Source of the DNA: Chrysomallon squamiferum
Taxonomy: Eukaryota > Animalia > Mollusca
Reading direction: 5' to 3'
Assembly (NCBI GenBank): GCA_012295275.1
Contig: CM022679.1
Span: forward strand, 1,922,001-1,986,000
Length of the DNA: 64,000 bases
The translations under genes and the position numbers were made by a program. Positions 1 to 64,000 of the stretch are shown in pieces (positions within the stretch are counted from its first letter, which is position 1; each line of letters starts with the position of its first letter). The notes beneath the pieces are model-generated. The model did not search any database and had not been told where the DNA came from. It saw only the letters and a program-made list of their open reading frames with translations.

Positions 1-94
1 TTTCTTATACTGTAATTAGTCTAAAATATTTTACATAGTAAAACATTATCTTGACAAAGCTGTTTTTTTATTTTTTTATTTCTATTTTTTTTTT

Positions 95-420
95 TTATTA
101 TTAATATTATTATTATTATTACTTTGTTTTAGTTGCTGTTGTATTTAAAATAAAATTTACTTTGAAAAGGAGAAAATGCTAACTTTGTCATTTCATCTAA
201 GAAGTATTTTAGGCATGAATCATGATTCAATTATATTTTTTTATTTTTTTATTTTTTTATTTTTATTTTTTTTTATTATTAATATTATTATTATTATTAC
301 TTTGTTTTAGTTGCTGTTGTATTTAAAATAAAATTTACTTTGAAAAGGAGAAAATGCTAACTTTGTCATTTCATCTAAGAAGTATTTTAGGCATGAATCA
401 TGATTGCATTATATTTTTTT
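95..420. repeat. Near-identical two-copy tandem duplication (~178 bp period) in a GPCR intron
   Basis: The segment actttgttt(t)tagttgctgttgtatttaaaataaaatttactttgaaaaggagaaaatgctaac...gcatgaatcatgatt occurs at ~121-227 and again at ~299-405. Confidence 0.9.
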
Positions 421-669
421 ATTTGTTTATTATTTTTTTTATTATAATTATATTTAATGTATGAGTTTATATATCAGCAGTTTGCCTCCTAGCAAAACTG
501 TTTATTGATTTTAATAATGGTTATACTGGAATATTTAATGGATTATTTTAATAGAAAATTGTAGTTCTTGAGATTAGTTTATTTAAAAAGGATCATAAAA
601 TCTACAGATCCAGAACAGATCAGATGTAAATTTTCCTTTATTTTTTTCTCCCTTTTTTATTTTTTGCAG

Positions 670-3600
670 GAAGTTACACTTGTAGGTGTAGAGATGGGTT
701 TGCCTTTTCTAACAGTTCCGTGAAACATGGACTGTGTCTTGATGTAGATGAATGCTCCAGCTCAAGCTGGAATAACTGTACCCAGGCTTGTGTTAACACT
801 GCAGGCAGCTACCTTTGTCACTGCTTTTCTGGCTTCATACAGACATCCAGAGGGCAGTGTGAAGGTAACTGACTACTAGTAGATAATTAATACTATAATC
901 AGTCTGTAGCTGTTATTTATTTCAAATATATAGGAATTTGATATTGCTGAATGCAGATTATTTTGTTTGTCTGCTATTGTAATCAACATTACTATTCATG
1001 TTTAGTTTATCCATTGTGTTGTGTAGAAGCAGAATGTGAGTTTGTGTTGATTGTGTACTATTTCTACTTGTCGTTATGACTTCTAAGATTAAAACATTCT
1101 GTTTTTGTATGTTTTTAACATGAATGGTGATATTTTTTTGTAATCTTTCTGAAGATTTCATTCTTCTTAAGAATTCCAGGCATAACAAATTATTTTTCTC
1201 TTCATGGTTTCAGCTGAGGTGTTTAAACATCTGATTGCAACTTTGTATTTAACAACATTTAGATGGAAGGAGTCATTAGCTGTTGTGAATTCTACAGATT
1301 ATAAACAAATGTCAGCTTACATTGCTAAGCAGGTAATAGTGAACTAGGTTTTATCACTGAACAGATACAAACAGTGAACTAAATTTGATCACTATAATTA
1401 TGAGCAGTTCTAAATATTTTATCTTAGGAATAATTTCCTTTTTATTTTTTTCACTTTTAACTGAGTATTGGTTATTTTATAATTTTGTTTCCAATTAAAT
1501 TCATATATTTTATTAACAGATGATTATTCAATTCTCAGATGATGTTTAATAATGGTGTTTATCTGTTTTAACACATTTCTAGGTGAAATTGGAATTTACT
1601 GGTTGGGAAGGTGTGAAATCTGTGGATGTTTTTCGTCTTAGGTTTGTAGCACAAAAATTAACAGCATCAAAATTTGAGATAACAGATTCATTTTACAGTT
1701 TGTGGTGAATGAATATCAATAACCCATACACAGTGAAATCAACACTTGTCTCAGGAGCTATGGACTGTAAGACTAGTTATTTTCAGCTGTTTCACATTCC
1801 AGCCAGTGCTCTGTAACAAGCTCAAAAACTTTTGGTATGAGCTTTCCTGTGTGTGATACTAGCATAATCACTTTATGATTATCAGTGGCAAGTACTTCTA
1901 TTACATGTTTTGACAATATCTTACATCCATTACTGACATCACTAAATATCCATTACTGACACCCAGTATCCATTTAGTGACAATACTTGATGTATCCATT
2001 CCATCAGATATCCATTATTTTTTGAATAATACATTCATTACTAAATCACTTTTCATTGTTTTTATCACAAATTTGGACTTGTTTTGAAATGTAATAGTTT
2101 GGTGTGTATTAACTCACAGGAATGGTGGCACTGTTGCAGATGTGAAGGTTTCGATGAACCAGCTTGTGAATGAGCAAACAGTCTACCTGAGTTTGCTGAA
2201 CAGAGTGAGAGGGGGAAGAATTGGCAACATAACCATTGACACTAACAAATCTGTGGTTATACAGGATGGTAGGAATGTCTCGAATTCTGCAGTTAAATAA
2301 CTATCCTTAGTTACTAAGTTAAATAATATCCATTTATTTTCTTAGACCTTCATTATATTGATAACTAGAAATGTATTCCGAGATTGTAGCAAACGACCTT
2401 GTGTCTGTATAGACTTTTTTAAACAGTTTATTATGTTATGTTAATCATATGAAGGCTAATTTTAATATCTTTTTCATAAAAATACCAGATTTGCAAAAGA
2501 ATCTTTTTTTTTTTCTTTTTTTTTAAATAGTATTTTCCCTGATGATGATAATATAAATCCTGCAGGTATCATTATTCACATAGGTGGACAAATTCCTTAG
2601 TAGTTTTCTGTATCTAAAAAAATTAATGCATTAATTTATATCCTCCAAAATATATATGTAATTAATATGTAGATCACAAAGTGGAGATGGTTTACATAAC
2701 ACCTGAATACATTTCTGTGTGGGAAGAACAACAGACAGAATTCATGTGCACACTGACAGGAATGTTTCCAGTGGAACAAGCGAATCTCAGCATCACTTGG
2801 AAACTGAACAAGTACAGAGTGATATCTCTCAAACACTCCAGACTCCAGACTTCAGTCTCTAAAAACTTGCACCAGTGGGAAAGTACACTGCAGTTTAGAT
2901 ACACACGACCTAAAGATTCGGGTAAGTCAAATGTTTGAATTTCACCTTGTGAACTAAAGATTCAGGTAAGTCAAATGATTGATTTTATATTTGAAAACTA
3001 AAAACTCAGGTAAGCAAAATGATTGAATTTTCACCTTAGAAATAAAGTTACAAATGTCTGTGTAAACAAACGTGTATTAATGATAGAGATAGTTTAAATG
3101 TTTTTATTTAGTCATAATTGAACTACAGTAACTAGAAATAAATACAGTTAAATATTTGAAGTTAGTAACAAACGAAAGATGTACAGAAGTTAAACAAGAT
3201 GCAATGATTTTTGGGTTTTTTTAAAAATTTTATATATATAAACATGTTTTATATTTTCATGTACCAAAAGAAACAAGTAGTAAACTGGATGTTGTTACTG
3301 ACTTTCAGGGAAAGTGCTCTGTGCTGTTTACTCTGGTGGTAAGACATATCGAGCCTCAGCCAGACTGAAAGTAGCTGTAAAACCAAAAGTGAACCTTATC
3401 CCACACCTGCTCATTGTGCAGATGTACGAAAAAGCTGTTTTGTTTTGTAACATCATCAACATGAGAAAAGAGATCAAAATTAAAGTCACTTGGTGCAAGG
3501 ACAGAGTTCTGATGACAAAACTGACAGTCTCTCCTGGTAAGTTTCTCAAAAATTGAGATTTGTAATCCAGTTTTAATTGTTTGTGTGTGCAATACCCATC

Positions 3601-6582
3601 TAGAGTTTGTTTCCTTTTAAATGATAGTGTTATCTACATCATTTAGTAATCTTTTTTTTTCAGTCCTTTAAGAAGGTATCAGAATGAGCTTCTTTTATTT
3701 ATTTTACTTTTGTAGTTCTTGTTTTGAAAGCAGTTTATAAATTCAGTTTTTATTTTCTGTTTTTTTCTTTCTCATTTTAGGTGGAATTCTTTGTTTCTTT
3801 TAATAATTAATTGCAAACTGAAGAATAGTTATTTGTTATTTCTGTGAATTTAATCAACACATCACTTGCATTATGGAATAAACATTTGACTTTTTTTTAT
3901 ATTTTCTTTTAATATATTCTTTTTCTTTTCTTTACACTGTAATGTCTTGGATACTGGGGAATTTTCCTGTTTTTATTTTTACAGAAACAGAACAAATAAA
4001 ACATTTCCCAGACCATGAAGAACTTCATCTGATGTCAGTAACAAGCAGCCATTTTTATTCTTGTGGTCTTGAAAACTTCACAGATCCTTGTGCAGTGACA
4101 GTGAAGGTGGAGGTTACTGAAAGAGGTTTCTGTCTTATTAAAAATATGTTTCAAGCTCAAATAGCAAAACAAATTTCTTTTCAGTATTAAATGAAATAAA
4201 CAAAAGAAAAGTTAATTTGCATGTCTTTGGACTGAAAAACCACAAGATCAATTTTCATTGCATCCTTTCTTACACAAAGCTGTTAAATCAAATTGTTTGT
4301 GTGTTTGAAAACCTGTGTAAAACATCCTTGGCTGGTATAATCATCTGTAAAATGGCTGCAGAGGCTTTCTTGTAAATAGCAACATTGCTGGCTTTTGCTT
4401 TGGTTTAAGACAGGCTTCTTTTCCTTCTTGTTTTCCCCAGAAATTATCCCTTGTCAGACAGACACTGATTTGAAAGGAAAAGTCTGGTATGAAACTCCTA
4501 TAGGAGAAACTGCTATTTCTCCATGCCCTCCAGGAAGTAAAGGTTTGTGTCTGTCAGTGTCTGTGTCTCTGTATCTGTATGCTTACATGTGTGTGTGTTT
4601 TTATTGTATAATTTTATAGCACTATAATCATGTTTACAGTCAAAATTCTCAAATAACTATTTCAAAATTAGTAATACTACTATTAATTTTACATTATAAA
4701 ATAACTTTTTAAAATGTATTTTGGGGGTTTAGTAAATATTTTTATATGTAAAACAGAATGATTATTATTAAATTGTTTTTATATATGTACAAAAGTAATT
4801 GAAAAAATCTCACAGCAAACAGTTGTTTCTTTAAGTTATAAAAGTTATGGTAATTATTGTTTTCTTATGGTGTTAATTTGTTTCTTTGTTTATTTTATAA
4901 ACGTGATTATTATTGTTTCAGGTTTTATAACAAGGACATGTCTTGAAGGTCCAAGAAGTGTAGGTATGTGGAAGCATCCTGACTACAGACAATGTGTGAA
5001 GGAAACCTTTATCAAGCTGTCAGAAAAGGTACAATGCTATTTTCTGTGAATTCTTATCTAAGTGAGAATCTGATTTGTCTTTTCCACTACTTGCAATTAT
5101 TCTGCATTTATATGAAACCTTGTTTGTGAAAAGTACAACTACAAAAATCATACATGCTGTTTCAATATAATACATACATGATAATAATTACATGAAACAG
5201 TTAAACTTTTGGCTGAATTTTATCCTACTAAGATATTTTGTTACACACATTGTAGATTCAAGATTTAAAGGATGGTTTGGATGTAGAAAGTATGACACAG
5301 ATTTTGGAAGAGTTCTCCAATGTAACGACATCCCTGGAGGAAGAGGCCCACGTAGGAGATATTTTAACAAGTTCTCTCATGTTGGCTGACATCAGTGAAA
5401 TTACTAGTGAGAGGACAGAGGACATCACAGAACACCAGTCAGAGGTCAGCAACATTTAAAATGTTCTGTAGAACACTTTTTATAATCTTCAACATTTAGT
5501 AAATTTTCAACCAGTCAGACATTGTCAAGTTTTAAAAAAAAATGTACATAAAGTGATTTGTTATCATTCATTTTGTTAAAAACATTTAAAGTGTGAACAA
5601 ACTGCACTTTCTTCACAGCAATCAGTACTAACACTGTTAAGTTTTGAAAATCTACAGAAAGTGATCTAACTTAATTAATCTTTTTCTCTTTTTTTTTTTT
5701 TTTTGTGAAAGCATACAAAACATTAAAATATATATTTAGTTATTTATATTACACAACTTAAAATAAAATTCTGAACATATTTATTTCTATTTTCTTTCCC
5801 ATCCAAGTTTTAATATCGTAGAGCTGGCTATAGACATTCTCTGATGAAAGTGTGCCAAAGGTTTTTTTATTTATACCCAGAGTTTTTGACTTTGACCATT
5901 TTAGTTTCAGAAAACATCCATAAATAATGTTTACAATAAACAGATTAACACTTAAAATTGATTAGGAAAACAATAATTTAAACTGACAGATAATAAAGAC
6001 AAGAGAGCACTTGTGTTGTATGTTTATTTAAAAAATGTAATATCTTTTAATATTGTTATTATTTATTATTTTAAATATTATCAGCATTTATTTGTATATG
6101 TCCAAAGTTTATGAAATTATTTAATTTTTGTTCTGTCATTATTTTCATTGTGTTACAGCTGTTTGTGGATGTTGTGGACAAGATTTTGGATGAACAGACA
6201 ACAGACAGTTGGAAGGAATTGTATGAAGAGGTAAACTACAAACCAACAACGACAAATTTAAAAAATAAAAAACAACACCAGAAAAGACAGAAAGAAAAAG
6301 AAAATCTTCACAACTTTTATTATAAGCAAACAATTAGCTATTGTAGTTAAAAATGTAAATCTAAATTACATTAAACCAGAGTGTAAGACAACTTGGCCAT
6401 AATGATTTTAATTTCATAAGACAGTTGTGAAATCAATGCATGAAAATCAGTTTTCTTTTCATACACTGAATATTTCAGTTTAGTTTGTGAAATAATTTCT
6501 CACTTTAATAAATAGAAACTGCAATAGTAAAATTGTAATTGCCAAAAAAGAATAAGAAAAAAAAAGAAAAAATTGTAAAAAT

Positions 6583-6625
<43 letters not shown>

Positions 6626-9600
6626 ATACGTATGTTCTGACTGGAAGTTTTGTATATTTCAGACAGGAGAGAGTGCCTCTGTTGTGATGAGTTCATTGTC
6701 TACTTTCAGTAAAACTCTCATCAGAACTTTACCCGTTAACAAATCTCTCCTCATAGAAAAACAAAACCTTGGTAAGTTTAGTTTACTCAGTTTCTTCCTA
6801 ATTCAAAAGCAAAGTGTGCAAAGTCAGTGGAATGGTTGACAGTTGTTTATTTATTTAATAATTATAAATTTTGTTTCCTTGTTGTTTTTTAATAATAAAA
6901 ACTGACCAAACAGCCTTCAGATTACTGTATATAATAGTCACAATTGAAATAATGCCTATTGGTTATAAATAATCCAGTTCAGACTTTTAGCAGGATTGTT
7001 ATGAAATACATTTATTTTTGTTACATTTTCTGTAATTTATTAAAATGGATTGTAGATGAAAAGCATTCATGTAATTTCTAATGAGGATTTATTATTATTA
7101 TTTTTTTTTTCAATACAAGTAATGAAAGCAAGCAAGGAGTTTATTAATGCCATTACATTCCCAGAAATAACAACCACATTCCTACACATCCCTAAAGCTG
7201 CCCTGGTGAAACAGTTTGAAGGTTTGTTAACAGCTTTAAGTAAATAAATCAACATAGCATGTAACAGATTTAAGTAAATAAATCAACATAGCATGTAACA
7301 GATTTAAGTAAATAAATCAACATAGCATGTAACAGATTTAAGTAAATAAATCAACATAGCATGTAACAGATGTTATCTTGTTAGTTGACAGCTTTAAGTA
7401 AATAAATCAACATAGCATGTAACAAATGTTATCTTGAAGTCCATTAATTGAAAGTGCTGGATAAATCTTCCTCGCATTCATTTTTTAACAGTTCCCTGCT
7501 TATGTTATTTTTCTGTTTTATATAAGTTATCTATAGTGTTAAATGTAACAACTTCTCTCTTTTTCTTTCCTTTTTTTCTTTCTGTATATTGAAGTTTAAA
7601 TTTCTTTTTTTCCAGATGACATTGTGGAGTACTCCAGTGTTTTATACAAGTCACTTGCCAGCATTCTGCCTAATGCAGCAGTGAACAACACGTATGTTCT
7701 GTCTCATTACAAACTACTTAAATCCTGCTTTAAATTCCTCAAAGACAATATGATGATGAACATTACAAATTCATTGAAAGTAATTTTTCATAATTGTCAT
7801 TACCAAACTGTTTGTCAGGTTCAAACATTAATTTTTCATATTTTTATTAAGAAATTTATATTATTTAAATTTGGAAAGGAAATCTTGTATATTTAAGATT
7901 TTGCATGTGCAAAACTTCTTCTGGAAAATGTATGTAAAAAGTTCCATACTGCAGACAGAAAAAAATTGTGTTTCTTCTGCTTACTATGTATTGCAATTAT
8001 GAACTGATGAGAAAAAACAAAACAAAAAAAAAATATATATATATATATATATCATTGATATAAAGAAATGTCTGACATCCAAAAGACTACTGTAGAAAAT
8101 TAATATTGTATGATGATCTGGTTAAACGAAGGTCTGACATCCTTTTTCCTGTGATTAAAAACAAAAAAACAACATGCATATCATCTGTGTTGTTCAAAAT
8201 GTAACAAATAGAAACAGTATAAAATGGTAATTTCTGTATTAAATTTATTACTGTTACAATTAATTTTCAGAAACGTAGGCACTGAAATCAACACACAGGT
8301 GTTGACAATAGATTTTCCATCAAAAGCTCAGATTACCCTGGATCCTCCAGTAGAATTCACATTTGAACATATTGTAGTAAGTATTTTAACTGTTCATACA
8401 ATAAAATTTACATTTCAACATACTATAGTAAGTATCTTAACTATTTATACAGTAAAATTTACATTTAAACATATTGTAGTATTTTAACTATTCATGCAAT
8501 AAAATTTACATTTCAGCTTTTCGAACTGTTATCTGTTGAAAGAGACATAAATGTAACTTACTGAGAGAAAACATTCAAAGGATCATAATTAAACCCTCCA
8601 CCAATGTTTTATTTTATTTTTAATAAAACATTTCTCCAAAAGTACACTATTCCACCTGTTTTCAGTCTAATTCAATCTGGTTCAGATGAGATAATAATAA
8701 ACATGCACAAAATATTTATTAAAACTAATTACATGACATTGTGTACATAATTTCTTAAAACAGTAAATGTTTTCTTCATCCAATGTGATCTCTTAGACTT
8801 GATAAATTCTTTACTTCTTTAAAATAAAGGATTTAATATATTTGTGTTCACAGACAAACTTGAGTAATCCAGTCTGCAGTTACTGGGTGTTTGAAAACAA
8901 GTAAGTAATGAAATTACATGAACAGTAAATTAATTCTCTTTCTCAGTGGATGGTCTTTTAGACCACATCACCATCCTGACTCAACTATCCTGACTCAACA
9001 ACTATCCTGACTTCACTATCCTGACTCCACTCTCCCTACTTCTGTATCAGATTTCTCACCTTCCTGGAAAAATCCATTTTCCATTCTTTGATTGCTTCTT
9101 CTTCATTATTATCCTTTTATTCTTTCTCTTTTTATGTAGACATTGGTCTTTCATCTTCTATTTTTTATTAAACCAGTTCAAAATTTCGAGGAGGTTGGTC
9201 ATTTGAAGGATGTTGGACTGTGTTTCAAAACAAGTCATTCACTGGCTGTGCCTGTGACCATCTTACTAACTTTGCTGTTCTCATGAGTCCATCAGTTACG
9301 GTATGTGTAAACAAACTGTAGAATTACACAGTAGCAAATACAAAAACAAGTCTTAGGTCTCTGATCTGTTAGTCTATGGTAGAGGTGTCAGGTGAGAAAT
9401 AGTAGATTCTGAGATCATTCTTCAGATACATAATAGAGTGATTTCTGTATCATTCTAACCATGCCTACAGAAAATCAGAAAATAAATATGGGAAATAACT
9501 GTGTTTGTGAGCTTTTTGTTTTATTATTATTATTATCATCATTATCTTTTTTCTTTCTTGTTTTCAAGATAACTTGGTTAATAAAGTTCAGTATTCATTA

Positions 9601-12111
9601 TTAAGATTAAAATTTATAATAAAAAAAAAAATGAAAAATGAAATTGATGCACAAAAATGACCAATACTACAATATATTTTTAGACGTTAATAATTAGTTC
9701 ATAATATTAACTGTCCAGTAACTTTTTGTCAAGTGTTAGAAATTTCTAAGTGTTGAATTACAGTTCATGAATATATGTCTGTTATTTTCCAGTCTGAGTT
9801 TCACACGAAGGTGCTAGGAATCATCTCAATAGTTGGAATGGCTATTTCACTGCTCTGCACTTTGGCTACCATTGTTGTCTTCTTCCTCTTGTGGCGGTAA
9901 GTTTATAGAATTTTTTAAACATAGTCACATCTTTGTTACATAATTTAGTTAATAACTGTTACATTTCTTTTCATTAATATTTTTGGGTTGTTGTTCATTT
10001 ATCTTATTATATTATTTTTTTTTTTTTTTTTTTTTTTTTTTGGAAAACATTTATAAAAATTATGGAACAGAATTACAGTTCAAAAGGAAAATTAATTTTA
10101 CAAGATCTTTTTCCCTTTTATTTATAATTCATTGTTAATTGTATTACTTGTCATTTTATGTTTGTTAGCCATGAATGAGTTTACAATATTACCTTCACTT
10201 ACAGATTTTTATGTTAATTTTTAATAATCACATAACATCTGTTACAGCCATATCAAGTCTGACAAGAATTGCATTTTGCTTCATCTGTGTGTTGCTCTCA
10301 CCATAGCCTATGTCATCTTTCTCATAGGCATTGATCAAACTCAGAACAAGGTGAGTTAATACCTACTTCATGTTTCTCATAGACATTTACCAAACTCAGA
10401 ACAAGGTGAGTTAATACCTACTTCATGTTTCTCATAGGCATTGACCAAACTCAGAACAAGGTGAGTTAATACCTATTTCATGTTTCTCATAGGCATTGAC
10501 CAAACTCAGAACAAGGTGAGTTCAAACCTACGTAATCTTTCTCATAGGTATTAACCAAACTTGAAACAAAGTGAGTTAATACCTACTTCATGTTTCTCAT
10601 AGGCATTGACCAAACTCAGAACAAGGTGAGTTAATACCTATTTCATGTTTCTCATAGGCATTGACCAAACTCAGAACAAGGTGAGTTCAAACCTACGTAA
10701 TCTTTCTCATAGGTATTAACCAAACTTGAAACAAAGTGAGTTAAAACCTATGTCATTTTTCTTATAGGTATTGACCAATCTCAGAACAGGATGAGTTAAA
10801 ACCTAATATTAGATTTGCAGTGTGTAGGGTTTTTTTTGTATTGTTTTTTTATATGTGATAATAATGTATTTTTATGTGTCTTATAATCATTTTATTATTA
10901 CTACAATTTTAATAAAAATCTTTAATATGGTTATTGATAAAGTAATAATAATAGTTAAGGAAATAAAAAAGTTATCTTGTATCTAAGATGTGTTCCTTCC
11001 AATGTAAATAATGTTTCATCAGATTAATAATTGGTTTCTCATATTGGATGTCTGTTATTAGCTACATTTATTTACTCATTTTATTTTATTTTATTTTATT
11101 TTTTTATTTTATTTTTTTCATTCCAGATTGCTTGTATATCAGTGGCATTGATGCTGCACTATTTTTTCCTGGTTGTTTTTTTCCTCATGTTGTCTGAAGC
11201 AATCAGTTTACTAATTTCAATAGTCTATGTTTTTGCTACATCATCAAAACTCAAGTACTTTCTTCCTCTTGGATGGGGTTTGTATCATTTTTTAAAGTTG
11301 TTATTGTTGATTTTTTTAAAGAAATATTTTCTTCTGCAATAGCAAATTGGTAGAACATTCATGTGAAATGTGATGGGTCATAGAATTTCAAAAATAATGT
11401 GAAAAGACAAGTGTTACTTAAGATGTTTTTTCACTGTATTGTTTGTTTTTGTTAACACACATTGTTTCACTAGTGATTCAGATGGTTTCTGGGACTAAGC
11501 AGAATCAACAGTCCTCATTGTGTGCCCATATGTGCCATTCTTTCATTTCAGTTAAATAGTTTTATAGCAAAATTTCAAACAAAATTTCAAATAATTATCA
11601 AATGTCCAGTTACAATGTGAAAGAAGAAAAAAGGACAACAGTTTCCTGCAACTGCCAAATGACTGTATCGTTAAAATTTGTTTTTAAAATGTGTATAAGT
11701 TACTGCGAGTTTAATTTGATTTTTGTTGTTTTGTTGTTGTGTGACAGTGACTGTCTGCTTTCAGGCGTGCCACTGGTAATAGTTGCAGTTTCTGGAGGAG
11801 TGACAAAACTGCGAGGATACGGCACAGAGAGACAGTGAGTGTCTCCAGAATTTACTTTAAAATCTTTTAAATCTTAATTACAGCCTTGTTGCCTTAGCAA
11901 TAAAAAAATTACATGATGTTCATTATGATTATTTCCATAACATAGATATAATGAATGGTTTAACAGTTTCTGTAAATTAAAATGTATATGAAAATATATA
12001 TTTTTTCAATTCAAGAATTTCAAACATTGCATAAATAAACAGTTAATTTTTCATTTTTTTTTTTTTTTTTGTTATTTTATTTATTAGTATTTTTAGATTC
12101 AGTTTGTTGGG

Positions 12112-12142
<31 letters not shown>

Positions 12143-12688
12143 CTGGTTCATTAGTTGATTTGTTGGGGGAGTATTTTTGTTGGTAATTTGGTAATTATTT
12201 GAAAGATATTCGTATAGTATTTATCAGTTATCACAGCTGATTTACAAATGAGTTTTATGTGTTAAGTGAATATTTGATGTAAAGAGGGTCAATGGATCTG
12301 TTTCAGCTGCTGGTTGACTACTCAAAGTGGTCTGCTTTATGCTTTTGTTGGACCTGCCCTGGGTGTTATTGTTGTAAATATTATAAAACATACATTTGAA
12401 TTAATTAATATCACCTGATTCTGCATGTTTTGCTACTGCCAGTCTAATCAACAAGTATTATGTTATTTTGTGTTAACTTCAGTCAAAGCACAAAGCACAA
12501 GACTTATAACCAGCAGTTTTATACACATTTCATAAAGTAACCTTCATTTTTATTTATATTTGTTAAACTGTGTGTGTGTCCTTATTTTGCACCTGCTAAT
12601 TAAATTAAATGTTAATAACTTTTAAATATTAATAGCTATCACATTATTATACCAAAAATACTTTTTCATAGTTCTAGTAGTAGTAGTA

Positions 12689-12727
<39 letters not shown>

Positions 12728-15700
12728 TTGTTATTTTTGTTGTTTATTTATTTATTTATTTATATATTTATTTTTTTATTATTATTTTTATTATTATTTA
12801 TTTTTATTTTTTTTAAAGAACACTAAAAAAAAAATTAAAAATTAAAAAAAAATTCTGCTTTTGTAAAATTTAACTTCCACAGTTTTATTTCATACTTCAA
12901 TTCAGGTTAATGTACATTTTCATTAACAGGTTTTTTTTGACAGTTGTTTTAAAAGTTAAAAATAAATAAATATTTGTCTAAATTAGATGCCAAAATGTAA
13001 CTGTTATTTTAATTATTAAAAAAAAACATTTAAAAAAATAATATTTAAAAGTTAATACATGTAATATGATGGTTGTTACTAAGATGACATCAATTAACTG
13101 TTAAAATATTTGATTAAAACAAAAGATAATTTTATTTTTTTTATTATTTTTTTTTATTTATTAAAACAGACAAACTATGTGTTTGTTGCTATTTATTAAG
13201 ATGACATAAACAGAAATATTTTTTTTATTAAAACAGGCAAACTTTGTGGTGGTGGTTCTTGCTCTGAAAGCTTTGTACTCTACACATGCTATGATGTCCA
13301 AAACAAGAAGAGAAAAAATCAAGTAAGTTGAGCTGTTCTTGCATATTTTAAAATTACTTTTAATCAGCTGTGTATGGAATATCAACTCTCTCAGTACTTA
13401 GTCTTCATATTTTCTACATAAATCTGGCGTTATAATTTTAAATTATAGATATGACTGATATTTATTTATAATATTATTTTATATATATATATTGTTTTTT
13501 TTACATAGATCAGGTGTTAGAAGTATCAGTATTCTAAAAGTACTTGATTTTTATAACATAATATTTTTTTTTTTTTTTTTTTTTTACATAGATCAGGTAT
13601 TAGAAGTATCAGTATTCTATAAGTTCTTGATTTTTATAACATAATTTTATTATATTGTTTTTTTAATAGATCAGGTGTTAGAAGTATCAGTACTCTGGCA
13701 CCCATTCTTGGACTCACCTGGGTGTTTGGTGTGTTTTCTGTCAACCAGAATCTTGTTGTCTTTCAGTACTTGTTTGCCATTTTCAATTCACTTCAGGTAA
13801 ATACAAAGTATTTAGCTAAACACTGACTGTACTTCACACGCATGTGGATTATAATACATGTTCTGCAGTGTAACAGTCTTGTCAACACTTTTTATCCTCA
13901 GACATGACCTAGAAATCCTTTAAACTGTTCTTATCTTGATTGTGATGCTGACAAAACTGTTTATTTTCTTTAATTTTTGTTTTATTTTTAAAATTATTTT
14001 GATTGATTTATTGTCTCATCATACATATATCTTTAATCCTAAAATTATCAACTTTCCATAACATATCAAGCACAAATTCCTTAAACATTCATATGCTGTA
14101 ATTTTAATATTCTAGAATCCCAGTTTAAATTAGAAAAAACCTGTTAAAATTTAATTTTACCTTTTTGGTATATCTTTAAAGTAATTTAAAGTTATGCTCT
14201 ACTGTTGCTTGTTGTTTTTTTACAAATGTAATTTCAGGGTTTCTTCATCTTCCTCTTCCATTGTCTTCTCAGCAAGGCTGTAAGCATTTACAGATGTTTT
14301 CATTGATTTCTGTCACAAATTTAAACACTTCAGTCACAGCTACTAGTTGTTGTTTTTTTATATCGTTTTTTTGTATCACTGTCAATATGTGAAAGGTAGA
14401 TTTTGAAACAAACACACCTTTATTAATTTGTTCTAGTTTGATTAATATATATCAAAGTTTCAACACAACCACATTATAAGAAGCTAATTACACTTTAGAA
14501 TTACAACTTTCTCAATCTCATTGATAAGAATGAACAAAGCAAATTTTGTTATGAAGTAAAATTTCTGCTGTGTTGCTGAAGGTGACTGATGGATTTAGAC
14601 ACAAGTGGCAAGGGTACAAAGCAAGTCAGATTTCATCCACTGGAGCAGATCGCAAGATGAAGGACATATCTGTAAGTAGTCACAGCTCTGCCATAAAGAA
14701 AGAAAAAGATTTTAAAAAACACCTGACATACACATCTCACATCAGTGAAAATTGGAAGTATTCACGCATAATCTTCATGTTGAAAAACCCCAAACCCAGA
14801 CTTATTCATATATTATTTTCACAAAGAAGATAATAGTTTGATTACGTTTTTGATAAAATTAAAATTAGTTGGTTTCAAGAGGAGTTCAGTTCAAGAATGA
14901 GAGAATGCTAGTTCAGTAGTTTATCAGGCCACACTTGTAATCCAGGTTATAGTCTGATTTAAACTCTTGATATTTATTATCCAATGTGAAGAAAAGATTG
15001 CTTAATGCAAACATCAGTTGTTTTTTTGTTTTGTTTTTATTAGTAGTAAAAACTTTTTGTCATTTGTTTTTTTTATATTTAAGATAAAATATTACAACCC
15101 ATTAGTAAATCTTTTATACATTCAGATTAACTCCTGTTATTTATAATTTAATCAGTGTAGTTATGTTAATATGTGTAAACGTGTGTTCATTTCAGAAATC
15201 TACATCTGATACTGAGTATAAAAGAAGTAAGTGAAGCTTCACACTGTTAATTTAGAATTTTCAGATAAATGTTATCTACCATTTTATCCCTTAGGACCAA
15301 CCTTTGCCAAAAATAAAATGTGATAGTTGCATAATAAAATCATAAACAATTGTGAAGATACCTGATGTCACTAAATTTTATCTATATATTTCAATTAGGT
15401 CAGCCAAGAAGATAGTTATTACTTACATCTGTCATGTTGATTTTTATTATTATTAGTGTTGTTGTTGTTGTTGTTTACTATCACTACCTAACACTAATGA
15501 AGTGATATAATTAATAATAATTTTTATAATTTAATTAAGAAGCTGTACATTTTGTTTTAAATAACACACTTACATAGGTAAAAATATTTTAGTTTGTTTT
15601 ATATATTACAAATATTATTTATGCTTTTGTTATCCTATTACTTGTATTGTTAGTTTTTGTGTGTCTGTTCATGATTATGTCCATTTTGTTTCAGGAAAAT

Positions 15701-15801
15701 CAGAAGTGACTACTTTGAAAGATTCCACGGAATCAACTGACATTGATGTTCAGATATGTCAGAATCCACTCTTATCTTCAGACGTTAACATCAGACTTTA
15801 G
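670..15801 (+). CDS. Adhesion G protein-coupled receptor (5'-truncated by window): EGF/EGF-Ca - SEA - Ig - Ig - HRM - GAIN/GPS - 7TM
   Basis: Phase-compatible GT-AG exons: 670-864 ([23 protein letters not shown], Ca-EGF), 1214-1332, 1583-1641, 2120-2268 (SEA), 2673-2921, 3309-3536, 3985-4125 (Ig), 4441-4542, 4922-5028 (HRM: W.ETP.G..A...CP...R.C.....W..PD...C), 5256-5444, 6159-6230, 6663-6771, 7120-7221, 7616-7691, 8271-8376, 8854-8900, 9177-9300 (GPS: PVCSYW..W...GC...[13 protein letters not shown]), 9793-9896, 10248-10350, 11127-11277, 11765-11834, 12307-12373, 13237-13322, 13670-13796 ([19 protein letters not shown]), 14238-14279 (GFFIFLFHC), 14582-14671, 15196-15226, 15695-15801 (TAG). 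AATAAA at ~16804. Confidence 0.93.
2910..3040 (+). repeat. 3 x 44-bp tandem repeat spanning an exon end and 5' splice site
   Basis: ctaaagattcgg|gtaagtcaaatg, ctaaagattcag|gtaagtcaaatg and ctaaaaactcag|gtaagcaaaatg, with GT at 2922, 2966 and 3010. Confidence 0.85.
7229..7436. repeat. 34-bp minisatellite (~5 copies) starting just inside a GPCR intron
   Basis: Unit aacag(c/a)tttaagtaaataaatcaacatagcatgt begins 7 nt after the exon end at 7221. Confidence 0.9.
8356..8516 (+). repeat. ~51-bp tandem repeat (3+ copies) spanning a GAIN exon end and donor
   Basis: acatttgaacatattgta|gtaagtattttaac... is repeated as acatttcaacatactata|gtaagtatcttaac and acatttaaacatattgtagtattttaac. Confidence 0.85.
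10307..10806 (+). repeat. 9 x 55-bp tandem repeat spanning the TM2-exon end and GTGAGT donor
   Basis: Unit ctcataggcattgaccaaactcagaacaag|gtgagttaatacctacttcatgttt at 10321, 10376, 10431, 10486, 10541, 10596, 10651, 10706 and 10761. Confidence 0.95.
13495..13695 (+). repeat. 3 x ~80-bp tandem repeat spanning a 3' splice site and exon start
   Basis: ttt..atag|atcaggt(g/a)ttagaagtatcagta(t/c)tct with AG ending at 13508, 13591 and 13669. Only the last copy continues as the TM6 exon. Confidence 0.9.
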
Positions 15802-17664
15802 ACATCTCTATCGAATGCTTAATTGTAACAGTTGAATTCTCTTGTCTGTCCTTAATTATAGCAAAAATGTTTGAATTTTCATAAACTGAAGTTCAAGTTT
15901 TTTCATCCTTAGACAGAAAAACAATGATTTATCCTTAAAAGTTAAAATATTAATTCCATTGTTTTATTGTTAATATACGGTTCATAACCAAAAGGCTGCT
16001 GTTGCAGACTGTCAAGTTACCTGAAGGCGAAGTATAATAAGCAAGTAGGTTGTTTCTCTTTTCTCTGTGACTTTGAACAGAAATCTGTACAAAGATTCCT
16101 GAAACACTAAAGTATTTGTAATTATCATCATCATTATTATTAATTTATTATATTTTATTTATTCATTTTCCATTCATTCTTTTATTTTAAGTAATGAAAA
16201 TTATGGATTTTTGTTTTCTTTTTTCTTCTTCTTTTCCTTCTTCTTCTTATTATTATTATCATCATCACATACAAGATTATTCCAGTGATTTTTATTCAAA
16301 ATATTATTTTTGTCATCAATAATGTATTTATTTATCTTTAAACTTAGTGCTGGTTATGGTTCCTCGCCACAAAAATATTAAACTGTATACAATTTTATAT
16401 ATATAACTGATCTGTTGTTCAGTATTATACACTATTTTCATTGCTTTAATTATATATGTAGCTGTTTTAAAGAATCAGAAGTTTTAATTGAAAGAAAACC
16501 ATTAATTGTAATTATGAAATATGGTAAATATTTTTGTAATTGACTGAACTTGGTTCAGAATCTAGAATTTACCCTAGGAAAAGTAAGTAAAAATAAAAAT
16601 AATATTAAATCAGGATAATTATAATCTACGTCCATGTGTTTTAATATGTGCTGTTCACTGTCTCAGGATGAAATGTCACTTGTGATTTCATAATGTCTGT
16701 GATATCTATAAATAATTTAAAAATCAGTTGTATATAATATTTTTACAACATAAAGCATTTCTGAACTTTACAAAATATTTTATAAAAGTTTATGTCTTTT
16801 CTAAATAAAAATATTTTCTGCTTCTGATATTGTTGGGTCCTTTTTTATTGTTATTAATTTAGTTTGCACTTCTTAAATTATTTTGGGGTAGAGTAAAAAT
16901 GGTTGGGGCTTTTCCTCTTTACTTGGTGTTCTCGCCAGATTAATTTTGTCAGAAAGACAGCTGTATGTGAATTCTTGTTTGTAATAATAATCATTCAGAA
17001 GATCCCATAAAACTGAAAAAAAGAAGAAAGACAACCATGTTCTCTCTCAAAGGAATAATAGTAATAATACGAAAAATTAATGCTAATACTGGAAAGATTA
17101 AAATAATAACATAAAAATAAATATAATAATAAAAATTAAACTAAAGAAAAATAAATTTGAAAAAATAGATAATATTTAATATTTTTCACACATAGCAAAG
17201 AGTTCATGATACATATATCACAGTGTTAGTCTGAGGAGAATTGATCATGTAATACATGAGTGTTGATGTTCATATACAACAATTAAATGCATACAAATAG
17301 TCACTTGTTCTCAATATGTATCAGACTATCACACATTTATATTTATTCTCTTGTATTTCAGGTGTAATTTTTGTCAATTCCAGTGTATAGAAATGATTTC
17401 TTCACGTTTTACTTATGTATATTTTATTATTGTTGTTAATTTTCTTGATTAATAATAATAATAATCTAATTAAACTAAAAAAAAATAATAATAATAATAA
17501 AAAATGACATACAGTACAGTTCTTATTAATACGGATTATTTCTGTTTTAAGATAATTATAGTCTAGAGAAAAATCTGGATACTTTCATGTAATAATCACT
17601 GAGGGGACGACTTATGTTAAAATAAATAAAGTTAAAGACAGAAAAAAGGAAAACGAAGTAACAA

Positions 17665-17698
<34 letters not shown>

Positions 17699-17699
17699 G

Positions 17700-18255
<556 letters not shown>

Positions 18256-18519
18256 CTTTATTATTTTATTACCTTAAATTTAATTTAATTTAGTTGCTTT
18301 GTTCTGTACCTTAGGTGAACAGTCCCCCAGAAACACATTTTCAAGTATGAGTTCCTGTATTAGCCACTCTGAGGTGGGGGTATCATCACTCACCAGGTGA
18401 CTCACTGTTGCTGCATTCAAGGTACAGATCAAAAAAATAATGGTGAGGAATTATAAAAAAATAAAAATAAAAATAAATAAAATAAAATAAAATAAATATT
18501 CAATAGAAAAAGGTTTATA

Positions 18520-20166
18520 AAGAAGGTGTTTGTATGCAAGAAAATGACAGTAGGATCTTCCATCTCTCTTCCATCTAGGGTGTGTTTTTGTTGTATGCAT
18601 GATATGGAAGAAGAAGAAGAAGAAGAAGAACAATTAAATAACAAAATAAATAAATAAATAAATAAAAATAAATTAGAAAAAAAAAAAAAAAAGAAAAAAT
18701 AAATAAATCTAAACAAATTAAAATTAAACCAAAAATAATAAAAAATAATAAATAAAACAATAATAAAATAAAAAGTAATTAAAAAAAAATAATAAATAAA
18801 ATAAAATAAAAAAATAAAAAGAAAATAAGAAAAAAAGAGGACATTGTTTGAAATAAAATGAAACATTAAATGAAAGGAAAATGTCAGTGTGATCTTCCAT
18901 CTCTTCCATCTAGGGTGTGTTTTTTGTTGTGTGCATAATAATAATAAATAACAAAATAAATAAATAAATAAATAAATAAAAATAATAAATTAAAAAAAAA
19001 AGAAAAAAAATCTATTAGGAAACCAAAAAATAAAAAGTAAATAAATAAGTAAGTGCATAAATAAATAAATAAACAAATAAAATAAAAAAAATAATAAAAT
19101 AATAATAATAATAATAAGTAATTAAAAAAAAAAGTAATTAAAAAAAAAAAATAAATAATAAGAAAAAGAAGTTAGAAAAAGAAAATAAGAAAAAAGAGGA
19201 CAGTGAAAGATGTTTGAATAATCTGTTTGTATGAAGGAAAATGTCAGTGTGATCTTCCATCTCTCTTCCATCTAGGGTGTGTTTTTGTTGTGTGCATGAT
19301 GTGGAAGAAGAAGAAGAAGAAGAAGAAGTAAAAATAAATAACAAAATAAATAAATAAATAAATAAATAAAAATAAATAAATTAAAAAAAAGAAAAAAAAT
19401 AAATAAATAAAAAAGTAAATAAATAAATAAAAAAATAAAAATAAATTAAATAATAATAATAATAAAAAATAAATAAGAAAAAAATCTATTAGGAAACCAA
19501 AAATAAAAAAAAAAAAAATAAATAAAAAAAAAAGAAGTTAGAAAAAGAAAATAAGAAATAAATAAATAAATAAATAAATAAAATGTCAAATAAAATGAAG
19601 AAGAAGAAGAAAAGAAGAAGTCAAAATTAAAAAAAGTAAATAAATAAGTAAGTGCATAAATAAATAAATAAATAAATAAACAAATAAAATGAAGAAATTC
19701 AAAATTAAATAATAATAATAATAATAATAAAAAGTAATTAAAAAAAGAAGTTTGAAAAAGAAAATAAGAAAAAAGAGGTCAGTAAAAGATATTTGGATAA
19801 TATGTTTGTATGCAGGAAAATGTCTGTGTGATCTTCCATCTCTCTTCCATCTAGAGCATGTTTTTGTTGTGTGCATGATGTGGAAGAAGAAATTACTAAT
19901 GAAACAACAAAATAAACAGATAAATAAATAAATAAATAAAAGAGAAGATAATCAAAATTACTTAATTAATTAATTAATTAATTAATAAGAAGAAGAAGAA
20001 GAAGAAGAATTACTAACAAAACAACAAAATAAATAGATAAATAAATAAAAGAGAATATAATCAAAATTAATTAATTAATCATAATAATAATAAAAATAAG
20101 AAGAATTACTAACAAAATAACAAAATAAATAAACGAGAAGATAATCAAAATTAATTAATTAATTAA

Positions 20167-20229
<63 letters not shown>

Positions 20230-20301
20230 TAAGAAGAAGAATTACAAAACAACAAAATAAATAGATAAATAAATAAATAAAAGAGAAAATAGTCATAATT
20301 A

Positions 20302-20337
<36 letters not shown>

Positions 20338-20519
20338 CATAAAAATAATAAGAAGAAGAATTACTAACAAAACAACAAAATAAACAGATAAATAAATAAA
20401 TAAATATAAGAGAAGATAATCAATTAATTAATTAACAATAATAATAATAAGAAGAATTACTAAAAAAACTACAAAATAAATAAATAAAAGAGAAGATAAT
20501 CAAAATTAATTAATTAATC

Positions 20520-20561
<42 letters not shown>

Positions 20562-21050
20562 AAAAAACTAATAAAAAAAGAAGTTTGAAAAAGAAAATAA
20601 GAAAAAAGAGGTCAGTTAAAAATATTTGAATAATATGTTTGTATGCAGGAAAATGTCTGTGTGATGATCTTCCATCTAACTTCCATCTAGGGTGTGTTTT
20701 TGTTGTATGCATCATGTGGAAGAAGAAGAAGAAGAAGGTATTACTTACAAAACAACAAAATAAATAAATATATAAATTAGAGAGAAGATAATCAAAATTA
20801 ATTAATAATAATAACAACAACAACAACAATAAAAAGTAATTAAAAAAAGAAGTTTGAAAAAGAAAATAAGAAAAAAGAAGACAGTAAAAGATGTTTGAAG
20901 AAGATGTTTGTATGCAATGGCAGTGGGATTTCCATATCTTGACTCTTCTTTCTTCTTGGTCTTCCTTCTTCCATGTAGGGTGTATTCGTGTTGTTTGCAT
21001 GATGCAGAGGAAGAAAAAAAAAAAAAAAAAAAAAATTAGGAAAAAGAATT
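18520..21050. repeat. Degenerate complex tandem array: ~6 copies of an ~90-bp core embedded in expanded A-rich microsatellites
   Basis: Core tgtttgtatg(c/a)aggaaaatgtc.gtgtgatcttccatctctcttccatctagggtgtgtttttgttgt.tgcatgat.tggaagaagaag at ~18526, ~18875, ~19225, ~19803, ~20636 and ~20904, separated by AAT, AAAT and GAA runs. Confidence 0.88.
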
Positions 21051-22724
21051 TAGAAGCGTCGGCCGAAATGAGTTTTAAAAAAAAAGAAGAAGAAAAAAGA
21101 AAAAGAAAACCACCTTTTGGACGCTGATTTAGGCGGTTAGCCAAAATAATGAAGATCGGAATCTATATTTTCAGAAATCATGCCGAATTTGATGAAAATA
21201 TCATGAATGCCAATTTCAAAATTTAATTTCCGATCGAGAACCTCTTACACGTTAAAAGTGGTTTCTGAAAGTCACAATTAGTTGCCAGTGACGACGTTAT
21301 TTATAAACCCTGTAACGCGGACGTGACGGAGAACGCCAGAGAAATGCAACGCAATCCGTTAAAATGGCACTAGTCTGTGTTTCTTTTGATTGAAATTAAA
21401 TTAATTCAAAATTTGTTTTAAATATTTTACTTAAAGTCCCGATTAAAATATTTTGCAAGAAACTTCTAGCTTCAGTTTGTAACTTTAATACATCAGTAAA
21501 ACTTGTGTGTAATGTACAGTGCCATACATTTATAGTATCACAACCAGTTTTTACGATGAATATCACGTATAATTACCTTTCTGATGTAATTTGTATTTCA
21601 GTATTTTTATATTTGTAGTGGAATCTTATTATAAAAAACCAGGTTATAATGTGTAAGAAATAAGATACCTTTTGACTCCATATTTACAAAACTGTAACAT
21701 TTCTTTACTAGCTGGCTTGAACAGCTCCATCGAATTGTTCGTGACGTTTCGTTGATTCTCGGTGATTTTACGCGGGAATTTTCGGCCAGCAGATTCGGGT
21801 CTTCCGCACTGAAAGATCTTGTATATAATTCTATTTCCGAAACTGTCATACAATTTTCAGATTATTTCCTGCTGGGTCCCACAGGTTTATGTGACACAGA
21901 ATGTATAAATGTAAACAATAACAAAATAGTGCTGAAAATGTGCAGACAGGGGTAATGACCCATTAAAAATAATATTAAATTACTGTTGTTGCATTAAGTG
22001 TTAGACATTACTCTACAGTTTAAATGCGAAATTGTCTGTGTATTAGCTGACGATTTCTAACGTTTCTGTAACAAAGATCAATTCACAATTTCTCTTACCA
22101 ATAATCCAGGTGTGTGGATAGCTTTCCGACTTCTTGTCAGTTTTTCATACGACAGAAAAAGAAGACAGATATTACATACTATCTTTCTAATATTTACATT
22201 AGCATCTAAAGGACACATTTTTTTATTTGAATTTACAAACGACGTCTTTAAAATTACAATCTCGGCTACATATCACCTCAATTTTAATAGGTATGCTCGT
22301 ATATATATATATGTATTAAATACTCAGCGAAACGTATTGCTTTTTCACTGAAACTATAATGATCTCGTTAGTGCTGCATATAACACATTTCAGAGTTACT
22401 TCCCTTTCTCAGGTGTCCAGGCAAAGGAATGATCAGATTTTTATTTATGAAGTGATTTTTATTTATTTATAAACATGAAATGAGTACACAGTTGTTTTTG
22501 TTTTTTTACATGACTCTCTTTCAAAAATTTGTTTCTGACTCTGAATCAAAGTACAGCTGAGGTAGTGTACTAAATCTATCTCATACTGCTAAGTATTACT
22601 TTGCTGCAGTTACTTCCCTTTACCCAAGTTAATAATCATCAATGACACTGAAACATCAAGGAAACAACAAGTAGATGAAGAAAGCCGAGACCTCAGTTGT
22701 TTTTGTTTTTTGAGGGGGATGGTC

Positions 22725-22784
<60 letters not shown>

Positions 22785-22825
22785 CATCATCATCATTATT
22801 ATTCACACCAATATATCGTGTTTAC

Positions 22826-22872
<47 letters not shown>

Positions 22873-22892
22873 CACCAATATATCGTGTTTAC

Positions 22893-22937
<45 letters not shown>

Positions 22938-23862
22938 TGATTGTTATCCGACGCTTGAATGGCTAGATCCAGACTCAGTAAGTGCTTTATTTATTTCAAG
23001 CAGAAAAAATACGAGGAAAACTTCGTGAATGCAGGGGAGACCGGGGCAGGCTGGGGCACGTTTCTCATTTTAATATCTGATTCAGATACAAAGCTTGTTA
23101 AATATATTATAAACAAAATAAATACACTCAGATAAATTCTGAACCAGAATGTACAGACAAAGCTAGAGCTGGGCCTGTAATAATAAGACTTTTTGACCCG
23201 TTGCCTTTTGTTAACGGCACGTCTTAGAGTCTCTATCGGAACACGAAAAGCTGTTTCTCGCAGCAATGTTCCCAGACAATCAATTAATTAATCAATCAAT
23301 ATATCTTTTAATGTCCAGTTGACTATTTCATTGGTATCAGGAATTAAATTACTAAAGATGTACAAGAAAATTAATTTATAATAACACACACATTTAGGGA
23401 GTGGCCGAACCTACCCGGCACGACCTTGCACCAGCTTGAAAACTCGCGTGTGTCAAATAGCACTGGGATGTCAGCTGCAGATCTGGCTTATCTAAAACAA
23501 TAAGTGGACAAAAAACGGAAAGAAATTAATTTCTGTATTGTTAATTGTCAGGTGGCCTACCCTGCCCTGGTCTTCCCTATACGATATAATATCACAGAAA
23601 GAGAAGGAACAATCTAAATAATCTCGTTAAAAAAGATTTCAGAGTCATTTTTATCATCAGTTTAGTGTTACTCAAATATAATTACTTGGGAGTATAAATG
23701 TTCTAATATCTAGATGTTTTGTTCGTATCACTTTAATTAACGAAAACCTCATGGTTGGAAATAACGACAAGAAACGGAGAGAAAAAATATATATATTTCT
23801 GTATATTAATATAGTCTTTCAGCGTAAAGATGTACATAACTCACGAGAAGATATTAGGTTTT

Positions 23863-24999
23863 CTAACGAAACATAATCAACGGAGCCATGAATGCAGCAA
23901 AGAGAAAGAGCGCGAAACAAATGCGATTTCCGTTAAAAGCGAACGTTTTTTCACTGGTGGTAGACTCGTCTACAAACCAGCTGATTATCCCGCGGACGTA
24001 AAGTCTACCGCCAAAGTCTCTGAATTGCTTGGAGTTGAAATTCAACAGCGCTATCATCGCTACGTTTGCTAAAGCACAGTTCGCGAGAATGAGAGAAAGA
24101 TAGAGTTCAAAGTTGGTGATGTCTGTCGATGTTCGTGGAATGAATTTGACAATAAAGTTAAAGAACATGCTGTAGGACACTAGAATGTTTATCAGGTATC
24201 CCATCTGCTCTCCAGGGGTAGGGGGAAATAGAAATGCCACTGGTGTCACGAACGAAAGTAAAAAGAGAGGAATTAACGTACTGGTAATGTAGAACAGGTT
24301 TTTACGCAGTAGAGTCAGCTGAATTTCTGCAATTTCAATTTTGTGATCCAAACCTAAATGAATCACATGGTTATTTAAATCCTTTAGAATCCATTCGCTG
24401 GCTATGTCGAAAAAATCGTTAAGACTAAAATCCGTTTTCATGAAGTGAAACTGGTAGCGCGCACCGTGCATTCCGGTAATTGAAAGTTTGCAGTGTTGGG
24501 TGTCGAACGGGAAACGGCTGGTATCAAGTCTGCAAGCAGTTTTGGAGATTCCGTGTATTTCGTACATCACCAGACCAGAAGACGATACAACAAAAGGAAT
24601 ATCAGATTCCATTTTTTGACTTTCAATTGAATTGAGAAGCAAAAGGGTTGGTTTCCATAAAGCTTTCGCAGACATTTGAATTTCTCTGATGTCTCCGTAC
24701 TCAGCTGGATCCCACACGAGTCGAGGATCTAACCAGAGAAACGTATAAAACGTTTCAAAATAAAATGTCTGTCCAAAATGGCCGATGTCAATGACTGCTA
24801 CGGGAGTGAGATGTACGAAGACTGTATCATTACTTTCTTTGAGAATCGCTGGAGTATGGCGGGAATATCCAGTCAACAGATCTTTTGTAAGCTGTTGGTA
24901 TTCTAGACTTTGTGTGATGGCGTCTGAAGACGCTGTTGCAGTAGATATTATGAGCACAACACCAAGAAGAAAACACGTTACACAAAGGTTTTCAGTCAT
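23863..24999 (-). CDS. Intronless divergent Cys-loop ligand-gated ion channel subunit (nAChR-like, non-alpha), 378 aa
   Basis: Signal peptide MTENLCVTCFLLGVVLIISTATA; W.D.RL.W.P..Y motif; LWKP loop A; Cys-loop C-x13-C (CRLDTSRFPFDTQHC); SEW; LRK..FY..L.P; GEQ before M2; P-RTS in the M2-M3 loop; four hydrophobic helices. Single open frame. Confidence 0.93.
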   Translation of the reverse strand: MTENLCVTCFLLGVVLIISTATASSDAITQSLEYQQLTKDLLTGYSRHTPAILKESNDTVFVHLTPVAVIDIGHFGQTFYFETFYTFLWLDPRLVWDPAEYGDIREIQMSAKALWKPTLLLLNSIESQKMESDIPFVVSSSGLVMYEIHGISKTACRLDTSRFPFDTQHCKLSITGMHGARYQFHFMKTDFSLNDFFDIASEWILKDLNNHVIHLGLDHKIEIAEIQLTLLRKNLFYITSTLIPLFLLSFVTPVAFLFPPTPGEQMGYLINILVSYSMFFNFIVKFIPRTSTDITNFELYLSLILANCALANVAMIALLNFNSKQFRDFGGRLYVRGIISWFVDESTTSEKTFAFNGNRICFALFLFAAFMAPLIMFR

Positions 25000-25613
25000 T
25001 GTTAATTTAAGAAATAATAATTAATTTCAAAACGACCGATGACTTATAACCAGACTATGTGATACAAACTGTAGTGACAGGCTTGCTGCAGCTACTCTTC
25101 AGCTGACGCTTCGAGACGAAACAGTTTCTGAAACTTTAGCTGACCTTGTTTGTAAATCGAGCAATCATAAAATATGACAACATGATTATATGGTTATTTA
25201 CATGAAAGGAATCATTTAACAAATTAATAAACGTAAAAACTTTATTGACTGTCAGTGACTTTATACACACATGGTATAAACTTGTGCAGCAAGTTCTTCT
25301 ATTAGATTATTATCACACTGGATAAAGCCGCGATTGTATGTTTATAGAAAACTAATTTTCGAACAATTTATCAAAACAATATATACAATAAACGCAAACA
25401 TTTTATAGCCTTTTTAGGAACCTTTTAAACAGAAATCAATTTTTATCGTTATACAGAATCTACAACCGTTATAACAAATAGAAACAGTTGTTGTTTATTT
25501 CACTTAAAAACATACTCAGACTGCTGGAGCTTTGCAAGATACACACTGATCGCGTGCTTCTCTGTAGTACACAGATAAAAAAAAATTATAATTTAAAAAA
25601 TATATATATCACA
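25000..25613. promoter_or_regulatory. Putative bidirectional promoter shared by the two Cys-loop channel genes
   Basis: Only 614 bp lie between the divergent ATGs (24999 on -, 25614 on +). TATA-like tataaa at ~25275. Inferred from geometry. Confidence 0.55.
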
Positions 25614-28600
25614 ATGTTAAGAATTTTAAAATATTCTTTCATTTTCTTTCTGGTTTTCCGACGATCGTGTGTTCGAAACAAAAACAAGAATCAAGCATAA
25701 TTACCGTTAGGAAAGACCACTTTCAATCGGAAACAGAGCCAGATTCGGAGATTAGTAGACTAAGACAGTCCAGTAATCCAGAGACGGAACTTTACAAAGG
25801 AGAAAAAACGTCAAGAAACATATTTGTGACAGAAGCATTTAGTGATAATTTTAAATTTCTGAGTAATGGAGCTAAAGCCAGAGCAAAGAAAAGCATATTA
25901 CAGGATGACAAAACAGCTGATAAATCTACAACGTATGCAAAAGTCACAAGCGAAGGAGTATTAAAAGGTACTGATACCACAACGAAAACAGCTACAAATA
26001 TATTTCAAACCACAATTTCACTAGTTTCAGGGTCTACACAAACTGTAGCAAGAAATACATTTGGAATGGAAAAAGCAGGAAAACCTCAGCCCGCAAATCA
26101 TATAGTAACTGACAGTCCTGCTTCAGGCGAAATTATTTCAGAAACCAAAAATACACAGGTATCTGTCAATCAGACTGATTTGGAATCAACTTCCACGATG
26201 ATTCCAAAAACCTCTAATTCTGAAACCACCAGTCAAGCTAATAAAGAAATCAACAGTCAAATTGACAAAGAAACCAGCAATCAAGCTAATAAAGAAATCA
26301 ACAGTCAAACTGACAAAGAAACCAGCAGTCAAACTAATGCAGAAATCAACAGTCAAACTGACAAAGAAACAAGCAGTCAAGCTAATGCAGAAATCAACAG
26401 TCAAACTAACCAAGAAACCAGTAGTCAAACTAACAAAGAAACCAGCAGTCAAACTGACAAAGAAACCAGCAGTCAAACTAACGCAGAAATCAACAGTCAA
26501 ACTAACAAAGAAACCAGCAGTCGAGCTAATGCAGAAATCAACAGTCAAACTAACAAAGAAACCAGCAATCAAGCTAATACAGAAATCAACAGTCAAACTG
26601 ACAAAGAAACCAGCAATCAAGCTAATACAGAAATCAACAGTCAAACTAACAAAGAAACCAGCAGTCAAGCTAATACAGAAATCAACAGTCAAACTGACAA
26701 AGAAACCAGCAGTCAAGCTAATAAAGAAATCAACAGTCAAACTGACAAAGAAACCAGCAGTCAAGCTAATACAGAAATCAACAGTCAAACTGACAAAGAA
26801 ACAAGCAGTCAAGCTAATGCAGAAATCAACAGTAAAACTGACAAAGAAACCACCAATCAAACTAATGCAGAAATCAACAGTCAAACTAACCAAGAAACAA
26901 GCAGTCAAGCTAATGCGGAAATCAACAGTCAAACTGACAAAGAAACCAGCAGTCAAGCTAATGCAGAAATCAACAGTCAAACTAACAAAGAAACAAGCAG
27001 TCGAGCTAATGCAGAAATCAACAGTCAAACTAACAAAGAAACAAGCAGTCGAGCTAATGCGGAAATCAACAGTCAAACTAACAAAGAAACAAGCAGTCAA
27101 GCTAATGCAGAAATCAACAGTCAAACTAACAAAGAAACAAGCAGTCAAGCTAATGCAGAAATCAACAGTCAAACTAACAAAGAAACAAGCAGTCAAACTA
27201 ATGCAGAAATCAACAGTCAAACTAACAAAGAAATCAAGCAGTCAAACTAATGCACAAATCAAACAGTCAAACTAACAAAGCAAGCAGTCAAACTAATGCA
27301 GAAATCAACAGTCAAACTAACAAAGAAACAAGCAGTCAAACTAATGCAGAAATCAACAGTCAAACTAACAAAGAAACAAGCAGTCAAGCTAATGCAGAAA
27401 TCAACAGTCATGCTGACAAAGAAACCACCAATCAAACTAATGCAGAAATCAACAGTCAAACTGACAAAGAAACAAGCAGTCAAGCTAATGCAGAAATCAA
27501 CAGTCAAACTGACAAAGAAACCACCAATCAAACTAATGCAGAAATCAACAGTCAAACTGACAAAGAAACAAGCAGTCAAACTAATGCAGAAATCAACAGT
27601 CAAACTGACAAAGAAACCAGCAGTCAAGCTAATGCAGAAATCAACAGTCAAACTGACAAAGAAACAAGCAGTCAAGCTAATGCAGAAATCAACAGTCAAA
27701 CTGACAAGGAAACCAGCAGTCAAACTAACGCAGAAATCAACAGTCAAATTGACAAAGAAACCAGCAGTCAAGCTAATGCAGAAATCAACAGTCAAACTAA
27801 CCAAGAAACAAGCAGTCAAGCTAATGCAGAAATCAACAGTCAAACTGACAAAGAAACAAGCAGTCAAGCTAATGCAGAAATCAACAGTCAAACTGACAAA
27901 GAAACCACCAATCAAACTAATGCAGAAATCAACAGTCAAACTAACAAAGAAACAAGCAGTCAAACTAATGCAGAAATCAACAGTCAAACTGACAAGGAAA
28001 CCAGCAGTCAAACTAATGCAGAAATCAACAGTCAAACTGACAAAGAAACAACCATTCAAACTAATGCAGAAATCAACAGTCAAACTGACAAGGAAACCAG
28101 CAGTCAAACTAATGCAGAAATCAACAGTCAAACTGACAAAGAAACAACCATTCAAACTAATGCAGAAATCAACAGTCAAACTGACAAAGAAACCACCAAT
28201 CAAACTAATGCAGAAATCAACAGTCAAACTGACAAAGAAACAAGCAGTCAAACTAATGCAGAAATCAACAGTCAAACTGACAAAGAAACAAGCAGTCAAA
28301 CTAATGCAGAAATCAACAGTCAAACTGACAAGGAAACCAGCAGTCAAACTAACGCAGAAATCAACAGTCAAACTAACAAAGAAACAAGCAGTCAAACTAA
28401 TGCAGAAATCAACAGTCAAACTGACAAAGAAACAAGCAGTCAAACTAACGCAGAAATCAACAGTCAAACTGACAAAGAAACAAGCAGTCAAACTAATGCA
28501 GAAATCAACGGTCAAACTGACAAAGAAACAAGCAGTCAAACTAATGCAGAAATCAACAGTCAAACTAACAAAGAAACAAGCAGTCAAACTAATGCAGAAA

Positions 28601-30327
28601 TCAACAATCAAACTGACAAGGAAACAACCAGTCAAGCTAATGCAGAAATCATCGATCAGAATAAACCAAGTTTATCAAAAAATGAATCTTTTTTATCAAC
28701 TTCTGAAACACCGTCATCAACAACTGCTAAAACGTTATCAGCAACGACATTATCTGAAGAGGTATCCAAAATTTCAGAAGTTGCCGACCCAAATGACAAA
28801 GAAACTACAAATCAAACAACAATAAACTGTTTTAATGCCACTGGAAGTATTAAATCTTTTACAGGCAATAATGTTATAACTGAAGACGCAACCAGCGGCG
28901 TTACGAACACCACTGAAGATCTCACCCAGACCGCATCGGTGACAAATTTGAAAACACCAACTGTTCCAGCAACCAGTACAAATAACGATGGTGCCACCAT
29001 GGAAACCACTTCAGTTACTTTAAACGACCCTACATTAGAAACTCTAGCCGCAGTCTCAGGCGACATTCATCTTTCTTCTCCAGGTGTAGAAACAACTATT
29101 CCCGGTAAATTATCTTCTTCGAGTAAAATAACAACTTCGGCCGCAGCAGAATCTATCACATCAACATCAACAACTTTGACTGTTGATGAATATACGACGC
29201 CAACCGAGGTCTCAACTGAGAATCATAAAGCTAGCAGATTATTCAGAATTAATCGGCTTAAGAAAATAAAACATATATTAGCATACAATAAACTTGTCAA
29301 ATATTTAATGAAGAATTACAATGTAATCGTCCCTTCCTTTTGTCGACTGTTTGGGAACAACACCATCGTCGTATCAGTACTACCAGTGGCGGTTCTAGGG
29401 ATTAACGAGGTGGAACAAATTTTATTGTTTCAGGGAATGTTTCGATTCAAATGGTTCGACAAACGATTGTCGTGGAATCCTGATGACTATGGCGGCCTTG
29501 AAACGATTGAGATTGACTCGAGTTTAATCTGGAAACCGAAGATCCTCATCATTAACTCGGCTGAGGGCGAATCCCTGAAAAGCAACATTCCTTTGCTGCT
29601 GCACCACACTGGTTACGTGACTGAAGAGAAGCATGGGATATCAAAAACAACGTGCGAGGTAAACACGTCCCGCTATCCGTTTGACGCTCAGAGGTGCAAG
29701 CTGTCGTTCGGTGGTATTCAGGGCATGAAGTACAACTTTGTCCTGGACGATCCAGACCATTCACTGGGACGTCATTTTTTAATAAACAGCGAATGGAATT
29801 TCAAACAAATAGACGGTCGTGTATCCGAAATCTATTTCACGTCCTCGGGTTTTTCAGACGTTGCTGAATACACTGTGCACGTTGAACGGAAGAGTCCATT
29901 TTACGTCGTGAGCAACATTTTTCCCATATTTCTACTCTCCTTAATGACGTCTTTTGTTTTTCTTTTCCCGCCAGTGTCTGATGAAAAAGTGGGCTATTTG
30001 ATTTCCATTTTTGTTTCGTATGCAATATTCTTGAACTTTATAACTGAATCCATGCCACGAACGTCGACTTCTGTTTCCAATATGGAAACTTACCTTCTGC
30101 TCGTTCTCATACATTGTGCTTCAGCTGTTGTCGTAGCAGCATTCACCGAAGGGTGGAGATCGGAGAGTCGCGTCTGTGCAGTTGATTATTTTAAGTCAGC
30201 GGAGCAAAAAGAAAAGGCAGAATTTAAAAAGAAAGAAAATGCCTTGAAACAACGCCGCGTGGATTATATCTACTTTACACTGTATCTGACAGCATCTTGC
30301 TTCTTCCTCTTTTGTTTTTATTTGTAA
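25614..30327 (+). CDS. Intronless Cys-loop channel subunit with giant N-terminal tandem-repeat/mucin-like extension (~1570 aa after correcting two frame disruptions at ~25655 and ~27235-27281)
   Basis: ATG at 25614 gives MLRILKYSFIFFLVF, which joins PTIVCS/KQKQ of the 25667 ORF if one base is added in the TTTT/CC run. ORFs 25667-27250 and 27250-30327 encode the same repeat in register. The C-terminal ~350 aa has WFDKRLSWNPDDYGG, IWKP, CEVNTSRYPFDAQRC, NSEW, ERKSPFYV..IFP, DEK-M2, PRTS and M4. A pseudogene cannot be excluded. Confidence 0.85.
26227..28650 (+). repeat. Coding minisatellite, 48-bp unit (two related 24-bp halves), ~50 copies, encoding SQT(D/N)KETS-SQ(A/T)NAEIN
   Basis: agtcaaact(g/a)acaaagaaac(c/a)agc + agtcaa(g/a)ctaatgcagaaatcaac repeated continuously over ~2.4 kb. 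Confidence 0.97.
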
Positions 30328-30421
30328 AATAAGGCAGAATTTTAATCCCGATTCGAAATTGTAAATGATTAGAAAATGAAAACATTAATAAAAGTGCAGT
30401 GAAGTTTACAATTATGTTTTT

Positions 30422-30422
<1 letters not shown>

Positions 30423-30474
<52 letters not shown>
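30423..30474. repeat. (CT)n microsatellite; further (GA)n at 32765-32850 and 34912-34973, (CA)n at ~33143-33185
   Basis: Perfect dinucleotide runs visible directly. Confidence 0.95.
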
Positions 30475-30477
<3 letters not shown>

Positions 30478-31231
30478 GCAAACGTTTATAAAATAACTGA
30501 AAAACACACACCATAATCTTAACATTTGATAGAAATTACGGGAATCACACCGTTTATATGAACAGTGCATTCAGATATTTTTGCATGAAATTGTTTATAA
30601 ACATTAACAATATGTATATATATATATATATATATTAATTAATCTGTTGATCTGAAAATGATGTTAGAAAACGGGGTGAACTCTTTATTTGTATTTGGTT
30701 GCGATAAACGGCGAGAATAAACAACATCAGTTACTACATAAAAGTAAGAATGTGCGTACAAGAAAATAAAAGCTAAACATGAAATAGGAAAGAAATTTAA
30801 AGAAAAGGCAAAAAGATGAAAAATGACAGCGAGTTTAACTATAATAATAACAATACGTCAGTACTTTGTTTTGTATGTTTTTATCCTCACAAATGTTTAC
30901 AAAAAATCTCCAGAACATGAATCTATCATGGCACACAACGCCATTTGTCAGTATCAAAATGCATTCATAAAAATAATAATGAACAAATTTAAGACTACAG
31001 TCTTATGAAAGTTAATGTTAAAATGATCTATATGTATTTCAGATAGGCCCTATTTATGATTGTTGTTTTATATCTCATGATTCTTTACTAAAAATAAAGT
31101 ATAGCAATATACAGTAATCTCATATCAGTATATGAAAGCAGATATTTTGTTTCTCTTCTTACGTCATTTCGTAAAGAGAAATATAAAACAATGATGAATG
31201 TAAAATACATGTATCAGGAAGGTTATGATAC

Positions 31232-31271
<40 letters not shown>

Positions 31272-31930
31272 TTAACTACTTTTATGTACCATCGCTAGAC
31301 TGATACTTTATGGTTATACATAATTAGGTGCACACATTAATTGTATGAAAGTAAAGTAATCACCTGGATGTATATAAAACCTTTTTAACCTACTTCTCAG
31401 TATCACCGCATACTTTAATAAAATAAATTTAATAAAATAAATAACTGAATAAAACTCTTTAATAAAATAAATAACTAAATAAAACTTGAAAGAATATATA
31501 TTTAGGCTATTCGTTTATCACCAAAAGTGTATTTAAAAAGCGTTACGTTTGGTTTCCTCAAATCAAAATGAATTTACATTGTAGCACTGTCACATTTTGG
31601 TGCTATAAAGATCATTCTTCCATTATATAGCATATATCGACAGCGGCTTCAGTACATTGTTTGATGTTTAATTATTTAGTTTTAGCTCTTCGCTGGACTT
31701 GTCAGTGTTGACTCATTTTACATTATGCGCTTTTAGGGGCGTTTATAATTGTGTTATTATTCAGTTTATTGTCACGTACAGGAAGAAAACGGTTGCGTCC
31801 CAGAGTATTTAAAAATAAAAATTAAATATGTTAGTATGTCTGGTTCTTGTTAATATTAACCAGTGATAAACATTAAACATCCAAGAATAAAAATATCTCA
31901 AGTTATTTTAACGGGAGATGGTGGATAATT

Positions 31931-32760
31931 TTAAAAATAAGTTATATTGTTAGTATTTCGGAAATCTTTGCTCATCTGCGGCTGAAATCCGCCAGCCTGA
32001 AAAATGTCTTCATTACGATTTCTTTTCAGAGGTGGTGAAATTTTATCATCATTTTTCAGTGGTTCCACAGCCGTGTTTTCGTTAGCACTGTTACAACAAA
32101 ACACAACAATAATGCGATTTATCAAAAAAATAATCACTAAAATGTTCTTCAAGGTGAAAAATATGATTGTGTACGTTATCAGGGTGTAGGTGATCATGCT
32201 GTACAGACGAATAGCCAAGAATGGTCCGTCTGCAACAAGAAAGATAAGACAAAGCGACCAGATGTCGGTCGTAAAAAATCCCTTTTTGGTTTGTTGAAAT
32301 TTATTCCCCTCTTTTCGTGTTACCAGAACGAACGCGAACTGTAATAGACTTAACGTCCAAGCAGAAAGAATGACGAATGTCAGATTCCTGTCTTTTCTGA
32401 TGGGAGCTTCGTCAAAAAGAGAAAACAACTCGAGATTATCCGAGGCGAGTCCCATGTAGGTGAAAAGAAGCTGAGAAAGATCGTCTTTGGTCATACACCC
32501 TCGCTGCATCAACCATCGGCTGAGAATAACGAGAAATAGCAATGACTGCTCGATCAGGGCCACCCACACGCTAGCATTTAGTGTCAGTGGTATTGTTAAC
32601 TGTTTTAAAAAAAAAAAATATATATTTTAATATATTACGATAATCAAACACGTTAAATAATAATAATAATAATATAAAAGAAAATAATTAAATAATATAT
32701 ATGTATATATATACATACAGATAGATAGAAACAAAGGCAGACAAACATATATCACTATAG

Positions 32761-32852
<92 letters not shown>

Positions 32853-33138
32853 TAAAAAAAATATATATATATTGTAAAGAAAAAAAAAAAAAAGATAATT
32901 AACATACTCCGCTGATAGAAGGCAATTGTGATTCGACAGCGCGTCCGTTTACATTCTTATATACGGTATCATATTTCTCCACATTGTCAATTTCTAGAAT
33001 CCAGATGGCAGGTGTGACAGCGACGAAATAGCATAAGAAGCAGGGACAAAACCTGCAAACACAATTTTAATATTTTTAACAAAACTTAAAATTTTTGTTG
33101 TCAAAAAAACACACGCATATGTCTGTAAGTATATATCA

Positions 33139-33186
<48 letters not shown>

Positions 33187-33530
33187 ACAATTCAATAAGC
33201 TACTGGGTACGGCAGCTTTGTTAACTATTTAGTGTTGCACATTTATCATAATTCCATTGCTGTTTTCATTAATTAAACTGAGAGAAGACATGGATGTTGT
33301 TTTGAAAATAGGAACAATTATTTGTTATTTACTTACCATTTATATTCTTGTCCTTTTCTTACAAAAATGGCGTACGTTGCTTCTAGAAACTGAAATGTCA
33401 CAAACACTGTAAATATCCATCTAGTTTTGTCCACCATGGAAGCAGACGCCTTCCAGTACGCCAAGAACACGTGACAGAGTAACACACACCTAACAAACAA
33501 AGCAGCCGCAATATTCAAAACAGTTTTCAT
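31931..33530 (-). CDS. TMEM26: TMEM26-family transmembrane protein (~335 aa, 3 exons)
   Basis: Exons 33530-33337, 33052-32908 and 32599-31931 join in phase. Motifs RKGQEYKWFCPCFLCYFVAVTPAIWILE, EQSLLFLVILSRWLM, DDLSQLLFTYMGLASDNLELF, AWTLSLLQF, DGPFLAIRL and FFTLKN match the TMEM26 family as I recall it. Confidence 0.88.
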
Positions 33531-34906
33531 ATTTTTGTTCAGTTGAGAAATCAGCTAGAATATCCGAATTAACAAACAGAACTTCTCATATAAACATTAC
33601 ACAGCAGAAACATCATCTTGGGCTGGTCTTTGAAACTCTGTAAATTCTTCTAGACGTGTTCTTTCTGGGTTGTTTTCTTCTTCTTCTTTCTTTTTTTCTT
33701 TTTTGATTCTTTGTTCCTATATTTTGCTATATTAATAAGCTGATTTTGCTACGTCCCTGTAATCTTTTCGCATTTTTTTTTTTTTCAACAATAAAGTGAT
33801 CTGTCAGAAGAAACAAGCAAACAACTAAAGTCTCAACACCTTTTTGACATTCGTCTACGCATTCGAAATCTCCCATCTACATATCCCGTCTTAATTACGA
33901 GTGGAAGCATTAACCTTTATGAATTATATCACTTTCTGTATTTATGAATTATTTGTTTAACCTTCTTTGACGATGTTCACTCAGGTTTGGCACAAATAAC
34001 AAGCCCGAGATATGCTTGAATACATAAGGGGCCTCATACACGTTTTGTTTTGTTGTGTTGGTGTTATTAAACGTCGTATTATATGGCTGTCGGTCGATCA
34101 GCATTTATCCCTGCACGAATTCCAATTTTTGTCTTTACAAATATAATCATTTAATATTAAAAATCAAACAATATAAAGACCACGATTTCTGGAAGGGTGG
34201 AACCGCCCCTTTCCTCCTTTGCCACGCGCTGACCCGATACTGACCAGATTTCATTTATAATTAATTTAGGAAGAATGAAAGAAAAAAAAATCGTTCATAG
34301 AAATAGTTCAAAGTAAATATATTGTTGTGATTTATTGATTTGTATTGTATTGACCACTACTACAAATCAATGTGTGGTCATAAATGATCACATTTGCTCT
34401 GTCGTGTTTGAACACATATTTTCAAGGTCGAGTGGTCGCAATATATTTATATTTTGAAAGCACAACAACATGTATTTTTTACGTCTTCATAAAGAAAAAA
34501 AATCGAAAATAAACAACATCTTTATTGTATATATGGGTGAGTACAATATGTAAAAGGTTCCAATACCTTTTATATTAATGAAATCAAAGATAAATACATA
34601 CCAAAAGATAATTTATTGCAGTTGAACCTAAATATCCATTTGAAAACAAAATATGTTTATGAAGTCACTGCGTACATATGCATATAAATGTAAATTCGCT
34701 CTCATGCTGTAACACGGACCGCTGTGTGAAAGTATAACCATCGTAAATAACGTCTAGTATACAATGCATAGTCATTCTATAGACGATGATGAATGTATAG
34801 TCCTAAAAGACGTAACTTGTTAAAGCAATAGTTTATGAAGAATATATAATTATATCCGTCTTTATTAATTTATAATATGTGAAACTTTTATTTTATTTTT
34901 CATTTA

Positions 34907-34978
<72 letters not shown>

Positions 34979-35095
34979 TACAAACTCTCTAAATCGTTAT
35001 TTTGTTACCCTGTTGTCATACTTCACTAATAACAAATGCTATAAACAGATAAACTAATAATTTGGAAGTGTATATTTATATTTTTACACAATACA

Positions 35096-35147
<52 letters not shown>

Positions 35148-35665
35148 TAAAATAAAATAAAATAAATAAATAAATAAAACACATGGAAATGTACAGTCTA
35201 TGCCTGTATCTTCGTACAGTCGTGTAAGGATGCATAATGTATTAAACCAAAGATTCGCGTCACTTCAGAATATAAATAATCACTTGGAAATAAACATCGT
35301 ACATATATAACAATGTGCACAAATGATGCTTTTTAAAAAGTCGATGTAGTATAAAACATTGGACAACTGGAATTCGTATAGCTTAGGGTACTTTTAGCTA
35401 CTACAAATTAATTACGGACTTAACATAATTTTGTTAAATATTTATAAAACTGATCACTAATGGTTTTACGGAGTGTGAACATGATTTTAGATCTAAACGT
35501 AAGTGTGTCCAAGTGCTTTTTGCATGTACACACCTGTAGTCGCTAGCGAATGAAAAACTAGTATTACACTGTCGGTTTTTACTCAAGTTTTACCTAGGGT
35601 TCTCTTGTGCATTTCGGCTAGTGCACATTTGTTTACAGGAGGAAATTAATGAAAGAAATCGAAAT

Positions 35666-38600
35666 ATGGCGGCTGAACGTGACACGAGTACTGTTTTCAT
35701 TTTCGATGTCGATGGGACTTTGACAGCCCCTAGACAGGTATAAATAGTGTTCACATTTTACATGCTGAAGTAGAATATATTCTGTGTATTTTTTAATTGA
35801 TGACATTTATACAACGATATGCTAAATAAAAATATGCTGGAATACTTTGTAATTTTTAAATCTTAATTTACATCGTCATGATCATCCCACTAATCGTCTG
35901 AAGGTTTGCATCATCGATCGTGAACAGAATCATGTTAATGATCATGCCTCAAGACAATAAACATCGGTGTATTAATGTCCAGTTTATAAAATATGTCGAT
36001 ATTATAAGCCTTCATGATTACACTGATATTATAAATATATGTTAACAAACAAACCAGAACAAACAAATAAATAATTTAGTTTATATATATATATATATAA
36101 ACATTTTATAAACAGGACATGATTATATTGACGGCAACTTTTTTTGTGTGAATATTATTATTATTTATTTTTATTTTTATTTATTTTATTTTATTTTTTC
36201 GGCAGAAAATCACTCCGAAGGTGGAAGATTTTCTTCAAAAAGTCAAATCCAGAGTGGTGGTGGCGTTGGTTGGGGGGTCGGACTTGGTGAAAATAGATGA
36301 ACAGATGGGTGGACATCATGATGGTAAGGAAAATAAAAACAATTTTTATTATATTTTTTAAATCATGAACAGTAAAGCACTTGTCACATTCTTTGTTAAA
36401 CTAATCTTGATAAATGACAGAAATAGCTCAGTGTGCAGAGATTTGATCCTGGAATCCAGAACTCCTCTTTTTTATCATTCTAAAGAATTCTGTATTGAAC
36501 TGTGAACAATCTTTGACATCCTTTTCAGCAAACACATTTCTGTCTGAACATTTATCACAGTTTATACTGACAAAATATCAAATACAGGATACTCGTTTTC
36601 TGTGGTCACTGAAAATATTATATAATATATCAGTTTAATATTTATCTGTTTATTTATTCAAATTTCTAATATCAGACATATATCTGTGACCAGGGTAACA
36701 TTGTTTATACATTGCAAATTTTTTAGTTGTTTTATGTAATTGGCAATATGTGAATCTTTAAATCATCTTTATTTAATTTTTGATTAGATACCTTTAAATT
36801 GTAATTGTACATATTTCTAGTTTAATGTTGTAATGTGATATATCTGAAAGATTCATGGTGTTTACTTTTCAGTAACTAAGCAGTATGACTATGTGTTTGC
36901 TGAAAACGGTTTGGTGGCTTTTAAAAATGGAGAGAAGATTGGACAGGAGGTTAATAAAAGATATTTATTATCTGGAGATTTCTTCAGTTTCTCTGAACAA
37001 ATTAGTTAATGCTCATTTCATTAGATCATTTGAAAACAATAACAGCTAGAAGATACTGAAAGATTATTTATATAATATTATTATGTTGGTCAACTCAGTT
37101 AGAAGGGCTGCGTATTAGTTAGCAGTAAGTGATACTTTTAAAAACCTTCCATTAAACTGGTAAGTATATACCACCATATTTGATTCCTAGGACACTGGAT
37201 GGAAAGTTAAAATAATCCTAATGGCACACGATTAATAATTTATCTGGTAATTGATTGATACTAGAACATTTTTTACCAGTAACTATTAACAACAATTAAA
37301 ATGTTTCTTTGGAAATGCAAAGAAATGATCAAAATATATACTGTAAACATTTTATTCATTAACTGCTGTCCAACCTTTATTAATAATAAAGTATAACAAC
37401 ATAGGAATTCAGTTTATAACTATATAACTGCCACCATTTTTCTGTGGGCATCCTGACACCAGTGGATTAATTTAGAGTTTCTGCTAGCTTCAGAAAAACA
37501 CAGCTGTCTGTCTGTCTGTATTTGATGACTTCAGTTGTGAAGAGGTAAAAAGGTGGCATTCGAATGTTGTTGTTTTTGGGGGGGTTGTTGTCTTTATTAT
37601 ACAATACAACTGGATATATGAAGAATTTCACTGGATCATTTATTTGCATCAAGACAAATACACTTTTATAACTGCTTATACTATAACATCCAAAAAACAA
37701 TATCCAGTTAAATTTTTATAAATTAAATTGTAGCTGTATTTTGAAAAATATTTTGAAATAGGTGTAAAAAGTTTTTAATTAATATTGCTCTGTGAACTTG
37801 AATTTGTTTGTTGTACAAAGGTTACTCTTTGATTGCAGTATTAATCAATTGGTTCAGTTTTCATTTATGTGATAAATGAATGTGTTTTGTAGAGTATTCA
37901 GCATCATATTGGAGATGAAAAGCTGCAAAAACTGATCAACTTTGCTCTCAAGTACATGTCAGAACTGACATTGCCATGTAAAAGGTAAAAAATTGGTTAC
38001 AGTGTTTTTGTTTTTAACTGTTTTAAATATGTATTTTTTATTTTATTGTTGCAGTTTTTAATTTCATTATGTTTTGAAACATTATCAAGTGATACTTTTG
38101 CTTGGAGGTTTTGAAAATAACTTTAAAGACTTGTTTTGTTTTTCTTATTTATTTAACTGATTTTTTATTATTATTTTTTTTTTAAATTGTAAAATTATTT
38201 TATCGCTTGTTAATATTTTTTTTTTCATTCCCCAATATTTTTACATTGTTTCTGTTTGTTTCTAATCACTTTAAATTTTACTTTTACTCATTTTTTCCTA
38301 ACCTAATTTCAAATTGTTGATCTGTGATCAGTTTGGACTTGTGTTATTTATTATTCTGCTAAAGAATTAAAAATAACTTCTTTAACAAGCATGACTGCTT
38401 CTGTTGAATGTTTTCTGTTTTAACAGTCAAAGAATAAATATAAGTGTTTTTTCCACTTTGATCTTTTGATTAATAGTTTATACTGTTCAGGTGTAAATAT
38501 AATCAATTTTATTTTTTTATTTTTTTCTGCAGCTGTTTCATCTGGTTAAATAAACACTTTGATGTAACTAAGATAATGAACTAACATAATAAGTTAAATA

Positions 38601-40932
38601 CTTTTTTTTATGCTTCCAAGATATTTTAATAATCAATCTTTTGTTTTGGTGTTAACAAATACCTAAAGTGTAAATACACTTATTACATTTCCACATGATT
38701 ATTTTGTTTATCTATTCACTGCAGATGTGATATAAGTTTGGTGTAACAGATGTGATTAAGAGTGTGTTTTAAAACAGTGTGTAATCAAGTCACAGACAGT
38801 TAATACCTTATTGATGTTTGTGGCTCAATCACATACTACTTTATATGTATTTAATAATGTTTTTATGATCTGTGCTTTGTTAGAATTAATATTTAATGTT
38901 TGATCACCAGCCTGAATCACATATATTCTGTTTAATATATTAATTTCACATGTATCAGCTGGAAGGTGTTAACATGAAATAAGATATTAAACAGTTTGTA
39001 CGTGTATTGGTTAGATTCGTGTTACTTTCTGTTTGTTGTAGAAAGAAACAGATCATTAAACTTGAAGTTCATGATATGTAAAATCTGTACACAAAATTAG
39101 AAATGTTCAGAAATATTAGTTTTGTAATAATGTTGCTGATATAGCCCTGCAGAATTATTTTTTTCATAGTTGCTTTTCATACAGAAAATATGCGTATGTA
39201 CACACCATGTATATTTATTATCTATGAATTTATTTATTATAATTTAACTGTGATTACACAGGGGTTGTTTTATTGAGTTTCGAAGTGGAATGATCAACAT
39301 CTGCCCAGTGGGGAGAAGCTGTTCCCAAGAAGAACGACTCCAGTTTGCACAGTTTGACAAAGTACACAGCAGTTTTAAATGTTTTGTATCTAACAGTTTG
39401 ACAAAGTACACAATAGTTTTAAATGTTTTGTATCTAACAGTTTGACAAAGTACACAATAGTTTTAAATGTTTTGTATCTAGCAGTTTGACAAAGTACACA
39501 ACAGTTTTACATGTTTTGTATCAAACAGTTTGACAAAGTACACAACAGTTTTACATGTTTTGTATCTAACAGTTTGACAAAGTACACAGCAGTTTTAAAT
39601 GTTTTTTTAATCTAACAGTTTGACAAAGTACACAACAGTTTTAAATGTTTTTTTAATCTAACAGTTTGACAAAGTACACAACAGTTTTAAATGTTTTAAA
39701 TCTAACAGTTTGACAAAGTACACAACAGTTTTAAATGTTTTTTAAATCAAACAGTTTGACAAAGTACACAACAGTTAAATGTTTTTTAAATCGAACAGTT
39801 TGACAAAGTACACAACAGTTTTAAATGTTTTGTATCTAACAGTTTGACAAAGTGCGCAACAGTTTTAAATGTTTTTTAAGTTTGACAAAGTACACAGCAG
39901 TTTTAAATGTTTTTTTAATCTAACAGTTTGACAAAGTACACAAAAGTCTTGTTTTAAATTGTTTTTTATCTAACACTTTGACATTTTAAAAAACATCTTA
40001 TGTCATTTTCAACTATTTGTTGTCTACCACGATGGCAAATACATAAATGGTTAATCTCCAAGAATTTCCAAAAACAGTTTTAGAATTTATGTAACAGAGT
40101 TTGAGTTCTGTGTTTGTAGAAATAAAAAAAATGGTAAAATAACCATGGTAGTAAGCACAACCTTTGTTATGTGCATTTGTATCTTGTAAATCATTAAAGT
40201 TTTAATATTGCCGTTAATGATTTCAGGAAAACAAGATCAGGGAAAAGTTCGTTGAAGCTTTAACAAAGAATTTTGTTAACTCTGGTTTGGTGTTTGCTAT
40301 CGGAGGACAGATTAGTATTGATGTTTATCCCGAAGGCTGGGATAAGACATTTTGTTTACAGTACATTGAGAAAGATAACTACAAAAATGTACATTTCTTT
40401 GGAGACAAAACAGCAAAAGTAAGTTGTTTTTGTTTTTTCAAATATTTATTAATTAATTTATGGGACTGTAGTCTGAAACTATTAATCTTTCTCAATAAAT
40501 ATTTGTTTACGGTTTTAATTTCGTTACTAACAATGTACAAATGTGGTAAAGAACTGAATCTCACATTACTGTATATTCTTACATCTTTTGTAAACTGCTT
40601 ATTCTTCTCTTGTTTTTTTTAGGTAATGGAATACATTTTTCAGCAAGAAAGGCAAAGAAATTATTTTTAAAAATTTCTTATTCCTTTGTTTTATAACATC
40701 TTATATGTTAATGTTGGTATTTTTGATATAATTATTATTACTAATACTATAATAAATTTACTTACTTATTTATTTATTTATTTATTTATTTTCTTCTATA
40801 TAAATCTGATTGTTGTTGTTTTTGTTTCAGGGAGGAAATGATCATGAAATCTTTGAGGACCCACGGACAATTGGACATAAAGTTTCCAATCCAGACGACA
40901 CTATAAAACAAATAACTGATATGTTGTTTTGA
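35666..40932 (+). CDS. PMM2: Eukaryotic phosphomannomutase (PMM1/PMM2 family, HAD IIB)
   Basis: Exons 35666-35737 ([12 protein letters not shown]), 36206-36323 (VGGSD), 36873-36949 ([10 protein letters not shown]), 37893-37984, 39262-39361 ([23 protein letters not shown]), 40227-40418 ([21 protein letters not shown]) and 40831-40932 ([11 protein letters not shown]). Confidence 0.96.
39349..39945 (+). repeat. 14 x ~44-bp tandem repeat spanning the PMM exon 5 end and donor
   Basis: Unit acagtttgacaaa|gtacacaacagttttaaatgttttgtatcta. The first copy is the real exon end (cag ttt gac aaa|gt). Confidence 0.95.
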
Positions 40933-42973
40933 AAATAGCCTTATACAAATTATATTTTTGTATCCATTCCAAACATACACAGTAATTTAATTACACAAAA
41001 CATTTGCCTCAGAAACAAACTACTACACACATAGATAGAATACAGATAAAGATAAAAAGAAAAAATCAGAACATTATAATATTACAAAATGTAATAAAGA
41101 AATCCATTTCATTAGATCATTATTTAAGTTTCATTTTGTTTTAATAAAAATAAATAAAAATCATGATACTTTAGGTTTTAATAAAAATAAATAAGATGCT
41201 TTTGGTTTTAATAAAAGTAAATAGAAATATATATCTATATTGACAGCCTCTGCATCTCATCCACCTTATTAATTTATTATTAGGGAAGATTTTTATCCAT
41301 TTAAATATAAATTTCTCTGTACCATCAGATATATATATATGTGTGTGTATATATAAAATGTTCATTCATTCATGTGAGGGATGTGCTTTAAGGTTCTATA
41401 CACACCTGTATAATGAGGGATTTAAATTATTTTTAAAGGTTTTGTACAAAGGGATAACATTATTCAAAAATTGGTGTAGCTGCAGATCAAAATTTATGGA
41501 CATTTAAAAAACTACAAGGTAGAGTGTATAGCCAAATAGGTTTTACTGAAAATATAACTGAGCCGTTTTTTAATGTATAAAATGGGACACAGACACTGCT
41601 GATTAGCATAGGTACATTGTTTTGTGTAAACCCTACTTAAGTTAAATATGTACATCAGAGCATACCTATTTAGTAGTAGTGTGTTACAAAGATTTTACAA
41701 TTTTAATTTAAAAAAAGAAATGTTACTATGGATCTGTGTATGTCAGTGGCTATCTGTCATTTGTATAGACCAAATATTTCAGTCTGTACATCAAATTATC
41801 ATTATTATTTTTATTATTATACATTTATTTTGTATTATTTGTACCATGTATTCAGATACATACACGCTTACTTACAGGCAGGCAGGCTGAACTACACAGA
41901 CAGACAAATATATAGATGTATATGCAAATATTGTGAAGCAATCTCATGATATGCAGATGAACATTGTTATAAAATTCACCAAGAGAATCAATCCAACGTT
42001 ATGCAGGAAATAAAATATTTTACAGCCTACATAATATTGTAATGATAAACTGAAAAGTAAAAATTAAAATTGTTTATTATTAATTTCACTTCAACTTTTT
42101 TATCCTAAAATTTTGCAGTTTTATCTCTTACCATTAGCATAAAAAAGCACAAATATTTGATCAAATACATAACTTATTATTTCACATTATCCATCATTTT
42201 ACTGTGGATTATTTTATGTAAGACTTTCATATGCTTTCAAGTAATGGAGTAGGTCATGTCCAACATTTTTTGTCTTTGTGTAAATACTGGAAGGGATTAT
42301 TAAAATTTGCGGTGTTGGAATAATGAGATAACTTTTTAAAATCTTATGAAGTTGATAAGTGGAAATATTTTGATATCAACATGTCTAAATGATTTTCAGG
42401 CCTACAAAAAGGGTAAAAAAACATTCAGTATTAAATGTTTTTCTTACTTTCTTATGGCTTTGACTTAGAAACCCAGCAAAAAACACCACATCAGACTGAT
42501 GAAAATTAACAAAAAAACCCCAAAGAAATGACTAGTAAGAACTGTGGATGAAATGCAGTGAAAGATTATTTGAAAGTTGTTGTATGTGCAATATGCGTAA
42601 CATTCCATCTTGAAAAATGATTATTCAAATATATTTTTGATCTCAGCATAATGACTACACATATTAAACAAATGTTTAACAATGCTTGTTAATTTTTGTA
42701 TTTATATTACTGATTTATTGATTGACTGAATGCTTTATAATTTTTATTTATTTGTTTTTGGACATATGGAAGTAAGTTTTGCCTAGCTGCAATCCAGCTG
42801 TAAGAAGAAAACAAATGTTGACAATGAATTTTTTGTTGAATGAATCATGACTCTGAATCATGTTACTTGATCAACAATTTACAAATTAGTAAACGTAACC
42901 AGTTTTATTAAAGAAAAATAAACAACAAAATATCAGGTGGCAAAATAAACTTTATCACAAATTTAAAAGAAAT

Positions 42974-45900
42974 TCATCCCATAGATATATCAACTGGGAG
43001 ACTGATGTTGCTGAAGGAATAGAAAGCAATTTCCCCGTTGTCGACCACAGCCCAGTGTAATGGTACTCCATCATTCAAGTTTTCAGTTGCTGCAGTGAGG
43101 TCAGCCAAGTTCGGTGGACTGTCAGAACTTCTGAAAAAATAATAATGGTTTTATTAATATTATAGTATCTGTCAGAATTAATTAATGTACATTTAATTTC
43201 ATATCTATTACACAGAAAATGTTTAAAAGATGATTAAATACACAAGTATGAAAGCACTATTATTATGCCACCATTTCCATGCACCGAGATATTAACTGTA
43301 GAATCTTGCACATATTTTAAAGTCAGTTTTATAATGAACTGACTGGGTGGGCTGACTACAATAGTTTTTTTCCTATTCCAATCAATGCCCTTCAAGTAGT
43401 ATGTAAGCAGTTGTGATATGTGTTTTTGTTTTTTTTACACAAAATTTTTATTTGAAATCAAAGCAAGTATGCAATGTATTGGTTTCAGCAGGATTTTTCT
43501 GGTGTATAACTGATGAAATAAAAATAAAGGTGACTGTTAATATTAAAAAGTGTTCAGTGTTGTTAAGTATTTAGTACCTGGTTACACACACTCTGTGATT
43601 GGGAAGACCTGGAGCTGACTTCTTGAACTTTCCATCAGGAAGAAAAACATCAAACGAAATCTTTATTTGTCTAGATCTGAGAATTAATAAAAATAAAAAT
43701 AAAAACAATAAAAATAATAATTAAAAAGTAAAAATAATAGTAATAATAAAAATAAACTAAGATATGATAATAACTACAAAACTTCTTTTTTTTTTTTTGA
43801 AAGAGTAAAGAACACTTAAGTTAAATTTGTTTTCAAATTTTTAATTATTTTTTCTTGTATCTGCTGGATTGATTACCAAAGCATACATGCGTAGATTTTG
43901 AAGAGCTAGGTACCAGGTACATTCAACTTGAAAATGTACTTTATGTTCACATTTTAATGAAAACAATTAATTACATTTTTAACATTTTTTATACGGAAGC
44001 TTGAAACCATTAGTCTGTTGTAAAAATAAATTTATTTTTGTAATATCAAGGGAAAATTTGAAGTGAAATAAACAACATCCAACTTACTGTTTTAAATGTC
44101 CAGGTTTATAAGGTTTGATTATACTCAGTCTGCTCAGAATATTTGCTGCAATTAAAACAAAAATAAATTTTTAGAATTGTTTAATTTTTTTTTAGAAATA
44201 CTCTAATTGGCACCATTGGTTTTAAAGTATATCATTATATAGAAGTAAATTAAATAACAACAACAAAAAACTAAATAATAATAATAATAATTAATAAAAC
44301 AAATCAAAATAATATAATAATTAAAAAAGGAAATAACAATAAGCAAAATAATAAGAAACATAAGCTTAAAAAGAAATCAAAAACACTTACCTGTAGATAT
44401 TGCATCTTCTGGTCTGACAAGTGGAGTTACCTCCCCTCCCCACAAATGACTTACTGGTGTGTCAACTGTATTTACACTTGTTTTTTCTCTCAGCTTCTTT
44501 TTATGCTCCTCCCAGTTGTTGGCTTCTATTTTATTTTGTGAACACATCCAGTCAGCGTAAGAGAAATGTAAACTTTCTAAACATGGATCTGATTGCAGAT
44601 TTCTGTTGCTATAACTGAAGTTGAAATTTTCTCTATACTTGACCACGTCAAAGATACACTGATCATTAATCTCTTCTGATACTTCAACATTTGGAGGCAA
44701 CAGTTTTCTTGAAGGAATTTTTAAAATGACAGAATCTTTACCTGCAATGTTTGGGAAATCAATTTCATCAAAGTTCCATTTAGAACATTTCATCCTTTGT
44801 TTTTTAACTGATTTTAAATTTGTCCATTCTGTAACATTCCAAACATTTTGAAACTGTTTTTGGTTCATACATTTTTCTTCAACATGTTCTGCTAGTGTTT
44901 CATGTCTGCTCTCACACTTGTGTTTTTTCTCAGAACTGATAGAGGACAGATTTGGCTCCTCTTTCAACAGCTTTTTATCATCCCCTTTTGTTATCTTTTG
45001 TAGGTTTGGATTATCAATTCCTTTATCATTTTTTCTAAAACCAGATATTTCTGTATCCATCAAGTCCTTTTCATAACTGTTTGGATCGTTTATTTCCAAT
45101 TCTAGGATGTTCTGTTTCTCATCAGATAAATTTATCTCCATCTTATTATCTTCTGGATGTTTTTCTTCATTTACTTCACATGTGTTCATTTTATTCTTTT
45201 CTGATTCATCTTTGTCATCAAAAAGCTTTTGTTTCTTTTCTTCTTTTTGTGAATCTATGCCTGCCTGTTTGGTTTCTCCAGTACTAGATTTATCTTTTTC
45301 TTCAAGTTTTCGTTTTCTTTGTTTTAAATGTTTGACATATTTATCTAGTTTAATCTTTCTCTCATATGGGGTAACAACACATCTGAAAACAAAACAAAAC
45401 ATTTTAAAACTTAGCAAATAAACTGTGAAAAAAACAAACAAAAAACCTTGTAGTTTATTCTCTTTTAATATTTTGTCAGTATACCTATAAGATAAAGGAA
45501 GGAAAAACAAAAAAGTATTGTTCATTGAATACAAATAAATAATGTTTGAAATGATGTATTAGCATATAAGATATATAAATATATATATTTATTTATATTG
45601 TAATAAGAACATTGCAGGAGCTTAAATAAAATAAATACCAAAACAATTGTGGCACAACAAAATCTGAAAAATAACCTAATTGCAATTGTCCCGAGTGAAA
45701 TAAATTGTGTTTAACATGCTTCGTTCAGTTGTAACAGTTAAATTTGTTCTTTATGATAGTGTTGAATAAAAAATATTTCATAAAATGTTACTGAATATCA
45801 AAAATAAAGATATAAATAAACAGTACCTACTTGCCTCTGTGTCTGAGAACAACATAACCCAGTCGTCTGAGATGTGCATATACCTGGTATTCCTCTAGTT

Positions 45901-47402
45901 CTTTTGAACTCTTCAGGAAAAGAGAGTATGCTTCCTGTATACTCAGTGGTATGTCTTTATAATACACCTCAAACACTAGCTGAAATACAAATCTCATTTT
46001 ATGAAGGAAAAAAATAAAAAGCTTTTTGGTACGCTTTCTTTTTCAGATCTAATAATGTTAAACTTTATTAGTAGCAATGGTTGGGATACAGATGCAGATG
46101 TCTTTTAATTATTGTTAAACTTTATTATTAGCAAAGAGTGTGGAAAGCATTAATTGCCAACTTGTTTTAATATTTATTATAGCTACTGTTTGTTACACTT
46201 TATTGACACTACTTGTCAAGACTGGCAAACATACACTTAAAACAATCACTAGCAAACACACAAGGTACATTTTAGAATATGTGCCCATGAAACAATAGGT
46301 ACAAGAATTAAAAAAAAGTTCAAACTATATTGAGAATTCATATTCATACATTTACAGTATGATGACTTCCAACTAATTTTGATAATACTCTAGATGTTTG
46401 TAAATCTTACTGTTTCCATCAGATAAAGTGCTTCTTCAGGGTACAGCCATTTTCTGCTGCTGTCCACAAAACCCATATGACTCCAGAATTTACCCTGAAT
46501 AAAAATATGTTTAAATATGTAACAAAATAATCTGAGATAAAATAACACAATAAAATTAAATTTTAAAGAAATAGTTATGATGTCAATTCCTACCAAAGCA
46601 TAAACTATGATAAAGAGAAATGTACAAGAGCCTGAAGTGGCTGTCGTATATTTTTAAACAAACAGTAATCTCTCCTAAAATATTTACATGATATGACCTG
46701 TGTTTTATTTTAAAATGAAACAGCAGTTTTACTTTTTGGTAAACAGCATAAATTAAATATTACAACTGTGGATACTGACATAACAGTTTGTTTTTTACAG
46801 TGAAATAAAAAAAATATTCTTGAAGCTAACATATTTTGTTTCATTATTATGAAAAATATACTAAGAATAATATTATGTTCTGTTAAATTAAAAGAACATT
46901 ACTGATATGTGCAATAAAAATATTTTTTTACCAACCATTTCCTTTTTGAATTCCACAAGCCCAACTTGAGGGTTCCATTCTCCCTTGACAAGACTTCCTC
47001 TAAATAACAGAATAAAAAATATTCTTAATCTATACAACAGGAACGACATATACAGTATTACAAATATATATATATACAAAAGACAAACAATAAATATGAC
47101 ACACATAAAACGACTTAAATGAACATTTACTGATACATAAAAAATTATGTAAATTAAGTTTAAAATACAATACTATATTAGTTTTTCTGCTTGTATTCAG
47201 GTTGTGTCATGAGCATTTCAGTTTATGGGAAAGTGTAAATACAAGAATTCTTCTGCTAAGAGAAAGAACAACCCATGTTATGGCACTATTATTTGGTTTT
47301 ATTTGTTTATATTATCATTCTGTAAAGTATAAATTATTTACATCTATTACCTGTTTTTTACCTATGTATATCATTCTATGAAGCATAAATATATATAATA
47401 AT

Positions 47403-47447
<45 letters not shown>

Positions 47448-47456
47448 TTATTTGTA

Positions 47457-47487
<31 letters not shown>

Positions 47488-48179
47488 CATTAATATGAAA
47501 TGTGAGATGAGGTGAAGTAATATTCATTCAGTCACACACTAACACTTTTTTCCATACAGAGACAGTACTAGCTAATTACAGTTGAAACAGGTTTGTGTTA
47601 CTTGCAGTTTTTCTACTCTTTGCTCTGAGAGTACAGCCTTTCTTTCTTGATGGAATGCCTCTATTTGTTTGTTCTGTAGCCATGTGCCATCTGGTGCATA
47701 GTCCTTGGCACCACCTTTCTGTGGTACGGTCCTGTCGCGCGGAAGTCGATACTTGAACAGTTCCTCTGGTCTAGAACAAAACACATATAAAATTAAACTA
47801 TTCAGTTTTTATGCAGTACTTGCCTGTTTGATGATATATATTATTATTACGATATTTATATTAGCAGAATCTAGGTTTTGGTTAATACATGTTTAATTCA
47901 ATGTTAAAATATTATTATTGCTAAGTTCAAAATGTCATTTAAGTGCTCAACAGGTCGGTTTCTGATACGTGATACTGATAGTTACTGAACGTAAACATTA
48001 TTGATCAGATTTTCAATAAGAAACCTAACATTTTTTAAAACAGGACAAACGAATTTTAACATGGGATGATTTACACTTAAGACTAAGAGTAACTCAGCAC
48101 ATATTAACTAAGGCTAAGCTTAAGAAATATTTTGTTCTTTTTTTTCAACTTACTTCAATAAACATCTGTCTTTAAACAT
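42974..48179 (-). CDS. TSEN54: tRNA-splicing endonuclease subunit Sen54
   Basis: Exons 48179-48154, 47770-47606 (GAKDYAPDG..EQRVEKL), 46999-46936 (GSLVKGEW), 46494-46411 (GKFWSHMG..LYPEEALYLME), 45979-45831 (PLSIQEAY..YQVYAHLRRLGYVV), 45382-44391 (..LWGGEVTPLVRP), 44145-44088, 43676-43578 (ISFDVF..FKKSAPG) and 43130-42974 (WAVVDNGEIAFYSF..TGA). The first exon is less certain. Confidence 0.92.
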
Positions 48180-48477
48180 AATGTATTTTTAAATTAGCAG
48201 TAAAAACTGATTCACATCTAAACAAGAAGTAGCTTCACGCGACAATAAAAGTTTGCAGAAGTATATCGCTTCAAAAGAATACAGAGCATGACCAATTTTA
48301 TAATGGGCGCAGACATCTTGAATTCGCGCACATGCGTAGACATAGCATTTTTCATGGCGGAATGTCAATGTAAACTGAAAACAACAGCAACAATATCAAC
48401 CATCTGATGAATATTGAGATGCCATTTAACAGAAGTAGGACTGTTGTGTAACTCTGTCGGAAGAGTACAAGTTCAGT
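48180..48477. promoter_or_regulatory. Putative bidirectional promoter between TSEN54 and KATNIP
   Basis: About 300 bp between divergent start codons, with a local CpG cluster, an NRF1-like cgcgcacatgcgta (~48325) and a YY1-like catggcgg (~48353). Motif assignments are loose. Confidence 0.6.
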
Positions 48478-50467
48478 ATGGAAAGTAAGTAATTTCAAGT
48501 ACCTTGTTATGGAATATGACTTTACTTTTCAACTACGTAAGGTCTGAAATAAATAAAAACTCCAGCTCTAAAAAGGTTATTCACATATATGATATAATAA
48601 TACAGAATTTCATTTAATTGCATTTACAAATTATGTTTAAACTTTAATGAAATGTTTTAATTCATAAAAAGAAATGAACAGAGATCTTAAATAAAATAAT
48701 TTTGTGAAACAAAAGACAAAATTAATAACTTCAGGGTAAAAAGTTATTTATAATGTCTATTAATTTTCTTTAGATAAATATAAAATGTAAGTCTGTAAAT
48801 ATTAATATTTTTTATTTGTAAAAGGAAAGTCAATAAATAATAGTTGAATACACTGAGAACTACATAATTATGAACCAAGTTGTATTTAGAACACATAATC
48901 ATGATAATGATATTTATAATACTAATAAATACCTAAAACTCATGATACTGGAATCAAAAATAAATAATTAATACAAAAAATTAATTGTAATAGGGTGTGA
49001 TAAAACTTAATTATTAATTAATTTGGAATTTGTTTTTGTAGATAAATCAAGAAAAAAATGGGGAAGAAAAGATAATGAAATAAAGCTGCCCATAAGTGTA
49101 AGTATGCATTTGTTTGTATTATATATTATTAAATCTGTGAAACTTGTAAGTGTGTGTATACATATATGTATTCATGTGTATGTTTATACAAATGTTTACA
49201 TATATTTGTTGTGCTTTTTTATATATATATATTTGATTCAGTTATAAATGAGACTGTATTATCTACATATGAATATCATCAAAAGACAATTATGAATACA
49301 GTTTTGTTATTAACACATGCATTAATATTCTGACACACAGGCTCCAGCTGCAAAAGAAGAAATTTTACCTCAGTATGGAGAACATCTATTACTGCTTCAA
49401 GAAAGAAACAGGTAAGTGACATTTCACATTGTTACAACATCTAGACAAATATACAACATCTTGACAAATAAACAACATAAATAGATCCTAATCCTGTTGT
49501 AGTTTAGTTACTGGAGACAAACCTTTTTTTTTCATTAATAAAATTAAACAATTTAATGCATAAAAATGATAAAGTTTGTAACATTATATTTCACTGTGCT
49601 GAAAGTGTTTTCTCTGATGTTGTTCATATGGTTTTATTTTATTTTATATTATTATTTTAATTATTATTATTGTTATTTTTATTATTATCTTGTTTTTATG
49701 AAGGTTGATTAGAAAGTTGAAAAGAAAAGACAAGAAGCAGATAATGCTGGAGAAGAAAGAGAATGGTTTTGTTTTGTATGTGAACGGAGCGAATGCTGAC
49801 AGAGATGTTGCCACACAGAACACTTCTGCAGGGATAAGACCAGCCCACACTGCTGCAGGTACAAACAATTTTATGTACTTGGCACATTCTGTTTGGCTAT
49901 CAACATGTTGTTGCTTGTTTTTTTGTTTTTTATTTTAAATAATGAAACTTCAGATAAAAATTGTATTCATCGCACTAATACCCCCTTTTTCTTTTCATTT
50001 CTTTTTTTAAATTAATTTCTTTGATCCACAATTTTTTTTTTATGTTACAAATCATAGCCTAGTTCATTATTTGATTTATTAATAAAACAACAAAGTGATT
50101 ACATATAAAATGTTAGGTTTCCTTTCATGTTGCCATGTTTCTCTGACTATTGAGTGAATTGTTTGTTGTGTTTCAGAACCTCGCAGACATTACATTATGA
50201 ATGTACAGGATCTGTTAGAACTGGAAGCGGAGGAGAAGCGTCTGTACGAGGACAAGAAAAGAGCAAGGACAGCGCCAAGTAAAACACCACGCAAGACATG
50301 GAATGTCAGCTCAGTGGACATCACCACAGACAGGGGAAAGAGAAAAGTGAAAGCTCCAGGTACACACATTTCAAACAGTTCTCTCATATTTGTAATTTTG
50401 GTAATTTTCACTGCTTTTTTTCTTTTTTATGTGTCTTTTTAAATAAAAAATAAATAAATATTAAATT

Positions 50468-50498
<31 letters not shown>

Positions 50499-53400
50499 GA
50501 CTTCCATTTCATTTTTATACTGCCTAACCTCTTGTGCGTCTTTACAGGTTTTTAATTAAGTTTGTACTCCAAACTGGAGTGGATTTCATTTATGCGTATC
50601 AAATTTTTTGGTTTCACTCTCGTATAAACAGTTAATTTAGTTATTGCTTTTTAAATAAAAATGATAAAACAAATATTAATAGTGATTCTCATCAAGATTT
50701 TACCAGTACCTTTATTATTTTTATCATAATTTAAATGTTATGGCAATAGGCCAGACACTGTAAATTCACGAGGATGTTAGGAATGTAATATAATTTTCTA
50801 GAGGAATACATTTTAATATAGCTATGTTCATTACTGCAGAGTACTTGACTGGTAATTATGAAGATGATTTTGAACCAGATGAGAGTAATGAGTTTAATAA
50901 CAGATCATCAAGGAATGAGAAAAAGGTAATTCAGACCATCATTTTCTTGTCGTAATATATTGTTTTTATATTATTAAAGAGAGATATTTATGAGTGAGAT
51001 CTTATTTTTTGTTGGGTTTGGATAATGGTGAGGATGGCATTGTCTGAATAAGTAAGGGTGAAAAAGCAAGAATGAACAAATGTTTGAAATGTTAGGGTGA
51101 CCATTAGTCTAACACTGATAGGTTTTTGCAATTTCTGTACATGTAAGAAATAAAAATTCAGCCTGTATGAATTGTAAAGACTTGTTATTATTGTTATGTA
51201 TTATTAAATTCTTGAGTATTTAGTGTTCACAAATACCTGAAAGTTATTAGAAAGTAAAAATAAATTGTTACACTGTTTATTTTTTACATCCAATTTATTT
51301 ATTTATTTAATACTCTTCTGATTCCAGAAAGATTTTATTTTTATTATTATTATTATTATCGTTACCTGGCTTGGGTTATTAATAAACTTTAATTAGTGTT
51401 CTTGATAATTATATTTTAGGTTAGTCGCTCTTCGAGTAATGGGATGTCTTATGGTGATTCTGATAGTGATATTGAGATTGATGCCTCAGCATGTAACAGA
51501 AGTTCTGACAGTCGACCGTCCAGTGCGTGTAAGAGAACAAATTACCTGAAAACAAAAGCAGCAGCACTTAGAAAAGAAGAAGAAAACAATCGACTCAATC
51601 TCACAATATCTGACGTCAAAGTAAGACAGTTTTTTTGTTTTTTTTCAAAAGAAGAAAAATCTAACAATCTTTTCAGACTAATCTGATGTCAGAGAAAGAC
51701 ACTATTATTTTAACATAAATGGTGCATCATAACATTTCAGAATAGAGGGAAAATTTAACAATCTTTTCAGTTTGATAATAGCTGACATCAAAGTAATTGA
51801 GTATTTTTTTAATATAAAAAGTGTGTATTAAAATTTCCAAACAGAAGTAGAACTTAACAATCTTCTCAATCTGACATCTAATGTCAAAGTAAGAAACTAT
51901 CTTTTTAATATAAACAGTTTGTAATCAAATTTTCAAATAGAAGAAATTTTTAACAATCTTTTCAGTCTCATAATAGCTGATGTCAAAGTAAAACATCTTT
52001 GTATATTTTTTTCTTGTTGTGTAATAAATTTTAAATAATGAGAAACATTTATTATTTATTTATTATTACAATTTTCATTTTTATAATTACTAATGAATAA
52101 TATTAATAATTTTTCTCTGTTTTGCTGTTGATGTTATTATTAATGTCATTTCTGTTGTTAAAGATGCTGATTTAAAATAAAATGTCCTTTCATTCAGTAA
52201 AATTTGTTTATAATTGTTTTTTCAGAAATTACGCCAGAGTTTGGAAATGAATGCTTGTATAAAACAGACCTTGGCAATGGAAGTTAGTTCTGTAAGTACT
52301 GTACAGGAATATGTTAACTTTTAATTAATTATTAATTATTTTCTCATCTGAAACTGCACTCTCTTGTTTTCTTAACTATTTTTACTGTTTAAAGAAGAAC
52401 AAATAATAATTTTTCCTTTCAGAATTTTTATTATCTTTTTATGTTTAGTTTATTGTTGCTGTTATTAATATTACTGTTGTTATTATTATTATTATTATTT
52501 ATGTTATTATTATTATTATTGTTATTATAAAATCACTTCTGTGTAAATTCAAGGTGCTTCTTATTTACTAATAAACTATTAATTATTTTTCTTAAAAATA
52601 GTATTACTTTTTGAATATGGAAATTTTTAAAAATATTTGATTACCTCATTAAACGCCACCCATAAAATAACAATACCGTTCATAAGAGATTACCAATATG
52701 ATATAATCGATATCACTGATACTGGAGGTACTTTTTTTAAATTTTCTTTTTCTTTTTAAATATAACCTTGGAGGTTAAAATGTGGTCAAAATAAGGTACC
52801 TTCTGTCTTTTAGAAATGTTCCTACAGAGTCTTGTACAAATTATATTCCTCGCAGATAATTCAAGTTTCAGTTCAGAGTTTGATTTTGTATTTCTCTGAT
52901 GAATGTTACAATTTTTAAATAAAACAGTGGAATTTTAAGATGGTTTCTAAGACATATTTAATATAAAAAACATTGATTTATAGTTATAGAGCACCCAGCA
53001 AAAAGTGTTTTTTAATTTAAAATGTCTTTTTCACTAATTCAAAACATTTCACACCTTCTTTACCTATCTTTCCTTGATTTTGTTTTTTTTGACATTCACA
53101 TTCTTCCAACTATCTTTTGCACAAGTAGAATCCTGTCTGCCTTACATCTACAACAACAACAATACCACCATCATCATCTGATGAAGATATCATTGAGGAG
53201 ATAGTGGAGGTTTGGTTTGGTGTTTATTTGCATGACGTGCATTCATATGTTGGTTGTTTGCTTTCCAAATGCAGCATTTTCATGTTTCGTCTGATAGTTT
53301 TGAAAGTCACATAAGAAAAGAAGAGAAAAAAAACAAACACCCAAGAAAACTAGTTGAATTTTAATGAAAGAAAAACAAGAAAATATTCACTTAACCCATA

Positions 53401-56400
53401 ACCTATCCACATATACCAAAAAAGAAAAGAAAAAAAGAATTACAATAATAATAATAATAATAATAATAATTAATTAATTAATTAATTAAATCAGAACCCA
53501 TAGAAATAGCAAGAAAATAAAGGGAAGTAAATTGTATATGCTGTATTTGAAACGAGGGGAAAAGGAATAATAAAAATAAATAAGATAAATTATAACCTGA
53601 GAAAATGAAAGAAAAAGTAAATATAAAATATGTGAAACTTGTTATTCCAGCTGTTAAGATAACCTGAATGAATGTTTAGTAACACTGACAGTATATTGCA
53701 TATCAAAAGAAATAACACTATTTTATGTAAGTGAAAACAGACTCTTAAAAATACTGATATTAACCTCTTATTTTTATTGTCGTTATTCAAAATGCTTGGA
53801 TCTTGGTTGTAACTCAGACAGTAAAGCATTGATCAACCTTCCTTCGTGGGTCATTGGACTTTTTCTTGTTCTTCTGCACTTGTATGTCAAAGTATTATGG
53901 GAAGGTTCATTTATGATAAGTCTTACAGCTAATGATAAAATTACTCTTAGAGTAGCTGCAAGTCCTCATTATATGAAAACCTTGTACTTTACTTCCAGCA
54001 GTTGTCACAGAATCTTTGTGTGTTATCAAAAGATATTCATTGATTCAGTTAATTTTAAAAATATCTCAAATAAAAAACACTTGTGATCACGTGTTGTTAG
54101 TAAAGCAGGGCTTTCATTTTATTTTTCACTAGTGGGATGGAATTAGACTGCAAAAATAAATCGTTGGTTTGGGATGTTGATATTGAACTGCTAGTAAATG
54201 GGGCTGAATATAAACTACTGTTGAGATATTAAACAGCTGAAGATTTTAATTTAATGTTGAAAACATTTCTGATTTAGGCCTTGTCCCCAAAACATGCTTG
54301 TTAATTTCTGGGTTCCTGCATGAAAAAAGTAGCATAATTTGCTGAAATAGCAGAGGTCATCAGTTTAATTTGAAGGCCTTGAATAATAGAAAATCACAAA
54401 TGTTTACTAATTCATTAAGCAAATAAAACTTAACCTGTTTACTGATGAATTTTGTGTAGAAAGCAGGAAAATAACTTTCAGAGTATTTTGGAATTGAACA
54501 TTTTTATTATTGTTTATTAATATTATTTATTCATTTATGTGTAATTTCTTTATTATTCATTTATTATTATTATTTTAATTTATTTTTGGTGTTTTTTGTT
54601 TTTTGCATGTAATTTTCTGAGAAATGAACAGTTTGTGCTTATTTAGTTATTACTATATTTGTATAAAGATTTGTTGGTGGTTTTATTTTTAGTGTTTAAA
54701 TTATAAATTATAATCTGTATTTCAGCCATTTATATTGTTTCAGTTTATTTTTATCACAACTGTCAGTATTGAAATATTTTAATTTTATTTAATATTACTA
54801 TATTATTTTTATCAACAGTAAAAGTCAACAGTGAAATTATTTATATGTAAATGGTCTAACTGGAAAGTTGTCAATTTATAAAGGGTAAAATCATTTACAC
54901 ATTTATCTCACTGAAATTAATGTTGCTTGCATCATCTAAGGTGGATTTTTATAATTATTCAGGAAACAAATATTCCTATCTTCCATGACAAAGATGTTTA
55001 AAGGATAATGATTTATTTTATGTATTTATTTTATTTATTTATTTTATTTTAACTTCTTATATTTTTTGCCATGATGGTGGGTGGTAGGGAATGTTTAAAA
55101 GGTAATGATTTCATTTATTCACTTATTTATTTATAATTTATTTTTATTTTTAAATTATTTGTGGGGGTGGTGGGTGGGAGGGAATGTTGAAGAGACACAA
55201 CACCACTATGCTGCTGCAACATAAATTTGTTTTCAGAAATAAAATTGCATATGTCATAATTTCATAATATTCTGAGAAGAAGAAAACAATCAACAGTAAA
55301 CAGAATTTAAAAAAATACCATCTCTGTTGTTTTATTTTATTATTATTATCTTTTTATCTTTTATAAAAAAAAAAAAATTATAATTTTTTTTGTATTATAT
55401 TTTATAATTTTTAATACAATAGGGTATTGCTTTATTTTTTTTATTTTTTTTTTTTTTATAGTATTATTATTATATTTTTTTTTGTTGTTGTTGTTGTTGT
55501 TGTTTTTTGTAATGGGGGTGTTGCTTTATTTTTAAGTTTTTGTTTTCACTAAGTGTATTTCAAGTGAACATTAGCAGCTGACATTTATGTTATGATTTTT
55601 CTCACCAGGATGAGGAAGACTTTGGAAAGGAATCTCCCATACAGGAAGAAGACAGTGAAGAAGATGAAATTGCCGAGGAGCTTGTTCCCGCCATGGACAG
55701 TATCTGTCTGGAAGGACAGAAATCACCAGTGAGAAATCCACTGAAACCTGATGATACCATTGTTCTAGAGTTTGCTCCTCCCCCTGTTAATCGTAAGTTC
55801 TGTCTCATGTATCTTTATTTTAATGTTTAATTAGTTGTTAACTGTACAGAATACATGAAGGATTAGTTAGTGAATAGAAATGTGATAGTGAAACTATCTG
55901 TTGACATATGTAAAAGAAATTTTCAACTAAAATAAATACCTTTGCATTATTGTCTCCCATCCTTTTGTTTGTCTATCTTTATTAGACTTAATCTGTTGTC
56001 ATTTCTTTCATACACAAACACACACACGCACACACACTGTATTGTCCTACTGAACAAAATAACATTATGAAACACTTGAAGATTATCTGTATCTTCTCCT
56101 CTGTTTTACTATTAATTCTTCTGTTATTCTAAATTGATTTTTAAATTACAGGTAAGATTGAAAGAAATCTCTCAGCTCCTAGAAAGAAGGATGTGGATTT
56201 GGAGGGTGTACCTAAAACTCCTACAACCAAGCAGCTCCTTCAACCTTTGAATCGACCTCTCTCATCCAAGTCACCTCGAGACAAGGAACTTGGGCCAGGT
56301 GAAATTTTTAATATACTATATTCTGTTACCTCAATGGTAGATCTACATTTGACTTTAAAGGAAATGTCAGTGAAATACTTCCTCCATCTGGTTTGATAAA

Positions 56401-59400
56401 CAAAAAATATTAATGCAGATTTATAAAATTTGTCAAAACAATTAAAACTCTTCCACTAGCTGATCTGTTTTTTGAGCTAGGGTGTCATTAAACCTATATT
56501 CATTGTTTATTATTTATTTTTATTTTATTTTTCATTTTTTTACATTTTGTTTCTAGTAACTCCTACCCAGAAGAAAAACAAACCATTGACTGTACATCGG
56601 AAAAATACTGACGACAAACTCGACTCCTCACAAGAAGCATCTGCTGTGATGAAAGCCTTGCAGGCTGAAAATGAAAAAGCTAAACATTTTTCAAAAGAAT
56701 TAAAAGTCAGTCCTAGACCACAAGTGAGTGTTTTTAGTATTTCTGATTTTAAATTTACACATTAAATTCCAATAATGATGTTTAACACATCAACCATGAA
56801 CTTATTTTGAGTTTGAAATCATGAAAATGTTTAAAGCTTTATTAAATTTGGACTGGAATTCTCAATAAATTGATTAGCCTTTACAAAATAATTTCGAAAT
56901 TTTTTTTATTTTTTTTTATTTTTTAGGATATTAAATGTCGCATTTTTACAAAAAATAAAAAGTTAAAAAATTAAAAATTAAAAAAAAATAATAATAATAA
57001 TAATAATAATAACCATAAAAATATTATAACAGTATTATAATAAAAGTTTCCTTATGAAAAACAAAAACACCTCACTAATTTATTCTATGTGTGAGTTGTA
57101 AACATTTATAGAACACTTCTTTTATTTAGATCTGTCCAAGTTCTGGCACCCCTAGGTCCTCCCCCTCCAGGTTCACAACCCCTACTCCTGCCAAAAATAC
57201 TCCTGCCAACAAAACATCGTCAGAAAGCAGAGATGGTGGCCTCACTGATGATAAAATGCACAGTATTATCACCAAGGTGCTGGGGATGAATCCAAAGTAT
57301 GTCTCATCCATTATTATTTTGTACTTGATTAAGTTAATTAGGGTTCTGTCACTTTCTTAAAATGTAAAGTTATACAAAAATATATACAGAGAGCTTAAAA
57401 GTTGCCAGTTTTAAAATTAAAATAGGTTGAAACAGATCCAAGAGTTTGATTAAATAAGCCAAAACAGGAAAAAGAGGAAAGTAGACTGAGGTAGAAGTAG
57501 GGTGGGGAAAGAATAGGTGAGAAGAATGAATAAAATGGGAGAGAAAAGCAGGCTTAGAGATAGAATGACAAAAAACAAAAGAGGGAAAGAGAAAAAGAGA
57601 AGGTAAGAAAAGATTAAGAAGTTAGTTTGAAAAATGGAAGAGGAAAGATTTAACTGTAAAATAATACAGGTGTGGTGTTTACCTCTCTTGTTTCCAGACA
57701 ACAGCGTAATTTAATGAAGACTCTGGGAAAGTTGGAGAAAGCAGCAAGTGTGCCAGAAAGTCGCCCACCCTCAAACGTCCCCGTCAAAGCTGCAGCCCCA
57801 GTTTCTGTTGTACACAGCAGCACAAAGGTATTATTTCACATACATTCATGTGCAGTGTGTATGTGTGAGTGTTTGTTTGTGTGTGTGTTTTGTGCAGATG
57901 TTTTGTTTGTGTGACCATCTGCACATACATGTGTCCTGGCCTTTTCTTTCATGCTGTGTGTTTATGTGGAATTTTGAATTTTGTATTTTTTATTTTACTT
58001 CAAAGTTAAGAGTTATATAGGTTAAATAAAAAAAATACATCCCATCCATTCCAGACAGATGTTATTGAAGTGAATATGGAAATCCTTTCAAACTGGGGAA
58101 ATCCAGAACGATTAGGACTGACAGAGTTACAGTTCTTTGATCAAGATGGCCACCTCATTCCACTGGATGCCAACGATATCAGTGTTCATGGAGCTACCGG
58201 TTGTAAGACTGATCTGGACGTACTCTGCAACGGCAAAACCAAAGTAAAACATTTCGTTTAAAATAGTTGTGTGAAAAGTCACATTTACATCTGTTATGTA
58301 GGGGTGGAGAGGAAAACCTTTATGATAAAAATTTACTGATGTTTTTAAAATATATTTAAGTGCAAGGGAAATAAGTTTATTACAGAATTGTTTATTTTTG
58401 TTAATCTTAGAAATGTTAATGTTTGTCTGCTTTTGCCATCTTTTTACATTTTTATTGGTGTACATACATTTGTATATGTGTGTAGAATTGTAATTAATAA
58501 TATGTTTCATTTCATTTCATTTTAGACTATAAAAGAAAGGTATATGTGGGTGTGCAATTTCTTAAGAAAGGGTTCTGTTGAGTTTGTGATTATGCTGCAG
58601 AATCCAACACCAAACAAACACTTTGAAATCTCAACAATAAAATTCTGGAATTATAACAAAAACATTAATGTAAGTTTATTTCTCTTTAATGTGTCTTGAA
58701 TATATTTTATTCATATATTTCAGTAATTTGTTGTTAATTTAATTGACACTTGAATAGTGGTTCATTTATCTTAATATTTTTTATCACATATTTTAAAGTT
58801 TTTTTATATTAAAGATATTAATTTAAATACACAATTCATATAATTTTATTATACACTGAACAAAGGAAACTAACCTTGGCATTTGAAAAAAACAATTTCC
58901 ATGCATTAATTCATCATTTGTAAAAGAACATGATTTTTCTTTCAAATGATATTAAAATTCTGAATACCTGACAACTGTGTTTTTTAATCCAGTATTATTA
59001 CAATTTATTCTCATGATTAGGCTCACAAATTTATTAAAAGAAAATACACGTTTTTATTTTACAGGATCTTGATATGGGAGCCCGGCATGTGAGAATTTTT
59101 GTAGGTGGAGAACTTGTGTTTGATGGAGATGTTGAAAAAGGTTGTGGAAATCAAATTTTCGACTACAGTTCTGTGATAAATGTCTCAGGGAAAGATAACT
59201 CTGCTTCAAAGGGACACAACTCTAGTGAGGTGTCTCCTACAGATGGTCCAGACAGTGCTCGTAGTGTCAGTAGATCACCACAGTCATCTGCATCGTCATC
59301 AGGATCGCACACGTCATCGGCAAGGCAGAGACGACGCGAGGAGAAAGGAAACCACGTGCGCAGCGAGACACGGACCATGGACCACGCTGTCAACATGGAC

Positions 59401-59464
59401 GTACATCGTCCTGCTCTGGGGTCTGACAGATCAGAATCTAGTCCAGAAAATCAGGAATATCAAG
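48478..59464 (+). CDS. KATNIP: Katanin-interacting protein KATNIP/KIAA0556 (3'-truncated; continues beyond window)
   Basis: Exons 48478-48484, 49042-49097, 49341-49411 (EHLLLLQERNR), 49704-49858 (KENGFVLYVNGAN..AHTA), 50177-50359, 50840-50925 (YEDDFE), 51420-51620, 52226-52291 (KLRQSLE), 53129-53209, 55609-55792, 56152-56298, 56557-56723, 57130-57296, 57698-57827, 58055-58243 (EILSNWGNPERLGLTELQFFD..L.NGKTK), 58526-58669 (TIKERYMW..IKFWNYN) and 59065-59464 (DMGARHVRI..GDVEKGCGNQIFDY; DUF4457-type repeat). Confidence 0.9.
51575..51995 (+). repeat. ~5 diverged copies (~77-98 bp spacing) spanning a KATNIP exon end and donor
   Basis: aacaatc..tca.tct.a.aata.ctga.gtcaaa|gtaa at ~51585 (true exon end 51620), ~51663, ~51757, ~51856 and ~51952. 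Confidence 0.75.
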
Positions 59465-62400
59465 GTTTGTGTTTAATATATATATATATATATGTATGTA
59501 TTACATATATATAAATACATAGATGCACACATGTATATATGTATGTAATATAAAACTTGAGTTTTGCATTAATTCGTGTGACAGTTTATAAATTGAGTTT
59601 GATATTTTAGACAGATACCACAGTGACATGTTATATCATGTTTAAGTAAATTGAGAGGAAAATCAGAAATGTTTTGTGCAAATCAGATGAATTCATTGAC
59701 AGAGTAACTGTGATAGTTCTGCCATATCAATTCATATTGTTTAAAATACTGCGTGCACTTGGAGAATTGGAACAAATCATTCAAAGAAGAAGTTACATTA
59801 TCGTTAGTTAATACTGAAACTGTTACAATAATATACTGATTTTACAAGTTGCTGTTCACTTCAAAAAACAAAATAACACTAACAAAATTTCTTGCAGTGT
59901 GTTAATTACAGATTCTGAACTGACTTTTCATCTGTGAGGAATTAGTCTAAAAGTTATTATTATAAAATTATTAAGCAAATTTGACCTTACACAATGTTTT
60001 TTTATTTATGCTTAATGTAAAACATCAAAAAGTTAATTAATAATGAAATGTAAAATTATTTAAAATATGTATTTCTGTAAATTTATTATAATTGATCAAC
60101 ATTAAAACATCACCAACATTTCATCTTTTTCATACTGTGAAAAATCCTGTTTGTTGTATTAAATGATAAATAAAGATGCATCATTCTATTTATTAACCAG
60201 TGAGAATGAGACATTGAGAGTTTGTATGTGTCACTTGTCACCAGTTTTATAGATCATTCACTTTAGCTGGATATTTGAGCATGTTTTAGCAGTAAGAAAT
60301 TCTTTAAATGTTTGATTTTCAATTTTTTTTTTAAATTTTCTCTTCATTTTTATTTATTTATTTAATTTATTTTATTTTTTTAATGGTTTTTTTTTTTTTC
60401 ATTAAATTTTAAAGTTTTAAAGTTTTTATTTACAATCCTGATACATATTTTAATATTTTCAAAATACATTAAAATACAGATCATTTCATAAAAGAAGAAA
60501 TTATTGTTACAATTAGTGAATTAATTTACAAGCTGGAATATGCTTAAATTTTACAAAAAGGTGAATTAACATATTAAAAAATAAAATTACAGAATGTAAC
60601 TTTTAAAAATAAAATTTAATTTTAAGAATTAGAGAATAATGAATTTAAATAGAAAAGTAAGATTACTGCATATCCTGGGTGGTAAACTGACATGGATACA
60701 CAATGAAAGGAAGTTAAATACAGGCTCAACTAAAAGACTATAAATAAATACTTTTTTATTTAATATGTCATTTTTTCAAACTATTTTTTATTAGATTATG
60801 TATTGTAGATGACATTTTATCTATTTACTTTTTATTTTTTATTATTTACCTCAAACATTTTTATTGATAGTGATTGCCAAAACCTGAACTAAACCTTCAT
60901 AACAGTTATCTTTAAATTCAGTTTTAGATCAAAGAATTTCTTTTCATTTTTATTTCTTTTCTCTTTCTTTCTTTCTTTTTTATTTATTTTTAATTTTTTA
61001 TCTATTATTTATTATTTATTTTTATTTTTATTTTTTTTATTTTTTTATTTGATGACCAAATTTAGTAATAAATATTAATTGTATTTTTTGAAGTAAAAAA
61101 AGATTTAATGTCAAATAAAGATTAAAAAGCAGCAGTTAAGTTATATTTACATAGTCCCACAAGTGAAATAGAGATTAAGAGTCAAAGACACACACTGTAA
61201 AAACATTTATTACTTTTAATGCCTGCTGCGTGTTTACCATTTAAATCTATGTGTTTTGTTCAGGTTAAAATACGTTCTGACTGCTGCTGTTATTATATTT
61301 GTGTATGATACATAGGCAACTGAGAGAAGTTATTTCTTTGTGTTAAATACATGTCTTTGCACTGAAATCAGATCACTGGTTGTAATAAAAAAAAAAGTAG
61401 TTATGAACCGAAAGAAAATAGGATTTTTTATTTAACTCAAAGTGCATTATTAAATGTGATATTTATCAGAAGTTTTTTTTTTCTGTCCTGTCAGTATATT
61501 ATTGTCTTCAAGAAGTATTGTACAAATCTGCTGTTTATTTAAATCTCTTCTTAGTGTTAGTGTGGCCTTCCTCACCTACACAGGTTTACTTTGATATTTT
61601 GAGATAAGATGTGAAGTGGATACTATCAAAAAAGTAAAGATGACAAATTAAACCAATAACTGAAGTTAAAGTTATTTAAATCAGTGGTTAAACAAACATT
61701 TTGGGGGTCACTATTTCTTTTTCTGTCTTCTGTTTTGAGCTGTAGTGCTCACTGTTCCTTTTTAACTGTAAAGATTTTTTGTTTACAATGTGCACCAGCT
61801 GATAAGTGGAAGGAAAAGCAAATTTTATTTATCACCTCCTTTCACATTCATCTAGACCCAAGGAAAATAATTGACCAGTTTTGAAACTTCATATTTAAAT
61901 GATTTAAACAAACCTGGCATCTGATTTCTATTTAAAAAAAAACAAATCTGATTAATTTTTCAAGTGCTGTTAGATCACTGACCACTTTTTGTGTTTCTTT
62001 TTAACATTATGTCTCTGCTGTCTGTGTATTTCATTCTCTGCTATAGAAAAACATTCATTCTTCTCATGCTTACAAGAAAGTGAAAACCTTTTGGGTGATG
62101 GTCTTGTAAAAGAAATCTTTATAATCTGTAATATATAAATATTCTGTAGTTCTTTACTGTCTAAAATTAATATGGGATATTGTTGTAAAAGTTAAATAAT
62201 GATCTTTGAGATGTCTTGCTATAGATTCTTTGTTTGTTGTTAGTTTTGTGAAATGTTAAATTTCTGTTTTATTAAGAAAGTGAATATTTGAATTGCGTGA
62301 AACTGCTATTGTAAGCTATCTGATATTTTTGATAATAAATGTAGCTGACATGTTGGCTGTTTGCCATTTCTCTAACAAGTGTGTATGTACCCACTGCTAA

Positions 62401-62489
62401 TTGACAAACCTATACAATACAGTATTATAAATAATTTATGTTTGTACAAACGTGTGTGTGTCTGGAGAAGAGGTATACTTCAGTGTTTG

Positions 62490-62650
62490 TTTCAGTATGA
62501 TTGTGTAGGTAATGAATGAAAATGTTTCTGTTTATATTATATTACAGGGTGTATGTATGTGTGTTAGGTTTGTGTGAGTGTGTGTCTAGATATGTTAATT
62601 TTTCAGTATAATGGTGTAGGTAGTAAATGAAAATGTTTCTGTTTATATTT
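62490..62650. repeat. Two-copy intronic direct repeat (~110 bp period)
   Basis: tcagtat(g/a)at(t/g)gtgtaggta..(g/a)aatgaaaatgtttctgtttatatt at ~62492 and ~62603. Confidence 0.75.
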
Positions 62651-64000
62651 TATACTGTTCATTATATTACAAGGTATGTCTGTATATAAGTGTAGGTGTG
62701 TGTGTGTGTGTGTTGTTGTGTGTGTCTGTGTGTTTTTATGCATTTTTATATGCAAATCATCACACCACAGTGACAAATTAAAAGGTTCATTTTTTTAATT
62801 ATTATTTTATTATTTTAATTTAATTTTTTTTTTTTTTTTTTGACAATTAAAGAGACAATACAGTGGGTGCTGCAGTGGCTGATGTTGTCAGATTAACAAT
62901 TTAACAGTTGCTGCATTGTTTAATTACTCACACTGGAACAATTCCTCCTTGTTTACATACAGCTTCCATGGTGATTATTTTCAGGTCAAGAAAAATCAAT
63001 ATGTAGACAGTAAAACATTTTGTTTTCGTTTTGTTCTGTTACGAGAGCTGAGAACTTGAAAACCTTTGGTGCAGAGTTTTCTTATTTTCACTGGATTCAT
63101 ATTTCAGTGGGTTCAGTTATTAAAAACATGAATTAACTGAAAACTGTTAACAGTTCAGTAGTGTAAAGACATTTACACACTGTCTATAGTGTATCTATGC
63201 CAGAAGGGCATGAACACAAAATGGATATTTTTAACACTGTTATGTTCAGATTTCTAATGGACATTGCTGTGTTGATTTACAAAAAGAAAATTATTTGTTC
63301 CTGTGTGTTTGATGTAGAATACTGCAGGTAAAAATTTCACAGATTAGCTTAGACTGCTATAATGGTATATTTTCATGGCTTTTGTTTATGTCTGTTGTTT
63401 GTTTTTCAAGGTTGTCAGAATATTTTAGATGCGGTATAATTAGACAGAGATGAACTCTGTTGTATATTTGATTTTGTAATTAGACATTTTTAATTGTGTG
63501 TGTTTGTGTGTGTGTGTGGATGTGTATGCATTGTAGGCATGTGTGTGTTCTTAAAAATGTTAAATAAAAAAATGAATTAAATTTTTTAGATTAAAAACAT
63601 ATCTTTAAAAAAGAAATTATAATGAAAAGAAGCATTATGACTTGACACACTATTTTGTATTTGTGTAAAACCTTTGTGATTTTTTTTGTGGAAGTATGGA
63701 AATCATTAACAGGCAGTAAACAGATTTTTATGTTTTTCCTAGCTACAACATTAATATTTTTTTTAAATAAACCAAACCATCACTTTGTGAAAAAAATCTA
63801 ATTTTGTTTTAATTATTATTACTTTATTTTTAAAAAAAAAAAAAAAATTTATTTGTATAATTTTGTTTTATTTTATTATTTATTTATTTATTTATTTATT
63901 TATTAGTGTCCTTGATAAAATAATAATTTGTAATGACTACAGGTTGAGAATCACATTTTTGGAAATTCTAAAATCCATAAACTCTGTTTCATGCAGTTTT

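What the first reader, a model, noticed from the sequence alone, without database searches (positions are those of the whole stretch)
23863..30327. Head-to-head pair of intronless paralogous orphan Cys-loop receptors: candidate co-expressed heteromeric sensory channel
Seen: two single-exon channel genes diverge from a 614-bp spacer in a region where every other gene has introns. They share unusual motifs (HGISKT.C...TSR.PFD.Q.CKLS..G..G..Y.F; FLFPP; GYLI.I.VSY..F.NFI; PRTST...N.E.YL.L.L), so they look like sister paralogues from an old inverted duplication of a retroposed ancestor. Established: molluscs have expansions of intronless nAChR-like genes (bivalves), and cephalopod chemotactile receptors are acetylcholine-insensitive nAChR derivatives. 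Inference: a shared promoter could co-express a plain subunit and a repeat-bearing subunit that co-assemble, forming a self-contained two-gene sensory module.
Basis: partly seen in the sequence, partly recalled or inferred. Interest (0 to 1): 0.8.

Follow-up and report, generated by a model that had tools for sequence, protein, structure and literature searches.

The report
Snail orphan channel with giant stalk
Two facing genes with intron-free coding regions, likely from a sea snail, encode acetylcholine-receptor-like channel subunits that lack the acetylcholine-binding residues; they likely belong to a published mollusc gene expansion, but one is predicted to carry an unusual 1,200-residue repetitive outer stalk, and co-assembly or a sensory role is untested.

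Summary
Both genes are real Cys-loop subunits, head-to-head, with 614 bp between ATGs and 41% identity over 290 aa. Gene A is one 378-codon frame. Gene B has two frame breaks in the window that the finding does not mention. The first is absent in 3 of 3 covering runs (assembly error); the second lies in a 50.6 x 48-bp repeat and is untested. Read through, B is about 1,570 aa: a predicted signal peptide, about 1,200 Ser/Thr-rich residues, then the channel. Its 3' part is under purifying selection (9 of 10 SNPs synonymous). Both genes sit in a 24-row clade whose named members are all gastropods and whose rows all lack the acetylcholine site. A Gigantopelta protein falls between A and B (A+B sisters in 2 of 1000 bootstraps; AU test does not reject), so the duplication is probably old. 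They are no closer to octopus CRT1 than to ordinary nAChRs. Intronless pairs are published for molluscs, this window holds two other head-to-head pairs, and the scan noted a similar mussel cluster before. The unusual part is B's stalk. Co-expression, co-assembly and sensory function remain untested.

The parts
23863..24999 (-). Gene A coding frame: 378-aa nAChR-like subunit with predicted signal peptide (hydrophobic residues 5-23), LBD, Cys156-x13-Cys170, four TM helices and a short M3-M4 loop
   Evidence: ORF and Pfam; hydropathy; AlphaFold2 mean pLDDT 79.5 with pLGIC fold, Z 25.7 to nAChR; no coding indel in 3 covering runs
25000..25613 (.). 614-bp divergent spacer, 30% GC; candidate shared promoter (inferred)
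   Evidence: Length and GC; 8 SNP positions and 5 indel rows at about 3 places in the runs; TATA-like words occur on both strands but are uninformative at this AT content
25614..26246 (+). Gene B 5' part: ATG, predicted signal peptide (judged by eye; no predictor available), then 197 Ser/Thr-rich non-repetitive codons. The window has a one-base frame break at 25654-25657
   Evidence: Frames; extra base in X1, X2 and X6; chance of 197 open codons about 8e-7
26222..28651 (+). Tandem array, 50.6 x 48 bp (16 aa, EINSQTDKETSSQTNA-type, about 33% Ser+Thr, acidic, no Cys or Pro); predicted disordered, mucin-like. Second frame break at 27207-27301 (units of 49 and 46 bp)
   Evidence: TRF 93% matches; unit table; run contigs end at both edges of the array
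28620..29229 (+). Non-repetitive Ser/Thr-rich stalk (38% S+T, 4 N-glycosylation sequons), in frame with the channel domain
   Evidence: 3 of 3 SNPs synonymous in this frame and non-synonymous in the other two + frames, P=0.016; chance of about 200 open codons 5e-6
29236..29265 (+). Basic motif RLFRINRLKK just before the LBD; two R-x-x-R words, a possible convertase site (consensus recalled). The third Arg is Gln in runs X2 and X4
   Evidence: Sequence; SNP at 29255
29278..30327 (+). Gene B channel part, 349 aa: LBD, Cys-x13-Cys loop (29653-29697), four TM helices, stop
   Evidence: Pfam; AlphaFold2 mean pLDDT 85.7; 6 of 6 SNPs synonymous and no coding indel in 4 runs

Best explanation
The two genes encode divergent nAChR-like subunits that lack the acetylcholine-binding residues and likely form cation-selective pentameric channels opened by some other, unknown ligand; they likely arose by an old local duplication with inversion within a gastropod expansion of such genes, and are likely co-regulated from the short spacer. 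Gene B later gained, likely by internal tandem amplification, a roughly 1,200-residue Ser/Thr-rich segment between signal peptide and ligand-binding domain. That segment is predicted to be an O-glycosylated, mucin-like tether on the outer face, possibly clipped at the RLFRINRLKK motif to leave a normal-sized subunit. Shown: frames, fold, residue losses, clade, coding constraint on B's stalk and channel. Inferred: cation selectivity, co-regulation, glycosylation, cleavage. Untested: heteromer formation (my estimate about 0.35) and expression in sensory epithelium (about 0.35).
For: Fold and family. Binding site: against a fish alpha7-like row, A has F/L/M and B has M/I/I at the W55/Y93/W149 columns, and neither has the loop C Cys pair. 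In the 24-row clade 0 of 24 have loop B Trp, 0 of 24 loop A Tyr and 0 of 24 loop C CC. Pore: Glu at M2 -1' in both genes and in 21 of 24 clade rows; GEK-type motifs mark cation selectivity (PMC13174522 section 3.4.3). Clade: 100/98 support. All 12 clade rows that carry a name are gastropod: Gigantopelta 4, Haliotis 6, Littorina 1, Lymnaea 1; Bulinus rows fall in the wider clade. B is alive: first break absent in 3 of 3 covering runs; 9 of 10 SNPs synonymous, P=1.5e-5. The stalk is lineage-specific: the closest relative P0002 (46% identity) has its LBD at residue 65. Intronless genes and two-gene arrays are common in molluscs (PMC6896357).
Against: The second frame break in B is untested; if it is real, this allele gives a truncated protein without a channel. 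An acceptor-like site at 29083 could allow a spliced short form. Gene A shows 0 synonymous and 4 non-synonymous codon changes (two in the signal peptide; Fisher against B p=0.015 for all runs, 0.07 for the same three runs), so purifying selection on A is not shown. A and B differ in the pore: A has Gln 0', Asn 6' and Lys 20', B has Lys, Ser and Glu. Selectivity is predicted from motifs only. In the Torpedo alignment B keeps a Tyr at the alpha1 Y190 position, so loop C is not wholly remodelled; the multiple alignment places this loop differently.
Confidence: 0.6

Rival explanations
1. First reader's module: a bidirectional promoter co-expresses A and B in sensory epithelium, where they co-assemble as an obligate heteromeric chemosensory channel, with B's stalk holding it in mucus or a microbial film.
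For: 614-bp divergent spacer and 41% identity; loss of the ACh site. Head-to-head genes under 1 kb tend to co-express (PMC4089025, abstract). CRs are intronless nAChR derivatives that form homo- and heteropentamers (PMC11526382, passages). The short M3-M4 loop is seen in the models.
Against: Two other head-to-head pairs of unrelated genes lie in the same 64 kb. The family profile scores CRT1 58th of 60 shown (194.6 bits against 236.6), and the model gives Z 19.9 (CRT1) and 19.6 (CRB1) against 25.7 for nAChR. Expanded molluscan nAChR-like genes are also expressed in gill, gonad and early embryos and respond to stress and infection (PMC6896357).
Confidence: 0.2
2. The pair is decaying or only half functional: B's repeat allele is truly frameshifted or the repeat is intronic, and/or A drifts neutrally, as many intron-poor molluscan copies are silent.
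For: Second break at 27207-27301. Two of the three + frames through the repeat are open, so openness of the repeat itself proves little. A has 4 of 4 non-synonymous changes. 31% of intron-poor nAChRs in pearl oyster had no or low expression (PMC6896357).
Against: The first break is an assembly error of the same kind. The second is a cluster of three small indels within about 70 bp, whereas the other units in the table are 48 bp or a multiple. B's stalk and channel show strong purifying selection. A has no stop or coding indel in 3 runs, and 0 of 4 synonymous is compatible with chance (P=0.37).
Confidence: 0.12
3. They are accessory non-alpha subunits that co-assemble with a conventional alpha subunit encoded elsewhere, in an acetylcholine-gated receptor.
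For: Best PDB hits are alpha7 and muscle nAChR; databases name the relatives 'acetylcholine receptor subunit ...-like'.
Against: Identity of A's model to solved nAChRs is only about 18-23%. The complementary-face Trp55 is Phe in A and Met in B and varies freely across the clade, and loop B is 2-3 residues shorter. A long stem separates the clade from the alpha subunits.
Confidence: 0.08

Closest known systems
Expanded intronless molluscan nAChR-like genes (Jiao et al. 2019, PMC6896357; read parts 1-3 of 6: abstract, background, results, start of discussion)
   Same: Intronless coding frames, LBD-TM architecture, local duplication (16 two-gene pairs in oyster, 18 in pearl oyster), degenerate ACh site, lineage-specific clades.
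   Different: In the parts read, no head-to-head pair under 1 kb and no long low-complexity N-terminal stalk is described, although lengths up to 2013 aa and extra domains are noted. Their supplements were not read.
Gigantopelta aegis XP_041376553.1 (P0002; automatic name 'neuronal acetylcholine receptor subunit alpha-2-like')
   Same: Closest named relative: 46% to B and 39-41% to A; same small clade (97/94); same loss of binding residues.
   Different: 436 aa with no stalk; Asp-Ala-Lys rather than Glu at M2 -1'; an Asn/Ser-rich insert in loop C. Its gene structure and neighbours could not be fetched.
Cephalopod chemotactile receptors CRT1/CRB1 (PMC11526382 passages; bioRxiv 10.1101/2025.10.28.685082 passages; PMC13174522 section 3.4)
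   Same: nAChR-derived, intronless, altered orthosteric pocket, no ACh signature.
   Different: No closer in sequence or structure than other pLGICs; CRs are predominantly cephalopod; ligand and tissue are unknown here. Whether this clade equals the broad 'CR-like' clade of PMC13174522 was not testable.
Alvinella pompejana Alpo4 (PMC10338036, passages)
   Same: Orphan lophotrochozoan nAChR-like channel without the loop C Cys pair and unresponsive to ACh; Z 23.4 to the model of A.
   Different: Alpo4 keeps key aromatic binding residues according to the paper; it is annelid, has no stalk, and was solved as a homopentamer.
Rodent GABA-A epsilon subunit with a long N-terminal Pro/Glx repeat (recalled only; searches did not confirm it)
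   Same: If recalled correctly, a lineage-specific tandem repeat inserted before the LBD of a Cys-loop subunit.
   Different: Anion-channel branch, intron-rich gene, shorter and compositionally different repeat.

Membership tests
Cys-loop pentameric ligand-gated ion channels | Beta-sandwich LBD followed by four TM helices | tested here: met
   Pfam PF02931 above the gathering score in both genes (100.8 and 106.6 bits against 26); PF02932 just under it (23.9 and 25 against 28.1); four TM helices in both models; Z 25.7
Cys-loop pentameric ligand-gated ion channels | Cys-x13-Cys loop with the conserved Pro | tested here: met
   A: C156-C170; B: C126-C140 of the channel part; PFD present in both
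Cys-loop pentameric ligand-gated ion channels | Assembles as a pentamer and conducts ions when liganded | not testable with these tools
   Needs electrophysiology
Alpha-type nicotinic acetylcholine receptor | Vicinal Cys pair in loop C | tested here: not met
   Absent in A, in B and in all 24 clade rows
Alpha-type nicotinic acetylcholine receptor | Aromatic box Y93, W149, Y188/190, Y195/198 | tested here: not met
   A has L, M, L, I at these columns and B has I, I, F, S; B keeps one Tyr at Y190 in the pairwise Torpedo alignment
Conventional non-alpha nAChR subunit | Complementary-face Trp55 and placement with beta-type subunits | tested here: not met
   Phe in A, Met in B; separate long-stem clade. 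No named vertebrate beta subunit was in the tree.
Expanded intronless molluscan nAChR-like genes (Jiao 2019) | Intronless or intron-poor gene with LBD-TM architecture in a mollusc | tested here: met
   Coding frames without introns; all named close relatives are gastropod. UTR introns not testable.
Expanded intronless molluscan nAChR-like genes (Jiao 2019) | Local duplication into arrays or pairs | tested here: met
   Adjacent paralogues in one 3-member clade
Expanded intronless molluscan nAChR-like genes (Jiao 2019) | Assignment to one of the paper's numbered families; origin by retroposition | not tested
   The paper's sequences were not obtained; intron status of the relatives was not fetched
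Cephalopod chemotactile receptors (CR) | Falls in the CR clade in a tree with CR sequences | tested here: inconclusive
   None of the 30 looked-up hits was a named CR, so no tree test was made; similarity ranks CRT1 below alpha7 and muscle nAChRs
Cephalopod chemotactile receptors (CR) | Expression in sensory epithelium and gating by hydrophobic ligands | not testable with these tools
   Needs tissue RNA and electrophysiology

The most novel reading that the evidence does not exclude
A self-contained, bidirectionally transcribed two-gene ionotropic sensor in a (probably vent-dwelling) snail: a plain subunit co-assembles with a subunit bearing a 1,200-residue mucin-like tandem-repeat tether, which anchors the channel in mucus or a microbial coat, or must be clipped off to license gating. 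It would represent a gastropod-wide clade of acetylcholine-blind chemoreceptors that arose independently of cephalopod CRs.
Probability: 0.15. Interest if true: 0.75.

Novelty: new variant of a known kind. Interest (0 to 1): 0.4.

Why it matters
Whether the many orphan nAChR-like genes of non-cephalopod molluscs are chemoreceptors is an open question stated in PMC13174522. A tightly linked pair gives a defined two-subunit test case for deorphanisation. A Cys-loop subunit with a 1,200-residue glycosylated stalk would stretch the known ectodomain architecture of the family and suggest tethering or proteolytic control of gating. If the stalk is not made, the locus is an ordinary member of a published expansion.

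Tried and rejected
No whole genome is held, so other paralogues in this genome could not be counted; at 85-90% likeness the runs showed no second long copy of either channel domain. No RNA holder listed: no evidence either way on expression. The A+B complex prediction was not run because the queue was full; a pass would in any case have been expected from likeness to solved pentamers. Synteny through TMEM26 failed: 6 hits, none with a species name. Word-index homologue searches were insensitive: 1 hit for A and 2 for the profile, missing P0002. The Atlas gave only generic LBD clusters. The Pfam Fibrinogen_BP hit on the repeat is taken as a composition match and rejected. Among 160 homologues no comparable stalk was seen: the longest N-terminal parts were P0003 (629 aa, Cys-rich, probably a fused model), P0062 (403) and P0060 (315), the last two outside the clade; the search used the channel domain and listed only the best 150 of 7985 hits. 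Literature searches for a mucin-like extension on a pLGIC (6 papers listed, none on topic by title and abstract start), a head-to-head nAChR subunit pair, vent-snail nAChRs and gastropod divergent nAChR chemoreceptors found no description of this locus or architecture; subscription papers and supplements were not seen, and PMC10262778 is not held. Spacer motif scanning was uninformative. The first run of the site-mapping script failed on a pattern and was rerun.
Full report
Observation. Gene A reads ATG 24999 to the stop at 23863-23865 on the minus strand, 378 aa in one frame. Gene B starts at ATG 25614, 614 bp away, and ends at 30327. Both carry a Pfam Neur_chan_LBD hit above the gathering score and a Neur_chan_memb hit just below it. 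Both have a Cys-x13-Cys loop and four hydrophobic helices, and AlphaFold2 models with the pLGIC fold (mean pLDDT 79.5 and 85.7). A's model matches nAChRs best (Foldseek; Z 25.7, rmsd 3.8 over 341 residues). The channel parts are 41% identical over 290 aa. The identifiable neighbours are multi-exon: an adhesion-GPCR-like gene, TMEM26, PMM, a TSEN54-like and a KATNIP-like gene (the name KATNIP for DUF4457 is recalled).

Gene B is broken twice in the window. The ATG frame closes after 28 codons and the long frame begins one base off; a second net one-base shift lies at 27207-27301. Four runs were laid on 23700-26200. Three covered it (X1, X2, X6; two studies), and all three have one more T at the first break, which puts the ATG and its hydrophobic leader in frame with the rest. 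One of these runs may be the window's own source, but all three differ from the window, so this break is an assembly error. The second break is three small indels within about 70 bp of a 50.6 x 48-bp array. It looks like the same kind of error but could not be tested, and the run contigs stop at both edges of the array.

Is the long N-terminal part coding? Openness of the repeat is weak evidence, since two of three + frames are open there. The non-repetitive flanks are stronger: 197 and about 200 open codons, each with a chance of about 1e-6 to 5e-6. In 28660-30324 four runs show 10 SNPs, 9 of them synonymous (P=1.5e-5). Three of these lie in the stalk upstream of an acceptor-like site at 29083; all three are synonymous in the channel's frame and non-synonymous in the other two + frames (P=0.016). 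The channel part has no leader of its own. Read through, B would be about 1,571 aa with about 1,220 aa before the channel part, 28-38% Ser+Thr and nearly free of Cys, followed by RLFRINRLKK. That motif holds two R-x-x-R words (convertase consensus recalled); its third Arg is Gln in two runs. B's 5' part has two non-synonymous SNPs and one that is synonymous in the in-frame allele (worked out by hand). Gene A differs: 5 SNPs give 4 codon changes, all non-synonymous (N4D, C9T, L231Q, I283T). This is compatible with chance (P=0.37) but is a weak hint of relaxed or diversifying selection (Fisher p=0.015 against all of B, 0.07 for the same three runs).

Relatives. An exhaustive search with B's channel part gave 7985 hits, of which the best 150 were listed. 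The top hit is Gigantopelta aegis XP_041376553.1 (P0002, 46%), followed by unnamed ENA and Logan proteins and more Gigantopelta and Haliotis proteins. A FastTree of 152 rows puts A and B in a 53-row clade (100) apart from conventional alpha subunits and bivalve groups. An IQ-TREE mixture tree of 31 hand-picked rows gives a 24-row clade (100/98), and in it (A,(B,P0002)) with 97/94 for the trio and 87/55 for B+P0002. In a 20-row tree the bootstraps split B+P0002 723, A+P0002 274 and A+B 2 of 1000 (one replicate in none of these). The AU test does not reject A+B (p=0.107). The duplication therefore probably predates the split from the Gigantopelta lineage, which fits 'old' but not strictly 'sister'. 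DNA similarity between the two halves of the locus is limited to a 44-nt coding match at 77%. All 12 named rows of the 24-row clade are gastropod, so the window is likely from a gastropod and probably a relative of Gigantopelta (inference; other notes on this genome say the same). P0002 has no stalk, and no comparable stalk was seen among 160 homologues.

Ligand site and pore. Mapped on a fish alpha7-like row, the whole 24-row clade lacks loop A Tyr (0 of 24), loop B Trp (0 of 24) and the loop C Cys pair (0 of 24); loop B is 2-3 residues shorter in the clade rows displayed. Of the 24 rows, 21 keep Glu at M2 -1' and 23 have Val at 9'. Cation selectivity is predicted from the -1' Glu (PMC13174522, section 3.4.3). 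There is no special link to cephalopod CRs: CRT1 is not among the top 60 PDB hits for either gene, ranks 58th for the family profile, and scores Z 19.9 against 25.7 for nAChR, 23.4 for Alpo4 and 20.7 for ZAC. No CR sequence was available for a tree.

Head-to-head layout. The same window holds a TSEN54-like/KATNIP-like pair with predicted ATGs 329 bp apart and TMEM26/PMM 2.1 kb apart, so divergent neighbours are ordinary here. About 10% of eukaryotic genes are so arranged and tend to co-express (PMC4089025, abstract). Co-regulation is therefore plausible but says little about co-assembly.

Comparison with what is known. Jiao et al. 2019 (PMC6896357, parts 1-3 of 6 read) report 11-120 intronless nAChR-like genes per mollusc, 16-18 two-gene arrays in two bivalves, degenerate ACh sites and varied expression in gill, gonad and embryo. 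MolluscaGenes (PMC13174522; passages and section 3.4) lists divergent clades with altered binding residues, including a CR-like clade across gastropods, bivalves and chitons, and leaves their function open. CRs are intronless and form homo- and heteropentamers (PMC11526382, passages). Alpo4 is an orphan precedent (PMC10338036, passages). The scan earlier noted a mussel cluster of the same general kind. Searches for a mucin-like extension on a pLGIC and for a head-to-head subunit pair found no description. A rodent GABA-A epsilon repeat insertion is recalled but was not confirmed.

Verdict. These are two real, orphan, likely cation-selective subunits of a published type of molluscan expansion. 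The pair arrangement is ordinary. The lineage-specific, selectively constrained, roughly 1,200-residue Ser/Thr-rich extension of B is the unusual feature, pending proof that the repeat is in frame and retained in mRNA. New variant of a known kind; interest 0.4. The full heteromeric sensory-module reading has a probability of about 0.15-0.2.

Noticed in passing
window 48179 (-) / 48509 (+): TSEN54-like and KATNIP-like genes are head-to-head with predicted ATGs only 329 bp apart; TMEM26 (33530, -) and PMM (35666, +) are also divergent.
   Followed up: partly
window 18500-21000: Degenerate A-rich array with six copies of a conserved block of about 90 bp (anchors at 18570, 18905, 19267, 19846, 20682, 20970) separated by microsatellite-like filler; not identified.
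   Followed up: no
window about 600-15800 (+): Multi-exon adhesion-GPCR-like gene with EGF, Ig-like, HRM (weak) and 7tm_2 exons.
   Followed up: partly
window 23866-24999 (-): All four codon changes seen in gene A are non-synonymous, one in M2 (I283T) and one just before the pre-M1 Arg (L231Q), against mostly synonymous changes in gene B; possibly relaxed or diversifying selection.
   Followed up: partly
proteins P0003, P0007 (Bulinus truncatus): Members of the same wider clade annotated as multi-domain concatemers (2-3 channel units; P0003 with a Cys-rich N-terminal part), probably fused models of tandem arrays.
   Followed up: no
protein P0002 (Gigantopelta aegis): The closest relative has Asp-Ala-Lys instead of Gly-Glu-Lys at the M2 start and an Asn/Ser-rich insert in loop C, so selectivity may differ within the small clade.
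   Followed up: no

Follow-up and report, generated by a model that had tools for sequence, protein, structure and literature searches.

The forward strand between positions 25614 and 30327 of the analysed window, a stretch of 64,000 nucleotides from Chrysomallon squamiferum, carries a model for a Cys-loop receptor subunit of 1,571 amino acids, 1,202 of which form an extension ahead of the channel. The preliminary description had proposed an extension of about 1,200 residues fused before the ligand-binding domain, and this is what we find, in the order hydrophobic leader, unique part, 16-residue repeat array, Ser/Thr-rich stalk and Cys-loop domain with M1–M4. The start codon and predicted signal peptide (25614–25675), as read from the sequence, comprise a basic n-region, a hydrophobic core and a Val-Cys-Ser end; on inspection, the best nine-residue hydropathy of this leader is 2.1, and it takes on a typical look once the first of two breaks in the frame (break A, below) is read through. 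The unique N-terminal region that follows (25676–26221; 28% Ser+Thr, zero cysteine) comprises 181 amino acids, which corrects the earlier length of about 190 residues.

Further along the same strand lie a coding minisatellite (26222–28651) whose 48-bp unit consists of two 24-bp halves and which encodes about 810 amino acids, the stalk (28652–29232; 210 amino acids), a basic junction with two R-x-x-R motifs, which by prediction lengthens the channel domain's first helix (29233–29271), a Cys-loop extracellular domain of the non-alpha type (29281–29895), and M1–M4 with a Glu at −1′, a short M3–M4 loop and a stop codon at 30325–30327 (29899–30327). The DNA of the coding region can be read without any intron, which supports the earlier suggestion of a single exon. 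Internal starts at ATG 28999 and ATG 29308 were considered and rejected, as neither has a leader behind it. Head-to-head with this gene, on the reverse strand (23863–24999), is a second intronless Cys-loop subunit gene of 378 amino acids (PF02931, 100.7 bits), with an ordinary signal peptide and no extension, whose product is 42% identical to the repeat-bearing subunit over 289 amino acids. The 614-bp spacer between both start codons (25000–25613) may be a shared promoter.

The open frame and its variation between runs

As assembled, 25614–30327 is not one open frame, and the frame of the window's ATG stops at 25698. Break A (25653–25654, forward strand) is one base missing from the window: contigs from all three covering sequencing runs (X1, X2 and X6, from two studies) add a base after 25653, and the addition opens the frame. 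Break A is an assembly error, and the idea that the frameshifts are errors holds for it, with none of these runs carrying the shift. Break B (27230–27280, forward strand), defined by alignment to neighbouring array units, combines indels of +1, +1 and −3 with one substitution in a single patch, net −1, and is probably an assembly error as well. Of the six frames, only that of the channel is open through the unique 5′ part (186 codons), and the same is true of the stalk (211 codons); among 20,000 base shuffles of either part, none was open. The array is open in three of six frames, and its internal variants (4 of 19 distinct ones silent in the coding frame) fail to single out that frame; the array itself is therefore no evidence for translation.

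Seven of the nine variant sites in the channel domain are silent, against an expected 22–27% (binomial p 0.0006–0.002); together with the open unique parts of the extension, this makes the gene look alive. No stops or frameshifts were seen in the covered coding parts (X1, X2 and X6 on the 5′ side; X1, X3, X6 and X7 on the 3′ side), and a live channel domain is supported. Two of seven variants in the extension are silent, close to the neutral share, the difference between channel and extension not being significant (Fisher p 0.13). Indels do occur in the spacer, where they differ between runs, and in the region behind the stop codon. X7, which also has a 5′-flank contig, contains a differently worded unit 96 bases before the last unit, a distance at which the frame is kept.

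A divergent nicotinic-type channel and its relatives

The preliminary description had claimed a complete Cys-loop extracellular domain plus M1–M4, and several lines of evidence agree with it. In a Pfam profile search PF02931 scores 106.6 bits (cut-off 26) and PF02932 25.0 bits, slightly short of the required 28.1; hydropathy peaks and model helices agree on four transmembrane helices, and the predicted structure has a nicotinic fold (Foldseek E 1e-29, TM 0.70 to alpha7). A C-x13-C Cys loop with its conserved proline lies at 29653–29697, both of its cysteines and the PFD motif being unchanged across all 15 aligned rows. The loop C cysteines are absent, Ser-Ser aligning with Torpedo C192–C193, and the aromatic-box residues Y93, W149, Y190 and Y198 of Torpedo alpha align with Ile, a gap, Phe and Val. 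On sequence grounds, the subunit is of a divergent non-alpha type that lacks the residues for acetylcholine binding. The Glu at −1′ before M2 belongs to a DEK that aligns with Torpedo GEK; a GEK-type motif at this place marks cation-selective Cys-loop channels, according to an excerpt of PMC13174522, and the channel is predicted to be cation-selective. Matches in the Atlas were limited to generic Cys-loop clusters that did not reach the recognition threshold.

In a quick tree built from 70 of 151 matches, with no cephalopod CR sequence in it, the repeat-bearing subunit, its neighbour and Gigantopelta aegis XP_041376553.1, the nearest match at 46% identity, form a clade (SH-aLRT 97), and a wider clade includes sequences from Haliotis, Bulinus and Batillaria. 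Judged by this placement, the subunit is a member of an intronless gastropod nicotinic-receptor expansion. The extension is absent from the two closest relatives, in which the first helix comes directly after the leader; among the 151 relatives this helix starts at a median of 28 residues from the start, animal Cys-loop subunits in general nearly always having it close after the signal peptide, and a comparable repeat was found in none of those examined, so that no cross-species conservation backs a function. Word-based searching, a weak method, returned one homologue at near length and none among longer proteins, with either a single query or the 15-row alignment.

Molluscan nAChR genes are described in an excerpt of PMC6896357 as typically intronless, tandem and residue-divergent. 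The present gene resembles those nAChR-like subunits in needing no intron, in being paired, in combining a ligand-binding domain with four helices and in having lost the acetylcholine residues, and differs in carrying 1,202 additional residues with a 50-copy repeat. The same excerpt reports lengths of up to 2,013 amino acids and additional domains, dynamin and GAIN among them, and mentions no such repeat. Cephalopod chemotactile receptors (CRT1) are likewise intronless and nAChR-derived with a remodelled binding site, and an excerpt of PMC13174522 mentions no extension for them; in a structure search with the family profile, however, CRT1 ranks 59th among the best 60, behind vertebrate alpha subunits.

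The repeat array and the stalk

TRF assigns the array at 26222–28651 a period of 48, 50.6 copies and 93% matches, in keeping with the roughly 50 copies of a 16-residue repeat first reported. The consensus unit is EINSQTDKETSSQANA (16 amino acids); each of the 46 regular units has 48 bp, and the single longer block has 96 bp. The array comprises 33% Ser+Thr, 27% Asn+Gln and 0% Pro, with a net negative charge, and without proline it is not a classical mucin domain. The stalk, described earlier as T/S-rich, is indeed 35% Ser+Thr over its 210 amino acids, with 4% Pro, and the label 'mucin-like' fits it better than the proline-free array. It carries a single isolated array motif, DKETTNQT, at 28795, an exact eight-residue match that none of 5,000 shuffles reaches at the protein level against all units; at the DNA level the consensus unit scores 31 against the stalk, no better than shuffles (maximum 38). 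An acceptor-like site in the stalk (29062–29083, forward strand) consists of a pyrimidine tract (15 of 17 pyrimidines) and CAG, in phase 1.

At either end of the array, contigs covering the flank continue into repeat units, and many short unit-like contigs match its 3′ end in four of four runs. Summed contig depth at the last unit is about 21, 17, 20 and 5 times that of the flank in X1, X3, X6 and X7, a measure that is not a copy number and is therefore not counted as a sign of length variation.

A Pfam match to Fibrinogen_BP (PF08017) passes the cut-off; we rejected this identity and read the match as an effect of the 16-residue period and composition. A beta-solenoid fold was also considered for the repeat, and an eight-unit model, computed without alignment depth, was structureless. 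In the extension model, 315 of the first 318 residues, for which there is no alignment depth, have pLDDT below 50 and no secondary structure, which makes the disorder proposed earlier likely, and a helix that takes in the basic junction spans residues 319–351 of that model; the extension is probably a disordered, glycosylated segment. The Atlas provided no usable match for the unique N-terminal region and the first half of the array, and the repeat motif was not found in four supplement files, one of them incomplete, of a vent-snail proteome paper, whose species may differ.

Readings of the extension

We tentatively favour, at slightly under even confidence, the reading that this intronless nicotinic-type gene is translated as a protein of about 1,570 residues whose predicted brush stays attached, outside gating. 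A duplication that also yielded the neighbouring paralogue would have been followed, in the repeat-bearing copy, by the acquisition of a Ser/Thr-rich N-terminal segment, and a motif still single in the stalk would have multiplied by 24 and 48 bp at a time through slippage or unequal crossing-over. The frame and the channel would be kept by selection, the sequence of the extension hardly so, a weak constraint of the kind expected for a spacer whose bulk outweighs its letters. The channel would be opened by a ligand other than acetylcholine, or the subunit would join others, perhaps the neighbour, in a mixed pentamer without binding ligand itself; the brush would control how accessible the channel is, how it is spaced or how long it stays at a surface covered with mucus. 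Among the points against an attached brush, the array variants show no coding-frame bias, and the stalk contains the acceptor-like site. We also count against a long attached extension that small N-terminal tags can lower the surface expression of alpha4beta4 receptors, as stated in an excerpt of PMC4786271. To the bolder idea of a channel–mucin hybrid, in which a filament of up to several hundred nm, tuned by repeat number and extending through the mucus coat, couples touch, flow or surface-bound molecules to the opening of a non-acetylcholine cation channel, we give little credence.

The preliminary description knew of no subunit with this architecture, but rodent GABA-A epsilon (Gabre) is a precedent, with a repeat of about 400 Pro/Glx-rich residues in its extracellular N-terminal part whose translation is disputed; alternative exon-2 transcripts exist, which counts against the attached brush. 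In both cases a lineage-restricted repetitive insertion occupies the N-terminal extracellular portion of a Cys-loop subunit and its translation is in doubt, whereas Gabre belongs to the anion-channel branch, is multi-exon and proline-rich, has a repeat one third the length and is of independent origin. The 1,200-residue extension is roughly three times the length of this one comparable repeat reported in the receptor family. Dipteran alpha7-like subunits of the 'alpha5' label (Drosophila persimilis GL21259 and Episyrphus XP_055847513.1) also have 316–404 extra low-complexity residues before the ligand-binding domain, presumably ahead of an internal signal; they differ in having no tandem array and no leader at the very start, and form a distant clade. 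Membrane mucins share a long Ser/Thr-rich tandem repeat on one large exon behind a signal peptide, but here the array is without proline, no SEA or vWD domain was found and the anchor is a channel subunit.

Four other readings deserve weighing against the attached brush. The long protein might be made and then lose its extension as a pro-domain, a proprotein convertase cutting within the basic junction to leave an ordinary subunit of about 360 residues and a shed glycoprotein. The only two R-x-x-R motifs in 1,571 residues do lie 8–15 residues before the first helix, where the 15-residue window with the highest basic charge in the extension (net +7) is also found; however, neither motif offers the P2 Lys/Arg preferred by furin, the second is lost in two of four runs (X1 and X7) through a change at 29255, and in the models the junction opens a helix that runs on into the channel domain, which leaves shedding unlikely. 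Splicing of the array out of the main mRNA within the open frame, yielding a subunit with a short extension as may happen for rodent GABA-A epsilon, could use a donor-like site at 25968 (six of nine consensus positions) and the acceptor-like site at 29083, both in phase 1, and the alternative Gabre transcripts would be an analogue. Yet the donor-like site is weak, comparable acceptor-like sites number 29 in 128 kb of both strands, and the unique sequence flanking the array on either side, which would fall within the intron, still has no stop in the coding frame, a sign that at least one long form is translated; we consider this reading quite doubtful.

Were break B real, as the shift in the assembled window would have it, the allele or gene would give only a secreted fragment of about 550 residues, and the channel part would be a young pseudogene. 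Weak expression is common among intron-poor molluscan nAChR copies, with 7.7% and 31% of them below 1 RPKM in two bivalves (excerpt of PMC6896357), but this reading is very unlikely, given that a 2.4-kb array otherwise free of indels has three of them, plus a substitution, within a single 50-bp patch, that the same assembly contains a proven indel error at 25653, and that the channel variants are mostly silent. A tether to mucus, matrix or a touched surface, through which force would open the channel or surface-bound ligands be delivered, would accord with an extension of about 450 nm if fully stretched (by arithmetic), seated directly on the first helix of a subunit that has lost the acetylcholine site; related molluscan intronless receptors serve contact chemosensing in cephalopods, according to an excerpt of PMC13174522. 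Against it, Pfam and Atlas searches found no folded binding domain at the extension tip, and the sequence of the extension varies about neutrally. A long disordered chain is, moreover, a poor force transmitter until stretched, and we regard a tether as highly improbable.

With a one-base assembly error between the leader and the rest, automatic annotation is likely to miss or truncate the gene. A live gene with 1,200 residues added before the first helix would be a measure of the carrying capacity of the N-terminus in this receptor family, and the neighbouring paralogue, which lacks the extension, offers a ready-made control. It would also provide a single-exon test case for the question posed by rodent GABA-A epsilon, namely whether such repeats are translated and what function they have.

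Layout of the gene and its two frame breaks

The architecture proposed in the preliminary description, a leader followed by a repeat, a stalk and a Cys-loop channel at 25614-30327 (+), is present, but it is split over two long open frames (25592-27250 and 27226-30327), and its ATG at 25614 sits in a third frame that meets a stop at 25698. The protein model, built with an X at each of two breaks, has 1,571 residues, comprising the leader, a unique part of 181 residues, an array of 811, a stalk of 210 and a channel domain of 348; the array is a 48-bp tandem repeat at 26222-28651 (+), with 50.6 copies and 93% matches. An HMMER search with Pfam profiles bore out the channel domain, as the last 350 codons scored 106.6 bits for the ligand-binding domain of the Cys-loop family and 25.0 bits for the membrane region, slightly below the cut-off of that profile. 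The closest solved relatives by sequence are nicotinic subunits, muscle-type alpha and alpha7, and a structure prediction with a mean pLDDT of 81 matches the fold of alpha7 at a TM of 0.70. The extension, for which the structure model predicts no structure, contains one cysteine and 11 N-glycosylation sequons, with Ser and Thr making up about a third. An exact GCCACCATGG in the stalk (28993-29002, +), in frame with the channel, is probably due to chance, because no leader lies behind it.

The breaks were compared with public sequencing runs through contigs. Seven runs from three studies, none with RNA on record, contain at least half of the sampled words of the stretch, and the window's own source data may be among them; four were compared over 23300-26230 and four over 28600-30415, which together make up five different runs. 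At 25653, where the window lacks one base (break A), all three covering runs (X1, X2 and X6, from two studies) carry an extra base that connects the ATG and a hydrophobic leader with the first long open frame, the fourth run, X7, having no cover there in that comparison. This identifies break A as a window error.

The second break, an indel patch at 27230-27280 inside the array (break B), combines +1, +1 and -3 with one substitution inside about 50 bases, a pattern that would suit a poorly polished patch better than mutation; all 46 regular array units measure 48 bases, and one block measures 96. Contigs from the flanks stop a few dozen bases inside the array. In 4/4 runs its last unit is covered by many short unit-like contigs, and 96 bases ahead of that unit X7 carries one with a different wording. 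The array is thus present in the animals' DNA, with the frame kept at its 3' end. Over 28600-30415, X7 represents a more divergent allele with 10 differences, in which the terminal repeat units are reworded and the frame is kept.

Coding character and constraint

The unique part at the 5' end and the stalk are both free of stops in the frame of the channel, against 6-17 and 4-21 stops, respectively, in each of the other five frames, and neither was open by chance in 20,000 shuffles. Their GC content (0.37-0.38) is intermediate between that of the channel (0.42) and the flanks (0.28-0.30). Indels between runs are located in the spacer upstream and 3' of the stop codon, with none in the covered coding sequence except the base that mends break A. 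The array has three open frames out of six. Of its 19 distinct variants, only 4 would be silent if read in the coding frame, compared with 7 in two other frames. By itself, the array is therefore no proof of coding.

Variant sites in the channel domain are silent in seven of nine cases against 22-27% expected (p 0.0006-0.002); the two non-silent ones replace Leu with Phe and Ile with Met. With the Val/Ala difference at break A excluded, two of seven sites are silent in the unique extension, and one of the seven, at 26181, is found in every one of the three runs and may be a further error of the window. The contrast between the two regions is not significant (p 0.13). All of these counts are small and were taken from contigs, which lose rare variants.

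Elsewhere in the window, we observed exons of a TMEM26-like gene (31931-32626, -; PF09772, 138 bits) and of a phosphomannomutase (40221-40622, +; PF03332, 99 bits), a charged open frame of 393 codons without a Pfam match (44377-45558, -), and a strongly AT-rich stretch at 18400-21200 with a short element repeated several times amid poly-A and TAA runs.

Relatives and origin of the extension

A full HMMER search yielded 8,004 proteins at E <= 0.001; among the best 150 returned, the top match is XP_041376553.1 of Gigantopelta aegis (46% identity), and further named top matches come from Gigantopelta, Haliotis and Bulinus, which makes a gastropod the likely source. A quick tree of 72 rows groups the protein with XP_041376553.1 and the neighbouring gene (SH-aLRT 97). 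This intronless neighbour (23863-24999, -) is 42% identical, runs the opposite way from a start 614 bases distant, has a loop C shorter by two residues and lacks an N-terminal extension. It shows five base differences between runs, four codons altered and none silent, unlike the channel domain of its partner.

In 151 relatives the first helix begins a median of 28 residues after the start; the distance exceeds 80 in five (one Bulinus model, two dipteran alpha7-like proteins, one gopher and one prawn model), and no tandem Ser/Thr repeat follows the leader in any of them. Together with the extension-less neighbour, this argues for the extension being a derived trait of this copy. One exact solitary copy of the array motif DKETTNQT in the stalk (0/5,000 shuffles) suggests that the array grew from local sequence. 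In Bulinus truncatus KAH9500480.1 (P0003), three Cys-loop stretches are preceded by cysteine-rich repeats that occupy about 540 residues; this may be a merged gene model or a further N-terminal fusion within the wider clade.

Molluscs have 11-120 intronless nicotinic receptor genes each, with tandem arrays, loss of binding residues, additional domains in some and lengths of up to 2,013 residues (PMC6896357); the main text of that paper names no repeat extension through its early discussion, and its gene tables could contain one. In the available text of PMC13174522, which describes 15 molluscan clades, 'N-terminal' does not occur, and a term look-up in the accessible parts of PMC4795631, PMC7507344, PMC1363348, PMC11871041 and PMC7736800 gave nothing further on this point. 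A full-text literature search, with most subscription journals outside its scope, turned up no description of a Cys-loop subunit whose ectodomain carries a Ser/Thr tandem repeat. The preliminary description knew of no such subunit, and we could not find the extension described in this receptor branch; outside it, a precedent is the Pro/Glx repeat of about 400 residues in the rodent GABA-A epsilon subunit, roughly a third as long, whose translation is in dispute.

Binding site, gate and putative role

In an alignment to Torpedo alpha, Ser-Ser replaces the loop C cysteines, Y93 becomes Ile, Y190 Phe and Y198 Val, and W149 has no partner (Torpedo alpha numbering). With these residues lost, the subunit should not bind acetylcholine in the manner of an alpha subunit. 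Glu at -1' predicts cation flow through the channel. At two M2 positions (29983-30048, +) the Leu of vertebrate nicotinic subunits is replaced, by Val at 9' and by the polar Asn at 16'; Val 9' is invariant in 15 aligned rows and Asn 16' common, suggesting that the gate of this clade is unusual.

What the extension does lies, like every step beyond the DNA, in the realm of proposal. It could be removed by cleavage at the basic junction between stalk and channel domain (29233-29271), which holds both R-x-x-R motifs of the protein, its only two; we consider this unlikely, and splicing to an acceptor-like site at 29083 somewhat more so. That break B is real is improbable, given its pattern of indels, and gating tethered through the extension is the most improbable of all. 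Small N-terminal tags can reduce surface expression (PMC4786271). Our tentative preference, falling a little short of an even chance, is a glycosylated brush retained on the subunit, which would influence access, spacing or turnover and leave gating unaffected. The gene itself is a real and apparently functional member of the known molluscan receptor expansion.
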